Below are positions 1 through 64,000 of a stretch of DNA of 64,000 nucleotides, in pieces. The DNA comes from Candidatus Bathyarchaeota archaeon (GTDB lineage Archaea > Thermoproteota > Bathyarchaeia > Bathyarchaeales > Bathycorpusculaceae). A program made the translations under genes and the position numbers. Position 1 is the stretch's first letter; each line of letters opens with the position of its first letter. The notes under the pieces were generated by a model. The model saw only the letters and a list, made by a program, of their open reading frames with translations, had not been told where the DNA came from and did not search any database. The stretch covers positions 1 through 64,000 of the forward strand of contig CAWHDT010000004.1 of the NCBI GenBank assembly GCA_963828195.1, in the 5' to 3' direction.

Positions 1-146
1 TGCGTCCAGGTAGTGTCTGAAGTGATTATGCCCGTGACGTTTGTACCGCTTTGAGCCGTGCTTAAATGCACAGTAACAACGAAAGCTAAACCGCTCACCA
101 TAAGGGCTATCAAAAATAAGCTTAAGAAGGCTCTCTTGTTTGCCAT
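1..146 (-). CDS. Secreted protein, N-terminal fragment (runs off window edge); probably beta-helix/NosD-like surface protein
   Basis: Not in ORF track. Manual translation from ATG at 146 gives MANKRAFLSLFLIALMVSGLAFVVTVHLSTAQSGTNVTGIITSDTTWT: a classic signal peptide followed by an ITSDTTWT motif common at the start of archaeal beta-helix surface proteins. Confidence 0.7.
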   Translation of the reverse strand, partial: MANKRAFLSLFLIALMVSGLAFVVTVHLSTAQSGTNVTGIITSDTTWT

Positions 147-385
147 AGAAGGTCAAGTAACAGTAATGCACAAGCACTTAAGAAAGTTCTTGTCAAGATT
201 TGTTTACATAAGATTCCTTAACAAACTTTTCACCATTCCAAATAAATCAACCCACTATCTAAGAGTGCGTATAACGCCAAAAACAAGATTTTTTGTTTAA
301 TAAGAATTAAGGAAATTAACAATCTGCCATCGCACATAGGACAAAACCAAGTCATAATCTCCAGTAGGGCTTAGTCAAGAAAGTT

Positions 386-397
386 TGACTATAGTCA
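386..397. promoter_or_regulatory. Perfect 12-bp palindrome TGACTATAGTCA between two AGTCAAGAAA direct repeats
   Basis: Seen directly in the divergent intergenic region upstream of 452; function unknown. Confidence 0.35.
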
Positions 398-451
398 GTC
401 AAGAAACTTTTACGAACACCCTTTTATCGCAAGCCTTTCTTAACCTTAAGT

Positions 452-1288
452 ATGAATAGCGCAAACAAGGGCTTTTCGGTACTTATCATTGTTCTCTTTA
501 TAGTTTCAAGCCTAATTATGATTAAACCTGCAAATGCTCAGTCAATCCCTAAACCCTCTGTTCCAACATTCACCGTGAAGTATGTTGATAACTCATATGA
601 TGTACCACCCGTAACTACCACTACAACAGACCCATATACAGGGGAAAACCAAACTGTTACTATCCAAGATGGTTATCATGTAGATAATAGGACAATGATA
701 TTCAACATTAAGAATCAACCTTTTACATCCTATAATGATTCAAGCGGCAACTACATTGATTTTTACTACAATTTTAGATACAAGGGGCATTTTGGAACTG
801 AGTGGTCATATTACCCTTTTAACCCCAGCGGAGTATCAAATGGTTTCTACGGTGGAATTGACTTTATACCATTCACCTATTATCCTGCTTCAAATTATGA
901 ATTCACGGTTACATCAATCAATATTAATACATTATCTATTCCTGATAACGGTCAGGTCGATTTTCAAGTACAAGCACAATTGGGATACATAACAGATACA
1001 TCAAGTGCTTATGCAAGCAGAGTTTTTGGGGCTGTTTACAATTTTACTGGTGAATCAAGCGATTGGAGCAATACACAGACGGTCACCATAGGTCAAACTT
1101 CCACTTCTCCATTGACTTCACCAAACCAAACGCTTTCACCAGCACCTACTTCCACACCAACCGTTCCAGAGTTCCCAGCCTTAGCAGTTTTACCCCTGCC
1201 ATTCTCCGCGCTTTTTGTGGCGGCTACCCTTAGTCATCGAAAGAGCTCTCATTCAAGTCAGCAAATCGTTTCCTATGGTCGGGCATAA
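452..1288 (+). CDS. Secreted surface protein with PEF-CTERM-like C-terminal sorting signal
   Basis: Signal peptide ending ANA-Q, IPKPSVPTFTVK start of mature domain, S/T/P linker, then VPEFP + hydrophobic stretch + HRK. Confidence 0.8.
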   Translation: MNSANKGFSVLIIVLFIVSSLIMIKPANAQSIPKPSVPTFTVKYVDNSYDVPPVTTTTTDPYTGENQTVTIQDGYHVDNRTMIFNIKNQPFTSYNDSSGNYIDFYYNFRYKGHFGTEWSYYPFNPSGVSNGFYGGIDFIPFTYYPASNYEFTVTSININTLSIPDNGQVDFQVQAQLGYITDTSSAYASRVFGAVYNFTGESSDWSNTQTVTIGQTSTSPLTSPNQTLSPAPTSTPTVPEFPALAVLPLPFSALFVAATLSHRKSSHSSQQIVSYGRA

Positions 1289-1291
1289 AAT

Positions 1292-2230
1292 ATGGTTAAT
1301 ATGAGCAAGTGTTCATCATTGCTTCTTATTCTTGTTCTAGCCGTGTCAAGCCTAACTGTAATATTAGCAACCGTACCTTTTGGGTCAGCCCAAACCGGCA
1401 ACACTTCTGCCTCCGCGCCCTCAATCCAGTGGCAAAAAGAATGCAGCGATAGTGGAACTGAATATGTATCCAATTTGATTCAAACAAATGACGGTGGGTA
1501 TGCCTTCTTGGATTTAGGCTGGTATGGTCAATTTACCTTTGTACCCTCCACATTCTACAAGTTGAACTCTTCAGGTGACGTGCAATGGACTAAAACTATA
1601 GATTCCTTCACAGCATCGAGCCTTATTCAAACAAGTGATGGCGGATATGAAATATTTGGTTATTGGGCTAACGACGTTAGCAACGTTGGTGTTGGAGGAT
1701 TTGTTTCAACCGTCCTTAAAACCGACTCTGAGGGAAACATACAATGGCGTGAAAATTACAATATTTCTGAACCCCAAATATACCCAAACGTAGTCAATGC
1801 CTCATTAAAGATTCAGACCAGCGATGGAGGGTTCGCCTCCTTATCATCACACTATAATAGAATTATTAAAACCGATTCAAATGGCAACCAACAGTGGGCA
1901 ATGAATTTGGTGTTTCCAACTGTTGGTGGAAACGAATATACTGGCTATTGGACGTCTATAATTGAAACGCAAGATGGAGCATTGGCAGTGATTGGCGTCG
2001 GAACACTTGGTAACCCCATGGGCGGCAATATTTACTTAATGAAAACAGAAGCATTTCTGCCTTTACCCTCCCAAACTCCGTTGCCAACCCCAATGAAAAC
2101 ACCTATACCAGCTTTAGAAACCGTGGTCATAACTGTTGCTTTAACGGTGGTTGCGGTTGTTGGTGTGAGTGTTGGTTTGTTAGTTTATAGGAATTATCGA
2201 AAGAAGCAACTTGGCGCCCTCAAAACTTGA
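1292..2230 (+). CDS. Secreted, C-terminally anchored protein with IQTxDGGY beta-propeller-type repeats
   Basis: Signal peptide; repeated IQTNDGGY/IQTSDGGY/IQTSDGGF/IETQDGAL and KTDSxGNxQW motifs; P/T linker, TM helix and basic tail. Confidence 0.8.
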   Translation: MVNMSKCSSLLLILVLAVSSLTVILATVPFGSAQTGNTSASAPSIQWQKECSDSGTEYVSNLIQTNDGGYAFLDLGWYGQFTFVPSTFYKLNSSGDVQWTKTIDSFTASSLIQTSDGGYEIFGYWANDVSNVGVGGFVSTVLKTDSEGNIQWRENYNISEPQIYPNVVNASLKIQTSDGGFASLSSHYNRIIKTDSNGNQQWAMNLVFPTVGGNEYTGYWTSIIETQDGALAVIGVGTLGNPMGGNIYLMKTEAFLPLPSQTPLPTPMKTPIPALETVVITVALTVVAVVGVSVGLLVYRNYRKKQLGALKT

Positions 2231-2308
2231 CTGTTGTTGCTTGCAGGGCAATTTTGGCTTGAGAAGTGGCTTTTGGTGTAGTATAGTATACGTATTTCTG
2301 ATGTTTTG

Positions 2309-2324
2309 GTTTACTATAGTAAAC
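2309..2324. promoter_or_regulatory. Perfect 16-bp palindrome GTTTACTATAGTAAAC
   Basis: Seen directly; shares the ACTATAGT core with the palindrome at 386-397. Confidence 0.35.
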
Positions 2325-2538
2325 GAGTGTGGCTTCAATTGGAGACTTCTGATGCGGAGTTGAGCTGTGGAAAAATTTGGAAATCCATTCCTAAGTGCCT
2401 TCTGGATTTGGCACTATAAGCGCTACGTCTTTGCTGCCGCTTTATATAGGGATTTTACGGAACCCTGAGGACTTAAAGCTTGAACTTAAGCTCTAAACCA
2501 TAAAATCAACCTTAAATAAGCCCTGCACAGAAATCCGC

Positions 2539-2703
2539 CTACCTATAGACCTACCTACTATTTGTGCCAAAAAAACGCCACAAAAAGCAACAGGCAGAAG
2601 AAGAAAAACCGTTTTTTGAGGCTTCTTCTTCTTTTGAATAAAATATTGCGAAGAAGAACAACATTCATTTTTTAGGTGTTGTTGTTCTTTCAAAAATGAA
2701 AAT
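2539..2703 (+). repeat. Dispersed intergenic double-hairpin element, full copy 1
   Basis: CTACCTATAGACCTACCTACTATTTG leader identical to 33089; hairpin A AGAAGAAGAA(2596-2605)/TTCTTCTTCT(2623-2632); hairpin B AAGAACAACA(2654-2663)/TGTTGTTCTT(2680-2689). Confidence 0.85.
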
Positions 2704-2906
2704 TCACTGCGAAATTCAGCTGCGAAAACGCATCTAAAAACTCGAAACCTCCCCGCCCCACTATTAACAACCCACGTCAACAAGTAAATAGCAAAGAAAA
2801 GCCAGTGCTCAATCGCAAACGCTCATTGCTGCGCAAACATACGCCCGAAGGGTTCGAGTTCCTTAAATATCAAGGGATTTATTGTCTATTTTACGGAGTA
2901 CTCAGT

Positions 2907-3596
2907 TTGACTGAAAAACAGGAGTGGCAGCATCTCTACATGCTTCTTAAGCTTGCGGAGATGGGTGCTTACCGCCGCACCGCCAAAATCTCAACCGAGT
3001 TCCTGGCGGGCAAACTTGGGATTTCTCAGCAAACCGCCTCCCGTTACCTGATTGAGCTTGAACGCAAAGGTTGGATTCAGAGAAACATTACTCCTGAGGG
3101 CAGCTTGATTAAGATTGAAGAGGCGGGAAGCAAAGAGCTGCAGAAGCTTTATTCTAACCTGAAGTTTCTGGTTGAAAAATCGTATCCGCCGTCGGTGACT
3201 TTGGAGGGAACAGTTTTCACGGGTTTAGGCGAAGGCGCATACTACATTGCAAAGGAGCCTTACCGGAAACAGTTAACTGAAAAACTGGGTTTTGAACCGT
3301 ACCCAGGCACGCTTAACCTTAAACTGTCAAGCGACTACGACATTAAAACACGCATGGAAATAGAGGCGTACCCAGCCATAGAGATTCCAGGGTTCAAAAA
3401 CGAAGACCGCAGCTTCGGACTAGTGAAGTGCTACCCCGCCGTCATCGACAATAAGGTAAAAGGCGCTTTGGTAACGGCGCTGCGAAGTCACTATGACGTT
3501 TCTGTTTTGGAGATAATTGCGCCAGTGTGCCTCAGAAAACAGCTGAACCTCAAAGACGGCAACACAGTGAAAACAGAAATCTACATCGTCCCGTAG
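2907..3596 (+). CDS. ribK: CTP-dependent riboflavin kinase with N-terminal winged HTH (RbkR-type regulator)
   Basis: wHTH (LGISQQTASRYLIELERKGWI) plus GxVFTGLGEGAYY, PYPGTLN and LEIIAP motifs. Likely start is TTG at 2907 (ORF track extends to 2805). Confidence 0.93.
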   Translation: MTEKQEWQHLYMLLKLAEMGAYRRTAKISTEFLAGKLGISQQTASRYLIELERKGWIQRNITPEGSLIKIEEAGSKELQKLYSNLKFLVEKSYPPSVTLEGTVFTGLGEGAYYIAKEPYRKQLTEKLGFEPYPGTLNLKLSSDYDIKTRMEIEAYPAIEIPGFKNEDRSFGLVKCYPAVIDNKVKGALVTALRSHYDVSVLEIIAPVCLRKQLNLKDGNTVKTEIYIVP

Positions 3597-3605
3597 GCTA
3601 AAGGG

Positions 3606-4220
3606 CTAAAACGGGAAAATCGGGTGCTTGTACTTAACTGAATACTGCTCTTGCGGTTTACGCATTGAACCTAAAATGTAGCCAGCAAGCAAACCGAAAC
3701 CTAACCCGCCTATATGAGCCAAATCATTCACGCCTGGTCCGGAGCTGATGATGAGCAGGAAGAACGCATAAACTAACGCAGCAATCAAAGATTGCCTAAC
3801 TGAGCGCCCATTATAAATCACAACAGCCCCGAACAAAGCAAAAATCGCGCCTGAAGCCCCCACGGACAGCAAGTTTGGTCCAAACGCCAAGGACAAAACG
3901 TTGCCCGCTAAGCCTCCGAAAAGGTAGATTCCTACGTATTCGGGTAGAGAAAACATTTCTTCTCCGCGCAAGCCGAAGATGAAGAGAAAAAGCATGTTGC
4001 CGCCGATGTGCTCTATTGAAGCATGGATAAACATGGATGTGAGGAGTTGGTAGTACCAGCCGTGGAACACAAGATAGTTGTATTGGCCGTACTGGAGCAT
4101 GATGTTGTAGTTTGTGCTGAGCCAGTTTCCGCCGGCGATGGAGGTGTAAATGTAGACGGCGACGTTTATGGCGATTAGAATGTACGTGGGCTTATACTTT
4201 ACACAATTCATGACGCACAA
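3606..4220 (-). CDS. Rhomboid family intramembrane serine protease
   Basis: HIGGNML, GASGAIF (catalytic Ser) and AHIGG (catalytic His) motifs. Confidence 0.93.
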   Translation of the reverse strand: MCVMNCVKYKPTYILIAINVAVYIYTSIAGGNWLSTNYNIMLQYGQYNYLVFHGWYYQLLTSMFIHASIEHIGGNMLFLFIFGLRGEEMFSLPEYVGIYLFGGLAGNVLSLAFGPNLLSVGASGAIFALFGAVVIYNGRSVRQSLIAALVYAFFLLIISSGPGVNDLAHIGGLGFGLLAGYILGSMRKPQEQYSVKYKHPIFPF

Positions 4221-4225
4221 CCGGT

Positions 4226-4687
4226 TTAACTGGCAAGTTTATCGATTATTTTCTGTTTAATCTTTGATGAACTATCTAAAGAGTTTTCTCCAAACTTGCC
4301 GATCCTGACAACTTTAATGTTCACTTTGTGCTTATCCACGTAACTGCACACTGCTTTTTCCATCTCTGCCTGGTCGTACCCTAAAGCAATCACGTCAGGC
4401 TTAATGTCCTCGATTACTTCGCCGATGCCAAGGTTCTCGTACCCAAGCACCGCTTTATCCACCACTTTGAGCGATTCAACCAGTGCAAGGCGCTGATCCT
4501 CAGACATTATGGGTTTTCTGCCTTTAGTTTTCTCAACTGTGATGTCCCTTGCAACAATAACCACTAACTGCGCGTTTTCTCCACCTGCCTTCTTGGCATC
4601 CTCCAAAAATTTAACATGCCCCAAATGAAGCAGGTCGAACACGCCTGAGGCTAAGACAACTTTTTTCTCTGCTGGTTTGTTGGCCAT
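4226..4687 (-). CDS. ribL: FAD synthetase (RibL-type cytidylyltransferase family)
   Basis: GVFDLLHLGH nucleotidyltransferase motif, IALGYDQ, SSSKIK. Confidence 0.8.
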   Translation of the reverse strand: MANKPAEKKVVLASGVFDLLHLGHVKFLEDAKKAGGENAQLVVIVARDITVEKTKGRKPIMSEDQRLALVESLKVVDKAVLGYENLGIGEVIEDIKPDVIALGYDQAEMEKAVCSYVDKHKVNIKVVRIGKFGENSLDSSSKIKQKIIDKLAS

Positions 4688-4938
4688 TCGAATTTCACAG
4701 CGCCCAATAGTCTTAAAGCGTCAAGAAGCCCTTCGCAGTAGGCAACCGAAGTTAAGCTGGTTTCAAGCTTGCCTTGACCCTTATAATACTTTGCATCCTC
4801 TAAATAATCTGAAGCCCAACTCAGAATATTAGCCAAAGATTCCTCTGAAACGCTGATGGGAGGTTTAGTTTTCTGCAGTTCTTTTAGCACTTTTTCTGCT
4901 GAAGAAATATATTTTGCAGTAAGCGCTTCTAAACTCAT
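4651..4938 (-). CDS. DUF357 domain protein
   Basis: YLEDAKYY...YCEGLLDALR motif; usual neighbour of dph5 in archaea. Confidence 0.85.
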   Translation of the reverse strand: MSLEALTAKYISSAEKVLKELQKTKPPISVSEESLANILSWASDYLEDAKYYKGQGKLETSLTSVAYCEGLLDALRLLGAVKFEWPTNQQRKKLS

Positions 4939-5735
4939 TTGGCAAGGCTCCTGAACTCGGAGGGCGCCCCAGCGAAAGCAATCAAGGATTCAATTTCCAT
5001 AAAATGCATGTCGCCTGGAAAAATCAAACTGTAAGGCGGCTCACCGAAATCAAAATTAACTAAATCCTTCACGAAGCCAGCTTTCAAAGTTGGGCTGTTG
5101 CTTCCCGCACGTGCAAGACCCACTGCCGCCGTTTTCGGTGTAATTACGCCTTTCTTGTTTTTCTTTTCCACTTCAAGCAGCAGGGTAATGGCCTGGTTGA
5201 TGCTTAAGAACTTCTTTTCGGCTGCCTTCAAATCAAGCAGGCAAAGGGTATGCAAACCCCCCGCTTTGTTTTGGGCGATGACGTTGTAGGGTGTCTCCGA
5301 AAAGTTTTCTGGGAAGGGAACGGTAACTGTTTTTCCAAACTTGTAATTGTGCAGTCCCGATAAGCTGATTATCGCTGAAATTATGGATGCGCCATGGATA
5401 ATCCGCGTTTTTATCCCCTGTTTCTCCGCGTCAATTCGCAAAGTGACGTGGGTAGTGGCTATGAATGGGTCGCCTGGAACAAGAAAGACCGCTTTGCCTT
5501 TTCTTGCGGCTTCAAGTATGACTGCTCCGTTTTCTTCTTCGAGTTCCCGTCTTGAAACCACTTGTACTTTTTTGCCGCATAACATTTCGAGACCTTGCAC
5601 GCTGAAGTCGGGCATGAGGCTGGTGTAGAGTTCCAAGAAAACATAGTCTGCAGTCTTTGTCTCTTCTAAACCCTTGACGCTTATGCCTTTTTCATCGTTT
5701 AAGCCTAAGCCTACGAAGACAAGTTCATTCAACAT
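4935..5735 (-). CDS. dph5: Diphthine synthase
   Basis: LVFVGLGL, FLELYTS, GDPFIATTH, YKFGKTVT and GLHTLCLLD motifs. Confidence 0.95.
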   Translation of the reverse strand: MLNELVFVGLGLNDEKGISVKGLEETKTADYVFLELYTSLMPDFSVQGLEMLCGKKVQVVSRRELEEENGAVILEAARKGKAVFLVPGDPFIATTHVTLRIDAEKQGIKTRIIHGASIISAIISLSGLHNYKFGKTVTVPFPENFSETPYNVIAQNKAGGLHTLCLLDLKAAEKKFLSINQAITLLLEVEKKNKKGVITPKTAAVGLARAGSNSPTLKAGFVKDLVNFDFGEPPYSLIFPGDMHFMEIESLIAFAGAPSEFRSLAK

Positions 5736-5766
5736 TGAGCCCCTGCAAGTAATCGAGGGTTAAAAC

Positions 5767-5982
5767 TTAAACCTTATTTCTCCTTGACTCGCCCTGCTTA
5801 ACTAGCTGGTTGTAGTAAACGCGGCAGGACTTCATTGAAATTCCCGTTCGTTCACAAAATACAGTAAGAATTTTTTCTACGGGTTCATCAGGCTTTTTCT
5901 CTTTAAGCGTTTCCTTTAGCTCTTGAATCATATGTTTATCGGTTTTATCGCTCATCCGCATTCTTCCTAGCTTGTAGAACAC
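5767..5982 (-). CDS. Small hypothetical protein, possibly HTH-like
   Basis: Co-oriented upstream of dph5; plausible ATG start at MSDKTD; helical, charged composition. Confidence 0.55.
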   Translation of the reverse strand: MFYKLGRMRMSDKTDKHMIQELKETLKEKKPDEPVEKILTVFCERTGISMKSCRVYYNQLVKQGESRRNKV

Positions 5983-6108
5983 CTTGTTTATTGTTGTTCT
6001 ACCTCAAAACTCTTCCCGTTTTTTGGATGGAGCATCCAACCAAACATTTATATCATTTAGTCAACGAGAAAACTACGCATTCAGCCTTGAGACGGGATTG
6101 AAGAATAA

Positions 6109-7245
6109 ATGAAGCCTGTTGACGAACTGGTTACAGATAACATGAAAAATCTTAAGCCATGCATCCATGGCGGAGAGGTTGCAGAGGCAGCAGGCAAGAG
6201 CGGTTTCAAGCGAGAAGAAATTTTAGATTTCAGTTCAAGCGTAAATCCGCTAGGTCCATCAAAAAAAGCGCTTGAAGCAGCAAAAAACAGTTTTAAAGAG
6301 ATCCCTTCGTATCCTGACTCAAATTCTAACGAGCTCCGACAAGCCATTGCAAGCCATTTTTATGGATTGAACAAAAATAATGTAGTTGTCGGCAACGGTT
6401 CAACGGAACTTATGTATTTGTTCGCTGAGGCTTTCCTCAAAAAAGGCGATGTAGCCCTTATTCCTGCGCCGACATTCGGGGAATACGAAAGTGCAGTTAG
6501 AAAAACTGGTCAAACACCGAAATTCGTAAAGCTTGACCGCAACTTCAACATTGACGCAGGCGCTTTTGAAGCGGAGATGTCGGCAGCAAAGATTGTTTTC
6601 TTATGTAACCCAAACAACCCGACCAGCATTCTTATTCCCAACGAAACTTTAACAGGCATGGTAGAGCGGGCTTTGGAGCAGGATACTCTTGTTTTTCTCG
6701 ACGAAGATTTTTTGGAGTTCGTGGAGAACGAAACAACTCTGTCAATGATAAACAAAGTGAAGAGTTATCCTAACCTGTTTATTTTGAGGTCTTTTACGAA
6801 AATTTTTGGTTTAACTGGTTTGCGGGTTGGCTACGGAATTGCCTCTGAAGAAATAATTAATGTGTTGCTGTGTGCGAAGATTCCTTGGAACGTTAATTGT
6901 TTAGCGCAGGCTGCCGCGGTCGCCGCCCTGAAAGATGAGGAGCATCTAATGGTGACTCGTGAGCTTATCAAAAAAGAGAAAACACAACTCTTAGGCGAAT
7001 TGGGGAAAATTAAGTCTTTTAAGATTTTTCCGCCTGACGCAAACTTTTTCTTTATTGACATCCGCAAATCAGGCTTAACGGCGACCGAATTGAAGAATAA
7101 ACTGCTAGGGCAGGGCATTTTGATTCGGGACTGCACCTCTTTCAGGGGACTTGACCAATACTTTATTCGTGTAGCCGTTAAAACCCATGTGGAGAATGAA
7201 CGGTTGATTGAAGCTTTGAAGCAGACCGTGAAGAATCAGAAATGA
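6109..7245 (+). CDS. cobD: L-threonine-O-3-phosphate decarboxylase (HisC-like PLP enzyme)
   Basis: HGG N-terminal motif, DFSSSVNPLG, CNPNNPT, RSFTKIFGLTGLRVGY, IRDC; directly upstream of cbiB. Confidence 0.85.
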   Translation: MKPVDELVTDNMKNLKPCIHGGEVAEAAGKSGFKREEILDFSSSVNPLGPSKKALEAAKNSFKEIPSYPDSNSNELRQAIASHFYGLNKNNVVVGNGSTELMYLFAEAFLKKGDVALIPAPTFGEYESAVRKTGQTPKFVKLDRNFNIDAGAFEAEMSAAKIVFLCNPNNPTSILIPNETLTGMVERALEQDTLVFLDEDFLEFVENETTLSMINKVKSYPNLFILRSFTKIFGLTGLRVGYGIASEEIINVLLCAKIPWNVNCLAQAAAVAALKDEEHLMVTRELIKKEKTQLLGELGKIKSFKIFPPDANFFFIDIRKSGLTATELKNKLLGQGILIRDCTSFRGLDQYFIRVAVKTHVENERLIEALKQTVKNQK

Positions 7246-7265
7246 CTATGTTTGAGTAGTGAACT

Positions 7266-8243
7266 ATGTTTTCTTTTGATTTCTCATGGTTTGTCGATTC
7301 CGCCCTGATTTTCATTTTGGCTTTTTTGATTGACGCAATATTAGGTGAGTACCCTGACAGGATTCACCCGACAATCGGGATCGGCAAAATAATCTCCTAC
7401 CTAAAACCAAAACTTAAAAACCCAAACCCTAAAACCGAAAAAGCAAACGGCGTCCTATTAGCTGTAGTCGTGATGTTGGTTGTAGCGATTCCTGTGTTTT
7501 TGCTGCTTTTCTGGCTTAGGCAATCTTTCGGGCTTTTTGGCCAAATCGCCTACATTATTGTTGGGGCGGTTTTGTTTAAGGCTACTTTTGCTGTGAAAGG
7601 CATGGGGCAGTATACCAAGCCCATTGCGGAGGCGCTGAAGAAGAAGGATTTGGCTGAAGCTCGGAAGTGGTTGCCCTACATTGTGCGGCGAGACCCCAAC
7701 ACGCTAAATGAGAAGCAGATCACTTCTGCCGCTGTGGAATCAATTGCGGAGAGCACCACAGATGGCATAACTGCGCCATTCTTCTTCTTCGCCATATTTG
7801 GCGTTCCAGGCGCTTTTGCCTACCGGGTCGTTAACACGTTGGATTCTATGGTTGGCTACAAGAACGAGGAAAACAAAAACATCGGCTGGTTCAGCGCAAA
7901 CCTCGATACCTTAGCCAACTATATCCCCGCCAGACTAACTGCTTACCTTATGGTTGCCGCCTCATTTTTGCTGAGGGAAAACTGGCGTGAGTCATGGCGC
8001 ATCTTGCAGAGGGACAAAGCAAAGACCATGAGTGTAAATGCGGGCTGGACAATCTCTGCAATGGCAGGTGCATTAGACACGCAACTAGAGAAACAGGGCC
8101 ACTACGCTTTAGGCGACGACCACGGCATCTCACCGGATCACGTCCCGAGGGCGCTGCGAGTAACGGCGTTGACTGCCGTACTATTTGGGATAGTGGTGGT
8201 TTTGCCAGTTTTGGCTCTACGAATCTACGTTGTTAGTCTATAA
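7266..8243 (+). CDS. cbiB: Adenosylcobinamide-phosphate synthase (copy 1)
   Basis: GEYP..IHP, ESIAES..DGI.AP, YRVVNTLDSMVGYK, NYIPARL, AMAGAL. Confidence 0.92.
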   Translation: MFSFDFSWFVDSALIFILAFLIDAILGEYPDRIHPTIGIGKIISYLKPKLKNPNPKTEKANGVLLAVVVMLVVAIPVFLLLFWLRQSFGLFGQIAYIIVGAVLFKATFAVKGMGQYTKPIAEALKKKDLAEARKWLPYIVRRDPNTLNEKQITSAAVESIAESTTDGITAPFFFFAIFGVPGAFAYRVVNTLDSMVGYKNEENKNIGWFSANLDTLANYIPARLTAYLMVAASFLLRENWRESWRILQRDKAKTMSVNAGWTISAMAGALDTQLEKQGHYALGDDHGISPDHVPRALRVTALTAVLFGIVVVLPVLALRIYVVSL

Positions 8244-8403
8244 CACTTGGAGCCGCATGGAAAAGTTATATGACACGAATAAACAATAATTAATAATCTC
8301 ATTGCCCGCTAATCCTTGTATTTAGTTGAAAATAAATTAATGCCAATTCTTTTAAAGCCATCATGCGCTAATTAAATTAGTTATAAATGAGCTGGTATCA
8401 GTT

Positions 8404-8919
8404 ATGGCTGAGAAAATAGCAATCGGAAGGGCAGTTTCTAAGAAAGAAGAAACATTAGAGCGAAGCGTATGGATTTTCCAAGGTAATCCACTAAAGTACG
8501 ACTTGTACAACTCCCTTTCTGACGAAAATCTCAAAGAGGACACTTGGTTAGTTAGTCGTTATCGAAATGAAATGCACATTGGCGACATTGCATTAATTTG
8601 GAAAGCGCGGTATGCGAGCGGAATTTACGCTGTAGGTGACATAGTAACTCATCCTCAAGAAATGTTTGATTTGCCAGAGTCAAGAAAATACTGGAAATTT
8701 CAGTCTGACCGAAACAAAAAAGCCCTCAGAGTGATTGTTCGTTATAAACTAAAATTGAAACTTATCAATGCGCTCTTTAGCAAAGAACTAAAGAAAATAT
8801 CGGGGCTTCAAAGTATGGAAATTTTTATACAACCACAGGGAACTAATTTTAGAGTTAAATCTTCAGAATGGCAGATAATCAGCGATTTACTAAAACAGAA
8901 ATACACCTTTGAAATTTAG
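8404..8919 (+). CDS. EVE domain protein (PUA-like)
   Basis: WIFQGNP..YD, W.VSRY...M..GD.ALIW, GIYAVG, QGTNF.V...EW motifs; visibly AT-rich DNA. Confidence 0.8.
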   Translation: MAEKIAIGRAVSKKEETLERSVWIFQGNPLKYDLYNSLSDENLKEDTWLVSRYRNEMHIGDIALIWKARYASGIYAVGDIVTHPQEMFDLPESRKYWKFQSDRNKKALRVIVRYKLKLKLINALFSKELKKISGLQSMEIFIQPQGTNFRVKSSEWQIISDLLKQKYTFEI

Positions 8920-9037
8920 TAATCTCTCAAAACCTTCAACATTGCAAAATAGGTAGTGTTCTCTCTTTTTTGTTTAAAATTAATTGTATAGTTTTTATTC
9001 TGGCGTAGCATCAATGTATTGCCACTGAGAGGGAACT

Positions 9038-10219
9038 TTGGGTTTGAATGGGAAACCACTCGTCAGCATAGTTAGCGCTGGCATGTCCAAATTCGGCAAG
9101 CATGAGGGGTTACTTGCAAGAGAAATCTTCTCCGAGGCTGCAAAAGAAGCTTTTAGCCGCTGCCCTAAACTTGCCCCAAAAAACGACATTAAAGCCATGT
9201 TTATCGGGCATATGGGTGAAGCCTACGAGCATCAGGGTCACATGGGAGCAGCCGCTGCGGATTGGACGGGGCTCACCGGCATTCCAGCCACTCGAACCGA
9301 AGCCGCATGTGCTTCTTCGGGCGCTGCATTGCGAACGGGAATTTACGCGGTAATGTCGGGTCTCGCAGATGTGGTTTTGGTTGGCGGCGTCGAGAAAATG
9401 ACACATCGAACAACCGTTGAGGTTACAGAGTACTTGGCTATGGCGTCGGATTACCCGTTTGAGCAGTGGCACGGCATCACTTTTCCAGGGTTATTCGCGA
9501 TGATGGCGACTGCTCATATGCATGCGTACGGCACAACGCAGGAGCAGATGGCTTTAGTCGCCGTTAAGAATCATTATCATGGAAGCTTAAACCCTAAAGC
9601 TCACATGCAAAAAGAAATCAGCCTTGAAGCCGTCATGGCATCACGCCCGGTGGCTTGGCCGCTTAAACTCTGCGATTGCTCACTGATAACTGACGGTGCA
9701 AGCTGCATAATCTTAACCAAACCCGAATTAGCCAGCAAATACACGGATATGCCAGTGCAGATAATCGGCAGCGGGCAAGCAAGCGACACCATCGGATTAT
9801 ACGAACGCAAAAGCCTCACGTCGCTAAACGCTACAAAGTTAGCGGCGAAAGCGGCTTATGAAATGTCAAACACAAAACCCCAAAACATAGACTTGGCCGA
9901 GGTGCATGACTGCTTCACATTTGCCGAGCTTATGGCTTACGAAGACTTAGACTTCTGCCCTGTGGGTAATGGAGGGAAGCTGGTTGAAAGCGGCGAAACC
10001 CGCCTCGGCGGACGCATTCCAGTCAACACAAGCGGGGGCTTAAAAGCTAAAGGTCATCCTGTCGGCGCAACTGGAACAGCGCAAGCTTACGAAATGTACT
10101 TGCAGCTCACGGGGCAAGCTGGAAAACGCCAAGTTAAAGATGTGCAGGTGGGCTTGACACATAATGTGGGCGGGTCAGGGGCTACGGCGGCAGTTCACAT
10201 TTACAGGAGAGATCAGTGA
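9038..10219 (+). CDS. Archaeal thiolase (acetyl-CoA acetyltransferase, SCP2-thiolase-like)
   Basis: EAACASSG (catalytic Cys), GGVEKM, EVHDCFT, GGLKAKGHPVGATG. Confidence 0.93.
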   Translation: MGLNGKPLVSIVSAGMSKFGKHEGLLAREIFSEAAKEAFSRCPKLAPKNDIKAMFIGHMGEAYEHQGHMGAAAADWTGLTGIPATRTEAACASSGAALRTGIYAVMSGLADVVLVGGVEKMTHRTTVEVTEYLAMASDYPFEQWHGITFPGLFAMMATAHMHAYGTTQEQMALVAVKNHYHGSLNPKAHMQKEISLEAVMASRPVAWPLKLCDCSLITDGASCIILTKPELASKYTDMPVQIIGSGQASDTIGLYERKSLTSLNATKLAAKAAYEMSNTKPQNIDLAEVHDCFTFAELMAYEDLDFCPVGNGGKLVESGETRLGGRIPVNTSGGLKAKGHPVGATGTAQAYEMYLQLTGQAGKRQVKDVQVGLTHNVGGSGATAAVHIYRRDQ

Positions 10220-10626
10220 TGAGTGCGAATGAGCCCTTCACGATTGAGCAGTTCTACAAGTTTCTCAAGCAGCAGAAGCTTATGGCGGGTAAATGCCTTA
10301 AATGCGGAAAAATCCATTTGCCGCCGAGACCCCTCTGCGACAACTGCTTCTCACAAGAGTTCGAGTGGATCAACGTTTCCGGAAAGGGCAAACTGCTGGC
10401 TTACACCGTTATCAATGTTGCACCTCAGCAGTTTCAAGCGTTAACGCCCTATGCCGTCGGAATTGTGCAACTGGAAAACTCCTTAAAAATCCCGGGGATG
10501 ATACAGGGCCTAAAAGAAGAGCAGTTGAAAATAGGGATGGATTTAGAATTAGACTTTGGCACATGTAGCACGACGCAGCAGTGGCCTCAGTGGCCAAGAT
10601 ACTGTTTTAAACCCTTGCAGGCTTAA
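10216..10626 (+). CDS. DUF35 Zn-ribbon/OB-fold thiolase partner
   Basis: CxxCG...PPR..CxxC ribbon followed by OB fold; overlaps the thiolase stop. Confidence 0.92.
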   Translation: MMSANEPFTIEQFYKFLKQQKLMAGKCLKCGKIHLPPRPLCDNCFSQEFEWINVSGKGKLLAYTVINVAPQQFQALTPYAVGIVQLENSLKIPGMIQGLKEEQLKIGMDLELDFGTCSTTQQWPQWPRYCFKPLQA

Positions 10627-10781
10627 GCACAAGCTTTTTCACTCTTCTTTTTTAAATAGCACTATCGGCAAGATGTCGGCGGACTTGCCTGTTTTTCTTC
10701 TTCGATTTTCGGGTAAAGCCGCTTATTTTCAATCATGAATTCGCTTTGAGCCTTTCACCCAAAGGCGATGCGGCGATTAGG

Positions 10782-11681
10782 TTAGGCTGGTGGAGGTGGC
10801 GGCGGTGGCGGCAGAGGTAGATTGCTGCTGCGCTTTCTTTGATACATCAAGGCTGTTATTGCAACGACGACAACCACGATTACGCCCGCGATAATAATGT
10901 AAATTAAATCGGGAATTCCAGAAGGCGACGACGTGGTAGATCCCGGTGTTCCCGAAGGAGCCGTACCGCCTCCTTGAAGACTTGAAGTTTGAGCTGAAAT
11001 GCTGTAGTTTGCGATTTCAGCTGACAGAGTTGCTGTCGCGTCGAATTCAATTACTGTAAAAACTGTGCCGTTATTCGGGGCTAAGGAACCGTTGATTACA
11101 TCGAATCCTACAGCAACTACCGTGCCTGCAGCGTTATAGAAAGTGCCAACTACTTTGATGCCGGTTGCAGTTTGGTCCCCCATGTTTGATACGGATCCTA
11201 TGACCGTATACGCGTTGTCTTCAACACCGCTGTAGACTGCGTCTATAGATAAGCCGGTGTACTGTTGGCTATTAGTCTGGGGCGCACTAGTAACGGTGAA
11301 TTCAATATTGCTTACGCTTGAGGCTGTCAAGGTTTGACCGGCGCCCGGGTTGCCGAAGTCAACGTAAAAAGGTGCCTTTTGATCTTGAACAAGATAACTT
11401 CCATAGGGCATAACGCCGCTTGAAGACACCAATTCTGTTCCGCCCGATTCATAAGCCGCCGCTGTCAAAGTCACTTCCGACACGTTCTCGGTACCGGTGT
11501 TCTGCACTTCGCCCACCGCGATTAAATCCCCAGCCGCATTAACATACCATGTGTAGCTTACAACTTTAATGTTGGTTGGTACAGTTGGTGCTGTTGTTTG
11601 GCTGAAAGCTTTTGGAATAGAAACTAAACCTAAACACATTATGGCTGCAATCAACGCAGCAAAGACTTTAGACTTCTTCAT
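10782..11681 (-). CDS. Secreted FxLYD-domain protein with C-terminal TM and cytoplasmic poly-Pro tail
   Basis: Signal peptide; two GEVQNTG / GSVSNMG...GTFYNAAG Ig-like FxLYD-type repeats; TM; tail LPLPPPPPPPPA. Confidence 0.8.
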   Translation of the reverse strand: MKKSKVFAALIAAIMCLGLVSIPKAFSQTTAPTVPTNIKVVSYTWYVNAAGDLIAVGEVQNTGTENVSEVTLTAAAYESGGTELVSSSGVMPYGSYLVQDQKAPFYVDFGNPGAGQTLTASSVSNIEFTVTSAPQTNSQQYTGLSIDAVYSGVEDNAYTVIGSVSNMGDQTATGIKVVGTFYNAAGTVVAVGFDVINGSLAPNNGTVFTVIEFDATATLSAEIANYSISAQTSSLQGGGTAPSGTPGSTTSSPSGIPDLIYIIIAGVIVVVVVAITALMYQRKRSSNLPLPPPPPPPPA

Positions 11682-11969
11682 TCAGTTTTCCCCTTTTCCC
11701 CGTTACCCGAAACCTTATTTTAAAAAGTACTTAAACATTATATAGCTTTTCCCCAATTCAATGCAACTTTCGAGGAATTGAAAAGAGCACGACCGCCTGA
11801 ATTTTAGTCAGCTATAGTTCCAGGCAACTGATTCCCAAAGATGATGGTATTTCCTCATGGGCAAATCTGCCCACTGAGTGGCGATTATAGACAGCTAAGA
11901 AGTCGTAGAGATTTAGGAAATCCATGATAGGGCAACAAGCAGCAGCCCAATTCTGAAGCCTTGAATTCT

Positions 11970-12074
11970 AAAAAAGGTGAGTTTCCTACTTAACGATTGG
12001 AAGATAAAACCCGTATTCAGGAAGAGAGAGGGGGAAATACGTTCCAACCGTTTCGTAGGCACTCCTCACCTGCC
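11970..12074 (-). ncRNA. Candidate ~100-nt small structured RNA
   Basis: Minus-strand AAAAATTTATATT promoter at 12107-12095. Transcript folds AGGTGAG/CTCACCT, CCTAC/GTAGG, AACGGTTGGAA/TTCCAATCGTT and CGTATT/AATACG around a C/U-rich loop, and ends in T6. No ORF. Confidence 0.6.
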
Positions 12075-12295
12075 AAGTTAATGCTTGCCTGCTTAATATA
12101 AATTTTTCATATAACCTACCTTTTTGCCACAAATGCTTTCAATAAAAACCAGTGTTAGCTTGTTTTTTGAAGCATTTTAAAAAATGAACTTAAGGACTGC
12201 CACAAGCTGGGAACCTTGATTCAGAGTTGGTCTTTGTCAGCAGATGCTTCAATGTTGATTGCAGATTTGGTTTGAAGTTGTTTGCGGAAGCCTCT

Positions 12296-14836
12296 TTATT
12301 TTTTTGTCCTTTTTGTGAGAACGTAGCTAAGCGCGATAATTCCAAGAACCAATGCAGTAGCTATAATGAGTATTGCTCCAGCCAATGTGGAGTTTAACGT
12401 TGAGTTGCTTGATGGAGCTTGAGTTGGGGACGGGGCAGAAGCTTGGTTAACCACATTGTTGGAGAAGCAGTAAACGTCCCAGTTGTTGCAGCCAATGTAT
12501 AGGTTCCCGTTGGCTATGGTTGGGGAAGACCAGCTGCTGGAAGGCGTAGTGTAGCTTGCTATTTTTGAGCCGCTGTTGTTTGCATCCAATATGAATATGT
12601 GGCGTTCACTAGTTACAACGTAGAGGTAGCCGTCTGCGTAAGAAGGGGAAACGTAGGTTTCATCTCCAGTGTAGAAGCTCCAAATCGTGCTGCCTGTCGT
12701 AGCATCAAGGCAAGCTATGTTGTATTTGTCAATGATGTAGAGGTCACCGTTAACATAGATTGGGGAAGAAACTATGAACTCGGCGGCAGCTGGATCCGTG
12801 AAATTCCAAACAATTTCTCCTGTTAACGCATTTACGCCGTAGTATGACCTCATGTCGGATGAGACAAAAACCATGCCGGCTGCAATCGACGGGGAACCCA
12901 ACATTTCATTGCCGCCTATGAATTCGTATTCGTATGGAAGAGGAAGTTTCCACATTACAGCCCCTGTGTTGGCGTTTAGTTTGTAGAGGGCGCCTGCGGT
13001 TGGTTCTTGAGAGGTGAAGTAGACGGCGCCGTCAGAAACGATTGGAGAAGATTCAATTGGTCCATTGGTTTGAGTCTGCCAGAGGACATTGCCGTTATTT
13101 GCGTCAAGAGCATACATATAGCCGTCTAATGACCCAACGTAAACTATTCCGCCCGACACAACGGGCGAAGATTTAAGCACTATGTCCCCAAAAGTGAAAG
13201 GCAAATCGCCGTTGACAAATGTTTGCCACATGAGGGCACCCGTGTAAGCGTTGAGGCAGTAAACGTATCCGTCATCTCCGCCCGTATAAAGTAGTCCGTT
13301 CGCCACGGCGGGTGAGGATTCAATAGCGTCCTTTGTGGTAAAGTTCCATATGAGGTTGCCGCTCCATGCTCCAAGAGCGTAGATGTTTTTGTCCGTTGAA
13401 CCAACATAGACTATTCCGTCCACAACTGTTGGCGAAGATATGACGGCTCCTTGAGTTGCAAATGTCCAGTCTAAAGAGAGGCTGGAGGGACCCACTTGGG
13501 CAGTTGAGGAGTGAGTGGCATCCGCGCGGAACATAGACCAGTCACTTACTGCGGTTGTGTTAGATCCAAATGCCCAAACCTGGTTAATTCGGTTATATTC
13601 GTCTCCGTTAATTGCGTCGACCGCTGTGGTCACTTCGCCTGGAATAATGTATAAGTCACCGTACGCAACGATGGCGGATTCTCTTGGAGCCAATGCTTCG
13701 ATAGGAAGCTGCCAAATAATTTGCCCCGTGTAAGCGTTCAAACAAGCAAACTGGGAGGTGCCCACTTGCCCACCGTACTCTGCTGATTCACTCGTTGTCA
13801 CATAAACCATGCCATCTGCTACCGTAGGCATTCCTGGCCAAAGAAGCGTCGCATCTGGACCTTTGTATCGCCACACAAGACTACCTGTTTCTGCGTTAAA
13901 GGCGTAAAGATACCCATCTTTGTTCATTTCATAAACCATGCCGTAAGCCACTGCTGGACCAGTAACGAAGTACCCATCAGTGTCTCCCGTCGGCGTATAT
14001 GCCCATACGATTTGACCGTTTGTAGCGTTGAAGCAATACATTGTATTATCGTCACTGCCTCCTCTATAGAACATGCCATCAGAATAAGCGCCGTCAAAAA
14101 TCATTGGCCCCTTCGTAGCAGTGTCCCAAACGATTGCTCCAGTTGTTGCATTAAGCGCCATTTGTTGACTCATGAAACAGCCCGGAAACACCAAGCCGTC
14201 ACCGTATGTTGTTCCAGTACCTGTGATGTCGCCGCCAGGGATGTAGGTTTGCCAAGCCATTGTTGGCGGATTCGCTGGATCAGAAAAACTCCAAGCTTCA
14301 ATGGTGGAGTTGACTTTTTCGTAGAACATTTGCTCTTCGGGGCTGTAAACGTTGGCGCTGAAAATGCCGGTGTCAGCGCAAAAAGTGGGGCTGGTCCATA
14401 GTATTTTGCCAGTGTTGGGATCAAGACAACTGCTTTCTACAATCATATGTGAACTATCGATTTCGTAGGCTATCGGCCAAGTCCCAACCATCGGAATAGC
14501 TGTTTGCCAGGCGATGTTCCCCGCTTGGTCAAGCGCAACCATTGAGGTGTTGGTACCGACGAAAATCAATCCGTCAAACGCGGCGAGGTAAGGCTGTATG
14601 CCCGTTATGTTCGCTTTCCAAAGTATTGCTGAGGTGTCAGGGGCTGGTCCCGCTGAGAACCGTGTAAAAGAGGAATCGCCTTGAAACTCGGGCCAATCGT
14701 ATGAATTCAAATTACCCAAATTGGAAGCTGTGGTGGTGTTCACCTGTGCAGTTGCATTTTTCTGTAAAGTTGAAGCAAAAACTGATGAAACAAGTAAAAG
14801 AGCCAAAACTAATGCGACTTGAATTTTTCTGGAAAT
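12296..14836 (-). CDS. Secreted PQQ-like (BamB-type) double beta-propeller protein, C-terminally anchored
   Basis: WPEFQGD and WSMFRAD starts of two propellers; many SSP.V.DG.VY.GS / LNA.TG..W repeats; TM + KRTKK. ORF track starts at TTG 14806, but the signal peptide extends in frame to ATT at 14836. Confidence 0.88.
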   Translation of the reverse strand: MSRKIQVALVLALLLVSSVFASTLQKNATAQVNTTTASNLGNLNSYDWPEFQGDSSFTRFSAGPAPDTSAILWKANITGIQPYLAAFDGLIFVGTNTSMVALDQAGNIAWQTAIPMVGTWPIAYEIDSSHMIVESSCLDPNTGKILWTSPTFCADTGIFSANVYSPEEQMFYEKVNSTIEAWSFSDPANPPTMAWQTYIPGGDITGTGTTYGDGLVFPGCFMSQQMALNATTGAIVWDTATKGPMIFDGAYSDGMFYRGGSDDNTMYCFNATNGQIVWAYTPTGDTDGYFVTGPAVAYGMVYEMNKDGYLYAFNAETGSLVWRYKGPDATLLWPGMPTVADGMVYVTTSESAEYGGQVGTSQFACLNAYTGQIIWQLPIEALAPRESAIVAYGDLYIIPGEVTTAVDAINGDEYNRINQVWAFGSNTTAVSDWSMFRADATHSSTAQVGPSSLSLDWTFATQGAVISSPTVVDGIVYVGSTDKNIYALGAWSGNLIWNFTTKDAIESSPAVANGLLYTGGDDGYVYCLNAYTGALMWQTFVNGDLPFTFGDIVLKSSPVVSGGIVYVGSLDGYMYALDANNGNVLWQTQTNGPIESSPIVSDGAVYFTSQEPTAGALYKLNANTGAVMWKLPLPYEYEFIGGNEMLGSPSIAAGMVFVSSDMRSYYGVNALTGEIVWNFTDPAAAEFIVSSPIYVNGDLYIIDKYNIACLDATTGSTIWSFYTGDETYVSPSYADGYLYVVTSERHIFILDANNSGSKIASYTTPSSSWSSPTIANGNLYIGCNNWDVYCFSNNVVNQASAPSPTQAPSSNSTLNSTLAGAILIIATALVLGIIALSYVLTKRTKK

Positions 14837-15146
14837 TACTTTTTGCCCCCAATATTTATGCTGGATTCACCGATTTTCGTTAAGAGGTTGACTATTGACC
14901 CCAATGACGTGATTACCGTATTGATTTGTTTCACTATAAAGCTTACGGAAACTTCGCACCTTCATCTTCAGAGGTGCCGCCATCAACAACTGTGCGATAA
15001 CGTTCGTTTAGTCTAATATTTGCACTTAAAAGGTAAAGAGTTATCGCTCAAACCTGAACTTTGCTGGCTTCAAGAACAAAAGGGTTTTTATGCTAAGCAT
15101 TCAATAGCGATTTGTCATTAAGGGTAACTTAGGATAAAGTGGCAAT

Positions 15147-16709
15147 TTGTCAGCAGATTTGGCATTAACCAACGTGAACGCCCTAACAATGAACCCGAAC
15201 CAGCCTGTTGCTCAAGCAGTGGCGATAAGAAAAAACAAAATTGTCAAAGTAGGAACAAACCAAGAAATAAACCGGTTAATTGGCAAAGACACAGAAATCA
15301 TAAATTTAACTGGGAAAACTTTAGTTCCCGGCTTAATTGACACGCACATACATGTGGCAGATTTTGGCAGATGCCTGCTTTGGCTTGACTTAACCGGCGC
15401 AGAATCAATCAATAATCTACAAAGCCTCTTAAAAGAAAAGGCTAAGCAAATGCAGGCGGGGAAATGGATAATTGGGCGCGGATGGACCCAGAGCCGCTTC
15501 AAAGAAAACCGTATGCCCAACCTTTCGGACTTAAACGAGGCAGCACCAGATAACCCAGTTATACTGTATCATGGGGCAGCGATGATTTGCGCCGTAAACA
15601 GCAAAGCCATATCAGCAGCTGGCTTGACAGAGCAGACCTCTGTACCTGAAGGGGGCGCCATTGACAAAAACCTAAAGACGGGCAAGCTGACTGGCGTCCT
15701 GCGGGGCACTGCAACAAATCTAATCTGGCGAGCCATTCCTGAGCCAAACGTTGACGAACTTTCGGAGGCGTCGGCGCAAGCTTGCCAAAAAATTGTGGAA
15801 GCAGGCTTAACCAGCGTTCACTGGCTTGTGCTCTCAGAAAACGAGTTACCCATAATTCAGAGGCTCAAAGCAGAAGGCAAACTTCTCGTCAGGGTTAACG
15901 TAGTCATTCCGGAGGCGCTGCTAAAGATAACCGCTGGCCTCCAATCATCTGATCCCCTGATGCTGCGTGTCGGCGGCGTCGGAATTGACGTTGACGGGTA
16001 TTTGGACTCCAAAACAGCCGCGTTATCTCAACCTTACAGTGATGAACCGAATAACAGTGGCAAATTATTCTATACCGAGGAGGCGTTGGCAGGCTCAATC
16101 CAACGGGCTCTGGCGTCTCATCTTCAGCCAGTCGTACATGCGATGGGCGACAAGGCAGTGGATATTACATTGCGAGCAATCGAGCGAGTTGCATCTGCCA
16201 ACGGGGTTCGCTTTCGTATTGAGCAAGCGGCGGTCCTAAGCAAGGAATCAGTCAAGCGCCTGAAAGACCAAAAAGTCGTGGTTACAGTTCAGCCCAAAGT
16301 TATCACAACAGAATTCGCTATTTGGTCAGCATCCGAACACCTCGGCATTGAAAGAACCAACTGGCTTCATCCCCTAAAAACCCTCATTAATGAGGGAGTT
16401 AAAGTGGCTGGCGGTTCAGACTGTCCCATGGAACCTTTAAACCCGATGCTTGGCATGCAAGAAGCAGTCTTGAGACCTGATTGTCCCCAGCAGCGTTTAA
16501 CCGTTGAGGAAGCCTTGCGGATGTACACCCTTGACGCCGCCTACTCTTCGGGTGAAGAAAAAATTAAAGGGTCAATTGAAGAGGGCAAACTAGCCGACTT
16601 AGCAGTTCTATCCGTTGACCCGCTCTCTACCCCGTCCAAGGAGCTTCAAGACGTAAAGGTAGAGATGACCATCATAGATGGAAAAATAGTTTATTCCAAG
16701 ACACCTTGA
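15147..16709 (+). CDS. YtcJ-like amidohydrolase (amidohydrolase 3 family)
   Basis: PGLIDTHIH, WIIGRGW, HAMGD, GSDCP, GKLADL motifs. Confidence 0.88.
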   Translation: MSADLALTNVNALTMNPNQPVAQAVAIRKNKIVKVGTNQEINRLIGKDTEIINLTGKTLVPGLIDTHIHVADFGRCLLWLDLTGAESINNLQSLLKEKAKQMQAGKWIIGRGWTQSRFKENRMPNLSDLNEAAPDNPVILYHGAAMICAVNSKAISAAGLTEQTSVPEGGAIDKNLKTGKLTGVLRGTATNLIWRAIPEPNVDELSEASAQACQKIVEAGLTSVHWLVLSENELPIIQRLKAEGKLLVRVNVVIPEALLKITAGLQSSDPLMLRVGGVGIDVDGYLDSKTAALSQPYSDEPNNSGKLFYTEEALAGSIQRALASHLQPVVHAMGDKAVDITLRAIERVASANGVRFRIEQAAVLSKESVKRLKDQKVVVTVQPKVITTEFAIWSASEHLGIERTNWLHPLKTLINEGVKVAGGSDCPMEPLNPMLGMQEAVLRPDCPQQRLTVEEALRMYTLDAAYSSGEEKIKGSIEEGKLADLAVLSVDPLSTPSKELQDVKVEMTIIDGKIVYSKTP

Positions 16710-16717
16710 GAAGCGAG

Positions 16718-16984
16718 TTAATGTTCTGCTTTGCTTTTTTCAAGCTTAATGAATTCAGCAGATAATCTCCATATGAAAAATCCAAAGGCGCTCACTAAGA
16801 AAGAGAAAATTGTGAAGGTGTCTGTTCTAAGCCACGGCAAAAGATGCGAAACACGCAGTGGCAACCAATTTGGATCAAGAAACTGTATAAACACGCCGTC
16901 AAGCCAAGCTAGCAAACCATACAGAAATAGGACTTCTCCGACGACTTTGGCAACGAGAATTTTTCTGTCAAAAAAGCTGTTCAT
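16718..16984 (-). CDS. Small membrane protein
   Basis: Two hydrophobic helices; fills the gap between convergent genes. Confidence 0.6.
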   Translation of the reverse strand: MNSFFDRKILVAKVVGEVLFLYGLLAWLDGVFIQFLDPNWLPLRVSHLLPWLRTDTFTIFSFLVSAFGFFIWRLSAEFIKLEKSKAEH

Positions 16985-17054
16985 GCACTACCATGAAACA
17001 GGCATAATTATAAAACTTACTAGGGCATTATTGCTGATTTCCAAAAGGTTAACA

Positions 17055-18044
17055 TTAAATTGGGAAAAAGAACAAACGGACGCCTACAATGATGCCTATG
17101 CACATCAGCACCCACAAAACGATGGTCACATCCCTAATTCGTAACGCACCCAGAATCTTGTTGCCCGTCAACGGCTCCAAACTATCGCCAAGAATATATT
17201 GACCGGGCTTCTCCAACTGTATCCGCAAGGCCCCAGCCATAGCTGCCATGGGCCAACCGTGATTTCGGCTCGGCGTCTTCTTGTGGTCTCTGTAAGCGAT
17301 TTTCCAAGCGTTTTTTGCGTCTTTTCCAAGAATTGCAGCCGCCGCAATCATAAACATTGCAGTTAATCTTGTGGGTATGTAGTTGACGACGGTGTCTAGG
17401 TTTGCGCTGAACCATCCTGTGTTTATGTGTTCTTTATCTTTGAAGCCGACCATGCCGTCTAGGGTGTTTATGGCTCGAAAAGCGATGGCGCCGGTGACGC
17501 CGAACAACGCGAAGGACAACATGGGCGACAGTTTGAAATCAATTAGGTTCTCAGCCATGGATTCGATGACTGCGCTGCTCATCTGTGACCCGTTTAGGTT
17601 TGTTGAGTCCCTTCTTGAAAAATGACTATACTTCTTTGCTTCTTCAACCTCATCGGCTTGAATGGCTTTAGCCGCGGCTTTTGCCCAATCAGTCTCAAGC
17701 TTAATGCAAATCGTCATCTTCACAAGAATAATGCCTATGAAAGCGTACACAAAGATGCTGACATAAGTGAAAATCGCCCATAAACCCAAATAAACAGGCA
17801 CCGCAAAAGCGCAAATCACCGCCAGCGCCAAAAAAACGCCAAGAAGTTTTTCTATTTTTGGGTCGGGGTTTTTGAAATACGGCTCGATTTTTTTAGTAAA
17901 CTGCCCCATAAGAACAGTTGGGTGCAACTTGAAAATGAGCCTTTCAGGATTATTCGGAGACGGATCGCCAAGAACCAAATCTAGCAGTATGGCTAAAACC
18001 AGCATTGCGACGGCGATCAATATATTTAAGACTTCAAGCACCAA
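17055..18044 (-). CDS. cbiB: Adenosylcobinamide-phosphate synthase (copy 2)
   Basis: LGDP...HP, ESMAENL.D, FRAINTLDGMVGF, NYIPTRL, SRNHGWPMAAMAGAL. Confidence 0.9.
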   Translation of the reverse strand: MVLEVLNILIAVAMLVLAILLDLVLGDPSPNNPERLIFKLHPTVLMGQFTKKIEPYFKNPDPKIEKLLGVFLALAVICAFAVPVYLGLWAIFTYVSIFVYAFIGIILVKMTICIKLETDWAKAAAKAIQADEVEEAKKYSHFSRRDSTNLNGSQMSSAVIESMAENLIDFKLSPMLSFALFGVTGAIAFRAINTLDGMVGFKDKEHINTGWFSANLDTVVNYIPTRLTAMFMIAAAAILGKDAKNAWKIAYRDHKKTPSRNHGWPMAAMAGALRIQLEKPGQYILGDSLEPLTGNKILGALRIRDVTIVLWVLMCIGIIVGVRLFFFPI

Positions 18045-18316
18045 CCAAGAGCTAAACTCGGCGTTTCTTTCGAGATACTTTAGGTAAACAGTTTATATTA
18101 ATTACGGTTCTGCCGCTTTGCAAGAATATTTATGATCTGTTAAACAGGTTTCTGATTGGAGACTTCACTATTGCTGCCGAACATGTTTTGGACATACTTA
18201 GGTTGCTTTACTGAACGGTTTTTTAAGTGCGAGTTTGCTCCCCAGTTTTAGCCAATTTATAACAAAATTTAAATGTTGATATTATCAAGTGATAAAACAG
18301 GACTGGGTGCTAATCC

Positions 18317-18904
18317 TTGCAAATTAACTGGAAAGAATGGAATCGAAATGACCTGATCTACGGCATCATTGCGCCAGTTTTAGTAGTTCTGTTAATTGTT
18401 TTTATTTCAAAACTCGGGGTCTTGTTTGGAGGCGGATTTGGTGTTACCTATGGCATAACAATGGAACTGGAAGAATTAGTCGTAATAGCAGTTGTTCCAA
18501 TGATGTTTGGTTTGCTGTGGAACCGGTGGGCTGGAGGAGCTTCTGGATTTTTAATGGGCAGTTTCTATGCGCTTTACTGGGCAAATAGCTTTCACGGTAT
18601 GCGAGGTTCTGGTACAGTTCTGTTAGCTTACATACTTAGTGCTATGCTAATTGGTTACATGACGGGGGCATTAAATAAACGCTCAGAAAATTTCTTTAGA
18701 ATGGTAATCTCAGGCATGACAGCTGGAACAATTGGGGGAATAATGCTCTTCAGCATTTTTCAACTTTCAAGCGCAAATGTAGTAACTGGGTTAAATGGCT
18801 TCTTGCTTTCGGTGTTAACCAGAACAGCAGTCGGCGCCGTAGTAGCTATTATCGCCAAGGTCTCTATGTGGTATGGATTAACAGCAAACAAAAGCCATAT
18901 TTAG
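18317..18904 (+). CDS. Multi-pass membrane protein, ECF S-component-like
   Basis: ~195 aa, about 6 TM helices, GLLWNRWAGGASG resembles the S-component Gxxxg motif. Confidence 0.6.
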   Translation: MQINWKEWNRNDLIYGIIAPVLVVLLIVFISKLGVLFGGGFGVTYGITMELEELVVIAVVPMMFGLLWNRWAGGASGFLMGSFYALYWANSFHGMRGSGTVLLAYILSAMLIGYMTGALNKRSENFFRMVISGMTAGTIGGIMLFSIFQLSSANVVTGLNGFLLSVLTRTAVGAVVAIIAKVSMWYGLTANKSHI

Positions 18905-18989
18905 ATTCATTGTCTCGCATAAAAGTTTCACAATATAAAGACAATTGCTTTTTTATTAAAAAGAGCTGCTGATACGCGTAAATTTTGTG

Positions 18990-19412
18990 GGGCGATGCCT
19001 ATTTCTTTAAGCCAGTTTTTTGTTTTTTCGTCAATTTTGTCTCGAATTTCACTGAACTTAGCTAATTTTTTCGTTTATGTTCACTGAAAAGCTGCCGGGT
19101 CTTGAAGCGCCAATACAATCTTGTAAATACATCTAGTATGCTTTGACACTCCTCTTCTGCTTCCTCACATACCGTTATAACCATTCCAAAATGAACCTTC
19201 CCAAGATATACTTCAAAATCTTTAGGATGCCGGTCACTTGAGTCACATTCGATTTTATTCATAACTTTGACGGCGTAGGATGAATTGATCTGGGGTCAAA
19301 AACCTAAGCTTTAAACCTCAAATTGGTCACCCGCATATTTTCTTAGAATGCTTCAGCCATTTGGCTTCGGGCTGAATTTCCCTCAAATAGAAAACGACTT
19401 TGGTCTTTTCAA
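18990..19412 (-). pseudogene. arsC: Degenerate arsenate reductase (third arsC copy)
   Basis: Fragments NSARSQMAEA, LRKYAGDQFEV, YAVKVM, VITVCEEAEEEC, TRLYW, FEDPAAF, KLAKFSEIRDKI spread over several frames with stops. Confidence 0.85.
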
Positions 19413-19428
19413 GCGCATGCTTGCTCAA

Positions 19429-19902
19429 TTAAGAAAACTTTTCAATAATCCATGCTTTAATTTCATCTCTCGTTTTACGGAATGCGTTGAGTTTTTCTTC
19501 TTCCGTTCCTTCCACGTCGGAAGGGTCGTCGAAGGGGTGATCCAAATAATCCTTTGATTTGGGAAGTCTTGTAGTAATCAACTCGGGCTTGCCCATAACG
19601 ATTGGTGAGGCACAAATTGCGCAGTTTATTTTTGAGCTGCTGTGGCAAACTGACACAACCAAGTCGATGTAGACGTCTTTGAAAACATCAAGGCTTTTAG
19701 AATATTGCCCAGAAATATCGATTCCTATTTCGGCCATAACTTTGATAGCTAGTGGGTTAACATGTGTAGGGTTCGTTCCTGCACTAAAAACTTCATACTT
19801 GTCGCCGTAAAGGTGTCTAAGCAATCCTTCTGCTAGTTGAGATCGGGCGGAATTATGAGTGCACAAAAACAAAACTTTTGTTTTAGCCATAAGACTCACC
19901 AA
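19429..19902 (-). CDS. arsC: Arsenate reductase, LMW-PTP fold (thioredoxin type), with Cys-containing insertion
   Basis: CTHNSARSQ P-loop, SAGT.P, VSVC, FDDP. Confidence 0.9.
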   Translation of the reverse strand: MVSLMAKTKVLFLCTHNSARSQLAEGLLRHLYGDKYEVFSAGTNPTHVNPLAIKVMAEIGIDISGQYSKSLDVFKDVYIDLVVSVCHSSSKINCAICASPIVMGKPELITTRLPKSKDYLDHPFDDPSDVEGTEEEKLNAFRKTRDEIKAWIIEKFS

Positions 19903-19967
19903 AGAGATTCTTTTTGAAATATAAAAGCATCGTCAATATATTCTATATATCGAGACTTTTTACGCTT

Positions 19968-20336
19968 TCAGGTGGTCCAGAAAGAAAAAACTTCAAGCTT
20001 CTCTTTCTCAAATTGCTTCTTCAAAATATCCTTAACTTCGTCTTCATCCAGATTGAAAACGCCTTTTTTATCTTTGTGCAAGGGGATTCCTGTTTCTCTG
20101 AGCCTTTCGCCTTTGGGGAAGTCAAGGAAGATGTAGTAGCGTTTGTCGTGAAGCATTATAATTCTTAACACTGTCAGTTCCTTGTTTGGGGAAAAGCCGT
20201 TTTGTTCGAGAATATAAACGATTGATTTAGGTTTTTTTTCAGTAACAAGTTGCTTGAATTCGTCCCAGCGTCTAACCCTCAGGTTATCGTCATTCATGCA
20301 TTTACCACTTATTTCCTGCTCAGGATGTTGAAGCAT
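19968..20336 (-). CDS. Hypothetical protein inside ars cluster
   Basis: Co-oriented ORF between two arsC genes; globular composition; no recognised motif. Confidence 0.7.
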   Translation of the reverse strand: MLQHPEQEISGKCMNDDNLRVRRWDEFKQLVTEKKPKSIVYILEQNGFSPNKELTVLRIIMLHDKRYYIFLDFPKGERLRETGIPLHKDKKGVFNLDEDEVKDILKKQFEKEKLEVFSFWTT

Positions 20337-20435
20337 ATTTTTGAGTTTGTAGTGATTTGTACAACTTGGTCCAAATCTTTTGTTTAATCGTTAATTATCA
20401 ATTTTCAAATTTGTCGATCGCCCGTTAATCCGCGG

Positions 20436-20876
20436 TTAGTCGGCTACAGGAATCTTCCTTTCCTTTAGGAAGTCTTTAACATATTCTTGTATCAGGTTTC
20501 TAACTTCCCTGAATTTAGCTATCTTTTGTTCTTCCGTACCTTCAAAACCACTTGGGTCTTCAATATTCCAATATAACCTTGTTGAAGGTCCTGGAATGGT
20601 TGGGCAGTCTTCTTCCTCTCCTTTCTTGCAAACAGTAATTGCAATTCCAAAGTATTCATTTCTTGATAATTGCCAAAGGTCTTTAGGTTTCTGTTTAGAT
20701 ATGTCATAGCCGATTTCTTGCATAACTTTGATGGCGTAGGGATGCAGAGGCTGCGGGTTAAACCCAGCACTATATGCATCAAAATAGTCTCCTCCATACT
20801 TTCTAAGAAAAGCTTCAGCCATTTGACTTCTCGCTGAGTTATGTGTACACAAAAAGATAACCTTTGTTTTAGTCAA
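20436..20876 (-). CDS. arsC: Arsenate reductase, LMW-PTP fold (thioredoxin type)
   Basis: CTHNSARSQMAE, ITVC...CP, WNIEDP. Confidence 0.93.
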   Translation of the reverse strand: MTKTKVIFLCTHNSARSQMAEAFLRKYGGDYFDAYSAGFNPQPLHPYAIKVMQEIGYDISKQKPKDLWQLSRNEYFGIAITVCKKGEEEDCPTIPGPSTRLYWNIEDPSGFEGTEEQKIAKFREVRNLIQEYVKDFLKERKIPVAD

Positions 20877-20887
20877 GTCAACCCCAC

Positions 20888-21979
20888 CTAAAGCTTATTA
20901 TTGGTATCTTCGTCTTTGTAATATTTCTTTCTCAACCATAAAGCAACATTAACTAAACCTATCATGACTGGGACTTCTATTAATGGTCCTATTACAGCCG
21001 CGAATGCTTCTTGTGATGCTAAACCGAACACTGCGACGGCGACGGCTATGGCCAATTCAAAGTTGTTGCTAGCAGCGGTAAAAGAAAGCGAAGTTGTTCT
21101 TTTGTAACCCAGTTTAGAGGCGTGTCCTATTGCGAATGCTACTGAAAACATAATTACGAAGTAAGCTAAAAGTGGAATGGCGACTCTGACAACATCAAGC
21201 GGCAAACTCACTATGTACCCGCCCTTAAGTGAGAACATGACTACAATAGTGAAGAGCAACGCGATCAGCGAAAGATGACTTAGTTTATGCATTAAATTGT
21301 GTTCGTACCATTCTTTGCCTTTCATTTTCAGCAAGTAGTATCTGGTTACGATTCCAGCGAAGAATGGGATTCCCAAGTAAATCGCCACTGACTGAGCTAC
21401 CTGCAGAAGTGAGATGTTAACGATTTGTCCTGAGCCCGAAATCCACCCGCTGGCTATCGTTATGTAAAAGTACGCCAGAACCGAGTACATAACTATCTGG
21501 AAAATAGAGTTTATCGCGACAAGTAGGGCTGTCCATTCGTTGTCGCCTTCTGCAAGGTTATTCCAGACGATAACCATGGCGATGCAGCGGGCTATGCCGA
21601 TGAGGATTATGCCGTTTCGCAAGTCAGGATAGGCACCGAGAAACACCCAAGCTAAAACAAACATCAATAATGGTCCGATTACCCAGTTAAGCGTGAGCGA
21701 CTCAGTAAGCATGGTTTTTGAGCCTTTGGCGGTTACCACCTTCTTTAGGTCTTCATAGCGTACCCTTGCAAGAGGAGGATACATCATCAAAATCAAACCA
21801 ACAGCTATAGGAATTGATGTCGTTCCGATACTCAATGACCCTATTGCGCTAGACACTTTCGGGTAAACATAGCCTATCGCAACTCCAGCCGCCATTGCCA
21901 AAAATATCCAAACGGTGAGAAATTTGCTTAACCATGAAAGATGCGGCTTAGGCTTATTGGCTGGAGTTGGCACGCACAT
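20888..21979 (-). CDS. acr3: Arsenite efflux transporter Acr3
   Basis: [44 protein letters not shown]. Confidence 0.96.
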
Positions 21980-21984
21980 GCTAT

Positions 21985-22272
21985 TTACCTTGCCTGGGTT
22001 TCCCGCAGTTTTCTGATTATTTGTCGAGTCTCAGTTTTGGAAGGGTGACTAATTGCGCCTGCTGGGCAGAGTGCATCGCAGCCATTGCACAGGATTACGC
22101 AGTTGTTTGGGTTCTTCACGATCGGCTTCTTTTCACCCTCGCTCTCTTCAAATTCGTAGGTACCCAGTTTGCAGTATTCTACGCATTTTCCGCAGCGGAT
22201 ACATTTTGCGTTGTTTATTGTTGGGTTCCAAGGGATTTTGCTTCGGGGGATTCCGTGCCAAGTTTCTGACAT
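21985..22272 (-). CDS. 2[4Fe-4S] ferredoxin-family protein
   Basis: [11 protein letters not shown] and [13 protein letters not shown] clusters. Confidence 0.9.
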
Positions 22273-22316
22273 GTTTTCGCCTACATTTTGTTACTTAAAT
22301 TGACATTCATAGCAAC

Positions 22317-22326
22317 TTTTAAATAT
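22317..22326 (+). promoter_or_regulatory. TATA box of the probably leaderless arsR-arsM transcript (divergent ars promoter region)
   Basis: TTTTAAATAT ending 24 nt before the arsR ATG. Confidence 0.5.
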
Positions 22327-22349
22327 TGTTATTGACTCTGAGTTAAACC

Positions 22350-22679
22350 ATGTCTGCAAAAGTCGAAAACCAAAACCGCTTCAAATCAATAGTTTTCCAT
22401 GCACTCTCCGACCCCATCAGACTTGAAATCCTCTCCTTTCTGCGCGACGGCGAAAAATGCGTGTGCGAAATTGTTCCGCGCCTTAACCTAATTCAGCCGC
22501 TGGTCTCGCGTCACCTAAAAATCCTCAAAGACGCCGGAGTCATAAGGTGCAGAAAAGAGGGAACCAAACGGATGTACTCAATCGTTGACCAAAGAATCTA
22601 CGCGGTAACCGACAACTTGACGCCAGAGCTTGTGGAAGCTTTGACGAAAGAGGTTTTTGAGCACATGACTTGCAGCTAA
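22350..22679 (+). CDS. arsR: ArsR/SmtB family repressor
   Basis: FHALSDPIRLEIL, EKCVCEI As(III)-binding motif, VSRHLKIL. Confidence 0.93.
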   Translation: MSAKVENQNRFKSIVFHALSDPIRLEILSFLRDGEKCVCEIVPRLNLIQPLVSRHLKILKDAGVIRCRKEGTKRMYSIVDQRIYAVTDNLTPELVEALTKEVFEHMTCS

Positions 22680-22694
22680 ACCGGAAGTGGATTT

Positions 22695-23522
22695 ATGAAA
22701 GAAGAAAAAATCAAAAAACTTGTTCGAAAACGATACGCAAAAGTAGCCAAAACCAGCGGATCATGCTGCGCTTCACCCATCAGCTGCTGCTCCGCTCCAA
22801 CCAGCAAAGAAGTAAGCAATAAGGTAGGCTACAGCGAAGATGAGATGGCGGCGGTTCCTGAGGGCGCAAATCTGGGTCTTGGCTGCGGCAACCCAACGGC
22901 GATGGCGTCGCTTAAAGAAGGCGAAACCGTTCTTGACTTGGGCGCAGGTGCAGGGTTTGACTGCTTCTTAGCCGCCAACAAAGTGGGCAAGAAGGGCAAA
23001 GTGATCGGCGTTGACATGACTCCTGAAATGATTGACAAGGCAAGAGCAAACGCCAGGAAAGGAAAATACACAAACGTTGAGTTTAGACTGGGAGAAATTG
23101 AGAACCTTCCAGCCGCGGACAACTCGGTTGACATCGTAATTTCAAACTGCGTAATCAATCTCTCGCCCAATAAGAAACGTGTTTTTGAGGAAGCTTTCCG
23201 AGTTCTTTCACCCAAGGGCCGATTGATGGTTTCAGATATAGTTCTTTTAAAAGAGCTTCCGCAGGCCATTCGCGAAAACGTTGAAGCCTATGCAGGTTGC
23301 ATCGCGGGTGCAGAAATCAAGGAAAAATACCTTGAGCTGATAGGGAATGCTGGGTTTCAAGAAGTAAAAGCAGTTGAAGAAAAAACATATCCGCTTGAAT
23401 ACATCATTAGCGAATCTGCAACCCAGGAAATCGTCAAAAGTTTAGGGCTTACGCAGGAACAGGTGAAAGAAGCAGCAAACTCCATTGTAAGCGTAAAAGT
23501 GTCCGCAGTAAAAACAAACTAA
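22695..23522 (+). CDS. arsM: Arsenite S-adenosylmethionine methyltransferase
   Basis: N-terminal CC pairs, LGLGCGNP, LDLGAGAGFD, ISNCVINL, GCIAGA. Confidence 0.95.
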   Translation: MKEEKIKKLVRKRYAKVAKTSGSCCASPISCCSAPTSKEVSNKVGYSEDEMAAVPEGANLGLGCGNPTAMASLKEGETVLDLGAGAGFDCFLAANKVGKKGKVIGVDMTPEMIDKARANARKGKYTNVEFRLGEIENLPAADNSVDIVISNCVINLSPNKKRVFEEAFRVLSPKGRLMVSDIVLLKELPQAIRENVEAYAGCIAGAEIKEKYLELIGNAGFQEVKAVEEKTYPLEYIISESATQEIVKSLGLTQEQVKEAANSIVSVKVSAVKTN

Positions 23523-23638
23523 TTGACCAAAGAATATTTTTGCTTACCCTTCTGATTTTAATAGAGAATCTAAGGGGAAAACTGCTCAAAACCGCTTTGA
23601 TTATCTTTATATGGCTTTTGCGACATAACCCTCTATAG

Positions 23639-24196
23639 ATGCTTGCCAACAAAAAACATAAGCTCTCATGCAAAGTCTGGATTGAATACAAAGATGAACC
23701 CTTAATTGGCAGGGGCGGAGCAGAAATTCTTGAAGCTATCGAAAATGAAAACTCGATTTCTAAAGCTGCAGAAACCTTAGGGATGTCTTACCGTTATGTC
23801 TGGAATTACTTGCATGACATCCAAAAGACGCTTGGGGAGCCCATTGTTGAAACTTTCAAAGGCGGAAAAGCCGGCGGCGGAGGAGCAAAGTTAACTGATT
23901 TAGGCAGAGGCTTGCTTGAGGAGTATAAGCAGGTCGAGAGCTACTTCGGCAAGGTTTTATCTAATTCGGGCAGTTTGGAGGTGAAAGCATTGAAGTTAAG
24001 TGCAAGAAACCGTTTTAAAGGAAAAGTCATAGCTGTTGAGAAAGGCGTTATCACGGCCAAAGTAAAGGTTGAAGTTAAAATGCCAGTTACAGTCACAGCG
24101 GTCATAACTAAGGACGCAGTTGAAGACTTAGACATTAAAGTCGGCGACGAAGTAGAAGCAATCGTAAAATCAACAGAAGTAATGATCGCCAAATAG
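23639..24196 (+). CDS. modE: ModE-family regulator (HTH + TOBE/Mop domain)
   Basis: SISKAAETLGMSYR, GGKAGGGAKLT, SARNRFKG, VKSTEVMI. Confidence 0.85.
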   Translation: MLANKKHKLSCKVWIEYKDEPLIGRGGAEILEAIENENSISKAAETLGMSYRYVWNYLHDIQKTLGEPIVETFKGGKAGGGGAKLTDLGRGLLEEYKQVESYFGKVLSNSGSLEVKALKLSARNRFKGKVIAVEKGVITAKVKVEVKMPVTVTAVITKDAVEDLDIKVGDEVEAIVKSTEVMIAK

Positions 24197-24340
24197 TTTT
24201 TTCCCAATTAGCCCTTAAGTTAAGCCAACGTTCCGATAATTATCTCGAGTTAGTAACCCCTTTTTTAGAACATTGTTTGCAGCGTAAAAAACTGCTTTTT
24301 TTAACTAAAGGTTAAACTAAAAAAGTGATATTTCAGTTTT

Positions 24341-24895
24341 TTATTCTACAACATATCTGTAGGTGATGTGTTCGCCCGCTGTTGTGCTTTTTCTGGTGAT
24401 TTTGAGTACGTCGCCTGGTTTGGCGCCGATCGCTTTGACCGCTGGGTCGCCTGACTCTATCTGCGGCATCTGGTAGGGCTTGACTTTGTATTGTGCAAGA
24501 AGCTGGTTCTTTTCTTTTTCGCTCAGGATTTCGTGGAGAGGAACAAGGGCGTGCTCGAAAATGTCGAAGACTGGGAAAGACTTGGGTAGCAGTTCAACCT
24601 GTTTCTTTTTTGCGCCAAGCTTAACGGCGTGCGTGTAGCGTCCTTCGGTAACTACTATGGCGCGGTCGATTTCTTTTTCTTTCATCACTTTGTAGAGTGT
24701 GTTCATTGCGGCGATGCCTACGGTGGCTTCACCTAAGATGCACCAGACGATTGCTTTTTCTTTGTCTTGTGGAATATCGATGATGTAGCTTATTTCGCCG
24801 TCGTGTTTTTCTTTTTCAAGCAGTTTGTATTTTCTAAGTTTAATCAGTACTTCTGCCTTGCGTTCTTCAATTGTTTCCGTTTTAGCGCTCAACAT
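24341..24895 (-). CDS. rpoH: RNA polymerase subunit Rpo5/RpoH with RPB5-like N-terminal extension
   Basis: C-terminal [10 protein letters not shown]...[29 protein letters not shown]...YRYV; ~110 extra N-terminal residues. Confidence 0.92.
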
Positions 24896-25116
24896 AAAAC
24901 CTCAAGATGGGAATACGCGAAACCATAACAAACTATTACCCTTAAACTTTTCCCCTGAAAAAAGCGTGACAGAGCAGAATTTCAAGGTTTCCGCACAACG
25001 GCAGCTGGAAGTCCCCGATTTCCTTTTAAAACTTGGATTTTTTACCTGTTTAACGAAAGAACAGTAAGGTTTCGCCGCGGTGCTTTCTACATTCAAAAAT
25101 GGCTGGTTTTGAAGGG

Positions 25117-25160
25117 AAGAAGAACAACAGTTGCTCCCTAGGTGTTGTTGTTCTTTAAAA
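25117..25160 (+). repeat. Dispersed element, hairpin-B-only copy
   Basis: AAGAAGAACAACAGTTGCTCCCTAGGTGTTGTTGTTCTTTAAAA matches hairpin B of 2539 and 33089. Confidence 0.8.
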
Positions 25161-25348
25161 GCTGAAACGAGAGAGCTACACCTCCCCATTATCAACAACA
25201 AAAATCTAACAGTAAAAATAAGCCACCTTCGCCTGACATTGCCACCGACCGCTGGAAGGCAAACCCGTAGAATGCTGGAAATGCAAAATTTTTATACTTA
25301 CAGTATCCATTTAAGTTTGGATAGTGCCACTTCGGTGTTAACCCAAAA

Positions 25349-25894
25349 ATGACCAGCAGCACCCAAACAATAACTAAAGGGGAGACGGCGAGTTTTGAAG
25401 CCTCGAAGATCGTCGGGTTAATCTCTGATACGCATGTTCCTAAAAGAGCTAAGTGCATTCCCCAGAAAGTGTTCGAGGTCTTAAAAGATGCAGACTTCAT
25501 TATTCACGCTGGCGACTTAGTAGACTTATCAGTAATTGATGACCTAGAGCAGATTGCGCCGGTTTTAGCCGTCCATGGAAACATGGATACCCAAGAAGTC
25601 AACGGCATTTTACCCGAAATTAACTCTCTTAAAATTTTCGGGTGGAAAATAGGTGTAATGCATGACCCAAACGTTTACCAAGGTTCAGGCAAGATGGAGA
25701 AAATCGCCCAAGAAAACGGCTTCGACGTTCTTGTTTACGGGCATACCCACAGCGCTAAAATTAAATGGGAAGGAAAAAACCTCTTCATTAACCCAGGGAG
25801 CCCAACTGACCCAGCATCCTTCATGAATAAACCATCGGTTGGATTGCTAAAAATAACGAAGCAAACCATATCGCCACAAATAATCAATCTTTAA
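25349..25894 (+). CDS. YfcE/MJ0936/Vps29-family metallophosphoesterase
   Basis: ISDTH, HAGD, VHGNMD, GHTH, NPGS motifs. Confidence 0.93.
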   Translation: MTSSTQTITKGETASFEASKIVGLISDTHVPKRAKCIPQKVFEVLKDADFIIHAGDLVDLSVIDDLEQIAPVLAVHGNMDTQEVNGILPEINSLKIFGWKIGVMHDPNVYQGSGKMEKIAQENGFDVLVYGHTHSAKIKWEGKNLFINPGSPTDPASFMNKPSVGLLKITKQTISPQIINL

Positions 25895-26349
25895 CCCATC
25901 AGAGCAGCCCAATAAAGAATTGTATACAAAGCAATTCCAAGAGACAACGTTACAAGCCACACTATCATGGTCCAACGCATAACAGTTTTTCGTGTAAAGC
26001 AACCCGTTATGTCTTGAAAGCGCCAAGAAGCCACGAGCCAAACACCAAGCGACAGCGCCAAGACTCCAAGCGGCACATGAATCAAAATGACAACAGAGGT
26101 TATCCCAGATGTGTGGGCAAAAACATATTGGGGAAGAATAGCTAGCGCAAAAGATGGAATCATAATTCCAAAAACAAACGCCAAATGCAAAAACAATGCG
26201 GTAGCCATTACAAATCCGTGACGCCGAAAAACCATACGCCGTTTAAGCGTATAACCGTAAATAAGCAAAAATAAAACGATGATTTGAACGGTTAAACTTG
26301 CGGTTGCAACTATTGCAAAAGGATTATTGAAAAGAGACATCAAAGTCAA
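25891..26349 (-). CDS. 4-TM membrane protein, DUF420/cytochrome b561-like
   Basis: Four TM helices with His residues (RRHG..M, IHVPLG). Confidence 0.65.
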   Translation of the reverse strand: MTLMSLFNNPFAIVATASLTVQIIVLFLLIYGYTLKRRMVFRRHGFVMATALFLHLAFVFGIMIPSFALAILPQYVFAHTSGITSVVILIHVPLGVLALSLGVWLVASWRFQDITGCFTRKTVMRWTMIVWLVTLSLGIALYTILYWAALMG

Positions 26350-26475
26350 CTTATTTCTTTAATTGCTAAGCGTATAAAGTTTACTTTCACTCACCCCTCC
26401 ACTCGTCCAAACAGTCGGTTCTGCAACCGTCTTATAAGCATCAAATGGTAAAGCGGTGTTTCAGAGGTAAAATGT

Positions 26476-26613
26476 ATGGAGCATTGTAAAAACCCTTGGA
26501 AAGACGATTGCAAAAGTGAAAACATCAAGCTGTACATTCAGATAAAAGGCGAAAAATTACCCATCTGCCAACAGTGCTGGAGCAAAATAGCTGACCAGGA
26601 ACAAGAGTGGTGA
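26476..26613 (+). CDS. 45-aa zinc-finger microprotein (not in ORF track)
   Basis: MEHCKNPWKDDCKSENIKLYIQIKGEKLPICQQCWSKIADQEQEW; GAGGT RBS upstream; stop 1 nt before the next ORF. Confidence 0.75.
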   Translation: MEHCKNPWKDDCKSENIKLYIQIKGEKLPICQQCWSKIADQEQEW

Positions 26614-26614
26614 A

Positions 26615-26857
26615 GTGGCAATGGAGAACTTTAGCGTTAACTGTGCGAAATCCTATATCGGAAAAAACGTTAACCTGCACCTAAAAGACGGAGCGGTCAT
26701 AATAAACGTGCAACTGCTCGGAATCCACAGGGGTTCAGGAAAAAACAGCCTGATAGAATACACTCCCCATGGAAACAGCAGAGCCGCCCGCATGCCGCTT
26801 AGGAATGTCGCTTGGGCTGAATTGATAAATTCAATTTTGCTGCAAAAAGCCGCCTAA
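26615..26857 (+). CDS. Small protein, possible Sm/SH3-like beta fold
   Basis: YIGKNVNLHLKDG resembles the Sm1 motif; translationally coupled to the Zn-finger microprotein. Confidence 0.65.
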   Translation: MAMENFSVNCAKSYIGKNVNLHLKDGAVIINVQLLGIHRGSGKNSLIEYTPHGNSRAARMPLRNVAWAELINSILLQKAA

Positions 26858-26908
26858 ACATCTCTAGCTAAGATAAAAGCAAAAATATAACCAAAATACT
26901 TCAAGCTT

Positions 26909-27289
26909 ATGCGTTGTTCAAACTGCGGTGTTTGCTGCACAGAAACTGAAATGCTTCTATCCAAGAAAGACATCATTCGCTTAGAAAATAAAGGGTTCAG
27001 CAGAAAAGACTTTGTGAAATACGACAAACAAGGCTATGCACAACTCGAAAATCGGGAGGGCTACTGCGTTTTCTACGACCAAAAGAAACGCCGATGCAAC
27101 GTTTACGCTGATCGTCCTTCAGGTTGTCGAGTTTACCCGGTTATTTTGGATGAAGACATAGGGATAGTTTTAGATGACATTTGTGATTCAAGAAAAACCA
27201 TTACAGAAAAAGAGAAAAGATCAAAGGGCAAAAGAGTGATTACACTTTTAGAGAAAATAGACAAAGAAGCAGCAAACAGGCGCGCTTAA
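26909..27289 (+). CDS. YkgJ family CxxCxxCC cysteine-cluster protein
   Basis: CSNCGVCC, C.FYD, C.VY..RP..CR.YP. Confidence 0.9.
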   Translation: MRCSNCGVCCTETEMLLSKKDIIRLENKGFSRKDFVKYDKQGYAQLENREGYCVFYDQKKRRCNVYADRPSGCRVYPVILDEDIGIVLDDICDSRKTITEKEKRSKGKRVITLLEKIDKEAANRRA

Positions 27290-27373
27290 TTTTCTTTGGA
27301 AAATCAGAAGTTACTTCTTGCTGCTTTTGGGTGGGCTAATTGCCGGCGGGGTATTTTGCGTCTTTTTCTATTT

Positions 27374-27514
27374 TCATTCTTTAGATGTCTTGTCCTTAGC
27401 AAGCAAATAGTCAACGTACTTTCTTATAGTTAAGTTGTTTTCTTTGGCTCTTTTCTTGATTTCTTCGTGAACTTTGTCGGTGACGGTGACGCATTTGTAT
27501 CCTTTTCGTGGCAA
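27374..27514 (-). CDS. 46-aa ribbon-helix-helix-like protein (not in ORF track)
   Basis: TTG start; MPRKGYKCVTVTDKVHEEIKKRAKENNLTIRKYVDYLLAKDKTSKE; GGGAGA RBS and TATA upstream. Confidence 0.72.
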   Translation of the reverse strand: MPRKGYKCVTVTDKVHEEIKKRAKENNLTIRKYVDYLLAKDKTSKE

Positions 27515-27649
27515 ACTCTCTATCTCCCTTCGTACTTTACGGTACGATTGAATATATAATTAACGGTGAAACAAAATGATGAAACACAATTTTATCGTGA
27601 AACCTTATATAAATGTACGTTCGCTAACTATGATTAAGAGGGGAACAAA

Positions 27650-27844
27650 ACGCCGAAGAAAGGCTATAAAAGCATCACTGTGAAGGTTGAGGTTTACGAT
27701 TATTTTTTTAATGAATGGTTGAAGGTCAAAGAGGAATACGCAATTAACAAGGGCATTCACAGCTTCTCAGCCTATATTACCTACCTCTTGGCCCAAATGA
27801 TAAGCGAAGAAAAGAAACGTAACGGTGAACATAAACCCCGTTAG
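27650..27844 (+). CDS. 64-aa RHH-like protein, paralog of 27374-27514, ACG start (or start-codon mutation)
   Basis: (M)PKKGYKSITVKVEVYDYFFNEWLKVKEEYAINKGIHSFSAYITYLLAQMISEEKKRNGEHKPR; TTATATAA box at ~27605 and GAGGGG RBS; in-frame stop at 27635 leaves ACG as the only start before the conserved N-terminus. Confidence 0.65.
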   Translation, partial: TPKKGYKSITVKVEVYDYFFNEWLKVKEEYAINKGIHSFSAYITYLLAQMISEEKKRNGEHKPR

Positions 27845-27897
27845 AATCCCTACAGCTTTAAATAATTCTTGACATGACATGTCAACGGTGAATAAAA

Positions 27898-28899
27898 ATG
27901 CCTTGCACAGTAATTGTCGGTGCCTTCTGGGGAGACGAAGGTAAAGGAAAAATAATTTCGTACTTGGCTCTTAAAGACAAACTTGATTTCTGCGTGAGAA
28001 CCGGGTCTGTAAATGCAGCACATACGGTTTGGTACGAAGGCAAAAAATACGCTCTGCACATGGTTCCTGCAGCCTTCTTGAACCCTAAAACACGTCTGCT
28101 CATTGCTGCAGGTGCAAACATCCATGTTCAGAAGTTTTTTGAAGAAGTTGAACTTACAAAAGTGCAGGGCAGAATAGGTGTAGACCAGAACGCTTCAATA
28201 ATAGAGGAAAAGCACAGCGCTCAAGACAAGGCTAGCGCCGTCAACAAAGGTATTGGAACTACAGGTTGGGGTGTTGGACCAGCGATTGAAGAACGAGTCC
28301 GACGGACAGCAAAATTAGCCAAAGACGTGCCTGAATTGAACCCGTACCTTACTGATCAAGTGAAAGAAGTCAACGACGGCTTGGATGAAGCAAAAAAAGT
28401 GCTTCTTGAAGGCACGCAAGGATTTATGCTGTCATTGTTCTTGAGTGGCGGCTACCCATACGTGACTGGAAGAGATACAGGTGCATCAGCAATCGCCTCA
28501 GAAGCAGGAGTGGGACCCACAAGAGTTAACGACGTTCTCATCGTATATAAATCATTTATAACAAGAGTCGGCGCGGGGCCGCTGCCTGGAGAAATAACTA
28601 AAGAGGAAGCGCAGAAAAGAGGGTGGTTTGAAGTTGCTGCTGGAACCGGCAGAGACAGACGTTCAGCACCGTTTGATTTTGAGTTAGCAAAAAAAACCGC
28701 CAAGATAAATGGTGCGACGCAGGCGGCGATGACAAAATTGGATAGTATTTATCCAGCCTGCAGAGGCGCCAGACAATGCGTTGACTTGCCGAAGGAGGCA
28801 AAAGACTTCATAGCAGAGGTTGAAAAACAAACAGGCGTGCCCATCGTTTTGATAGGCACGGGACCAGAAGCTATGGAGATAATTGACCGCAGAAAATAG
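27898..28899 (+). CDS. purA: Adenylosuccinate synthetase (short archaeal type)
   Basis: GAFWGDEGKGK, NAAHTV, IGTTG.GVGPA, EGTQG, YPYVT, TRVGAGP. Confidence 0.96.
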   Translation: MPCTVIVGAFWGDEGKGKIISYLALKDKLDFCVRTGSVNAAHTVWYEGKKYALHMVPAAFLNPKTRLLIAAGANIHVQKFFEEVELTKVQGRIGVDQNASIIEEKHSAQDKASAVNKGIGTTGWGVGPAIEERVRRTAKLAKDVPELNPYLTDQVKEVNDGLDEAKKVLLEGTQGFMLSLFLSGGYPYVTGRDTGASAIASEAGVGPTRVNDVLIVYKSFITRVGAGPLPGEITKEEAQKRGWFEVAAGTGRDRRSAPFDFELAKKTAKINGATQAAMTKLDSIYPACRGARQCVDLPKEAKDFIAEVEKQTGVPIVLIGTGPEAMEIIDRRK

Positions 28900-28950
28900 C
28901 AACTCTTATCTTCTAAACTGCAAACTCCCCTTTCAAGGCGCAATGGAATA

Positions 28951-30084
28951 ATGATGTCCAAGGAATTAAATAAAACCTTAGCTAGCTTTCTAATACTCCT
29001 GTTTGCAGCAGGTTTACTTGTTGGAGCATTAGCGAGTTTTTACATCACTGACAATGCAGTGAATAATCTAAACAATCATGTTACAGATTTAGAAAGTCAA
29101 GTTTCTGACAACCAAGGCTTCCAAAACGCCACTTACCAAAATATCACCATTCTTCAGAATGGCACGTCGCTGACAGCTTTATATGAAGATGTACGTAACT
29201 CCATCGTTTTAATAGAAGGCGACATCAGCGGTGGTACGCAGCAGGGATCAGGTTTCGTCTACGATTTTCAAGGCAGCACTGTGGTATTAACGAATTACCA
29301 TGTTGTTCAGGGCACCACTAACTTAAGCGTCACCTTCGCAGATGGAAACGGCTACTCAGCTAAAGTTCTGGGAACAGACCCATACTCCGACTTGGCAGTT
29401 CTCTCCGTTAATGCGCCTGCGTCAGAGTTTAAACCGCTTGACATCGTAAGTTCCTCAACATTAGTTGTGGGAGAATCAGTCATAGCAATTGGGAACCCCT
29501 ATGGACTCGTAGGTTCTTTGACAACCGGAGTAGTAAGCGCTCTAGGACGAACAATAACAGAAGACATAGCTGGAAACTACGCAATTGCTAACATCATTCA
29601 AACAAGCACGCCCATAAACCCCGGAAATTCAGGAGGCCCCCTGCTGAACGCAGCGGGAAACGTTGTCGGCATTACAACAGCAATAGTTTCTAACTCACAA
29701 GGATTAGGCTTTGCCATTCCCTCGGATACCATTCTGAAGGAAATAGATGATTTGATAACAAACGGCTCTTACAATGGGCACTCATATTTAGGAGTCGTAG
29801 GAGAGGATATGAGTTATAGTTTGGCCCAGCAAAGCGGCTCTAGCGTCACTTATGGATGGAAAATTGAGTCCATAGTGAGCGGAGGGCCTTCGGATGGCAA
29901 ATTGAAAGTTAACGACATTATAATTGCTCTCAATAATCAAACAATCACTAACGGCGATGATTTGGCGAGCTATTTGGAAGAAAATACCCTGCCAGGCGAC
30001 AATCTTACGATAACTGTCATTAGAGGAACCTCGCAGATACAGGTAACAGTTGTTCTTGGAGCAAGACCTCCTCCATCAACATAA
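28951..30084 (+). CDS. htrA: HtrA/DegP-family serine protease with PDZ domain, membrane anchored
   Basis: GSGF, TNYHVV, DLAVL, INPGNSGGPL; C-terminal PDZ. Confidence 0.93.
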   Translation: MMSKELNKTLASFLILLFAAGLLVGALASFYITDNAVNNLNNHVTDLESQVSDNQGFQNATYQNITILQNGTSLTALYEDVRNSIVLIEGDISGGTQQGSGFVYDFQGSTVVLTNYHVVQGTTNLSVTFADGNGYSAKVLGTDPYSDLAVLSVNAPASEFKPLDIVSSSTLVVGESVIAIGNPYGLVGSLTTGVVSALGRTITEDIAGNYAIANIIQTSTPINPGNSGGPLLNAAGNVVGITTAIVSNSQGLGFAIPSDTILKEIDDLITNGSYNGHSYLGVVGEDMSYSLAQQSGSSVTYGWKIESIVSGGPSDGKLKVNDIIIALNNQTITNGDDLASYLEENTLPGDNLTITVIRGTSQIQVTVVLGARPPPST

Positions 30085-30241
30085 AAAGAGCACTTGTTTT
30101 TAAGTTTCAACGGAACATCATTGGCCGAAAGAAATGTAACTGCATCTCCAAAAGTAATCGAGGACTATCACTTATACTATTGAACAGTGCGCTTTTTGGT
30201 GCCGACGAATAAGAACGGGTGGCTAAACACGTTTTCGCAAA

Positions 30242-30520
30242 TTAAAGAGATCTTTGTTTTAACGCTTCTTTTTCAAGTTTTAAGTCAACATGGTCTCTTT
30301 CTATAGCCTGATTAACTATCGTTCGATGATAGCATTCTGCACAATAATGTTTTTCATCCATTTCATAAAGCGTTGTTGACACAGCGCCAATCGGTTGATT
30401 GCAACCTGAACAACGAATAAACTTCTTTTCTTTGTTAATGGCCTTTTCAGCCGATTCCGCAGGTGCCTCAAAAACACTCCTTTCTTTGAAAAACTTGTTG
30501 TCCCAACTCACAATTTTCAT
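30242..30520 (-). CDS. Small zinc-finger protein
   Basis: CSGC...HYCAEC, LIM/TRASH-like; AAGGAG RBS. Confidence 0.65.
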   Translation of the reverse strand: MKIVSWDNKFFKERSVFEAPAESAEKAINKEKKFIRCSGCNQPIGAVSTTLYEMDEKHYCAECYHRTIVNQAIERDHVDLKLEKEALKQRSL

Positions 30521-30879
30521 ACTCCTTAAATTGAGACTAGATATTTATTGCGCGATTCACTAAAAAGCTTTTTCAATTTCCGCCAATAAATTAGACTTTA
30601 CATTAATAAGCAAACAAAAAAAAGCTCCGAATAAAAATTGGCTTGACAAAATAACCTTAATTTAATTAAATAATACTCACGCGAATGAGTCAACCAGCCG
30701 TAAACCGATTTTTAGAGCACATTTGATTACACTTGTCTTCCCCTCAATTTAGTTTTAGAAATTTAGGTTCAAATTGACTCATTATACCCACTACATCTTG
30801 AAACCCCGAAACAACCCGGCAACTGTCCGCGTCCAACACCTTTATGTTTGTTTAATCAAATATAAACTGGAGCGTTTTT

Positions 30880-31494
30880 TTGACCGTTACTGAAGAATTA
30901 TCTAAGCTCCAAAGTTATTCAGATGAGCTTGGCATTGACTTATCTAAATCTGAGGATAGGTTCAAACGGTTCTTGGCTTCGGTTCTTTTTGCCAAAAGAA
31001 TCTCAGCTCAAACTGCCAAGGAAACTTACCTTTATTTTGAACGAGAGGATCTGACAAGCCCTGACGCCATTTTAGAAGCTGGGTGGGACCGTCTTGTGGA
31101 AGTTCTTGATTCTGGCGGCTACACTCGATATGACTTTTCAACAGCCACAAACCTTCTAGAAATCTCAAAAATGCTTAAAGAAAAATACGGCGACCTCGAA
31201 AGGCTACATTCGGAATCCAGCAGTCCAGCAGATTTAGAGAGCCGTCTACGAGAGTTCAAAGGTGTTGGCCCTGTAGGTGTAAACATATTTCTGAGGGAAC
31301 TGCGCGGAATATGGGAAAAAGCGAAGCCTAAACCCTCACAGATAGCGGTTATAACGGCTCAAAAGATTGGTCTGAACCCAAAAGACATAGAGCACTACGA
31401 ATCTCAACTCGTTCGATTAAATCTTGAGTACTGCAAAAAACATCGAACATCAGATTGCCCGCTTAAAGACAAATGCCCAGATAAACCACATTAA
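30880..31494 (+). CDS. HhH-GPD superfamily (endonuclease III-like) protein
   Basis: FLASVLFAKRIS, GGYTRYD, FKGVGPVG HhH motif, C-terminal Cys cluster. Confidence 0.85.
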   Translation: MTVTEELSKLQSYSDELGIDLSKSEDRFKRFLASVLFAKRISAQTAKETYLYFEREDLTSPDAILEAGWDRLVEVLDSGGYTRYDFSTATNLLEISKMLKEKYGDLERLHSESSSPADLESRLREFKGVGPVGVNIFLRELRGIWEKAKPKPSQIAVITAQKIGLNPKDIEHYESQLVRLNLEYCKKHRTSDCPLKDKCPDKPH

Positions 31495-31583
31495 AAGAAA
31501 AAAATTTGCAACTGAAATCAATTTGACCCTCGGGTAATATATTGGAAAAGTCTTATTAGCTCACAGAAGCCCCATTTAGATTA

Positions 31584-32936
31584 ATGAAATTTAAGCAACT
31601 GACAGCACTGCTGGTACTACTACTGATTTTACCAATTTTCCTAAATTGCACCTCGCCTGCTAAAGCAGAGACCACGCAAACCTCGCCCAACCTGTACTTT
31701 GGAGTGGACGTCGCCTTCGACAACCTAACTGCAACTGAACAATTGATCGATAACGTTAGTTCCTACACGAATTTCTTCGTAATCGGCTGCACCGCAAACT
31801 TCAATCTAACCAGACTTACTGTCATCAGCTGGTACCTCTACGACAAAGGCTTGAGCTTCATAGTTTACTCTGATATTCCTGGTTACCCAGGAAGTCAATG
31901 GCTTGCAGAGGCCAAGAACAATTGGGGTAACAGTTTTCTGGGAATTTACTATGACGACGAAGAAGGTGGACGACAAATTGACCAGTCAAACAATACAAAC
32001 AATACGTATCCAATTGTGCCAGCGTCGTCTGTCACAGAGGCGCCAACCTATACTTATAGCGACGCTGCAGAAAGCTACGTTAATACCCTGAATTCGTGGT
32101 TAAGCAATGGAACAATGGCAGTTACCAACAGTTTTGCTTACCCGAATGAATTTCAATTGTTTACGTCGGATTATGCCCTTTACTGGTACGACTATGAAGC
32201 TGGGTACAACGCGGTTTTTGCCGAGTTTACCATGAATTATAGCCAGCAACTAAACATTGATCTTGTTAGAGGCGCAGCAACAGTTCAGAACAAGGATTGG
32301 GGCGTCATGATAACTTGGAAATACACTACTCCGCCTTACATGGAAAATGGTACGGACCTCTACAACGACATGGTGCTTGCATACAATAACGGCGCAAAAT
32401 ACATCGTTGTTTTCGACACCAACGAGAACTATACCCAAAATGTTCTTACGCAAACGGTTTCGCAAGGACAGGGAGGGCAACTCGACGCGATGGAACAGTT
32501 TTGGCAATACGTCAAAGCGAACCCCAGATCACCCAGTCCGGTGAGCGAAAGAACAGCGTATGTTCTTCCTGCGGATTATGGCTACGGTTTTCGAGGGCCC
32601 AATGATAAAATCTGGGGACTTTGGCAGGCAGATAATCTTTCCTTGGACCTTAGCATGAGCGTTTCTACACTTATGCAGATGGACGGTGATAAGCTGGACA
32701 TAGTTTATCCGTCACCGACGCTTGAGTCTGCAGGGTACCACAGTGTTATCGAGTGGAATGACCCAACGCTTATACCTACACCATCACCCACCCCTCAAAA
32801 AAATGGTTTCCCCCCGTTTTACACAACCACGATTTACTTCTATGCGGTTGTAGCAGGTCTAGTCGCCGCTGCGGTTGTGTTCACAGCGTTAAAGTTTAAA
32901 AAAAGAGATGACCGCAAAAAGAAAATGATTTCCTAA
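31584..32936 (+). CDS. Secreted, C-terminally anchored protein, possible TIM-barrel glycoside-hydrolase-like fold
   Basis: Signal peptide, GIYYDDEEGG acidic motif, FTSDYALYWYDY, P/T linker, TM, basic tail. Confidence 0.75.
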   Translation: MKFKQLTALLVLLLILPIFLNCTSPAKAETTQTSPNLYFGVDVAFDNLTATEQLIDNVSSYTNFFVIGCTANFNLTRLTVISWYLYDKGLSFIVYSDIPGYPGSQWLAEAKNNWGNSFLGIYYDDEEGGRQIDQSNNTNNTYPIVPASSVTEAPTYTYSDAAESYVNTLNSWLSNGTMAVTNSFAYPNEFQLFTSDYALYWYDYEAGYNAVFAEFTMNYSQQLNIDLVRGAATVQNKDWGVMITWKYTTPPYMENGTDLYNDMVLAYNNGAKYIVVFDTNENYTQNVLTQTVSQGQGGQLDAMEQFWQYVKANPRSPSPVSERTAYVLPADYGYGFRGPNDKIWGLWQADNLSLDLSMSVSTLMQMDGDKLDIVYPSPTLESAGYHSVIEWNDPTLIPTPSPTPQKNGFPPFYTTTIYFYAVVAGLVAAAVVFTALKFKKRDDRKKKMIS

Positions 32937-33088
32937 ATGAATTCCAAGCATTTCTACATTCCAATGCGCCGTTCTGCATGCAAAGTGCGCGGTCTCCATT
33001 CGTTGCAGGGCTATGTTGAATCATGTTTGGCGTTTAATAGGATCATAAAGCAGACCGAGGAGAGACTGTAGCGCACACACAAACACCT

Positions 33089-33260
33089 CTACCTATAGAC
33101 CTACCTACTATTTGCACAAAAAAACGGCAACAAAAAGAAACCGGGCGGAAGAAGAAGAAGAAGAAAAACGATTTCACGGAGCTTCTTCTTCTTTTGAAAT
33201 ATTGCCAAGAAGAACAACAGTTGTTTTTCGGGTGTTGTTGTTCTTTTAAAAATTAAAAAT
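33089..33260 (+). repeat. Dispersed intergenic double-hairpin element, full copy 2
   Basis: 26-nt identity to 2539 leader; hairpin A with (GAA)n expanded; hairpin B AAGAACAACA(33210-33219)/TGTTGTTCTT(33236-33245). Confidence 0.85.
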
Positions 33261-33376
33261 GGCGACAAAATCCGGCTATGTAAAGCAGACAAATCAGGTT
33301 TAAATGGACATTTATAACAAAATTTTATATTCAAACAAACCCATAAAAACCCCGCCCATCACTCAAGCTTGGGCAA

Positions 33377-34864
33377 GTGAGTGTACGCATGCAAAAAAAC
33401 AAAGTTACCAAGGCATTCTTCGGGTTAACCAGCGAGGCGGCTCCTCTGTTAAAGGTTATCGTTCCAGCTCTTTTGATTCTTTTGCTGTTTGCTTCGCAGA
33501 TTACGCCGCTGTATGCCCAGCTTAACTCCGCTAGAAATTTAAGTGGAACGTGGCAAAGCTCGTCCCCAGGCATGTATTATGAAATGGATCCAGCCGGCAC
33601 GGGCATACGCGAAACGGACGTAACCGCAACGTTCGAGATGGATATAACTCAAGAGGGCAACCAAATATCCATAACTTTGGATCTTAACCCTAGCAGTTGG
33701 GTCACAGACCCTGCATACACTCAGGAATATGGTATTCCAGCTGCTCCTGAAATTGCTGGTTCTATAGATTTCTCAGGAACCGTTTCAAGCTCAAGTTTCA
33801 CGGCAACTGAACAAGGCGCCTTAACTCAGGAGCAATTAACTGGTTCGTTCACCTCCGACATTATAACTGCAACGCTGACTGGGAATGGACAGGAAACAAA
33901 CCCCAACGGAATAGTTGTAACGCTAACAAGCTCATCCACACCAACAACAACTTCGGCTCCCACATCCACTCCGGCATCAACACAGCCGACGTTCAACCGC
34001 TTTTTAGGCGCCGTTTCACTGTTTAAAGGCTTGGCATGGTTTACAAATTCAGGCATGAATGTGCCGCTTTCTTCAGGCCAAATGGGCTCGGGAAACACAG
34101 TTTTAACAGGCAACAACTCGATCGTCGGATTCACTTATCCCATGGAGGACGGAACCGTTTATTTAGACGGAAACACCGCTGCCGGATGGGTAGCTCTCAC
34201 ATCTGAACCGGGACCAGAGAACCAAGTCATCTACACAGTTTACCCGTCCAATACTGCTCTGCCCAATAGCTGGGGGACTGAAGGCTGGGAAACAGTTGGT
34301 TCGATGGCGTTGGAAGCTGCTATTGGAGCAGCGGTTTTCGGAGAAGCAGTTGGAACCGCCGCGGCAGTATCGATCATTGTTGAGGGCGGGGTTTTTCTGA
34401 TTCATTCGGGAACAGCATACATAAACGAGCACAGTCCACACCTGATCCAAGTGCCTCAAGGAATAGTTGCAGGCGAAAACACGCAGTACGTTGTCAACGT
34501 CAATGCTGGGGTAACGACTGTTCAAGTTATTGATGGTCCAGTTTACTTCATTGATCCAAGTACAAACAACACAATAACGGTGGAAACAAATCAGATGCTT
34601 ACTCTTCCCGCTGCGGGGCAAAGCGGCTTTAGCGAACAAGAACTACAGTCTGACGTGTCTTCCTTTAGCTCTGCTTCAATAAATCAGTGGTGGACGCAAA
34701 CTACGCCCAATGGTTTAAACGGCTTTTCAAACTTTCTGTCAAGCGATATAATCATAATTGCGGTCGTTATTGCGGCAATAATAATCGCGGTGGCAGCAGT
34801 TGGAGCTGCAAAACGCAAAGGAAACCAGCGGCAACAGCCAAGTTCCCCTCAACAAAAAATCTAA
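33377..34864 (+). CDS. Secreted membrane-anchored protein with FecR-like domain
   Basis: Signal anchor; LSGTW beta domain; T/P linker; G.TVLTG.NS and GENTQYVVNV...TTVQVIDG.V FecR-like motifs; C-terminal TM. Confidence 0.7.
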   Translation: MSVRMQKNKVTKAFFGLTSEAAPLLKVIVPALLILLLFASQITPLYAQLNSARNLSGTWQSSSPGMYYEMDPAGTGIRETDVTATFEMDITQEGNQISITLDLNPSSWVTDPAYTQEYGIPAAPEIAGSIDFSGTVSSSSFTATEQGALTQEQLTGSFTSDIITATLTGNGQETNPNGIVVTLTSSSTPTTTSAPTSTPASTQPTFNRFLGAVSLFKGLAWFTNSGMNVPLSSGQMGSGNTVLTGNNSIVGFTYPMEDGTVYLDGNTAAGWVALTSEPGPENQVIYTVYPSNTALPNSWGTEGWETVGSMALEAAIGAAVFGEAVGTAAAVSIIVEGGVFLIHSGTAYINEHSPHLIQVPQGIVAGENTQYVVNVNAGVTTVQVIDGPVYFIDPSTNNTITVETNQMLTLPAAGQSGFSEQELQSDVSSFSSASINQWWTQTTPNGLNGFSNFLSSDIIIIAVVIAAIIIAVAAVGAAKRKGNQRQQPSSPQQKI

Positions 34865-34979
34865 CTTTTAGAATAACGAAAGGTTCACATTGAACAAAGA
34901 AGAAAAAAATGGACATATTTAGTTAAGCGCCCCTCACGTCAGAGGGAAGGTAAATAAACGCATTTCATCAGAGTTAAGT

Positions 34980-35702
34980 TTGAATAACTGTAAGCGTGAA
35001 GGTATGAGCAGAAAAACGATTTATTTTCAGCACAGCGCCCTTTTCTTCGCCGTGCTTCTTGCTTTATTACTTGCTGTCGTTGGTCTGGTTTTTTTTGGAG
35101 CCATAAGCATCGCCTTCAAAAATATAGGTTTTACACCTTTAATCATCTTCCTGATTTTAATCGGCACATTGATCGGTAGCTTCATCAACATTCCTTTGAT
35201 TAAACTGAAAACAACCGTGCCCATGATCCGAGAGGAAACTGTCAACTGGTTTGGCATAACCTACCGCATCCCCCAAGTCGAGTACGGAGAAACCGTCACG
35301 TTACTTGCAGTTAACGTTGGAGGCGCATTGATACCGACAGGCGTCTGCATTTACCTGCTCATCAAATCAGTGCCTTCAATGATTTTCCTCAGTTTAATCG
35401 GCGTATTAGCCGTTGCGTTAGTGACTCATTTAGTGGCACGACCCGTAAAGGGTGTGGGGATAACTACGCCAATATTTATTCCGCCGATAGCCGCGGCAGT
35501 ATCCGCCCTAATTCTTTCACCTGCGCACCCAATAACAATCGCGTACGTGTCAGGGGTCCTTGGTGCACTCATAGGAGCTGACCTCTCAAACCTTAGAAAG
35601 ATCCCAAAGCTCGGCGCACCAATGGCCAGCATCGGAGGAGCAGGCACCTTCGACGGAGTGTTCTTAACCGGTATAATCGCTGTGCTTCTTGCCGGATTGT
35701 AA
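34980..35702 (+). CDS. DUF1614 membrane protein
   Basis: GSFINIP, AVNVGGALIP, ARPVKGVGI, GALIGADL, SIGGAGTFDGVFL. Confidence 0.92.
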   Translation: MNNCKREGMSRKTIYFQHSALFFAVLLALLLAVVGLVFFGAISIAFKNIGFTPLIIFLILIGTLIGSFINIPLIKLKTTVPMIREETVNWFGITYRIPQVEYGETVTLLAVNVGGALIPTGVCIYLLIKSVPSMIFLSLIGVLAVALVTHLVARPVKGVGITTPIFIPPIAAAVSALILSPAHPITIAYVSGVLGALIGADLSNLRKIPKLGAPMASIGGAGTFDGVFLTGIIAVLLAGL

Positions 35703-36074
35703 AATAAAGCGGTTTTGCAAACGCCTGAAACTTAGCACCGATAATTAGGAAGCATCCTGTATTCCATTGAAATCAATTTATGCCGTTTATACTTATTTGG
35801 ACGCTGAAACCTGTGACGCCTACTTCATTTGGAGATACTGTTAGGGTCAGGATTGCGGATGCGATGTTCCAGCTGCAACGTGGCCTCATTATTTTGGCTG
35901 CGCAATGTAATTATTGAACAACACAAATGCACTTCGAAACCAAAAAGCCACATTATTTGCTTAGCCGTAAGTAACAGCGAATCTCCAGAATAAAATTTGC
36001 AGAAAAAGCTTGAAAGTGTGCCCAATAAACCAAGCGATTTAAATTTATGCCTGCAAGAGATATGAAGGGCCGGA

Positions 36075-38188
36075 TTAAAGTTTTAGGTTTTTTAGCCAAT
36101 TGAATAAGTTGGTTTTTTGGGGCATTTGATTTTTCAATGCGAAAGCGGGGTTGTCATCTTTGTTTATGAGCATTTTCTTGATTAAGCCGGTTTTTTCTGC
36201 CTCAACTAGTTTTTGTGTGATCCAACTATCGGATGGGAATGTTTGAGATAGCTTTTGGAGTTCAAGAGTTATCCCTTGGACAGTTGGGTTATGGTTGTTC
36301 TGGGCGTTAGTTACAGCTTTCATTAGAAGCTGGGTTTCCGCAGGAAGCTTTCGGTAGAGGTTTAAAAGGGCAAGTTTTTCTTTTCTATCCAGAAAAACAG
36401 CATAAAGAGTGAGTAAAACAAGAAATACGGTGGCACCTGCTGAAAGCGTAAGGCCATTTTGGCTTATGCCCAATGCGACAGCGGTCCAGGCTCTTATTGG
36501 TTGCCAGTAGTTGTTGATGGCGCTTGCAAATGGAAGTTCTTGATTTTCAGTGTCTGATACGTTTTGCGGTGAGGATGGGTACATGATTAAGCTTATCATT
36601 ACACTTTTTGTTTGAGTCGTGCTGTTCGTGTCGAAAGTGGCTGTTTCATACCAGTAAAGAACCACCTGGGTTTGACCTGTATCTTTGTATTGAAATGCAA
36701 AGTAGCGTGCCGTAATTGGTGGGTTATCTTGGATCAAAATGTCTCTGAGATCAAGTTGAGTCACCGTTAATGGATTACCCGCACTAAGTGGATAATTGAT
36801 TAGGCAGGTTTCCCACCGGTGCTCAGAAACTACGCTGGGCGCGATCTGTATGGCCACCCACAATGATGGGGCTGTCTCGTTAGATGCACTGTAGGAGTAG
36901 ACAAGTGCTGCGTCGTCGCCCGACTGCTGTTCAAACTGTGTATCGCGATAATCGTAACTTAAATTATAGCAGCCACATTTGGAAGCATAGAGCTTGACGT
37001 ATTTATCTGGACACCTGAAGGTGTTTGGACCATAACTTGAGCTGGACCTTGCGTTAAAGCGAGCACAGGCGCTTGAATAGATAAAAGCATAACTACAATT
37101 ACGGCTATTCCCACGATTTTGGCGATGTCGGGTCGATTGAGACTTACTTTTGTATGTTTGAGAAGTTTTCCGCAGCTGGGGCAAAACGGTTTGGTTGAAC
37201 TTGTTTGGCGCGGTCTGCACTCTGGGCATATTGGAGGCGATCGAGGCTTTTTGAAGACTTTGTCAGTTATTGCCAGCAACAAAAGTGTTCCAATGAACAT
37301 AAGGACAGTGGCACCTACGTCGTGGAAAAGTTGTAATGCCAAGTCTTCCCCGAAGTTGTAGCCTATTGCCAAAATAGCAGTTATGCGGATTATGTTGAGC
37401 GCAACAATTAATGGTATACCTAAGGCGAGGATGGCGAATTTGTTACGTAGGTTACCGCGCATAATGTACGCTATGAACAAGGCAAAGATAACAAAGCCTA
37501 TCAAACTATAGATACCAGAGCAAGCCACATCCACATTAAATGGCAATGTTGTGTGGTTGGGTCTTAGAAGCGTTATTACGGGACCAGCGTTACTTGCGGA
37601 GAGCGTTGCATGTAATCCGAAAGTATTCGCAAGAGTATTTGATGCTGATGCACAAAAATTTGCGAGGTACGAACCGAAACCGTAGAGGATTTCGTCAGGC
37701 GGCGGAGTAAGAAATATGAGGAAAGCTATGGGAAAAAATAATTGTTTTAGCGTTTGGAGGTTAAATAGTAAAATGGTTAGTCCCGCCACCAGGAAAGGTA
37801 GAGTAAGCATGTGGTATGTTAACGGTGTGAAGGTGTAGCTTCCATACCAGTACGTCAGGATAGCGACGGCGCATAACGATATCCCAGCTGTTGCGGGGAA
37901 GATTTTTTGGAATCCGCTATTGTCTGTTTGGGGGGGCTGAAGGGCAGCATTAATCATTTTTCGTTTTCTATATAATAAATAAGCGAAGAGTAAGGGAATA
38001 ACGAGTATCTGGTAAGTTGATTGGTCGGTTAAAGCACCTGTAAATACCATGCCTAAGTCTTGAAAGTAAAGCGTAATCACAGCCAGAGTAATGACTGAAG
38101 CTTTCAATGCAATAACCAATCTATGCTGGCTTAGCACTAAAGATACCTTTGAAGTCGTGAAAAAATTGATTTCGTGCATAAGCGGCAC
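36075..38188 (-). pseudogene. Exosortase/archaeosortase fused to Zn-ribbon, EpsI-like and wHTH-like domains; 1-nt frameshift at ~36970 (true lesion or sequencing error)
   Basis: Catalytic-type VDVACSG, NIIRI and LFHD motifs in ORF 36959-38188. HRWETC and VLYWY EpsI-like motifs in ORF 36075-37229. Adding one G at GCT-G^C-TAT gives PNVAGYNLSYDYRD and a ~704-aa protein. Confidence 0.85.
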
Positions 38189-38473
38189 TGACAGTGCTTG
38201 ATGATTTTATGAGTCCTACGATTTATGTTTAATGTATTTTCAGCCTATATTTTCTATTCCTCTTATTTGCGAATGTAGCAATAAAGGGTAAAGGTTCGAA
38301 GCCCTTCGATTTGAAAATTATTTTTCTTCAATCGACGAAAAAAGCTGAAAGCGCTAAGCAATCTTATTCTTAAATATTTGGATTAACGCCTACAATTTAG
38401 TTCGCAGCCGGTTTTTTCCGTATTCTGAAAATATCAAAAGCCGCAAAGCAGACGAATAAGGCAAGTAACTTGC

Positions 38474-38798
38474 CTAACCAAGGCTATATTCAGAAGCAAC
38501 AAAAAGTGGCAACGTGTGTGAAGGAGAGGGCGTTTGGGAAGGAAATGGCGAAGGTGAGGATTTGGAGTTGTTAGTAATGCACGGCAATAAAACTGATTGC
38601 TGCAATAAGCAGGATCAAAAGTACAAGTCGTTTATAGAATTTGTGGGATAAACGAAAACCTCTTGGGGCTGGTTGCGAAGTCAAATACTCTTTATTCTTC
38701 CTGCTTTTACTATAATCATGGATGCATCTATTGAATATAACCATCATGCAATTGGTGGCGGACATATGCGCTCGTTTGACGTACGCACCTGAATCCAT
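38474..38798 (-). pseudogene. Remnant of a membrane-anchored protein (TM anchor + frameshifted S/P linker)
   Basis: ORF ends KRLVLLILLIAAISFIAVHY*; the adjacent frame continues TNNSKSSPSPFPSQTPSPSHT. Confidence 0.4.
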
Positions 38799-39342
38799 CG
38801 TGAAAAGTTAAAATCAAAATGCCTAGCTTCTTACGTTCAAATAAGCTTACCGCCACAAATTAGGAGCACGCTTGCATTTTTAATTTACGACTTGGTTTCT
38901 GTTGTGGCTACAGACTATCAATCAGAGGTCGCAAATTACTGATAAACCCAAGGTTGCAACATACAAAAGACAAACGATCCTTCAGCAGTTAACCTACAAA
39001 TGAAGGATCAAAAATCCGTCGCACTTTCATCATTTCTTCAAATAAAATAAAAAAGAAACCCTCATATTTTTACTGCCCAAAAAACCGTCCGAAAACAACC
39101 AAGTAAAAAAGGATCAGAAACTTTTAACAAATATCCCGCAAAAGAAAACCCCCTTATTTTTGCAAGATAAAGGCAGGTGTTCGGTAACCGCTGTTACAAT
39201 GACGCGTATTCAAGTTTAGGTGAACGCCAGCCGTCAACCAAACAGTTGACTGAATAGCTAGCGAACACGATTTGCACTAAGGTTACTTTTAGGTTGCTTT
39301 TGTTCTGCTTCAAGACTCCAGTTATTTTTCTTGGATAAAAGC

Positions 39343-39549
39343 TCAAAGAAAACCCATAACGCGCATTACGACTGTGGCAAAAAAAGTCAATCCGCAGCCG
39401 ATAGCTGCCATACGCAAAAATTGCTTATCAACGGCTAACCTTGCAGAGTAGTCGGGCGACGAATATAACAGTTCAGAAGTTGTGAGGAGTATTATAGCGG
39501 TTACTGCCAACCACAAACTAATATCAGACAAGCTTAGCGGAAAAACCAT
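39343..39549 (-). CDS. Small 2-TM membrane protein
   Basis: WLAVTAIILLTTSELL and a second TM; GGAGAG RBS; co-oriented with the glycan locus. Confidence 0.75.
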   Translation of the reverse strand: MVFPLSLSDISLWLAVTAIILLTTSELLYSSPDYSARLAVDKQFLRMAAIGCGLTFFATVVMRVMGFL

Positions 39550-39561
39550 TGTATCTCTCCA

Positions 39562-40365
39562 TTAAATAAAATGGAACACTAATTGAACACCACAGTTATT
39601 GGGTGATAGAATCTGCTCGTTAATCGTAACTGTTTTAGCTGAACTCTTGGCAAGTACACTTGCAACACCACTTACAACCGGACAGCCTAAGATCTGAACG
39701 CTCTTCAAAGGGGGATTTGCCCGGTACAAACTCGGATATAAAATGCCAGTTGCCTTGAAACTGACGCCGTCCTTCACGGCGGACATTTCTACCGTTTTAG
39801 CTAGATTAAATGTTTCCGTTAAGCACCTTGGCAAAATTTCCGTTAATTCATAGATAGGAATCTTACTGAAATCTAATTGTAAACGTTTTTCAATTTGAGC
39901 CATAAGGTCTGAGCCGGGAGAAGTAAAAAATGCGCCATGAGTTTTCTCGGATAGAAATCTGCCTGAGGTTAATTCGTCAATTGATGGCTTTCCATCGAAG
40001 CTTTCAGAAACAAAAACGACTGATTCTTTTAGGTTTTTGAGATATTCAGGAAGATTAACATCTTTTGGGTAAGCGGGAATATAGTATCCCTTTGCATTAA
40101 ATTTTAAATCATTAATCATCCGTTCAATTGTGGAATAAGCGGATTTTGCAGTAGCATCTAGAAGGCTGATTTCAACGTACTTTCCATTTCTTGCAAGAGA
40201 AAAAATAACACCCCAAAAAGTCAACCCAAGCCCGATGAAAGCAGCAATCTCCAACCCGAAAAGCATGGAGTAAGCCAAAAGAAGAATCCCGATGACCAAA
40301 AATAACGCTGCAAACGTTGAGGAGCTACGGTTCTTTTTTCGCATAGAGTTCAAACTTGCAAACAC
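39562..40365 (-). CDS. Membrane-anchored hypothetical protein (2 N-terminal TMs; GCP..S.VA C-terminal motif)
   Basis: Long ORF; resembles conserved hypotheticals seen beside archaeal glycosylation genes. Confidence 0.75.
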   Translation of the reverse strand: MFASLNSMRKKNRSSSTFAALFLVIGILLLAYSMLFGLEIAAFIGLGLTFWGVIFSLARNGKYVEISLLDATAKSAYSTIERMINDLKFNAKGYYIPAYPKDVNLPEYLKNLKESVVFVSESFDGKPSIDELTSGRFLSEKTHGAFFTSPGSDLMAQIEKRLQLDFSKIPIYELTEILPRCLTETFNLAKTVEMSAVKDGVSFKATGILYPSLYRANPPLKSVQILGCPVVSGVASVLAKSSAKTVTINEQILSPNNCGVQLVFHFI

Positions 40366-40519
40366 CTTTCCAACATTAATTTTAAAACAAGCTCATGGTT
40401 TTTGTAGAATTATATTGAATGTTATGTTTAAGGTTTATGATAAAACTCAATTATTTTCTAGAAAAATTTTCTCTGCACTATTCGCATAAGAAGTTTACAG
40501 CGCGCATTATCTTAGCACT

Positions 40520-43500
40520 TTAACTGTTCCTTCTGTTCGGGGACCTTTTTAGGAACCATACTAAGCTCACAAGAATCACGGTCACAGTTATAGTGGCAAT
40601 TATCAGACCCAAATAAACTTCACTGAATAAAGTTGCTTTATTTGCAGCATTTGCTAACGGACCTGCAGAAGAAGTGGATGAAATAGTCGGCGATGGCGTA
40701 TGCGTAGGTGCAGGTGTTGAGGTTGGATTGGGAGTTCCCTTAGGAACGGCAGTTGGACCCGGAGTTGGATTTTTTGGAGAGTCTGGAGCTGAAGTGGGTA
40801 AAGCTGATGGAGAGGGAGTTGATGCCGGAGTTGAAGTAGGTGTAAGTGTAAATGTTCCAGTGATGCTTTGAGGTCCCTGCACATAACTGAAAACGTAAGA
40901 TGACGCAACTGCTACTGATGAACCGTCAACGGTCAAGGATGCAATGGAGTAACCAGTGCTCGGTGTAATGGTGAAAACTTGGGAGCCACCATAAACAACG
41001 GATGTTGTGTCTGGGGATATCACTCCGTTAGCACCTTGAGTGACGGTAATAGTATATTGATTAATCGCGAAAGCCGCAGTCAAAGAGCCGTCAGCTGAAA
41101 CCGAACTAAACTGGTAAGACTGACCTGAAGACGAAGTAACAGGCACAGAAACGCCATTAGCAGTTATGGTCGCTACGTGATAACCTGTGTTTGGTGTAAT
41201 TGTGAAGCTTGGTGTAGCACCATAGTTAACAGGGCTTGTTCCAGGAGCGATTAATCCGTTGGCAGTCTGAGTAACAGCAATCGTGATTTGGGTCACAATA
41301 ACCGTTGCAGAGGGAGACTGAACTGAAGTTGTGCCTAAGCTGTCAGTAACAGTCACAGTAATCGAGTAAGTGCCCGCAGACGTTGGAGCAAAATTAAATG
41401 TCGAGGAAACATGGCCACTTTGAAGCACGGAATCAACATACCAGCTATAACTCGCGTAAGATCCCGATCCTCCAATAGCAGTAGCTGTAAAAGTCTCACC
41501 CTGGCCGACAACCATTGTCCACGAAGAAGGCGACACAGAAACAGTCGGAACAACATTCACTGAAACTAGCGCAGCATTTGACGGCACTGAAGTTGCGTTT
41601 AAACTGTCAGTCACCGTAACGGTAATCAAGTATGAACCTGAAGCAGCAGGAGAATAATTAAATGTCGATGCAGTCTGGCCGCTTTGAGCAGACCCATTCA
41701 CAAACCACTGATAAGACAAGTAAGAACCCGAACCACCAGAGGCAGAAGCAGTGAACACCTGGAATTGACCAACATTTAAAGTCGCCGAATCAGGCGTCAC
41801 ACTCGCCGTCGGAGCAGCATTCACAGTAACAGAAACCACCGTGGAATTAACCGCGGTTTTGGAACTAGCACTATCCGTAACTTGGAGCTCAAAACTCCAC
41901 GAACCCACAGTTGTTGAGCTTATTGTTGCAAAAGAATAGCTGCTGGAAGCTGCACTGTTAATCGTCGAGTAAGAAGTCGAGTTTGGAGCTTTCTGCAGCC
42001 ATTGGTATGTGTATGGACTTGTGCCAGAGGTAACAGCTGTAGAACCCAAAACTGTAGTTTGACCCTGATCAACCTCGGCTTTAGAAGCAGAAGCAGTCGG
42101 AGATACTAGCGCGGAGTCCACTGTTGCCGAAACGGCGTTAGAAGCAGAAGAAGTAACCGGAATAGAAGCGCTATCGGTTACTTGGCAGGTAATTGAATGT
42201 GAAGTTCCTGAAGCAGTATAAGAATAACTTGTACTGTTAGAGCCAACCATAGTGCCATCCAAGTACCACTGGTAATTAATGCCGCCTGAACCGCCAATAA
42301 CCGCAGCAGTAAAGATTTGAACCTGACCAATATCCATCGCAAGTGGACCAGGAGGAGTGATACTTACTGACGGCGAAGTAGCCACCGAAACGGGTGCGGT
42401 GGAAGATTGAGAAGTTGCACCTGAACTGTCAGTAACAGTCGCACCGATCAAGTAAGTACCCCCGGAGGCAGGAGCAAAACTAAACGTAGATCCGACCTGA
42501 CTAGACTGAGCTGACCCGTTCACATACCATTGATATCCTGTGTAAGACCCCGACCCGCCGCTAGGAGCAGCAGTAAACGTCTCAGACTGACCAACATCCA
42601 TAACCCAAGAAGAAGGCGACACACTCACAGTCAGAGCAACATTAACCACAACAGAAGCCGCCACCGAGGTAACAGTAACTGGAGTACCTGCGCTGTCAGT
42701 CACTTGAAGCTCAAAACTCCAAGACCCTGTAACCGTATAACCGGAAGTAACAAAATTATAACTATTGGAAACCGCGCCTGAAATAGGTGAGAAACTACTG
42801 CCAGGAGCCTCCTCAAACCACTGATACGAATACGGAGAAGATCCCGTTGAAACAGCAGTAGAAGTCAAACTGCAAGTCCGACCCTGATCTACCGTGCCGG
42901 AGTTAGGCGTCACAGTGGGAGCAACCAACGAAGAATTCACCTTAACTGACACGGCGTTAGAAGCAGGAGAAGTAGCTGGAGTAGAAGCGCTATCGGTCAC
43001 CTTACAGGTAACTGAGTGCGTGCCCGCTGAAGCTGTATAGGAATAACGTGCATTGTTAGAGCCAACTACGTTACCATCCACGTACCACTGATAAGAAAGA
43101 GTGCCAGAACCTCCATTAGCCGTGGCAGTAAACGCTTGAATCTGACCAACATCCATTGTAATTGAACTGGAAGGAGTGATGCTTACAGTCGGCGAAGCAG
43201 CAACAGTGACCGATGCGGCGATAGATTGAGCCGAAGTTGCACCTGCACTGTCATTGACAGTCGCAGTAATCAAATAAGTACCCGGGGAAACAGGAGCAAA
43301 ACTAAACGTGGAGGCAGTCGCGCCAGACTGAGCCGTCCCATTCACATACCACTGATAACCCGTATTGGTGCCTGTGCCTCCAGAAACGGTGGTTGTAAAC
43401 GTCGTAGACTGACCAACATCCATAACCCAAGAAGAAGGCGACACATTTACTGAAAGAGAAGCGCTTACTGTAACGGTTGCAGCAGGTGACTGAGGCGAAG

Positions 43501-45274
43501 TAACGCCTGAATTGTCAGTCACTGTCGCAGTAAGTAAATAAGAACCAAAAGCTTCAGGAACAAAATTAAACGTTGACGCAGTCTGGCCAGTCTGAGCAAC
43601 ATTATTCACATACCATTGATAAGCCGTGTAAGAGCCTGAACCGCCAGAAGCAGACGCCGAGAAAGTCTTAGACTGACCAACATCCATAACCCAGGTAGAG
43701 GGCGACACGCTCACAGTTGGCAGATCATTCACCGTAACCGTTGCAGGACCAGAAGTCACTACTACTCCCGCATTATCGGTCACCTGAAGCTCTAAACTCC
43801 AAATGCCTGGAGTCGTAGAACCCGAAGTGACAAAGTTGAAACCCGCTGAATTCGTGCCGACATCAACGTAAGAACCACCAGGAGACTTCTCCAGCCACAG
43901 ATAATTGTAAGGTGAAGTACCTGTCGATACAGCAGTAGAAGTCAAACTACAAGTCTGACTCTGATTCACAGCTGTCGGGTTAGCTGTCACGGTTGGAGCA
44001 GTCAGCTCAGTATTTACTGTGATCGTCGCAGGGGAAGACTGAGCAGAAGTTGCTCCTGAACTGTCAGTAACTGTCACGGTAATCGAGTAAGAACCCACGG
44101 AATCAAGAACATCAGGATCCAAAACGAACGTTGACGATGTCTGACCATTCTGAGCAGCACCATTAACATACCACTGATAACTCATGTAAGACCCTGTACC
44201 CCCGCTGGGAGCAGCAGTAAACGTCTTAGACTGCCCAACATCGATCGTACTTGAAGTAGGCGATACCGTAACAGTAGGAGCAAAGTAAACTGTGCGTATT
44301 TCCTGATACCATTCGTTCTGATTTTGATCCGTGAAGAGATAACATAAGTTATTGTTCGCGATGAAAATTTGTGGACATGCTTCGTCATTCGTTAATAGGG
44401 GACTGTTACCCGATAAAGTGTATCCTGACGTGGGATTTGTAGAATACCACGCATTAATGCGCCACAAACCACTATTAGCTGAAGTTTCTGCTTCAGTCAG
44501 AAGCCAATATTCTCCACCAGTGTACATTATGGTTGGGAAAGCAGTGTTGTATGGTTTTGTAACGTTCATCACTACTGTGTCGCTGGCGGTGCTGAAGCCT
44601 GTTATTGAAGAGGAGGTTCTCGCCATGATTTCCCACCAACCCCCTGAATCATGTCCCTGCACCCAGAACAAGTACCATAAGTTGTTGTTAGGATTGAGCC
44701 ACACGAATGGATTTGTCCACTCGTCGTAAGAAGTTGTTAAAACTGTTCCTGACTCTGTGAATGTTACTCCATTAGAGCTTGTCCATAACTCAACATCCTT
44801 GTTGTTTATGTTGTTTAGGAACATGTAGAAAATTCCGTTAACGTAAACAACCGAGGGAGTACGGTACTCTCCAGTCCCACTTAAAATCGGGTTGCTTGGA
44901 TAAGCAGTCCAAGTTCCAGTGATACTGTTTGAATAATACAGGTTTACGAGGCTACCTTCTTCATTAGAGTCATAAGCCAGGTAAGTCCAAGTTGCACCAT
45001 TAATAGTGGTGTCGCATTGAACGATGTCGGTTGTGTGTACCACTTCAAAGCCATGTTGATCTGTCGGATTGCCAGAAATCGGATTAGAAGCACTAGACAT
45101 AGGATAAAATGAGAGGGGAGTGGCTTGAGCATGAGCAGTTTGAAGAATGTTTGGAACGCTGAAAAGAACGCTAAATGTACTTATCGTCAACAAAGCTATG
45201 ATAAGGCAAGTTACTAAGCGTTTTTTAGTCTGCTTTTCACCTATATTCTTAATCTTGCATAAACGGAAAAACAT
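40520..45274 (-). CDS. 1584-aa surface protein: glycoside-hydrolase-like beta-propeller + tandem Ig/PKD-like repeats + P/T linker + TM
   Basis: Signal peptide; YPSNPIL/SGNSPLL propeller motifs; ~11 repeats with YQW[YLF] and VTVTDS; two ITPxTGYxxxxxTxxG repeats; C-terminal TM + KR. Confidence 0.88.
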   Translation of the reverse strand: MFFRLCKIKNIGEKQTKKRLVTCLIIALLTISTFSVLFSVPNILQTAHAQATPLSFYPMSSASNPISGNPTDQHGFEVVHTTDIVQCDTTINGATWTYLAYDSNEEGSLVNLYYSNSITGTWTAYPSNPILSGTGEYRTPSVVYVNGIFYMFLNNINNKDVELWTSSNGVTFTESGTVLTTSYDEWTNPFVWLNPNNNLWYLFWVQGHDSGGWWEIMARTSSSITGFSTASDTVVMNVTKPYNTAFPTIMYTGGEYWLLTEAETSANSGLWRINAWYSTNPTSGYTLSGNSPLLTNDEACPQIFIANNNLCYLFTDQNQNEWYQEIRTVYFAPTVTVSPTSSTIDVGQSKTFTAAPSGGTGSYMSYQWYVNGAAQNGQTSSTFVLDPDVLDSVGSYSITVTVTDSSGATSAQSSPATITVNTELTAPTVTANPTAVNQSQTCSLTSTAVSTGTSPYNYLWLEKSPGGSYVDVGTNSAGFNFVTSGSTTPGIWSLELQVTDNAGVVVTSGPATVTVNDLPTVSVSPSTWVMDVGQSKTFSASASGGSGSYTAYQWYVNNVAQTGQTASTFNFVPEAFGSYLLTATVTDNSGVTSPQSPAATVTVSASLSVNVSPSSWVMDVGQSTTFTTTVSGGTGTNTGYQWYVNGTAQSGATASTFSFAPVSPGTYLITATVNDSAGATSAQSIAASVTVAASPTVSITPSSSITMDVGQIQAFTATANGGSGTLSYQWYVDGNVVGSNNARYSYTASAGTHSVTCKVTDSASTPATSPASNAVSVKVNSSLVAPTVTPNSGTVDQGRTCSLTSTAVSTGSSPYSYQWFEEAPGSSFSPISGAVSNSYNFVTSGYTVTGSWSFELQVTDSAGTPVTVTSVAASVVVNVALTVSVSPSSWVMDVGQSETFTAAPSGGSGSYTGYQWYVNGSAQSSQVGSTFSFAPASGGTYLIGATVTDSSGATSQSSTAPVSVATSPSVSITPPGPLAMDIGQVQIFTAAVIGGSGGINYQWYLDGTMVGSNSTSYSYTASGTSHSITCQVTDSASIPVTSSASNAVSATVDSALVSPTASASKAEVDQGQTTVLGSTAVTSGTSPYTYQWLQKAPNSTSYSTINSAASSSYSFATISSTTVGSWSFELQVTDSASSKTAVNSTVVSVTVNAAPTASVTPDSATLNVGQFQVFTASASGGSGSYLSYQWFVNGSAQSGQTASTFNYSPAASGSYLITVTVTDSLNATSVPSNAALVSVNVVPTVSVSPSSWTMVVGQGETFTATAIGGSGSYASYSWYVDSVLQSGHVSSTFNFAPTSAGTYSITVTVTDSLGTTSVQSPSATVIVTQITIAVTQTANGLIAPGTSPVNYGATPSFTITPNTGYHVATITANGVSVPVTSSSGQSYQFSSVSADGSLTAAFAINQYTITVTQGANGVISPDTTSVVYGGSQVFTITPSTGYSIASLTVDGSSVAVASSYVFSYVQGPQSITGTFTLTPTSTPASTPSPSALPTSAPDSPKNPTPGPTAVPKGTPNPTSTPAPTHTPSPTISSTSSAGPLANAANKATLFSEVYLGLIIATITVTVILVSLVWFLKRSPNRRNS
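41330..44280 (-). repeat. Intragenic tandem repeat region of the 1584-aa protein
   Basis: Near-identical DNA blocks, e.g. GACTGACCAACATCCATAACCCA at ~42586, ~43407 and ~43671; AGAAGCGCTATCGGT at ~42164 and ~42983. Confidence 0.85.
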
Positions 45275-45637
45275 GAATTATCCTTTCTCCACTAAAAACA
45301 GGTTCTCTAAAGCGTTGTTCAAGTTATTTCGGAAAAAAAAGCTACGCCGCTTTAGTCCACTTCAATTTATTTTATCAGCGTTCAGTTCATAAATATATTT
45401 GTGGGTGTGTTTCTGTAATAACAACTTAAAAAAGATAGATTTCACCAAAAAAAGCCAAATACTTTGAAAAAACTAATACCCAAATTACCCTAGTCACTAC
45501 TCGGGGTCTTACTTCCGAACTCGAACGTATAGCCACAATATAGCCATAACATTGATGTTGATTGCAATGGGTGATGGTGGAGGCGACTCAAACGCATAGG
45601 AATAAGTACGAAACTTGTGCTTACCTACCGTGTGCTA

Positions 45638-46786
45638 TTAGCCGATCAGTAAACTTTCAAATGCCTCGACCCGCTTATCCCAAGAGCAATCTTCTGCAAA
45701 TCTTATTCTTTTCGCAACTATGGCTTCATGGTCAGGCTTATTGGATTCTTTCACGGCTTCTTCCACCTTTCTTATGAAATCGTCTTCATTTTTTCCGATA
45801 TAGACAAATTCAGATGCGTTATTAATTACCTCTGGCAATGCTGTCGAAACAACGGGTTTCCCTGCCGCCAAGTATTCATACAGTTTTATTGGATTAACTG
45901 CACGTGTAAGCTTGTTTATTCTGAACGGAATCAGACAGACATCCATATAAGCCAAGTACTTTGGAAGAATTTCGTATTTCTTGACGCCAAGCAAGGAAAT
46001 ATTGGGATGTTGTTTGAATTTTTCTAATCCATAATTAACTGGTCCGATAAGCAAAACCGAGTAATCCGAATGCAACTCCGCCAGTTTGCAAACCAACTCC
46101 ACATCAAACCAGTCAGAGATCGCGCCGTGATAGCCAATTATGGGATGCCGTAGACGTTCCATTTCCGAGATTTTTTCATTAACTTTTGTAGCTTTAAGAA
46201 AGTGAGTCACATCAGCTCCATTTGGAACATAAAAGCAATTTGAATTGAACTTTGAGAGCTTCTGACGGAGAGCCTCAGATGTTACAACAACGGCAGAAGA
46301 GTTTGTAACCATATTTTGTTCTTCACGTAACACCCGGGCAACATCAGCCACATCAGAAAAACCGCTTACTTCGTCAACACAGTCGAATAGGATCTTTGTT
46401 CCCATAGCTCTTAGAGTGCTTAAAAGAGGAGCATATGCATTGCCATAGAAAATAGCCACATCAGGTTTAAAATGGAGGAAACGAAGAAACAACTTGAGAC
46501 CCGACACTTCAAGACCCCCATTAATGAACCTCAGTTTACCTTCAAAAGGAGGAAGAAACATGTTAACTGCGCTGAGCCGACTATTGATTTTTTTTCTTAA
46601 AAACAGGTTTTCGCTAGTAACAATCCATGAAAACTTGTTCAAGTACAATGGACCTTGAATGTACAGTACCGTATGACCGTTTCTAGCTAGTCTTGAGGCC
46701 AACTGTTGAGGCCTTTCCCAAAGTACCGTTTTCTTCTGAGAAAGAGTAAGCATACCATATACCGGAGAAAGCATAAGTATTTTCAA
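45638..46786 (-). CDS. GT4-like (GT-B) glycosyltransferase
   Basis: WERPQQLA, FDCVD, VPNGAD, NPIKLYEYLAAGKPVVST. Confidence 0.9.
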   Translation of the reverse strand: MKILMLSPVYGMLTLSQKKTVLWERPQQLASRLARNGHTVLYIQGPLYLNKFSWIVTSENLFLRKKINSRLSAVNMFLPPFEGKLRFINGGLEVSGLKLFLRFLHFKPDVAIFYGNAYAPLLSTLRAMGTKILFDCVDEVSGFSDVADVARVLREEQNMVTNSSAVVVTSEALRQKLSKFNSNCFYVPNGADVTHFLKATKVNEKISEMERLRHPIIGYHGAISDWFDVELVCKLAELHSDYSVLLIGPVNYGLEKFKQHPNISLLGVKKYEILPKYLAYMDVCLIPFRINKLTRAVNPIKLYEYLAAGKPVVSTALPEVINNASEFVYIGKNEDDFIRKVEEAVKESNKPDHEAIVAKRIRFAEDCSWDKRVEAFESLLIG

Positions 46787-46943
46787 TTTAATCGACTCTC
46801 CATATTACTACATCACGAGGTAAAAGAGCATCACAAATCGATTTTTTAGTTTGAGTCTCAATAGTTACAATCAACTTGAGCGGCCCCGACTAATCCTTTT
46901 GTTTGATGTTAAAAGCGCCAGGTTATGTCGGCGTTTTTTGTGT

Positions 46944-48071
46944 TCAAACAGTTCCGAAACTTTGTTGACTAACCTTTGAATGTCCGGCAAATTCGCTTTC
47001 CAATATACTGACTATTTTTTTGCCTGTTGTACCATCGCCGAACGGGTTTACCCAACTTTTTTTGTGATCACAGCTGATTTTGGCTGCTTCAAGAATTTTT
47101 TCAGGGTTCGTGCCTGCGAGCATGTTTGACCCAACTTCCAAGGTCTCAGGTCTTTCGGTGTTATCTCGCAAAGTAACGCAGGGAACGCCAAGAATACAAG
47201 TTTCTTCTTGTACACCGCCAGAATCAGTTAAGACAAGTTTAGCTTTGCTTTCGAGTTGAATGAAAGCCAAATAGTCTAAAGGCTCAACCAACGTTATGCC
47301 TGTGTGATCTATGCCGAACTGATATAGCTGCTTTTTGGCCCTCGGATGAATGGGGTAAATCAGCTGAACCTTGAATTCACTCTGAACTAATTGCAAACCT
47401 CGAATAAGCCCTGAGAATTTGTTCTTGTCGTCAACATTTTCCTGCCGATGAGCTGTAGCTAGCATGTATTGGTTGCTTTCGACGCCCAAGGAGTCAAAGA
47501 TTTTGTTTTTTGATTTAGCTATTTCCAAGTTTTGGTACAGAGCGTCAACAACTGTGTTTCCAACCACGAAAATCTTCTTTTCTTCGATACCTTCGTGGAG
47601 CAGTATTTCCCTAGATTTTGGGGTTGGAGCAAACAAGTAATCTGAACAGTGATCAGTCAATATTCTGTTAATCTCTTCAGGCATACTCCTGTCATAACTG
47701 CGCAAACCAGCTTCAACATGCCCAACTTTGATTCCAAGTTTTACGGCGGCTAAAGCACCTGCTAAAACTGTATTTGTGTCTCCTTCAACGAGTACGACGT
47801 CTGGAGATTCTTTCTGCAAAACTTCTTCTATGCCTGCAAGCATCTTACCTGTTTGCTGCCCATGGCTTCCGGAACCGACATCAAGATTGTACTTTGCTTC
47901 AGGCAGATTAAGCTGCTCAAAGAAGACTTTATCCATGTTATAAGAGTAATGCTGTCCGGTATGCAGAATAAAATAATTCAAATTCAATCTGCTGCATTCT
48001 CGGATTATTGGTGAACATTTTACTATTTCAGGTCGGGTTCCCAAAATAACAGATATTTTCATGTTGAACAT
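46944..48071 (-). CDS. wecB: UDP-N-acetylglucosamine 2-epimerase (non-hydrolysing)
   Basis: GTRPEIVK, HTGQHY, GDTNT, HVEAGLRS, PEEINR, TDSGGVQEE, TERPE. Confidence 0.96.
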   Translation of the reverse strand: MFNMKISVILGTRPEIVKCSPIIRECSRLNLNYFILHTGQHYSYNMDKVFFEQLNLPEAKYNLDVGSGSHGQQTGKMLAGIEEVLQKESPDVVLVEGDTNTVLAGALAAVKLGIKVGHVEAGLRSYDRSMPEEINRILTDHCSDYLFAPTPKSREILLHEGIEEKKIFVVGNTVVDALYQNLEIAKSKNKIFDSLGVESNQYMLATAHRQENVDDKNKFSGLIRGLQLVQSEFKVQLIYPIHPRAKKQLYQFGIDHTGITLVEPLDYLAFIQLESKAKLVLTDSGGVQEETCILGVPCVTLRDNTERPETLEVGSNMLAGTNPEKILEAAKISCDHKKSWVNPFGDGTTGKKIVSILESEFAGHSKVSQQSFGTV

Positions 48072-48090
48072 TTACTCCCGCTGCAAAGTA

Positions 48091-49053
48091 CTATGATGAA
48101 GGTAAGTTAAGGGCGTTTGTTTTAGGGCGAGAACGAAAGTTAAAAAGGTAACCGATTGTCCACGCGGACCGCTTAAAAACAAAGTTCAGCGGCAACAAAA
48201 TACAACGTTTATCATTTGTGGCCTTGTATGCCTTCAAGATGTCTCTCGAAGAAACTAAAATGCCAAATGAAATGTCAAAGAAATTCAATATCAAGGTTCG
48301 CTCGCGCAGAGTTTCTTTGACATAAGTTTTTTCAATAGTTGCCCAATTTTTTCCCCACGCCTTATATTGCCTAAAAAGAGCTTTCCACGTAGGTCGTGAA
48401 TAATGATAAAACACTGCTGACTGCAAAAGATGAAGTTTGTATCCCAACATAGTCAATCTTTCAGCTAAGTCAGTATCTTCAGATGCAAATCGGAAAATCT
48501 CGCGAAAACCGCCCGCATCCAATATAGCGTCCTTTTCAAACACACTACCGCCTAATGCAAAGGTATTCGAGGCAACCACAAGTTGCGCCCCTCTTTCATT
48601 AATACACATTGCGTAGTTTTCCAACGCTCCTGACAGTGGCAAATTGTAAGTTAAACCTTGAACTCCACGGACTGCAGCAACCTTAGAGGAAGTTTTCAAG
48701 TATTCAATTGTGTTGCGCAGAAATTCAGGGTGTAAACGTTGGTCAGAATCCACAAAAGAAACGTAGTCTCCCTTGGATAGGTCAACAATTAACTGTCTGG
48801 CGTAACCCAATCCTCGCCCATCATCTGTCGCTATTTGCCAGTTAAATTTGGAATTACTTAATATTTCTTCGGCGATTTTTAAAGTTTGATCTTTAGATTT
48901 TCCGTCAACTAGCACGACTTGAATTTGATCGGCAGGATAAATCAAATTAAGTAGAGATTTTAAAGCATCTGCTATTGTCGCTTGGCAGTTTAATGTGCAG
49001 ATCCCAATTGTGACCAAGGGAACATCCGCAGGAATTTGTTTCAAATGAATCAC
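48091..49053 (-). CDS. GT2 family glycosyltransferase
   Basis: LVDGKSKD, GLGYAR, FVDSD, SEDTDL. Confidence 0.9.
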   Translation of the reverse strand: MIHLKQIPADVPLVTIGICTLNCQATIADALKSLLNLIYPADQIQVVLVDGKSKDQTLKIAEEILSNSKFNWQIATDDGRGLGYARQLIVDLSKGDYVSFVDSDQRLHPEFLRNTIEYLKTSSKVAAVRGVQGLTYNLPLSGALENYAMCINERGAQLVVASNTFALGGSVFEKDAILDAGGFREIFRFASEDTDLAERLTMLGYKLHLLQSAVFYHYSRPTWKALFRQYKAWGKNWATIEKTYVKETLRERTLILNFFDISFGILVSSRDILKAYKATNDKRCILLPLNFVFKRSAWTIGYLFNFRSRPKTNALNLPSS

Positions 49054-49136
49054 TTGATTAGATTATTGTTCTTACTAATCTTAACATTTGTTTCCCATTG
49101 AAAACAGGTTTTACCTGTTTCTGTGCATTTACTTTA

Positions 49137-51266
49137 TTATCCGCCTGGCGCTTCGTAGACTTCGCTGCCTCCGTTTGTATAAACAAGATCTGTCTGATTA
49201 AGAACTGGCGAAAGTGTACCGTTCCAAACTAATTTTTCATAGTTAACACTAACATAACTTAGACCTACGAATTCACCAGGAGATACAAAGGAATTATTCG
49301 TGAGAGCTCCAACATATCCAGGGTAGATAAGGCCATAACCAGTTAACGCAGTATCGAGCCCGTAATCAGCAATAAGAGTATAATTATTTTGGTAGGGAAC
49401 ATTATTAGAAATCCATTCTGCACAATATACACTGTGAGTGTCAATAAAACCGTAGTCCACGTATAACTGCAGGGGGTTCATTCTGTATTCGCTTAGTGGA
49501 ATAGACCAGCTTTCGGTTTTTGCAACTTCATAAACAAAGTTTGTTTGGAAGAGAAAATAAGGAACTATTATAGCAACAATGAGTAACGAAAACAGTATTT
49601 TTTTCTCATGCTTGAAGACAAACTGGACTGATGTCCACATGCCTATTACGCAGAAAGGTGCTAAGAACATTAGCAATATGTGATAGAACCGCGTCATGTT
49701 TAAGGCGTTTGCTAATCCTGGAACTGCAATTAATGCAGCCAACAAACCTAAAGCTACAATACTAAAAATCGTGTATTCTCGGTCAAAACGAAAACGAGTT
49801 TTTTTCAAGATTAAAGCAAATATGCCTATGGCAATAAAAACTTCAGTCAAATATGCGAAGGCTCTGCTGACAGTATTTAGCATGGAAGGAGACTGCGCTA
49901 ACCCTATTCCGGTTAAAACTTCCGTACCTCTAGATGCTGGGTTAAAAATCCCGCCGAATTGGGAAGCAACTAGATTTGCGATTGAAGTGAAACTGTTAAA
50001 GACGGCGGAGCCTGAAGTAAAAATGTACCAGGCGAACATTGCCACGAAGAAAAATACAATCATGCTAAACTGCAAATTGAAGTGGGGGCGTTTCAGATAC
50101 ACTGAAGCGAGCCATGCAGCAAAAATCATAAAGAGAAAAATTTCTGCCAATGCATAATGGGATAAAATTAAGCCAACGCTGAAGATGGCAAAACTTGCGA
50201 ATTTAACGCCTTGCTTGATTTTCTTGTTTAACAGCACCAGCAGTAAGAGGACAAAAAATAATTCACCAATCATCTGCCGGTTTAACCCAGTCAATTCGGT
50301 GAAAAATGTTATATCAGCCATGAACACGAAGGCTGAGAAAAAAGCAAATTTCTTGCCAATGTATGGCTTCCAAAGAAGGTATAGACCCAGAGGGACTAAT
50401 GCAAAGATGAGGGGATAAATTACTTTGTACACCCAGGTAAGGGAGATTCCAAGTAGGTTTGAGTAGACAGTTGGAAGTATGGTGATGCTGAGCATTGCGT
50501 TGTATCTGCCAAATGTCAGGTCGGAAGGCACAGAAAATACTGGATTCCAATGAGAGAGAAGTTGGGTTGTTCCGGCAACGAAAAGTTCGTTTGGAGAATC
50601 GCTTCCATAGGGCAGTATGTAGTTAGATATCAGGGAAGTCTGAAACAGCAACGCTATAGCGACCATAAGTATAGCGAATGGGTAAATATTTGTGGATTTT
50701 CCATGAAATGCGATGGCGGTGAACAGCAGGGCAACAGATGCAATCATGATTAATAAAAATACGTTGTCGCCTGATACGTTTACAAAATATGCGCCTATGA
50801 TGCTTAAGAGAGGAATTAAAGTTAAAAGCAAAAATGACGGGGAAAAGCTTTGGTTTTGAGGATTCGAATCTGGTTTTGCTTTTTCCTGTCTTAGTTGAGT
50901 TGCGACCGCGCCTACAAGTACCAGGGTATTTATGGATAAGGACAAGGGTAAAGTAGAAAGAGGAAAGCTGTACCCAACTAATGCACCAAACTCATTTATA
51001 ATCAATCCTGCAACCAAAAGAAAAGCAACGCTAAAGCCAACGGCGTAGATGATGAATTCAGCTGTGCCAAGTTCAAGTTTTAAAAGCTTAATAACGATGA
51101 AGCCTGGGACAAATGTCAGGTAAAAAAGGCCAATTACTTCCCTAGCCAATGGAAAATTAAGAAAAAGCGAAATGTACATTGCAACTTGTAGAAAAACAAC
51201 TATACCTAGAAAGTGCCGCGAAAGATATTTTTGATTAAAATCCATTTTTAGATGCACCAAAATCAA
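49137..51266 (-). CDS. DUF2206 multi-pass membrane protein (GT-C-like / polymerase candidate)
   Basis: YLTFVPG, GSD..E, LSITILPTVYS, RQMIGELF, SHY, RFYHI motifs; more than 12 TMs. Confidence 0.82.
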   Translation of the reverse strand: MILVHLKMDFNQKYLSRHFLGIVVFLQVAMYISLFLNFPLAREVIGLFYLTFVPGFIVIKLLKLELGTAEFIIYAVGFSVAFLLVAGLIINEFGALVGYSFPLSTLPLSLSINTLVLVGAVATQLRQEKAKPDSNPQNQSFSPSFLLLTLIPLLSIIGAYFVNVSGDNVFLLIMIASVALLFTAIAFHGKSTNIYPFAILMVAIALLFQTSLISNYILPYGSDSPNELFVAGTTQLLSHWNPVFSVPSDLTFGRYNAMLSITILPTVYSNLLGISLTWVYKVIYPLIFALVPLGLYLLWKPYIGKKFAFFSAFVFMADITFFTELTGLNRQMIGELFFVLLLLVLLNKKIKQGVKFASFAIFSVGLILSHYALAEIFLFMIFAAWLASVYLKRPHFNLQFSMIVFFFVAMFAWYIFTSGSAVFNSFTSIANLVASQFGGIFNPASRGTEVLTGIGLAQSPSMLNTVSRAFAYLTEVFIAIGIFALILKKTRFRFDREYTIFSIVALGLLAALIAVPGLANALNMTRFYHILLMFLAPFCVIGMWTSVQFVFKHEKKILFSLLIVAIIVPYFLFQTNFVYEVAKTESWSIPLSEYRMNPLQLYVDYGFIDTHSVYCAEWISNNVPYQNNYTLIADYGLDTALTGYGLIYPGYVGALTNNSFVSPGEFVGLSYVSVNYEKLVWNGTLSPVLNQTDLVYTNGGSEVYEAPGG

Positions 51267-51380
51267 ACAATTTTTCTGACTATCAAAGAACGGAACTAAA
51301 AATCCATTTCTTGGATGGTCAAAACGTTTTACGGCTTGACTCTACTAAGCAAGCTCTCTTCTGAACAATGTCTTTTTAAT

Positions 51381-52016
51381 TTATAAAAAGGTTTTGTTTA
51401 TGAAAGCTTTTAGCCATGATTGGACAATGAGAGCATGACCAACAGGTGTGGGATGAATTCCGTCTTGTGACCAAAACTTCGGATCTCTTTTTCTGGCAGC
51501 TTCTCCAAAAATCTTGTCTAATGGAATAAGAAGAGTTTCGAATTCTTCGGAAAGTTTTCTCACAACTTCAATTTTTGGATCCAAATCTTCTCTAAGTTTG
51601 AGCTGGTCTTTAGCCACGATTATTGAAAAGGGTTCCATTAAAATCATTTTGGAGTTGAAGTTGTCACGCGTCTTTTGCAGTATCATTCGGTAGTAATTTT
51701 CAAAATCTGCCGTCGATATTGGACTATTCCAGAAGTACTTGCCTAACGTATCGTTGATTCCTATAAGAATTGAAACGATATCGGGTTTCAGATCCAAAGT
51801 GTCTTTTTGCCAGCGATTACAAAGGTCTTTGATTCCGTCACCTTTTACACCTCGATTAAGAACCTTGACTTCTGTTTCTGGATACATCGCCGATAACCAT
51901 AATGCGGCCAACAAGACGTAGCCAGTTCCAAGATTCTCATCGTTCTTGTAATTTCTTCCTGAATCAGTTATGCTGTCCCCTTGAAATAGAATCGTGATTT
52001 TTGATTGCAGCTCCAT
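51381..52016 (-). CDS. SGNH/GDSL hydrolase
   Basis: GDSITD, NRGV.G, GIND, DGIHP. Confidence 0.93.
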   Translation of the reverse strand: MELQSKITILFQGDSITDSGRNYKNDENLGTGYVLLAALWLSAMYPETEVKVLNRGVKGDGIKDLCNRWQKDTLDLKPDIVSILIGINDTLGKYFWNSPISTADFENYYRMILQKTRDNFNSKMILMEPFSIIVAKDQLKLREDLDPKIEVVRKLSEEFETLLIPLDKIFGEAARKRDPKFWSQDGIHPTPVGHALIVQSWLKAFINKTFL

Positions 52017-52041
52017 TTATTGAACCCTCGAATCATTTCTT

Positions 52042-52087
52042 ATTTTTAAAAGAACAACAACACCGGGAAAACAACTGTTGTTCTTCT
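52042..52087 (-). repeat. Dispersed element, hairpin-B-only copy (minus strand)
   Basis: Reverse complement AGAAGAACAACAGTTGTTTTCCCGGTGTTGTTGTTCTTTTAAAAAT is nearly identical to 33208-33253. Confidence 0.85.
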
Positions 52088-52112
52088 AAGGTGATTTGAG
52101 GGCAGAAAGAAG

Positions 52113-52730
52113 TCATTTTGAGCTTTTCCAAAACTTGTTTATGAAGCTCTCGGTATCTTGGTAGAAATAATCTATGTTTTCCTTGATTTTGCTTTCTTCC
52201 CAATCCCACCACCTGATCTTTAGAAGCTTTTCGATTTGGTCTGGTGGAAAACGATATTTTACTACTCGAGCGGGATTTCCTACTGCAATTGCATACGGTG
52301 GAATATCTCTAACGACTACGGAGCCTGCTCCTATCACCGCTCCGCTTCCAATTCTTACCCCTGAAAGGATGATTGCGCCTACGCCAACCCAAACATCGCT
52401 TCCGATAATCACAGGTCCCTTGCTTTTACTGTCCACGTTATCGTTTTCTACATTTTGCAATTTTTTTTTCAATGGAAAAGCAGTTACCTTGTTTATGTCA
52501 TGCTCGCCGCCCATTAATACTATCACATTACTTGCAAACATGCAAAACTTTCCCACTACAAGTTGGTCATCTGAGCGCCAAGAGAGGATTTTGGGCCCGC
52601 CAGAGCTATATTTTCCAATTTGCACGCTCCCTTTAGGCTCAGCATTGTCACATCGGTAAATTGCTGTTAAAACTAAGTTTCTTGCAGTTATGCTTCTACC
52701 AAGAACGGTTAACACAATTCTATCCAGCAT
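52113..52730 (-). CDS. CatB/Vat-like hexapeptide O-acetyltransferase
   Basis: [37 protein letters not shown]. Confidence 0.92.
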
Positions 52731-52806
52731 GAGATCATTTCCAAATTAGTGAATTTCAACTAGCTTAAATTCTTAAAATTAGAAAAGCAGCGAAGGGAAA
52801 GTTAGT

Positions 52807-53763
52807 CTACAGGGTTTTTCGACGTTCGAAAGATGTGAAAACACCTGCTTTTATTTCTTTTAAATGTCTTGCCATGTTGATTTCAGCTTTAATAGTGTAC
52901 AGTGAGAGTTTGCTATTCCGGGTTAATAGGCTGGCGGCGAAGCGACCTAAAAAGATGCCGTAGACGAAATTCGCGAGGTTCCATGGAGTTTGTTTTACGT
53001 TTTTGAAGAAGAAATAGGTATGGTATGATATTTCCATATGTGTTCGGTATTCGCTGCTGATTCTTGCCAATTCGGAGTGCTTATGTAAAACTTTCGCGTT
53101 AGGGGTCATTAAAACAGATTTTGGGTGGCTTTTCTGTATCCTATAGGAAATGTCCATATCGTCACAAAGTGAATATCTACTTAAGTTTTCATCCCATTTG
53201 AACTGGCCTAATATCTTTCTTTTATAGGTACAGTTGTTGCCACTTAGCCATTCGCATTCAATAGTATGAGTTAAAGGATAAGGGTAAGATACTCCGGTTG
53301 CAAATACTCGTGACTTGTCTTTTTCTAAAAAGAAAGAGGGAAACAGCTTGCAAATAGCGTTAGAGCGCGCTGGGAAACCAAGACCTATATTTATTACGTG
53401 CCCGGCAACTCCAGAGACATCTGGATAAGCCTCATAAACTTTCAATATTTCTTTAATGTAATCTTTTTGCAATATGACGTCGTCGTCTAGACTGCAGTGA
53501 ATTTCGCCTGTTGAATTGGCAATGCCTGCGTTCCTCGCTTGTGTTACTCCTTGCCCCTTGCCCCGCAAGTATTTGAGCTCTATATTCTTGCTAGAAAAAT
53601 CTTTCTGCATTCGCTTAACTAAATTTTTAGTTTCATCGTTTTTACTATCATCCACTATAACTACTTCTTTTGGATACACTGACTGGTTCAAGATGGAAAG
53701 TAAAAGGTGACTAAGAACTTCAGCTCTATTCAGAGTTGGAATAGAAATGGAAAAATTTGACAT
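52807..53763 (-). CDS. GT2 family glycosyltransferase
   Basis: IPTLNR, IVDDS, ARNAG, LDDD, DDMDISYR. Confidence 0.9.
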   Translation of the reverse strand: MSNFSISIPTLNRAEVLSHLLLSILNQSVYPKEVVIVDDSKNDETKNLVKRMQKDFSSKNIELKYLRGKGQGVTQARNAGIANSTGEIHCSLDDDVILQKDYIKEILKVYEAYPDVSGVAGHVINIGLGFPARSNAICKLFPSFFLEKDKSRVFATGVSYPYPLTHTIECEWLSGNNCTYKRKILGQFKWDENLSRYSLCDDMDISYRIQKSHPKSVLMTPNAKVLHKHSELARISSEYRTHMEISYHTYFFFKNVKQTPWNLANFVYGIFLGRFAASLLTRNSKLSLYTIKAEINMARHLKEIKAGVFTSFERRKTL

Positions 53764-53869
53764 TTATGTTTCCTTCGCAAAAAATTTGATAATATAACTT
53801 GTCTTAATCCTATGCCGGTTAAATAAAATTTCGGATCTTGGAGTATAAAGTCCTGAAAGACTTAACGTT

Positions 53870-55066
53870 TCAGTTTTGAGATATTTGCTGCTGAAGTATT
53901 TGTCCTGCTTGATTAGATGCATAGTTCAGTTGTCCGGAAACGAGGCCCCACTGAGTGCCAGTGATCCATGGCGCCCAAGCCCACGCACAAAAACCTACAT
54001 TGTATTGATTAAGAATTGCCAAAGTATTATTGAACCATGCGTACTCTTCGCTCATGTTTGTAGCCCATAGGTTGCAGCCTATTTCGCCGACCCATACAGG
54101 ATGTTGCGACGCAAAGGAAAGCAAGCCTGTAACATTCAAAGCCCAAAGCACGTCAGAATAACTGTATTTTTGAGAATAATTGTTTAATGAATCATAGAAG
54201 CCGTCGCTGTAGAGATGCGTACTGTAAATAATATTATTCAGAGGATCATAGAGTGGATATGAAGAGACCCAGTTCATTGAGCTCATGGTTGTTGAGGAAC
54301 TGGAGTAATTCTGGAAATCTAAGTAAGTGTTAGTACCCCATTGGGCAACGATGATATTTGTTGAACCCGTTTGGCGGACTGCATTAATGCACTGCTGGGT
54401 AACGTTAAACCAGCTTGCTTCTGCCGCTGCGTCACCGTTGGGCTCATTCCACAACTCAAACATCACATTAGGATAGACCTTTAAATTGTTTGCAACACTT
54501 GTCCACACATTAACAAAGTCGCCGACACTGTTGATAATTCCGTTGCCGTTGTCGTAAGGCGGATAAGGCAATGCGGAATCCTCACTTGAACCGCTGTTTC
54601 TCCAAAAAGTGAAGTCAACATAGATTCCCCGCAAGGCGGCTTGCGCAATAAAGTATTCCAGGTTGCTTTGAAAATTTTGTGTGTTCTGAACCCACCACTG
54701 AGTTGTTGCAAGTACTCGAACTGAATTGCAGCCCCAACTTTCTATGGCATCAAGATTGCTGTTTACAGCTGCTGTGTCCCAAGTGTTAAATTCTAGCTGA
54801 CCATTCGGAAGCAGCCAGCTGCCACAGGGTCCATCAATAAAATACGTGTAATCGACCCCGCGCAAAACAACCGCGGTGCTATTTGACGTGAGTATTTGGT
54901 TACCCGCGACATGAAGAGATCCAGTCGAATAATCGGTTGAAAAAGGAGGGTTAGTTGGAACAGGCTGAGGGGAAACTTTAACGTTGTTCAAAACGGGAGA
55001 TAATATTGAAAATATGATAAGCAGACATGTTAACAATATGGCAAAAGCAAGTATTTTTCTTCGCAG
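53870..55066 (-). CDS. GH5 (cellulase-family) glycoside hydrolase, secreted
   Basis: VLRGVD, NSVRV, FELWNEP (acid/base), STHLY, WVGEIG (nucleophile), WAW. The signal peptide extends to CTG at 55066 (track start 55036). Confidence 0.9.
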   Translation of the reverse strand: MRRKILAFAILLTCLLIIFSILSPVLNNVKVSPQPVPTNPPFSTDYSTGSLHVAGNQILTSNSTAVVLRGVDYTYFIDGPCGSWLLPNGQLEFNTWDTAAVNSNLDAIESWGCNSVRVLATTQWWVQNTQNFQSNLEYFIAQAALRGIYVDFTFWRNSGSSEDSALPYPPYDNGNGIINSVGDFVNVWTSVANNLKVYPNVMFELWNEPNGDAAAEASWFNVTQQCINAVRQTGSTNIIVAQWGTNTYLDFQNYSSSSTTMSSMNWVSSYPLYDPLNNIIYSTHLYSDGFYDSLNNYSQKYSYSDVLWALNVTGLLSFASQHPVWVGEIGCNLWATNMSEEYAWFNNTLAILNQYNVGFCAWAWAPWITGTQWGLVSGQLNYASNQAGQILQQQISQN

Positions 55067-55136
55067 AAGAATTCACTCTCGAAATCTATCAGGACATTAA
55101 ATTCATTAAAATATTCTTTCTAATATTTCAGTTAAG

Positions 55137-56051
55137 TTAAAGTCGGGTTGCTAAATCTTGGATTTGACCTTTCATAAATCCGAAAGTCCAAGCTGAAAGT
55201 TTTAATCCAAAATGAAAAGGTAAAAGAAAAACAATTTTTTTACGTAGAAACTTGTAGCCTTGAATAGAATAAAAAAAGCCAGCAACGAAACCAGCTATCG
55301 GCGTCATGCGAGGTATTGAGAACGCCTCTCCCGTTTGGCGAACAGTCCTTTGACATCCATAGCCGTACCAGAAATATTTTTTCCACAGGTCTTTAGGCTT
55401 AGATAACCCGCCATGCAACTCATAAAGTTCAGCCATGTTAGGTCTTATTCGCCAACCTGCTTTTTTAATTCTTAAGACCAAGTCAGTGTCTTCGCCGGCA
55501 CCTTTAATTTTTTCGTCAAAACCATTTACTTGCCGCAGGGCTTTAATTCTGAAGGTTGTTCCTCCAGTGCCTATCAGCTTGTCGGTTTTCCAAATGAAGC
55601 TCTTAGGCTTAAGATAGTTTCGTTGGTTGACTATGTATGGAATTACCTCTAGGTTCAAAATCAAGTTGCCAGGAACGGTCTTGAATATCCCTGCAGTTAT
55701 GCCTACCTCAGGATACTTTTCAAGGGTCTCTAATTGGGTTTTCAAATAATTGCTCGTTAATATCTGGTCAGCATCAACAAACAGTAGGTATTCTCCGTCG
55801 GCATTTTCAACGATTTTGTTTCTTGCATGGCCTAAACCCATCCATGTGGTTCTGAAAGATTTCGCTTGTTCGCCGAGCCTTGCTACATAATCGGAAATGA
55901 TTTCGGGGGTGCTATCTTGGCTGCCGTCGTCGACAAAGATTAATTGCATCTGTTTTTTGGGAAAATCTTGATTGATTACGCTGTTAACGGCGTTTTTGAG
56001 CATATTCTCGCCGTTGCGAACGCATATGCCGACGGTTACAAGAGGTTTCAT
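55137..56051 (-). CDS. GT2 family glycosyltransferase
   Basis: VDDGSQD, GLGHARN, FVDAD, GFDE...GEDTDL. Confidence 0.92.
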   Translation of the reverse strand: MKPLVTVGICVRNGENMLKNAVNSVINQDFPKKQMQLIFVDDGSQDSTPEIISDYVARLGEQAKSFRTTWMGLGHARNKIVENADGEYLLFVDADQILTSNYLKTQLETLEKYPEVGITAGIFKTVPGNLILNLEVIPYIVNQRNYLKPKSFIWKTDKLIGTGGTTFRIKALRQVNGFDEKIKGAGEDTDLVLRIKKAGWRIRPNMAELYELHGGLSKPKDLWKKYFWYGYGCQRTVRQTGEAFSIPRMTPIAGFVAGFFYSIQGYKFLRKKIVFLLPFHFGLKLSAWTFGFMKGQIQDLATRL

Positions 56052-57232
56052 GCGTTATCCTTCCGAGAAATCGGGTATTTTGAAGTAAATTGCAAGTACT
56101 CTTCTTCGAGTTGACTGGTGATTTTTTTCCAATCGTAGTTCGCTGCAATTGCTCGTCCAGCTTCGCCAATGTTAGAAGAGAGTGTCTTGTCTTTTAGAAG
56201 TTGGACTATGTGCTCAGCGAAATTTTCAAAGTTATTATCGATGAAAATGTTTTTCCCATTTTTAATTGATAATCCTTCTGCACCAACTGAGGTGGAGACA
56301 ACTGGGATTCCGCTTGAAAAGTATTCAAGAATTTTAAGCCTTGTTCCAGACCCTTGAAGCAAAGGGGCAATGCCAACATTTGATGCCGCCAATAAATCTG
56401 CGATGTTAGGCACAAAACCCGTGAATGCAATGCCTGGAAGATTTATTTCGGTTCTTTTTTTCCCAACAACGATGAATTTCACTGTTTTTACTTTTTCTCT
56501 GACCTTCGGTGCGATCACCGAAGAGATCAATTTTATGGCTTCACGATTAGGCTCATAGGCTAAATTGCCAACAAAGACGACAGTTTGGGAACCATCCAGC
56601 CCGTATTGTCTTCGAGTTTCCTGCAAATCAGAATGGCGGCTGAATAATTCAGTGTTAACGCCATTGGGAACAACAATAATTTTCTGAGTTGAAAAACCCA
56701 ATGAAACCAAGAGCTTTTTTTCTTTCTCAGAAACAGTTAAAATTAAGTCTGCATTCCTGTAAGCTATTTTTTCTAGAAAAGTCTCAAGAATTCGCCTAAC
56801 CAAACTTGTATGCTTAACTCTTAAAGCCTGAAAAACATCATGGCAATCAATGGCAACAGGCTTCTTCATTGTTCTCATGAACGGAGTAAGAAGAATGCTC
56901 AAAGCAGGCTGTTCTATTTGAACTATATCGACATTTTGAACAAGACGAGAAGCTCGAAACGCAAAAAGGAAGTCGAAGAAGTATAGAGCTGAAGGTTTTT
57001 CTATCTTCCCAATTTTTCCAATAATTTTAAGGAGTGACTTGGGCAGAAAACCGTTCAATCCATAAACAGAAATTTTATCCACATATTCTGTACTGGTATG
57101 GAATTTTGGTAATATTACATTGACTTTGTTTCCAGTTGCAGCAAGTCCTTTTGCGAGGTTGATTATTCTTACGGAAGCGCCTGAATCGTTCTGCATCGAA
57201 TCTTCGTAAGCGCTTAAAATGCTGATTCTCAT
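56048..57232 (-). CDS. GT4 family glycosyltransferase
   Basis: GASVRI, VVPNGV, FVGNLAY.PN, GSGTRLKILEY, GAEG. Confidence 0.92.
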   Translation of the reverse strand: MRISILSAYEDSMQNDSGASVRIINLAKGLAATGNKVNVILPKFHTSTEYVDKISVYGLNGFLPKSLLKIIGKIGKIEKPSALYFFDFLFAFRASRLVQNVDIVQIEQPALSILLTPFMRTMKKPVAIDCHDVFQALRVKHTSLVRRILETFLEKIAYRNADLILTVSEKEKKLLVSLGFSTQKIIVVPNGVNTELFSRHSDLQETRRQYGLDGSQTVVFVGNLAYEPNREAIKLISSVIAPKVREKVKTVKFIVVGKKRTEINLPGIAFTGFVPNIADLLAASNVGIAPLLQGSGTRLKILEYFSSGIPVVSTSVGAEGLSIKNGKNIFIDNNFENFAEHIVQLLKDKTLSSNIGEAGRAIAANYDWKKITSQLEEEYLQFTSKYPISRKDNA

Positions 57233-57257
57233 CTATCATCCGGCCCACGCTTTGCAT

Positions 57258-58427
57258 TTAAATCAAGTTGTAAGAAGCTAAATTTTCTTTAGTGAACCAG
57301 ACTCTGTCGTCGGGTTGTGCCCAAACAGAAAATTTTTTCCCAAACAAGACTGCCAAGATAGAAATGAAAAGCAAGATGTTGTTTTCAACAACCTGATAAA
57401 CATAAAACCTTGCTTGAGGGACAAAAAGCAATAAAGAGGAAAACAACAGCAAAGGATAAGATAGCACTAAATAGCTCGATAGAACCAAAAAAATTGCAAA
57501 TGCAATTGGCGAGAACAAATAGAGAAGCATGTTTGGGATAACTGTGCTCTTTGTTGACTTAATTTTTCCCTTGACCAGTAGATCAAGGTATTTCGAGAAC
57601 ACTCTTATCAGCTGGTTTATGCGCCTAAGCTTAATACCGATTTTTCCGCGAAAAGTTGCAGGGAAACTTGAGTAAAATTTTGCGTCTTTTACGAGCATAG
57701 CACGATAGTTCTTTTCGATAACGCTAATAATGGTGCCACAGTCGTCTGAACCTGTTCCGTAAGGATCGAACTTACCAAGAGCCTCCTTCTTGAAGGCGCT
57801 AAAACCTCCTTCAAAAAAAACGGTAGACCCACATTTAGATTCTCCGACCCTTAGATAATTGGCAGATTTTAGATAACTTTCTTCCATTCTAGTAATCCAA
57901 GTTTGACTTGAATTAAAAAGAATTTTTGGTCCGGCGATAGCTCCAACTGTTGGGTCAGCTAAATAGGGCAAGGATTTTTCAAGGATATCTGACGGCCAGA
58001 AGCAATCTGCATCTGAAATTATTACTACGTCGCCTTTGCAATATCCTAATGCGTTGTTTAAGGCGTGGGATTTTCCTTTTCTTTCGCTTTCAACTATGAG
58101 TTTGATGTTCGAGTTTTTTTGTTTTTCTGAAAAGTCTCGCACTATTTTAGCAGTATCATCGGTGGAGTTGCTGTCTACAACAACGATTTCCATAAGTTCT
58201 TTAGGATATGACAGTCTAATGGAATTATCCAGCTTATACCCGATGATGCCAGCTTCATTGTACGTTGGAATAATAATTGAAACCTTAGGTTTGTAGGCAG
58301 AATCAACCTTCGTTGGCCAAGATGCCTTAGACTTATGCTTCATGTACAGAAAAATAAAGGCAGGAGGACCAAGAGCTAGAAAGCCAAACAAAAACCAGAC
58401 TGCTAAGAAAAAAATCATAAGCTCCAC
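57258..58427 (-). CDS. Membrane GT2 (cellulose-synthase-like) glycosyltransferase
   Basis: N-terminal TM, IPTYNE, VVDSNSTD, GKSHALN, SDAD, C-terminal TMs. Confidence 0.9.
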   Translation of the reverse strand: MELMIFFLAVWFLFGFLALGPPAFIFLYMKHKSKASWPTKVDSAYKPKVSIIIPTYNEAGIIGYKLDNSIRLSYPKELMEIVVVDSNSTDDTAKIVRDFSEKQKNSNIKLIVESERKGKSHALNNALGYCKGDVVIISDADCFWPSDILEKSLPYLADPTVGAIAGPKILFNSSQTWITRMEESYLKSANYLRVGESKCGSTVFFEGGFSAFKKEALGKFDPYGTGSDDCGTIISVIEKNYRAMLVKDAKFYSSFPATFRGKIGIKLRRINQLIRVFSKYLDLLVKGKIKSTKSTVIPNMLLYLFSPIAFAIFLVLSSYLVLSYPLLLFSSLLLFVPQARFYVYQVVENNILLFISILAVLFGKKFSVWAQPDDRVWFTKENLASYNLI

Positions 58428-58533
58428 TCATTTTTTTACAAAAAAGACAAATGCTAACTCCAACGTTTCAAAGTAATTGCTTAGCAGTGATTTTCATATG
58501 CTGATCGGTTTTTTTCCAGTATAATGGTGAGGT

Positions 58534-59466
58534 TTATTTTTCCATGAAAGGTGGAAGAACGTCCCCTGAAATGTCTGTGTAGGTTTTCAGCATTTTTAGT
58601 TGCAAACCCCAAGTGATCGAGTGCATAGTGTGGCTGTAATGCGGAAAGCCCTTTTTCATTTCTGCTAATGTAGCGCCGTCTTCGATTATGTTTATGTCTT
58701 CTGCCTCACCGATCTTTTCTTTTGCTGCCAAAGCGAGGTATGGAACTTTTTTAGGATTGAAACTCATTATTTTTGATGCCACAAAATCATTTGTTAATGG
58801 ATTATCGCTTGCTATTATGGCGCCCAATTTCTTCGGACACTTTCCCCGGCAGATTAAGCCGTCAACCACAACAATGTTTGATTTTACAATCTTGTTCGCT
58901 GCAACAATCACATTCACGATGTTACTGTGATAGGAGTATTTTCTAGGTTTTGAGATTGCACCGAAAATGTTTTTCATCGCACAAGTAACGCCGATAAAAT
59001 TGTGAGTTTTAAGCTTAGGCACGTTTATGATTAAATCAGCGTTCAATAGATCCTCGTTAAACGGCAAGGTAACTTCGTTCCCGCCGACCGTAACAGTCTT
59101 TTCAACAATGTTTCCTTCACTAAGGTTCTTCAATGCCACATTGCTTTTTCTGCATAACTCGTCGTAGCCTAAAATCTTAAAAGCGTATTTCGTTTTCATC
59201 GCAGACGCATCAGCTTCAGCCACTGAAATGTTAACTTTTTCACCTATTTTTTCTTGAACGTATTTTATTACCGAACTAACCACTCGGCTATCTGTCGTTT
59301 CCCCTGTTGAGGCGTTCCAGTAATAGCAAAGGTTTGGCTTAATGACAACATTTTTTACTCCACCAAAATCGTAGTTCAAGTCATCAATCGCTTTCCCGAC
59401 CGCATCATCAATTTCATTTACAGGAAAATGATGATTCTCCACTGAGGTAAGAGCAACTTTCGCCAT
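58534..59466 (-). CDS. DUF362 domain protein
   Basis: IKPNLC, TTD, INVPKLKTH, TCAMKN.FG, VVDG. Confidence 0.88.
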   Translation of the reverse strand: MAKVALTSVENHHFPVNEIDDAVGKAIDDLNYDFGGVKNVVIKPNLCYYWNASTGETTDSRVVSSVIKYVQEKIGEKVNISVAEADASAMKTKYAFKILGYDELCRKSNVALKNLSEGNIVEKTVTVGGNEVTLPFNEDLLNADLIINVPKLKTHNFIGVTCAMKNIFGAISKPRKYSYHSNIVNVIVAANKIVKSNIVVVDGLICRGKCPKKLGAIIASDNPLTNDFVASKIMSFNPKKVPYLALAAKEKIGEAEDINIIEDGATLAEMKKGFPHYSHTMHSITWGLQLKMLKTYTDISGDVLPPFMEK

Positions 59467-60596
59467 TATTTAGCCTCATTTAACGGATATTTTGAATCGA
59501 CCATTTGCATTGTTCCTGATGGCTGTTTCTCTAAAATCAGATTATTCAACCGATAAGCCGAATCGATTATTCGCATAACATCCAACTGTTCCTCCAATGA
59601 AACCGGAAAGTCCGAGCCGTTTTTTAGCGCATCAAAAAATAACTCCATAATAGTATAGAAAGAAGAGTAATAGTAAGTATAGGATAGGTAGTTTAGTTTT
59701 TTGCCTGCTACTTTTCGCATGAGATTCAGGGCGCCTTCTTTAGCAGCGTTTTTTATAGGATCAGATGGGAGATAACGGTCAGTAGAATCGAAACCGACTG
59801 TTCCATGCAGGTTAATTCTGAAATTGAAATCTGGGAAAATCGATTTTGAAAACCAGCCAATATTCACAATTCCGGTTGCATTACAGCTTTTTGACTTCAA
59901 TACAATTGTTCCAGCATCTTCCACTGGCAAATGCATCGTATTTTCTAGAGTTGAGTATGCCACATCAAAATCGCCAAGTAACCAGCTTAAAAGATCAATC
60001 AGGTGATAGCCCAAATCCACCAGCGCACCGCCACCTGCCAAATCTTTGCTAAGCCACCATTCAGGAACTGGAACTGGCACAACAGCGTGTGAAATAGGCC
60101 CGTTAAGAACCAATTCAGAAGTGGCTATCAATGGATCGCCTATTGCGCCGTTTTCAAGCTTGTTCTTCAGTTTCTGGACACATGGGAAATACCGGTAATT
60201 GACACCAACCATCATTCGAACCTTTTCTTTCTTGACTTTTCCAACCATATCCTGCGCTTCGGCAAGGTTTCTGGCAATGGGTTTATCCAAAAAAATATCC
60301 AGTCCCTTTTCAGCAGCGTAAAAAACGCCTTCTTTCTTTAAGAAATTAGGCAGCGAAATAATGACAGCGTCCAATTTTTCATTGTCTATTAATTCTGTGT
60401 AATCGTCGTAGGTTTTAACATGGAACCTTTCTGCATATTGACGGTTTTTTTCGCTTTTATCGGCTCCAGCTACAACTTCGACTCCTTCTACACGCATTGC
60501 ATTAAGCATGTGAAGTTGACCCATGTGGCCTAAACCAACAATTCCAACTTTTGTCAAAATTTTCACTCCAAAAATTACAGTTGACTTACTCATCAA
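59466..60596 (-). CDS. Gfo/Idh/MocA family oxidoreductase
   Basis: GIVGLGHMG, DKP variant of the EKP motif, GGGALVDLGYH. Confidence 0.92.
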   Translation of the reverse strand: MMSKSTVIFGVKILTKVGIVGLGHMGQLHMLNAMRVEGVEVVAGADKSEKNRQYAERFHVKTYDDYTELIDNEKLDAVIISLPNFLKKEGVFYAAEKGLDIFLDKPIARNLAEAQDMVGKVKKEKVRMMVGVNYRYFPCVQKLKNKLENGAIGDPLIATSELVLNGPISHAVVPVPVPEWWLSKDLAGGGALVDLGYHLIDLLSWLLGDFDVAYSTLENTMHLPVEDAGTIVLKSKSCNATGIVNIGWFSKSIFPDFNFRINLHGTVGFDSTDRYLPSDPIKNAAKEGALNLMRKVAGKKLNYLSYTYYYSSFYTIMELFFDALKNGSDFPVSLEEQLDVMRIIDSAYRLNNLILEKQPSGTMQMVDSKYPLNEAK

Positions 60597-60661
60597 ATAA
60601 AAAATTACAAAAAAACTTAAAACGATACTATCAAAAAAGAGAAAGTTCAGTTGCTAACTTT

Positions 60662-61429
60662 TCAAAATTTTACGCTTTCGACGAGAATTCTCTTCATTAT
60701 TCCTAAGCCATGTCGAAGCTTGAGCTTTTTTTCACCCAATCTACTCCTGTAGTTAATTGGGATTTCAACAATTCTGTAACCACTTCGCCCAACTACAGCG
60801 TTCATTTCAGCCTCTACGTCGAAGCCTTTGCTCTTGGGTTTCCAAGCGTCAAGTAGCTCACTTCGTACAACACGCAGGCCAGACAGGGGGTCACCGAGGT
60901 TAACACCGTTCATTATCAACTGGGCAAATGCAAACATCTTGTTGCCTAAGTAAAAAGGGTTTGCCACTGATTTGCTATCGTTGAGTTCGCCCTTGAACCT
61001 GTTCCCAATGACCATTCCTACGTCAGGATTTTTCTCTAAAATCTCAACCATTTCAGGGATGTATTCAGCTGGATAAGTATAATCAGCATCGGTAAAAACC
61101 ACATAGGGAACTTTTGAGCCAATGTTGTGGAACCCCTGAAACATAGCGTCGCCCTTGCCAATACCCTCTTGAAGCAGGACATCTGCGCCCATATTTTTGG
61201 CTATTTCAATGGTTCTGTCAACGCTATTGCCGTCTACAACAACCAAGTAGGGCTTATCCAGAACGTCTTGCAATTCACTAATCGTGGGTCCCACTCCATC
61301 TTCTTCATTAAGCGTTGCTATAACCACTGATACTTTTGATCGATGTTCTTCAGCAAAAGTTAAACCTGATCTTTCTCCTTCACTAAATGTTCCTATAATC
61401 ACTGGGGTACTTGAACGAATTTCAGTCAC
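60662..61429 (-). CDS. Dolichol-phosphate glycosyltransferase (DPM/AglJ-like GT2)
   Basis: TLNEE, VVDGNS.DRT, GKG.A, DADYTYP, IGNRF, DPLSGLR, GFDVEAEM. Confidence 0.88.
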   Translation of the reverse strand: MTEIRSSTPVIIGTFSEGERSGLTFAEEHRSKVSVVIATLNEEDGVGPTISELQDVLDKPYLVVVDGNSVDRTIEIAKNMGADVLLQEGIGKGDAMFQGFHNIGSKVPYVVFTDADYTYPAEYIPEMVEILEKNPDVGMVIGNRFKGELNDSKSVANPFYLGNKMFAFAQLIMNGVNLGDPLSGLRVVRSELLDAWKPKSKGFDVEAEMNAVVGRSGYRIVEIPINYRSRLGEKKLKLRHGLGIMKRILVESVKF

Positions 61430-61571
61430 AAAAAAACCTCCAAAAAACCTAAAAATTAGCGTTATGTACTAAGCAGGAAAACAAGCTATTAAAGTCGTAA
61501 GGATTAAATATCTCGAACAATCAGCAGATGTTCTATATCTTTTCAGCAAAATTCCAGAGGAATCCAAGTTA

Positions 61572-62246
61572 TTACTTGTAAAACACTTCTTTATTTCCAA
61601 GGTGACCCTTAGTTTCTACAATGGGTTTCGTTTGATTGCTTAACCATATCTGAGTTTCGCTTCTGAACTCTTCCACTGCCCGTTTCTTAATGTCCAAGTA
61701 ATCTGAAATGTTGACAACTCTCGTTCGGTTACTTAAGAAACCAATCATTTTTTCGAATTTTGGTCCAATGCGCGAAAATTTGTGAGTGATAGAATACTGA
61801 AACACACTATTTTCCAAGTTACGTTTTTGAAGGCAACGTCTAATCACTCTGCTTGCAGATTGATGATCAGGATGCCAGTCTCGCTTTAGTGGGAAATATA
61901 CTTCATCGGGAAAATGCCCTTCTAAGAAAGCAGTTACTGCTTGCTCGACTTCAGGCTCATGTTGTGAAAGAGTATAATCTTCGAAATCAAAGAAAAACAA
62001 GTTGCTCTTCAGCACACCTAAAATGGAAACGGCGTCAGTAACCTCTTTTTTTCGAATTTGCTTTATTTCTTCTGGAGTTGGGTTTGACGTTATGCTTAAA
62101 ACTTTTGAGAATGCATGCCTGCCATCAGTCATGATTACGACAAATACTTTGTAGCCTTCATTGATTCTTTTAGCTATTGTTCCTCCACAACCCAGCGTTT
62201 CATCATCGGGATGGGGAGCAAAAAATATGGCCGTTTTCTCGCTCAT
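61572..62246 (-). CDS. PIG-L family deacetylase
   Basis: APHPDDETLGCGG, TDG, HPDH. Confidence 0.93.
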   Translation of the reverse strand: MSEKTAIFFAPHPDDETLGCGGTIAKRINEGYKVFVVIMTDGRHAFSKVLSITSNPTPEEIKQIRKKEVTDAVSILGVLKSNLFFFDFEDYTLSQHEPEVEQAVTAFLEGHFPDEVYFPLKRDWHPDHQSASRVIRRCLQKRNLENSVFQYSITHKFSRIGPKFEKMIGFLSNRTRVVNISDYLDIKKRAVEEFRSETQIWLSNQTKPIVETKGHLGNKEVFYK

Positions 62247-62291
62247 AATACACGCCTTATTCCAAAAAGTGTAGAGTTAGCGTCTTATTTT

Positions 62292-63410
62292 TTAACTGCT
62301 TTTTTTAAGAGAGATTTTTAGTTTTGTGGCGATGTTCTCAACGGTGTTTCCCCAAGTAACACGATCGTATAGCTCGCTGATTATTTTTTTGTGAACAAGC
62401 CGCACTTCAAAGTTTCTTCTGTAATTGTTGGTCCATTGTTTCTTGTAGGGTTCATCTCCTCTGGTCATATCGTATTCTGTGAAACCCTTTGCTATGCATT
62501 CTCTTAAAAGAAACATAATTATTAAATTTCCAACAGAGAACTCGGAGTACTTTGGAAGAAAACCCGCGAGGTAATAATACATTTTTTTATCATACTCAAA
62601 CGTGTATTGGGCAGCCACGGGTTCTCCGTCTATCCTGAGAAAATAGATGCCCAACCAATTATTCCCCGCAAAAACTTCGGCTACATCCTTGTGAAAATTC
62701 CTAAAGGTTTCCTCAGCGAAGGCTCCAGGCTGACCTTCTGATTTCCACTTCAGCTCATGCAACCCGATGAAAATATTCATCGCTTCTTTAACTGAGAAAC
62801 CGGCTTCATCAAATCTCTTTAGGTCTACAGTATGATTTTCCTGAATTTTTCTAACGTATCGATTTAGGTTTTGCCTCAAATTTCGGCCAAAACTCTTTCT
62901 TAGGCTGTCGAATGTATTTGGCAGCGCAACATACGGACATAGGTTACAGACTCTTTCCTTCGTTTCAAGGTTTAAAGAGGGAGCCATAAACAGTTGTTTT
63001 GAATAATTAATGTTTTCAGGAATCTCTTTTAGTTCAATCCAATCCCAATCTTCTTCTTCAGTAAGATAGTCTAGTATGTACCTCATGAACTCATTTTCTT
63101 TTTTTGAAACGATAAAATTGTTATAATCTGAATGGCGAGCCCCCAGAAATTCGATTTTCTTAATTGAGCCAAAACTTGCCAGTTTGTATTTAGATAACAT
63201 CAGTGGAGCTATTCCCAAAATTTTGTTGTCTTCTTCGACTTTTAAGAGCAAAAGTTTTCTTTGTGCTCCGAAATGCTTCCACCATGTGGATAACCAATCT
63301 ACTGTTAAGAAAACGTTGTTGCCAAACCGGTTTTCTTTAAGGATTTGATCCCACACGTTTCGAATACTTTCAAAATCGTCAACTTCGGTTACTTTCAATG
63401 TATCCTTCAA
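62292..63410 (-). CDS. GNAT family (CelD/BcsL-like) acyltransferase
   Basis: FLT.DWL..WWKHF, GIAPL, SDY, YYYLAG, SVG, YD.TRGDEPYK..W. Confidence 0.88.
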   Translation of the reverse strand: MKDTLKVTEVDDFESIRNVWDQILKENRFGNNVFLTVDWLSTWWKHFGAQRKLLLLKVEEDNKILGIAPLMLSKYKLASFGSIKKIEFLGARHSDYNNFIVSKKENEFMRYILDYLTEEEDWDWIELKEIPENINYSKQLFMAPSLNLETKERVCNLCPYVALPNTFDSLRKSFGRNLRQNLNRYVRKIQENHTVDLKRFDEAGFSVKEAMNIFIGLHELKWKSEGQPGAFAEETFRNFHKDVAEVFAGNNWLGIYFLRIDGEPVAAQYTFEYDKKMYYYLAGFLPKYSEFSVGNLIIMFLLRECIAKGFTEYDMTRGDEPYKKQWTNNYRRNFEVRLVHKKIISELYDRVTWGNTVENIATKLKISLKKSS

Positions 63411-63434
63411 CTCTTCGGAGTTAAAACTGAAGAT

Positions 63435-64000
63435 TTAATGTTCACTGAATAAATGTAAATAGACATTAGCAGCTGTTGTTCTTAAATTATCTTTAAGGGT
63501 TTTACTTGGAAATTGCTTCATGAAATAATCAAATTCCCCAATCGGAGAAAAATGAAAAGTGCCAATTCCTTTTTTATCTGCCAAAGCAACTGCGCCAACT
63601 GATTTCGGAGATAAACCCACCAGTTCTGAAACTGCACTATCTGCCGCCACCACGTCTTCACTGGACATGACCATGTTCAACCGTTTGGTATGCGTCCCAA
63701 TTACAGCCAAACCATCAAGAACCACCAAATGCGTCTTTATCTCTTCATTTATTGCAACGATAGCCTCATCTAGCACCTTGTGGTAGATGAACTTATTTGG
63801 ATAAGCGTTGCATCCAAAGAAGTTTTTTAGCGCACAAGAAATCTTAACCCTTTGCATATATTTCGGCTTAGGAACATTTACCACCAGATCAGCCTCGGAA
63901 AACAATTCAGGTATATGAAACTTGAAGTCTTTACCGTCAAATGTTCTGTTAACGATTTTGTATTTCTCTTCAGTCAAGTTAACCATGTTTACCTTTTTTT
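63435..64000 (-). CDS. DUF362 domain protein (5' part beyond window)
   Basis: VNVPKPK, SCALKNFFG, VLDG, D.VAAD; frame open to the window edge. Confidence 0.82.
   Translation of the reverse strand, partial: KKVNMVNLTEEKYKIVNRTFDGKDFKFHIPELFSEADLVVNVPKPKYMQRVKISCALKNFFGCNAYPNKFIYHKVLDEAIVAINEEIKTHLVVLDGLAVIGTHTKRLNMVMSSEDVVAADSAVSELVGLSPKSVGAVALADKKGIGTFHFSPIGEFDYFMKQFPSKTLKDNLRTTAANVYLHLFSEH

Follow-up and report, generated by a model that had tools for sequence, protein, structure and literature searches.

The window, a 64,000-nucleotide stretch of Bathyarchaeia DNA, probably holds on its minus strand, at 12108-11970, a stand-alone gene for a small RNA of ~100 nt, the loop of which pairs in trans with the leaders of GH5-type genes and represses their translation. 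We place the probability of this reading at roughly 0.6. The gene-like anatomy of the locus, its structure and strand, the family to which it belongs and the spread of that family, and the conserved complementarity of the loop were all obtained by computation and are described below.

The minus-strand sequence quoted in the earlier note was read directly at 11970-12107 of the window. The putative promoter (12095-12108, minus strand) consists of an A-rich stretch and the TATA box TTTATATT at 12102-12095, and six consecutive T (TTTTTT, 11975-11970, minus strand) mark the predicted 3' end, since archaeal transcription ends at oligo-T. Both signals, which the earlier note had assigned to the RNA itself, recur among the 27 window-type genes collected from 27 genomes. 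A TATA-like heptamer stands at a fixed distance in 24 of them (offset -24 to -21 from the model start, with one at -30), and a run of at least four T is found no more than 25 nt past helix 1 in 20. The sequence 5' of the TATA box is not conserved in the window-type genes. The spacer that leads from the TATA box to helix 1 (AAGCAGGCAAGCATTAACTTGG, 12073-12094, minus strand) is conserved, being nearly invariant (CAAGCAAGCAAGCAYTARCTT) in nine window-type genes and recognisable in most of the 27. From the usual, well-established archaeal TATA-to-start distance, transcription of the small RNA would be expected to start near the 3' end of this spacer, which may itself be a site for a regulator.

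The conserved block opens with the TATA box and closes about 25-30 nt beyond the T tract, and flanks are not shared among the loci beyond about 40 nt. The window sequence is present as a single copy in its own genome. Indels of 1, 2 and 3 nt occur in the alignment of the small RNA, which is evidence against a conserved reading frame. On the minus strand, the order is an 836-aa beta-propeller gene, the hairpin and a 299-aa secreted-protein gene, with the hairpin starting 224 nt past the stop of the upstream gene and ending 293 nt ahead of the start of the downstream gene. Neighbour genes are not conserved: the 299-aa protein had no homologue at any of the 29 other window-type loci, and the propeller gave a weak match at only one. 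In another genome (G019), the small RNA faces convergent open frames. The promoter and terminator, as sequence signals, are thus the locus's own and independent of its neighbours, as is characteristic of trans-acting base-pairing sRNAs. Together with the limits of the conserved block and the helix covariation, these features point to a free-standing small RNA gene, in agreement with the earlier note.

The RNA read from 12075-11970 (minus strand) folds with a minimum free energy (MFE) of -39.9 kcal/mol, corresponding to a z of -4.83 when compared with 200 dinucleotide shuffles (mean -24.6, sd 3.2), none of which folded as well. The opposite strand of the hairpin gives -35.3 (z -3.81). According to the MFE, the models R1 and R2 introduced below and covariation, the body of the RNA (11975-12071, minus strand) is formed by four nested helices around a C/U-rich loop. 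The earlier note had drawn these as 7, 5, 11 and 6 bp, and the outer three are present in the MFE structure. All lie on the minus strand: helix 1 joins AGGUGAG (12065-12071) to CUCACCU (11975-11981), helix 2 joins CCUAC (12055-12059) to GUAGG (11985-11989), and helix 3 joins AACGGUUGGAA (12042-12052) to UUCCAAUCGUU (11992-12002). The innermost one has to be redrawn. Its six pairs, CGUAUU/AAUACG, can be drawn in the window RNA, but the MFE has GUA/UAU plus CCC/GGG instead, and relatives keep only CCC(C)/GGG(G) or CCUC/GAGG as the innermost pairing. Within the apical region (12003-12041, minus strand), three of C12031-12034 pair with G12010-12012 to give this short inner helix. The lone mismatch in the stem is a G-U pair on the minus strand, as previously noted, and corresponds to g12048-t11996 within helix 3. 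In the window RNA the 5-bp helix is bounded by two internal loops, of 5x3 and 3x3 nt, whereas the stems of the commonest type are continuous helices of 19-22 bp. No K-turn was evident by eye, and a bulge-helix-bulge (two 3-nt bulges on opposite strands, 4 bp apart) was not seen when the folds were read.

Judged by its model matches, the window RNA is one paralogue of a genus-restricted family of hairpin RNAs. Two models were used, R1 for the commonest type and R2 for the type of the window. R1 matched 48 of 61 congeners and, among 151 genomes of the class, only three, all of them congeneric, with nothing outside the genus; R2 matched 46 of 120 congeners. The window RNA scores 99.1 bits with R2 and 30.9 bits with R1. 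Its own genome contains at least four siblings, at C3:251959, C8:90480, C9:148811 and in the window.

Covariation was assessed in alignments of 27 window-type and 36 common-type genes, both fitted to the models. In the window type, 14 of 23 pairs were altered on both sides (33 such cells, equalled by none of 500 shuffles), and 95.9% of the cells were paired versus 33-54% in slid controls. The changes were distributed over helix 1 (3 of 5 modelled pairs altered on both sides, 100% of cells paired), helix 2 (3 of 5, 96.3%) and helix 3 (6 of 10 modelled pairs, 96.9%). The inner CCC/GGG pairing is invariant in the nine closest genes; across the 27, two of its three pairs were altered on both sides, yet only 84.8% of the cells were paired. 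The common type gave a similar picture, with 11 of 19 pairs altered on both sides (57 cells; 0 of 500 shuffles equal). In the nine closest window-type genes no two-sided changes were found and the shuffles were not exceeded, so the support in this type is owed to R2, which widened the set to 27 genomes. The structure is thus conserved within the genus; a check on conservation in relatives had been proposed in the earlier note. Over 57 distinct family members, 134 G-U cells were counted against 36 A-C cells, and this excess fixes the transcribed strand.

Searches for known RNA classes left the hairpin without a family. Rfam 15 gave no family at its gathering score in the whole 64-kb window, and the best result of a permissive search was mir-1179, which scored 18.9 bits where 80 are required (E 0.66). 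Seven other loci of the family yielded one chance-level Rfam match (E 0.63). ARAGORN detected no tRNA or tmRNA genes in the window, and the hairpin did not match the Rfam snoRNA/sRNA models for C/D-box and H/ACA RNAs, which supports the earlier view that it is not a tRNA, C/D or H/ACA RNA. A match to snoR53Y adjoins the hairpin at 12101-12185, far below threshold (18 vs 43 bits, E 2.4). The likeness to Y RNA that had been suggested was not borne out: the Y RNA covariance models gave no match in strict or permissive Rfam runs, and no Ro60/TROVE gene (PF05731) was found in the 96%-complete genome from which the window comes. The same PF05731 search, used as a control, found the domain in 2 of 14 reference genomes (Deinococcus and Bacteroides). 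We conclude that the small RNA is an uncatalogued, real gene.

The proposed seed of the RNA is CUCUCUCUUCCUGAAU (12015-12030, minus strand), which is common to all paralogue types and complementary to GH5 leaders. This loop core is invariant across paralogues whose stems differ and covary, as would be expected of a conserved seed, and in the window RNA its exposure is partial, with part of the seed held in weak inner pairs. The loop CUCUCUCUUCCUGAA(U) complements (A)UUCAGGAAGAGAGAG, a motif located 3-8 nt ahead of the start codon in secreted GH5 cellulase-family genes across the genus. In the window's own genome, the longest complements of the loop outside the RNA itself (16, 12 and 12 nt) lie at the start codons of three paralogues, all of them Pfam GH5, and are therefore not independent. 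The 16-nt complement is perfect and covers -22 to -7 of the GH5 gene G000:C3:190016-192451. The GH5 genes with a matching leader are situated elsewhere in the genome, on other contigs and outside the window.

This complementary site is conserved in relatives, as is expected for the target of a trans-acting base-pairing sRNA. GH5 homologues were read in 18 genomes, 27 in all. A stretch of 11 nt or more of the motif stands 3-8 nt ahead of the start in 23 of them, a shorter part is present in two and two have none, although the proteins are only 32-89% identical. The 14-mer TTCAGGAAGAGAGA occurs in 65 copies in 34 of 61 congeners, which by our own classification are 33 loops and 32 leaders, with none elsewhere; the reversed 14-mer, used as a control, was absent from the 61 genomes. 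Genomes from outside the genus contain the 14-mer at close to background frequency (20 matches in 19 of 360 genomes, compared with 8 control matches), and nine of the 11 matches that were read lay deep inside coding frames.

Leaders with the exact 14-mer are present in 24 of the 61 genomes, GH5 in 20 and the RNA family in 48. The RNA family is thus wider than either, so other or looser targets must exist. All 20 GH5-bearing genomes contain the RNA family, and GH5 is found in 0 of the 13 genomes without an R1 match; the Fisher p for this co-occurrence (0.0027) takes no account of relatedness among the genomes, and completeness is below 90% in 9 of the 13 negatives. R2 matched one of these 13. 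The candidate targets comprise two groups of GH5 genes, one DUF4082 protein and one secreted family that has no name, and a single promoter/leader/signal-peptide cassette is common to them all. Common descent therefore accounts for part of the likeness of the leaders.

Pairing was evaluated with accessibility-corrected energies, in which opening energies are added to the duplex energy, and ranked over 2371 start regions. The window RNA reached -19.6, -20.1 and -12.1 kcal/mol with three of the GH5 leaders (ranks 2 and 3 of 2371, the third at about rank 2), and paired poorly with the fourth GH5 paralogue of its own genome (-4.4 kcal/mol). To open the entire loop window takes about 9.3 kcal/mol in the window RNA and 0.2-5 in the sibling RNAs. 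Variants in the leaders, C-to-U and A-to-G in C5:745962-747590 of the own genome and A-to-G in a leader of genome G014, keep the pairing through G-U. With RNAcofold, the GH5 leaders ranked 1, 3 and 16 of 2442 for a common-type sibling and 66, 120 and 1603 for the window RNA. In RNAcofold a contact between loop and strand can be drawn only if the strong stem is opened, and the program was replaced by the duplex plus opening energies for this reason. Unrestricted duplexfold produced long, stem-invading duplexes of little meaning.

The earlier note had suggested that the loop pairs with purine-rich ribosome-binding sites, and this holds in a narrower form. The loop complements the one conserved leader of secreted GH5-type genes, but ribosome-binding sites in general are not favoured: against 2442 start regions the loop gave a mean duplex energy of -8.87, compared with -8.50 for gene interiors and -8.88 to -9.97 for five shuffled loops. 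A general anti-Shine-Dalgarno role was accordingly rejected. The downstream 299-aa gene was also rejected as a target, since its -9.8 kcal/mol (rank 16 of 2371) is not distinguished from background.

The shared 15-16 bp could instead be a double-stranded DNA operator of one transcription factor, with the RNA complementarity as a by-product, which we consider unlikely though deserving of attention. Such an operator would overlap the transcription start of the GH5-type genes, and its copies within the small RNA genes would be roadblocks or decoys. In the leaders the TATA box is followed after 24-27 nt by the motif, a usual position for archaeal repressors, and the conservation of the motif could therefore reflect a DNA operator. 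A double-stranded site also reads alike whichever strand is transcribed, and the pattern searches are blind to the difference between DNA and RNA function. However, the motif in the RNA genes is always in a hairpin loop, and the covarying stems and the strong bias of G-U over A-C point to selection on RNA. Its orientation is strict, with the purine strand as sense in 32 of 32 leaders and the pyrimidine strand as sense in the RNA genes. Furthermore, it is an asymmetric polypurine tract without dyad or direct repeat, and the few leader variants are wobble-compatible.

It is slightly less probable still that the exposed C/U-rich loop serves to bind or titrate a protein of the Sm-like (as the earlier note had also considered), KH or cold-shock type and does not pair with mRNA. 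The loop that is invariant over the paralogues includes a conserved CCCC part, which is left unpaired by most leaders. The genome does encode LSm proteins, with two genes scoring above the Pfam cut-off, and the several sibling genes per genome resemble protein-sponge RNAs. A sponge nevertheless fails to predict an exact complement of the loop at the starts of one gene set and nowhere else in 61 genomes.

There is little to recommend the view that the hairpins are functionless by-products of rearrangement, whether as inverted copies or remnants of the GH5 leader region or as a small mobile element with inverted repeats. A 48-nt alignment does connect the promoter and leader of the own GH5 paralogue C5:745962-747590 with the antisense strand of the common-type RNA locus, which indicates that leader and RNA loci exchange sequence. 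Against a by-product stand the fixed positions of promoter and T-tract, the compensatory changes in the stems, the invariance of the loop across distinct stem types, and a window sequence that is single-copy and lacks extended common flanks. A cis element, either a terminator of the beta-propeller gene or a leader or riboswitch of the 299-aa gene, is hardly credible: all three share the minus strand and the G/A-rich start of the 299-aa gene pairs moderately with the loop, but the distances to both genes, the conserved TATA box, the lack of conserved neighbours and the convergent frames in G019 speak against it.

Returning to pairing in trans, the loop is the exact complement of a cellulase-type leader, and the small RNA therefore probably controls the amount of enzyme made. 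Production of the RNA, its pairing in vivo and a repressive effect are predicted from the sequence. A promoter and a covarying stem of its own belong to each sibling, with the same C/U-rich loop in all. The loop would base-pair in trans with the purine-rich leader, which appears to make up almost the entire short 5' UTR of the GH5 genes and of a few other secreted-protein genes. Pairing would span about -22 to -7, block the ribosome landing site and lower translation, and perhaps lower mRNA stability as well. Several siblings with different promoters could bring several signals to bear on one set of secreted enzymes. We tentatively suggest, at somewhat worse than even odds, that the sibling sRNAs form a multi-input post-transcriptional switch for secreted cellulase-type enzymes, in which the loop docks on the mRNA 5' end in trans. 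As mutual inverted repeats, the loop and the leader may in addition be sites of recombination at which RNA genes and enzyme genes swap promoters; the hybrid leader of C5:745962-747590 hints at this.

Bathyarchaeia are abundant uncultured archaea of sediments and soils that are thought to degrade plant polymers. We know of nothing on how polymer degradation is regulated in them, and a literature search on small RNAs of Bathyarchaeia or Bathyarchaeota found no article on the subject by title or opening of the abstract. The present analysis offers a concrete RNA, a concrete pairing of 15-16 nt and a defined set of target genes, and tests in vitro or on metatranscriptomes would need no culture. 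The multi-input switch, if real, would be the first case of RNA-based control over polysaccharide breakdown to be proposed for archaea. Masking of a start site by an antisense RNA is a well-known kind of mechanism, so the surprise lies in the lineage, the layout of sibling genes and the link to secreted cellulases, and no new principle is involved.

Several known systems resemble parts of this arrangement. Like Y RNA, the window RNA measures ~100 nt, closes its two ends into a long stem with interruptions and leaves a pyrimidine-rich region open, but it differs in lacking an Rfam Y RNA match and a Ro60/TROVE gene in its genome. The bacterial RsaE/RoxS, LhrC, CcsR 'cuckoo' RNAs and RepG use exposed C- or CU-rich motifs, often against many Shine-Dalgarno targets. 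They share with the window RNA a pyrimidine-rich loop directed at purine-rich start regions and, in some cases, sibling copies per genome; the window RNA is unrelated to them in sequence and complements one specific leader, start regions generally not being favoured. In the IS10 system, the loop of the stable RNA-OUT hairpin pairs with the extreme 5' end of the RNA-IN mRNA and covers its ribosome-binding site. Similarly, the GH5 motif would begin about at the expected transcription start, as judged from the TATA-to-motif distance. RNA-OUT is encoded opposite its target, in cis, whereas the window RNA is far from its predicted targets, which are on other contigs.

In Methanosarcina mazei, loop 2 of sRNA154 with glnA2 and sRNA41 with the ACDS mRNAs have been proposed to repress translation by masking the ribosome-binding site (PMC5867862). 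These are likewise archaeal, separately transcribed stem-loop RNAs with loops complementary to ribosome-binding sites, a property that is predicted for the window RNA. They have experimental support, whereas the window RNA is predicted from sequence. The window RNA has no sequence or Rfam relationship to them and belongs to the Bathyarchaeia lineage, and its family comprises multiple paralogues with one common seed of 15-16 nt. The targets also differ: those of sRNA154 and sRNA41 belong to nitrogen or carbon metabolism, and those predicted for the window RNA are genes for secreted glycoside hydrolases.

The minus strand at 11970-12107, read directly, matches the sequence quoted in the earlier note. 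It carries a TATA box (TTTATATT, 12102-12095), a hairpin with paired ends, placed by sequence and minimum-energy fold (12071-11975), and a TTTTTT tract (11975-11970). The RNA folds at -39.9 kcal/mol, compared with -24.6 ± 3.2 kcal/mol for 200 dinucleotide shuffles, none of which was as good (z -4.83), and the opposite strand folds less strongly (-35.3 kcal/mol, z -3.81). Four nested helices had been proposed; those of 7, 5 and 11 bp are present in the minimum-energy fold, as is the single G-U pair (12048 with 11996), whereas the innermost one of 6 bp can be drawn but is neither predicted nor kept in relatives. ARAGORN found no tRNA, as the note had judged. Rfam 15 at gathering thresholds gave no match across the whole 64-kb window, and the permissive mode only chance-level matches (E 0.66 or worse); membership of an Rfam family was ruled out, as no family matched. 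The suggested likeness to Y RNA fell away, with neither an Rfam model match nor a TROVE gene in the genome. No bulge-helix-bulge motif was seen in the RNA folds. The hairpin shares its stretch with open frames of 48-49 codons; since indels of 1, 2 and 3 nt separate the sequences of relatives, no reading frame is conserved over it.

The exact sequence is single-copy in its own 2.83-Mb genome. In a BLASTN search of 40 relatives, two congeners had full-length homologues (91% and about 80% identity), and many other relatives matched the loop alone, GTATTTCCCCCTCTCTCTTCCTGAA, at 93-100% identity. Once read, these loop-only matches were hairpins with quite different stems and the same loop, several per genome. 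Covariance models were built for the commonest of these sibling types (R1, 14 sequences) and for the window type (R2, 9 sequences). R1 matched 48/61 genomes of the genus at E <= 0.01 (34/38 among high-quality genomes) and recovered the window copy at 30.9 bits, and R2 matched 46/120 genomes of the genus. A class-wide R1 search with strict filters matched three genomes in an even draw of 151, all in the genus; in 10 genomes of other genera of the same family R1 was, under these filters, not found rather than absent. The genome itself holds at least four family members, including R1 matches on contigs C3 (251959-252039, plus strand), C8 (90480-90560, minus strand) and C9 (148811-148885, minus strand). 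We found no report of small RNAs in Bathyarchaeia in the literature searched.

The siblings differ in further details. In a third type, at C8:90440-90620 and six other loci, the stem is longer (TTGGCAAAT…ATTTGCCAA), the loop variant is …CUUCCGAA, and another hairpin stands separately upstream. In many common-type genes the hairpin is immediately followed on its 3' side by another C/U-rich tract, CCCTTCTCTCTCTTC (e.g. at L006:1545-1565), and these genes may hold two pairing sites; the window type has no such tract. At a locus in another genome of the genus (G004:C4:1100-1310, L028), a CCTAA/TTAGG-type 5-nt repeat array directly follows a common-type gene near a contig end, and it may be an assembly artefact or foreign sequence.

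The earlier note had proposed that the loop could pair with purine-rich ribosome-binding sites. Complementarity supports this for one conserved leader, that of GH5-type genes, and not for start regions in general: across 2442 of them the loop pairs no better than shuffled loops, and a general anti-Shine-Dalgarno role was rejected. The 16S rRNA 3' end is GGAUCACCUCCU. The longest loop complement in the genome outside the RNA genes (16 nt, ATTCAGGAAGAGAGAG) lies at -22 to -7 of C3:190016-192451, and two 12-nt complements stop 2 nt short of the start codons in C3:141196-143370 and C5:745962-747590; the remaining complements of 12-13 nt lie within or between genes. The genes at these three start sites are paralogues of one another (about 89% identity); their proteins combine a signal peptide and a Pfam GH5 'Cellulase' domain with Pro/Thr linkers, and their C-termini vary. 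GH5 homologues occur in 20/61 congeners, and at least 11 nt of the motif stand 3-8 nt ahead of the start codon in 23 of the 27 homologues with upstream sequence read, most of them with the full (A)ATTCAGGAAGAGAGA; it is shorter in two and missing in two. Protein identity among these homologues drops to 32-58%. The motif lies 24-27 nt downstream of a conserved TATA element (…CAAAAACCTATAAAA), so the GH5 mRNA should begin at or just ahead of it. The promoter and 85-nt leader of one paralogue (C5:747590-747790) share a 48-nt alignment with a common-type RNA locus (C3:251900-252100), read on its antisense strand, which takes in loop, 3' arm and a downstream promoter-like box. Since the loop forms an inverted repeat with the leader, the flanks could have been exchanged by an inversion between the two.

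The 14-mer TTCAGGAAGAGAGA occurs 65 times in 34/61 genomes of the genus, and its letter-reversed control not once. Classification by RNA-gene and GH5 coordinates, together with reading of 15 unassigned places, put 33 copies antisense to the loop of an RNA gene and 32 immediately ahead of the start codon of a gene that encodes a common N-terminal leader peptide (M-K-T-N-x-L … R-K-L-A-K-P, then a hydrophobic stretch); none of the 65 copies in the 61 genomes lies elsewhere. A start codon was read 3-8 nt downstream for 31 of the 32 leader copies; a copy in the congener G015 adjoins a broken GH5 fragment with no readable start. The leader copies belong to genes from the GH5 homologue search (21), a more distant GH5 group (four, two confirmed by Pfam), an unnamed secreted family (four), a DUF4082 protein (one) and short, probably broken frames (two). 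In genomes outside the genus the 14-mer occurs at close to background level (20 matches in 19/360 genomes, against 8 for the control); 11 of these were read, nine lying deep within long coding frames, one just before an unrelated frame and one in no long frame. A secreted family with no Pfam match, seen at four loci in three congeners (G005, G014 twice, G050), has the sequence …GYWITPVPADQSTG…, a Pro/Thr linker and a Trp-rich tail, and shares its cassette of promoter, leader and signal peptide with the GH5 genes.

With the cost of opening both partners included, the window RNA loop pairs with the three GH5 leaders at -19.6, -20.1 and -12.1 kcal/mol and with a fourth GH5 paralogue at only -4.4 kcal/mol; the common-type sibling reaches -30.6 kcal/mol. 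The leaders are almost unstructured (opening costs 0.8-2.7 kcal/mol). Among 2371 start regions, GH5 genes rank second and third, and first place goes to a site within the beginning of a 111-codon frame; the third GH5 gene, removed by a length filter, would fall at about rank 2. R1 matched 20/20 GH5-bearing genomes and GH5 occurred in 0/13 R1-negative genomes, for which the one-sided Fisher p of 0.0027 overstates the case, as the genomes are related and 9/13 negatives are less than 90% complete. R2 found a window-type match in one of these 13. The RNA family was found in all 24 genomes with a 14-mer leader; another 24 genomes have the RNA but no exact leader, and the target set is therefore wider or looser than defined here.

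Covariation, named in the earlier note as a check, was examined on homologues. The nine closest window-type genes (95.1% of cells paired, no two-sided changes, shuffles not exceeded) vary too little to test the fold. In 27 window-type genes, drawn from as many genomes, the paired share of cells is 95.9%, two-sided changes occur in 14/23 pairs (33 cells), and 0/500 shuffles reach any of five measures. Compensatory pairs number 3/5, 3/5 and 6/10 in helices 1, 2 and 3, and the short inner helix is weaker (84.8% paired). Thirty-six common-type genes gave two-sided changes in 11/19 pairs (57 cells), with 0/500 shuffles as high. Both alignments were fitted to their own models, a bias towards structure; when partners in the 27-gene alignment were slid by 1-3 columns, pairing fell to 33-54%, which argues against an alignment artefact. 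In 57 distinct family members, 838 cells are Watson-Crick, 134 G-U, 36 A-C, 64 other and 11 gaps; from G-U against A-C, the RNA strand is the pyrimidine-loop strand. The main rival to RNA pairing reads the duplex motif as a transcription-factor site present by chance in both kinds of gene, as its place at the predicted GH5 transcript start would allow; we consider this unlikely, since RNA pairing accounts better for the covarying stems that surround the motif, the bias towards G-U, the strictness of strand orientation and leader variants that stay wobble-compatible. A protein sponge, slightly less probable again, would leave the conserved complement unexplained, and a relic or mobile-element origin of the hairpins is improbable given the compensatory changes, for which it offers no account.

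Conservation of the window type begins at the TATA box, continues through a spacer that hardly varies, CAAGCAAGCAAGCAYTARCTT, and then through the RNA with its T tract, and trails off about 25-30 nt beyond the tract. A TATA-like heptamer stands at a constant offset in 24/27 genes, and a run of at least 4 T lies within 25 nt downstream in 20/27. Both neighbours are on the minus strand and resemble cell-surface proteins: upstream a PQQ/BamB-like beta-propeller protein of 836 aa that carries an anchor at its C-terminus (12296-14806), downstream a 299-aa protein (10782-11681) that combines a signal peptide with a C-terminal membrane anchor and a poly-proline tail and matches nothing in Pfam. The hairpin starts 224 nt past the stop of the former gene and ends 293 nt ahead of the latter, which has its own TATA-like sequence closer to it than the hairpin; this spacing and sequence argue against a terminator or leader role. 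Within about 1.5 kb on each side of 29 other window-type loci, no homologue of the 299-aa protein and one weak match to the propeller protein were found, and this lack of conserved neighbours makes a cis element of a neighbouring gene very improbable. The window RNA thus looks like an independent gene. At seven common-type loci, a conserved box, CATCAAATAAAAACTTAGTGAC, lies about 40 nt downstream of the hairpin and, read on the opposite strand, resembles the promoter of the RNA gene itself (GTCAC…TTATTTAT). Transcription from this box would run back over the RNA gene, and the product may be an antisense transcript or a long leader of the next gene. In the genome that holds the window RNA, the gene next to the common-type locus encodes an NrdD-like reductase.

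Gene anatomy, covariation, strand, distribution and conserved complementarity are all computed facts, and the window RNA belongs to a small RNA gene family that is real, uncatalogued and predicted to have a specific, conserved target. We infer that it is expressed and pairs in vivo. Transcribed from its own promoter, it would fold into a four-helix hairpin displaying UCUCUUCCUGAA(U) in or close to the apical loop, which would pair over about 15-16 bp, roughly -22 to -7, with the 5'-terminal leader of GH5-type mRNAs. This stretch falls within the region needed by the small ribosomal subunit, and the expected effect is therefore that translation start is repressed, perhaps with quicker decay. 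Siblings with different promoters could feed different signals into a single set of secreted enzymes, and the conserved spacer could hold a regulator as another input. Through the family, enzyme regulation becomes open to testing in an archaeal group that is uncultured and ecologically important.

The window RNA resembles the IS10 RNA-OUT/RNA-IN antisense pair and the CU-loop sRNAs of bacteria. The kind of regulator is already known, and the RNA family is new to it. Among archaea, the proposed masking of the ribosome-binding region would be like that of Methanosarcina mazei sRNA154 and sRNA41, described as RBS-masking sRNAs in a review (PMC5867862).

Follow-up and report, generated by a model that had tools for sequence, protein, structure and literature searches.

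Exosortase systems are widespread. According to a 2018 review (PMC6098224), no exosortase had yet been the subject of experimental analysis; the review presents archaeosortase A (ArtA) as the experimentally studied model of lipid anchoring. The bacterial exosortase-EpsI fusions, among which XrtW (NF038142) and XrtD (TIGR04152) gave the best partial matches in this study, together with XrtA and XrtV, have an EpsH core of eight membrane helices with Cys, Arg and His residues, then an added membrane helix and an EpsI-like domain outside the membrane. The family described below shares this layout, the EpsI likeness of its ectodomain being remote. EpsI is found fused or adjacent to EpsH and 'has no known function', in the wording of the passage on it in Haft 2006. 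With ArtA-ArtF and thaumarchaeosortase the family shares the TIGR04178 signature and an association with archaeal surface proteins that bear three-part C-terminal signals.

The exosortase gene studied here occupies positions 36075-38188 of the window, the whole 64,000-nucleotide stretch of a Candidatus Bathyarchaeota contig (CAWHDT010000004.1) that was analysed. It lies on the minus strand, as do all the features located below. The gene reads as a broken copy of one encoding a putative Bathyarchaeia membrane protease of about 700 residues with three unusual extra domains. It comprises two overlapping ORFs, whose limits match exactly those given in an earlier reading of the bare sequence (the preliminary description). 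ORF1 (36959-38188; 409 aa, GTG start) extends from the core through the zinc ribbon and the ninth membrane helix into the ectodomain, of which it includes the first ~30 residues, and terminates at a TAA that the frameshift creates. ORF2 (36075-37229) is 384 aa long, its genuine portion beginning at 36968.

From N- to C-terminus, the protein consists of an exosortase (EpsH-type) catalytic membrane core (37268-38086, residues 35-307), a Cys4 zinc ribbon, CPEC-x11-CPSC, within a basic cytoplasmic linker (37172-37228), a ninth membrane helix running outward (37061-37117, hydropathy 2.61), an EpsI-like ectodomain with a predicted Mog1/PsbP-like fold (36489-37060), which falls in two reading frames owing to the shift, a tenth membrane helix leading back to the cytoplasm (36390-36446, hydropathy 2.24) and a cytoplasmic tail with a predicted winged-helix fold, ending in the stop codon (36075-36374). 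The wing Trp that is invariant in the family is Leu in this tail. The preliminary description had claimed the same order, which the analysis supported. Its quoted motifs, including those of a sortase domain with a Cys/Arg/His triad, were all found in the read-through translation (X at the break): VACSG at 221, NIIRI at 265, FHD at 288, CPEC at 321, CPSC at 336, HRWETC at 457, VLYWY at 510, TVQGITLELQKL at 636 and WITQKLVEAEKTGLIKK at 656. The proposed catalytic residues of the window copy are Cys223 (VACSG), Arg268 (NIIRI) and His289 (FHD). A hydropathy scan detected six strong helices within the core, for which the Pfam/TIGRFAM model has eight, and the two extra helices at residues 358-376 and 582-600.

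ORF1 matched PF09721 with 115.8 bits (cut-off 25.7, E 2.8e-33), a search of the genome placing the match at the same position, and the TIGR04178 signature with 71.8 bits (cut-off 23). The motif and domain matches of this gene far exceed chance expectation. These superfamily models were passed, and none of the NCBIfam exosortase or archaeosortase subfamily models reached its cut-off with ORF1. The scores, with cut-offs after the slash, were 75.3/105.55 bits for TIGR02602, 79.1/425 for XrtW, 73.8/208 for XrtA, 73.4/400 for XrtD and 72.8/313 for XrtV, and then 21.7/75 for ArtA, 19.8/150 for ArtB, 24.9/100 for ArtC, 22.6/150 for ArtF and 10.9/130 for heimdallarchaeosortase. Every listed subfamily score of the intact relative P0001 was also below cut-off; the other 45 relatives were scanned by E-value. 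The window protein scores nearer the bacterial-type exosortase models than the archaeosortases. Unlike ArtA-ArtF and thaumarchaeosortase, with which scores were weak, the Bathyarchaeia protein has about twice the length and three added domains. Unlike the bacterial fusions, the family is archaeal and scores far below their cut-offs. A Cys4 ribbon is inserted behind its core, and it has gained a second extra membrane helix as well as a winged helix in the cytoplasm.

This architecture is common to at least 250 proteins, nearly all of ~690-710 residues and with a Bathyarchaeia label. Used by themselves as a query, the last 297 aa retrieved at least 250 proteins (E<=1e-3; top match of 687 aa with 76% identity), and PF09721 was present in all 120 homologues listed from that search. 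Species-representative genomes yielded 96 relatives, 80 of which were retained as loci. A survey of the class Bathyarchaeia, which the preliminary description had proposed, recovered the architecture in 26 of 301 sampled genomes (ectodomain at E<=1e-10). PF09721 and TIGR04178 matched 46/46 relatives, and the Cys, Arg and His columns were invariant in alignments of 46 (A1) and 51 (A7) sequences. The conserved tail aligned in 61/61 full-length loci, and ectodomain and tail were both present in all 61 full-length relatives, so both are under selection. As judged from sequence, the family is a conserved exosortase-type enzyme of Bathyarchaeia with three added domains. The proposal of an undescribed archaeal sortase class held in that no named subfamily reached its cut-off and a literature search returned no description of this exosortase-ribbon-EpsI-like-winged-helix architecture; it has to be amended in that the gene belongs to a conserved family and is not a one-off.

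Glycosyltransferase, flippase and sugar-epimerase genes occur in the family's gene neighbourhood, as they do around EpsH according to the part of Haft 2006 that deals with gene context. The commonest neighbour among 74 loci was a 267-aa, DUF7982-like membrane protein (context family 1), present in 42 of them and at the +1 position in 26. It is intact in the window (39562-40365), and in P0159 it is fused to a sortase. All 30 of its nearest Atlas clusters were PF25939, and its Pfam matches were scattered and weak (the best NfeD_membrane, 6/31). Context family 2, a small membrane protein of two helices (39343-39549) that is also intact in the window, occurred in 28 of the 74 loci, at +2 in 14. 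Complex prediction for the full-length L036 sortase with its family-1 neighbour gave a score of 0.01 and a mark of 0.32, which counts as evidence neither way.

The claim of an EpsI fusion was upheld in part. The ectodomain occupies the position of EpsI: it is fused after the eight-helix core, behind one extra helix, and lies outside the membrane according to helix order and N-glycosylation sequons, which were enriched in the ectodomain (1.54 per 100 aa vs 0.77 in shuffled sequences) and depleted in the tail (0.50 vs 0.97). Residues 14-505 of P0001 aligned with profile positions 3-434 of the 494 in the XrtW model. At E<=0.1, PF11984 matched 18/46 full-length members (best 3.7e-6); of the 61 ectodomains searched in isolation it matched 13 (best 6e-5) and TIGR02914 matched 2 (best 0.0037), and precomputed PF11984 annotation was present on 2 of the 120 listed homologues. 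In the Atlas, 26 of the 30 nearest named clusters carried PF11984, a borderline result (score 0.92, 169 shared features). On the other side, the link is remote, and the window's own ectodomain piece had no PF11984 or TIGR02914 match at E<=1. An ectodomain profile matched 128 proteins of 107-361 aa, and none of the 120 listed carried PF11984, so those listed form no bridge to EpsI; judging by identity and length, we take them to be fragments of family members or halves of split ones. A PF11984 search of three genomes (G000, G003 and that of L078) gave no match, nor did it in 14 control genomes, which makes the result uninformative.

The predicted fold of the ectodomain (pLDDT 82.1) is that of Mog1/PsbP-like proteins, including DcrB (Z 8.8, rmsd 3.5 Å, 116 residues aligned), Mog1 (Z 8.4), PsbP (Z 7.6), TiME, LpqN and the Eag/SciW chaperones (SciW, Foldseek E 1.1e-3). 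According to their entry titles, the SciW/Eag structures were solved with a bound transmembrane domain. The likeness extends to a shared fold only, with identities of 2-13% and middling Z scores, and the matches included no solved EpsI structure.

Intact relatives adjoin proteins ending in VVPEY-x-LGGLAAL..CF..F-KKR. The signal consists of a VVPE[Y/F/L/V] motif, a membrane helix (typically LGGLAAL..CF..F) and a Lys/Arg cluster, with a [VI]P[DE]xP variant in deep branches. A signal-bearing ORF lay within three ORFs of the sortase, on either side, in 35 of 73 related loci, and such ORFs accounted for 19/52 at position -1, against 16/666 beyond three ORFs and 39/2649 in the window genome. The cargo bodies were heterogeneous (ice-binding-like, PQQ propeller and Ig-like), and 16 of 23 had no Pfam match.

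A profile of the signal (A4) matched 5/5 genus genomes with the sortase and 0/5 without it, and 10/12 vs 4/25 in the genus; since A4 was built from sortase-adjacent ORFs, and some of the genomes searched were the sources of those ORFs, matches in sortase-bearing genomes are partly by construction. The informative parts of this co-occurrence are the near absence of the signal elsewhere and the many non-adjacent matches, such as the 18 of G030 and the 14 of G273. Within the class sample (n=301, in which kin genomes are non-independent), 18 genomes had both sortase and signal, 1 had the signal only, 274 had neither and 8 had the sortase with no A4 match; the sortase was thus present in 18 of 19 tag-bearing genomes and the tag in 1 of 275 sortase-less ones. 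Three genomes (G003, G008 and G034) had one signal match each, adjoining the sortase. Inside one genus the system has been lost repeatedly (G000, G023 and G026).

Bacterial fusions are associated with PEP-CTERM, in contrast to the VVPEY-type signal of the Bathyarchaeia family: in an NCBIfam search of 17 VVPEY signals at E<=10, in which HMMER filters drop many weak matches, PEP-CTERM, PEF-CTERM and PEFG-CTERM were absent from the matches. The best row was PFE-CTERM (3/17, E 0.031). As a positive control, the PEF-CTERM model TIGR03024 matched 16 of 24 PEF-type signals from the window genome. Tag and long sortase apparently constitute an uncatalogued pair of sorting signal and enzyme in Bathyarchaeia, as far as their sequences tell.

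In the window genome the sole A4 match (E 7.7e-7) was a remnant of an adjacent substrate gene at 38400-38602. Positions 38477-38602 encode an S/P-rich linker up to ..FVASEYSLG, followed by a stop, and 38400-38477 encode the membrane helix and basic cluster in a different frame. PEY has become SEY in its motif and, set beside the neighbours at L003 and L004, the protein body is absent. A 75-aa ORF (38571-38798) ends in a stretch similar to the signal anchor at the N-terminus of the L004 substrate, and a by-eye reading of the two sequences suggests that this ORF may be what is left of the 5′ part of the decayed cargo gene. No further VVPEY-type signal was detected in this genome with A4 at E<=0.01. 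A regular expression run over all six frames found none; the remnant was picked up by the profile search. Neither the cognate signal nor the remnant just upstream of the sortase gene had been noticed in the preliminary description.

The frameshift itself, inferred earlier from the window alone, is real in the sequence. Aligned with the DNA of six relatives, the window lacks one base at GTGGC-TGCTAT (36968-36973). Contigs of runs X1 and X3 carried the window's version of the site, gap-free; they come from one study, with depths of 2.5-3.9, and possibly from the source sample, and the contigs of X2 and X4 lay outside the site. Three of 106 invariant columns, that of the wing Trp among them, are altered in the window copy, which is unexceptional given that a leave-one-out control yielded 0-6 altered columns per member and three or more in 4 of 46 members. 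A programmed frameshift was rejected: a slippery heptamer was not seen at the site, and homologues read straight through it.

We consider the window copy probably a real pseudogene. An assembly or sequencing error, with the organism making an intact enzyme of ~704 residues, is unlikely. Frame changes within the sortase gene at 9 of 80 related loci (L012, L019, L024, L032, L037, L041, L055, L062 and L070) mean that sequence errors or recurrent decay are common in this gene, and they are consistent with an error here, as are the numerous C-terminal halves annotated as stand-alone 'hypothetical proteins' on long contigs, the coverage of the site by only the two low-depth contigs and the intact partner genes at 39343-40365. 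However, 75 of 76 other orthologue-like places in the genome are single-frame, the sortase being the sole split one, and the site lies outside any homopolymer run. The substitution of the invariant wing Trp and the lack of another A4-type signal in the genome also argue against an error. The neighbouring cargo gene is without its body, carries a frameshift of its own and has the motif Pro changed to Ser, for which one base-calling error is insufficient. The sortase was probably inactivated recently, with the whole system decaying in this genome.

The two conserved CxxC pairs, by their motif, mark a putative zinc ribbon. Its four Cys are invariant in alignment A1 and present in 58 of 61 aligned relatives, and the segment has a median net charge of +7. 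All Pfam zinc-ribbon models scored below cut-off (DZR_2 19.1 bits, cut-off 27). Structure prediction and fold comparison agreed with the earlier suggestion of a winged-helix tail: the model (pLDDT 89.8, pTM 0.80) has the element order H-H-H-H-E-E-H, and its best structural match was the Cdc6/Orc1 winged helix (Z 11.3, rmsd 3.4 Å over 93 residues). The best 50 matches were all winged helices, with Z of 8-11.3 over 66-93 residues. In common with the Orc1/Cdc6 C-terminal, Fur, MecI/BlaI, MarR and Rio2 N-terminal winged helices, the predicted tail has three helices and a β-hairpin wing, and Pfam Cdc6_C matched 2/46 family members (E 0.0012). Unlike them, it forms the C-terminal end of an enzyme, where a membrane helix tethers it, and its recognition-position helix is not basic.

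The preliminary description had proposed a metal- or DNA-binding output. That the winged helix, with or without the ribbon, binds DNA as a membrane-tethered regulator linking surface-protein processing to transcription seems improbable to us. Many of the folds among the best 50 matches (Orc1/Cdc6, Fur, MecI/BlaI, MarR, PadR) bind DNA, and the tail core has a median net charge of +2 and a median pI of 9.2. Two relatives, P0159 and P0183, also retain the tail although neither the catalytic Cys nor the ectodomain is left in them, suggesting that the tail has a role apart from catalysis. Set against this, the recognition-position helix has a median charge of -1 (range -4 to +2) with a conserved acidic residue, the wing a median of +1, and the core pI spans 5.0-10.1 in the family. 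The best-conserved tail residues are a buried Leu and the wing Pro and Trp. A tail profile searched against 1.84 billion proteins gave 391 matches, and the best 150 comprised 145 family members or short fragments and no free-standing regulator. A shared fold alone shows no function. Rather than a DNA-binding output, ribbon and winged helix may form a docking or gating module for the cargo tail or for a cytoplasmic partner, an assignment that we make tentatively and put at somewhat under an even chance.

The likely explanation of the locus as a whole is a conserved exosortase-type transpeptidase with its own cargo signal, inactivated in the window. The cargo would be secreted proteins with varied extracellular domains and the three-part VVPE[Y/F/L/V] signal, for which co-occurrence and adjacency were observed. 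By homology with exosortases and archaeosortase A, the Cys/Arg/His core would cut at the motif on the outer face of the membrane and hand the protein to a surface anchor. The EpsI-like, Mog1/PsbP-like ectodomain would, from the topology, lie outside beside the active site, and ribbon and winged helix would lie on the side of the cytoplasm, at the point where the cargo signal's basic tail is expected to emerge. In the window genome the frameshift would cost the protein its ectodomain, its final membrane helix and its winged helix, the adjacent cargo being a remnant and no further such cargo remaining. A wider proposal is that of a new archaeal sorting system, pairing a bacterial-type exosortase with VVPEY-CTERM, in which the ribbon/winged-helix module would make the enzyme a two-way device, a membrane-tethered regulator or sensor. 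It would sense how cargo processing stands or, by way of the EpsI-like domain, what happens outside, and relay this to DNA or to a partner in the cytoplasm so as to control genes for surface proteins and glycans; we think this quite unlikely. The minimal systems of G003, G008 and G034, in which the sortase lies beside the only detectable cargo, are suited to reconstitution. The cytoplasmic module, unmatched by the named exosortase models scanned, offers a starting point for studying how a sorting signal is read at its cytoplasmic end. The window copy, as a probable pseudogene in decay, is of lower value and illustrates an accessory system.

Returning to ORF1, it could by itself be a working, shorter sortase that has the core, the ribbon and a single extra helix but no EpsI-like part; the gene would then be truncated and not dead. 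This is very unlikely. ORF1 does retain a complete catalytic core with Cys, Arg and His, and in the relevant passage of Haft 2006 an EpsI-like region occurs in only 'a number' of EpsH proteins, so the core can occur without it. However, the genome is without any intact cognate cargo, no full-length relative has dispensed with ectodomain or tail, and both ectodomain-less relatives also lack the catalytic Cys.

In about 30 proteins of the window genome, an S/T-rich linker leads into PT[VI]PEF, behind which come a helix and a basic cluster. It is extremely unlikely that these are the targets of the long sortase, which would then be an analogue of archaeosortase C: their number, their matches to PEF-CTERM (TIGR03024, 16/24) and PEFG-CTERM (TIGR04296, 4/24) and a P-E-aromatic motif akin to VVPEY favour the idea, but matches at E<=1 were comparably numerous in five sortase-less genomes of the genus (17-58) and five with the sortase (26-67), PEF models matched 0/17 VVPEY signals, and a thaumarchaeosortase-like sortase of ~355 aa is the likelier partner. 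As potential cargo, both the PEF-type signals (model A3) and a PFP..AGLLV..KKRK signal (model A9) were rejected, each matching 5/5 genomes with and 5/5 without the long sortase. PEF-CTERM, PEFG-CTERM and VVPEY signals all combine a Pro-Glu-aromatic motif, a membrane helix and a basic cluster. The VVPEY signal differs in following directly behind a folded domain and in possessing a conserved helix that is peculiar to it (G at +3, CF..F), and PEF-type signals, unlike it, are distributed independently of the long sortase. PEFG-CTERM pairs with thaumarchaeosortase. The second sortase of the window genome (L002, 354 aa) is thaumarchaeosortase-like (80.8 bits), and weak matches to it were found in most genomes of the genus.

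The sortase gene of the window (36075-38188, minus strand) is split by a one-base gap into two overlapping open reading frames, both on the minus strand and in different frames. ORF1 (36959-38188) encodes 409 aa, and the second ORF (36075-37229) encodes 384 aa, with recognisable similarity only from 36968 downward. A DNA alignment with six relatives showed that one base is absent from the window at GTGGC-TGCTAT (36968-36973), and in relatives the region of the break is an uninterrupted frame reading LPN[IV]xGYxLxYxYRD. The feature named in the preliminary description is real, and every motif quoted for it was found there. ORF1 matched the exosortase family PF09721 (E 2.8e-33, 115.8 bits against a cut-off of 25.7, residues 35-307) and the exosortase/archaeosortase signature TIGR04178 (71.8 bits, cut-off 23), and the Cys, Arg and His of the core were invariant in alignments of 46 and of 51 sequences. 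None of the named subfamily models reached its cut-off with ORF1. The best partial matches were to bacterial-type exosortases, namely XrtW (79 bits, cut-off 425), XrtA (74 bits, cut-off 208) and XrtD (73 bits, cut-off 400), whereas the archaeosortase models scored 20-25 bits. All subfamily scores listed for the relative P0001 were likewise under cut-off; for the remaining 45 relatives the comparison is in E-values only. Both the domain architecture proposed at first and its lack of a named family were borne out. Our full-text search of a largely open-access literature turned up no account either of this architecture or of an exosortase from Bathyarchaeia. The family is a variation on the known exosortase theme, and its interest is moderate for the family and low for the window copy.

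The core is followed by a basic linker that holds a zinc ribbon with the pattern CPxC-x(10-13)-CxxCG. All four Cys were present in 58 of 61 sequences and the median net charge of the segment was +7. The Pfam ribbon models fell below their cut-offs on the predicted ribbon of the window copy. The ectodomain lies between helices 9 and 10. PF11984 (DUF3485/EpsI) was matched by 18 of the 46 full-length proteins (E<=0.1; 3.7e-6 for the best) and by 13 of 61 isolated ectodomains, and TIGR02914 by two of the 61; the window's own ectodomain piece matched neither of these EpsI models. The XrtW alignment of P0001 extended through residue 505, to profile position 434 of 494, and 26 of the 30 nearest named Atlas clusters of the ectodomain carried PF11984, with a borderline score. 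The predicted structure (pLDDT 82.1) resembled the Mog1/PsbP fold (DcrB, Z 8.8; Mog1, Z 8.4; PsbP, Z 7.6; SciW, Foldseek 1.1e-3). We consider the ectodomain probably a distant homologue of EpsI.

The cytoplasmic tail had been read as winged-helix-like, and structure prediction agreed with this. The model (pLDDT 89.8, pTM 0.80) comprises three helices and a hairpin wing with flanking helices, and every match listed by Foldseek and VIA was a winged helix, the best being that of Cdc6 (Z 11.3, rmsd 3.4 A over 93 residues). A profile of the tail searched against 1.84 billion representatives gave 391 matches at E<=1e-3. Among the best 150 of these, 81 also had the ectodomain, 64 were short fragments and five were others (P0132, P0138, P0159, P0183 and P0263); the match to the weak repeats of P0132 is probably spurious. 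Since the best matches nearly all had the ectodomain or were short fragments, the tail is specific to this sortase family at the sensitivity of the profile search. P0138 (309 aa) has a flippase-like polytopic membrane segment with the same winged-helix tail at its end. At locus L054 (8450-12091) an apparent single open frame of 1214 aa joins a flippase-like N-terminus to the sortase; it was kept outside the alignments. At L012, residues 623-680 of the tail found two additional weak matches (15679-15843 and 19996-20168) downstream of the frame-broken sortase copy of that locus.

Basic linkers follow both the core and helix 10, which suggests that these segments would be cytoplasmic. Compared with shuffled sequence, N-glycosylation sequons were more frequent in the ectodomain (1.54 against 0.77 per 100 aa) and less frequent in the tail (0.50 against 0.97). 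Taken together, linkers and sequons would put the EpsI-like domain on the outer face of the membrane and both ribbon and winged helix on the cytoplasmic one. The cytoplasmic module would then sit where the basic tail of a cargo protein emerges, and because of this position we tentatively favour docking or gating over DNA binding as its role. That the winged helix binds DNA, one form of the intracellular output proposed at first, appears improbable; the median net charge is -1 for the helix at the recognition position and +2 for the winged-helix core, whose pI ranges from 5.0 to 10.1. P0159 (917 aa) and P0183 (494 aa) retain the tail although the EpsI-like domain is gone and Trp or Ser replaces the catalytic Cys, which leaves room for a role separate from catalysis. 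P0159 runs on into additional helices and a DUF7982-like domain, also found in a frequent neighbour of the sortase (family 1), and is a fusion of the two.

With the C-terminal 297 aa as query, 250 proteins of at least 521 aa were recovered at E<=1e-3. All of the 120 matches listed contained PF09721, most were 676-728 aa long, and the organism labels given by the sources were all Bathyarchaeota or Bathyarchaeia. Relatives were encoded in 96 stretches of species-representative genomes, from which 80 loci were retained; the record titles were nearly all Bathyarchaeia or Bathyarchaeota, with single Methanocella, Nanoarchaeia and Desulfobacterales records. The last of these, a MAG record (L078:6437-7312), holds a partial copy with 43% identity over residues 19-307 at a contig end in a bacterial bin, which may reflect either mis-binning or gene transfer. 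A single-frame, near-full-length copy was present in 62 loci, 61 of which were aligned (L054 was left out owing to its ORF extension). Across the class, the ectodomain profile detected the family in 26 of 301 sampled genomes; among those of high quality the count was 24 of 152. The matches were gathered mainly in the taxonomic family to which the window belongs (17 of 48). Strong matches (E<=1e-50) were found in 12 of 37 genomes of the genus, and the gene is therefore accessory within it.

Cargo candidates were sought in 73 related loci as ORFs whose C-terminus combines a P[ED]x motif with a membrane helix and basic cluster. Such an ORF lay within three ORFs of the sortase in 35 loci and directly adjacent in 26, and 19 of 52 ORFs at position -1 bore the signal; the background was 16 of 666 ORFs beyond three positions, and the window's genome had it in 39 of 2649 ORFs. 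The form of the signal close to the window's clade is [FL][VI][VI]PEY-x-[LF]-G-[GA]-L..AL..CF..F..KK (model A4, n=17 sequences), and deeper clades have VVPE[LVI] or [VI]P[DE]xP[LV]..GLGLF..KKR. A4 was found in five of five genus genomes with the sortase and none of five without it (95-100% complete), and across the genus in 10 of 12 that have the sortase and 4 of 25 that lack it; among these four, G026 holds a sortase remnant. In the class sample, 18 genomes had both, eight the sortase only, 274 neither and one the signal only (G224, 69% complete). A4 matches clustered beside the sortase in G003, G008, G034, G002, G035, G031, G038 and G043. Because A4 was built from sortase neighbours, the presence side of this co-occurrence is partly by construction; its scarcity in other genomes and the numerous distant matches (18 in G030, 14 in G273) are not. 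Two control signals from the window's genome, A3 (PEF-type) and A9, occurred in all five genomes with the sortase and all five without. The NCBIfam signal models left the VVPEY set unmatched (best row PFE-CTERM, 3 of 17, E 0.031), and PEF-CTERM and PEFG-CTERM matched 16 and 4 of the 24 PEF-type proteins. Cargo bodies differed (ice-binding-like, PQQ propeller, Ig-like; 16 of 23 had no Pfam match), as is expected for a sorting tag.

Neither this cognate signal nor the decay of the window copy appeared in the preliminary description. The sole A4 match in the window's genome (C4:38403-38477) lies in a 28-aa open frame immediately upstream of the sortase and in its orientation. An S/P-rich linker (38477-38602, minus strand) runs up to FVASEYSLG and a stop, and the helix and basic cluster (38400-38477, minus strand) follow in another frame. 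In this cargo remnant Ser replaces the invariant Pro of the motif, and nothing is left of the body, which has about 150 residues in the L004 neighbour. Upstream, the end of a 75-aa ORF resembles, by eye, the signal anchor of that neighbour. The sortase itself is changed at three of 106 invariant columns, the wing Trp among them; in a leave-one-out control members had 0-6 changes, with at least three in 4 of 46. The assembly is not error-prone: 75 of 76 orthologue-like matches of related-locus proteins were single-frame, the sortase being the only split one. Contigs from runs X1 (36912-37500) and X3 (36763-36978) carry the window version without gaps; both runs are from one study, at depth 2.5-3.9, possibly of the source sample, and X3 extends only about 10 bases beyond the frameshift. 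Frame changes inside the gene in 9 of 80 related loci count against a pseudogene, but we regard the window copy as probably a real one. The copy in G023 (C5:80215-81087) has stops and retains only residues 387-678, and that in G026 (C89:3081-3299) fuses the first 50 codons to the last 23, suggesting repeated loss in the genus.

About 30 proteins of the window's genome end in an S/T/P-rich linker and PT[VI]PE[FL][PS], followed by a membrane helix and then a basic cluster (for example 452-1288, plus strand, in the window; C8:144470-145021; C5:913188-914318). Similar numbers of these PEF-type proteins occurred in genomes of the genus that lack the long sortase, making a second, short sortase their likelier partner. 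This sortase-family gene of 354 aa (L002:1390-2454, minus strand; contig C1 of the window's genome, about 236.2-237.3 kb) best matched thaumarchaeosortase TIGR04297 at 80.8 bits, under the cut-off of 250, so it too lies outside the named subfamilies. Open frames of about 350-370 aa gave weak matches in most genus genomes. About 25 paralogues of about 840-990 aa (such as C1:238682-241336, C3:13502-16240 and C8:68491-71241) end in (D/T)xYFVPAIAG, a helix and LRK[KR]P, possibly a third class of anchor or sorting signal. Tandem genes ending in SQTINFT..PFP, an AGLLVxF helix and KKRK were seen at C3:244881-246488, C3:267781-272189 and L004:12315-13172, and this C-terminal region was present in five of five genus genomes with the long sortase and five of five without.

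The commonest neighbour of the sortase was a membrane protein of about 260-280 aa (family 1, 42 of 74 loci), intact in the window at 39562-40365 (minus strand) and DUF7982-like by Atlas. A two-helix protein of about 70 aa was a neighbour in 28 of 74 loci (39343-39549, minus strand, in the window), and flippase-like, glycosyltransferase and sugar-epimerase genes were also common. Also on the minus strand, 40520-45274 encodes a surface protein of 1584 aa that has numerous PKD/Ig-like repeats and ends in a helix and basic tail, adjoined by GT1, UDP-GlcNAc 2-epimerase, GT2 and DUF2206 genes (45638-51266). Together they form a cluster for surface glycans next to the locus of the decayed sortase.
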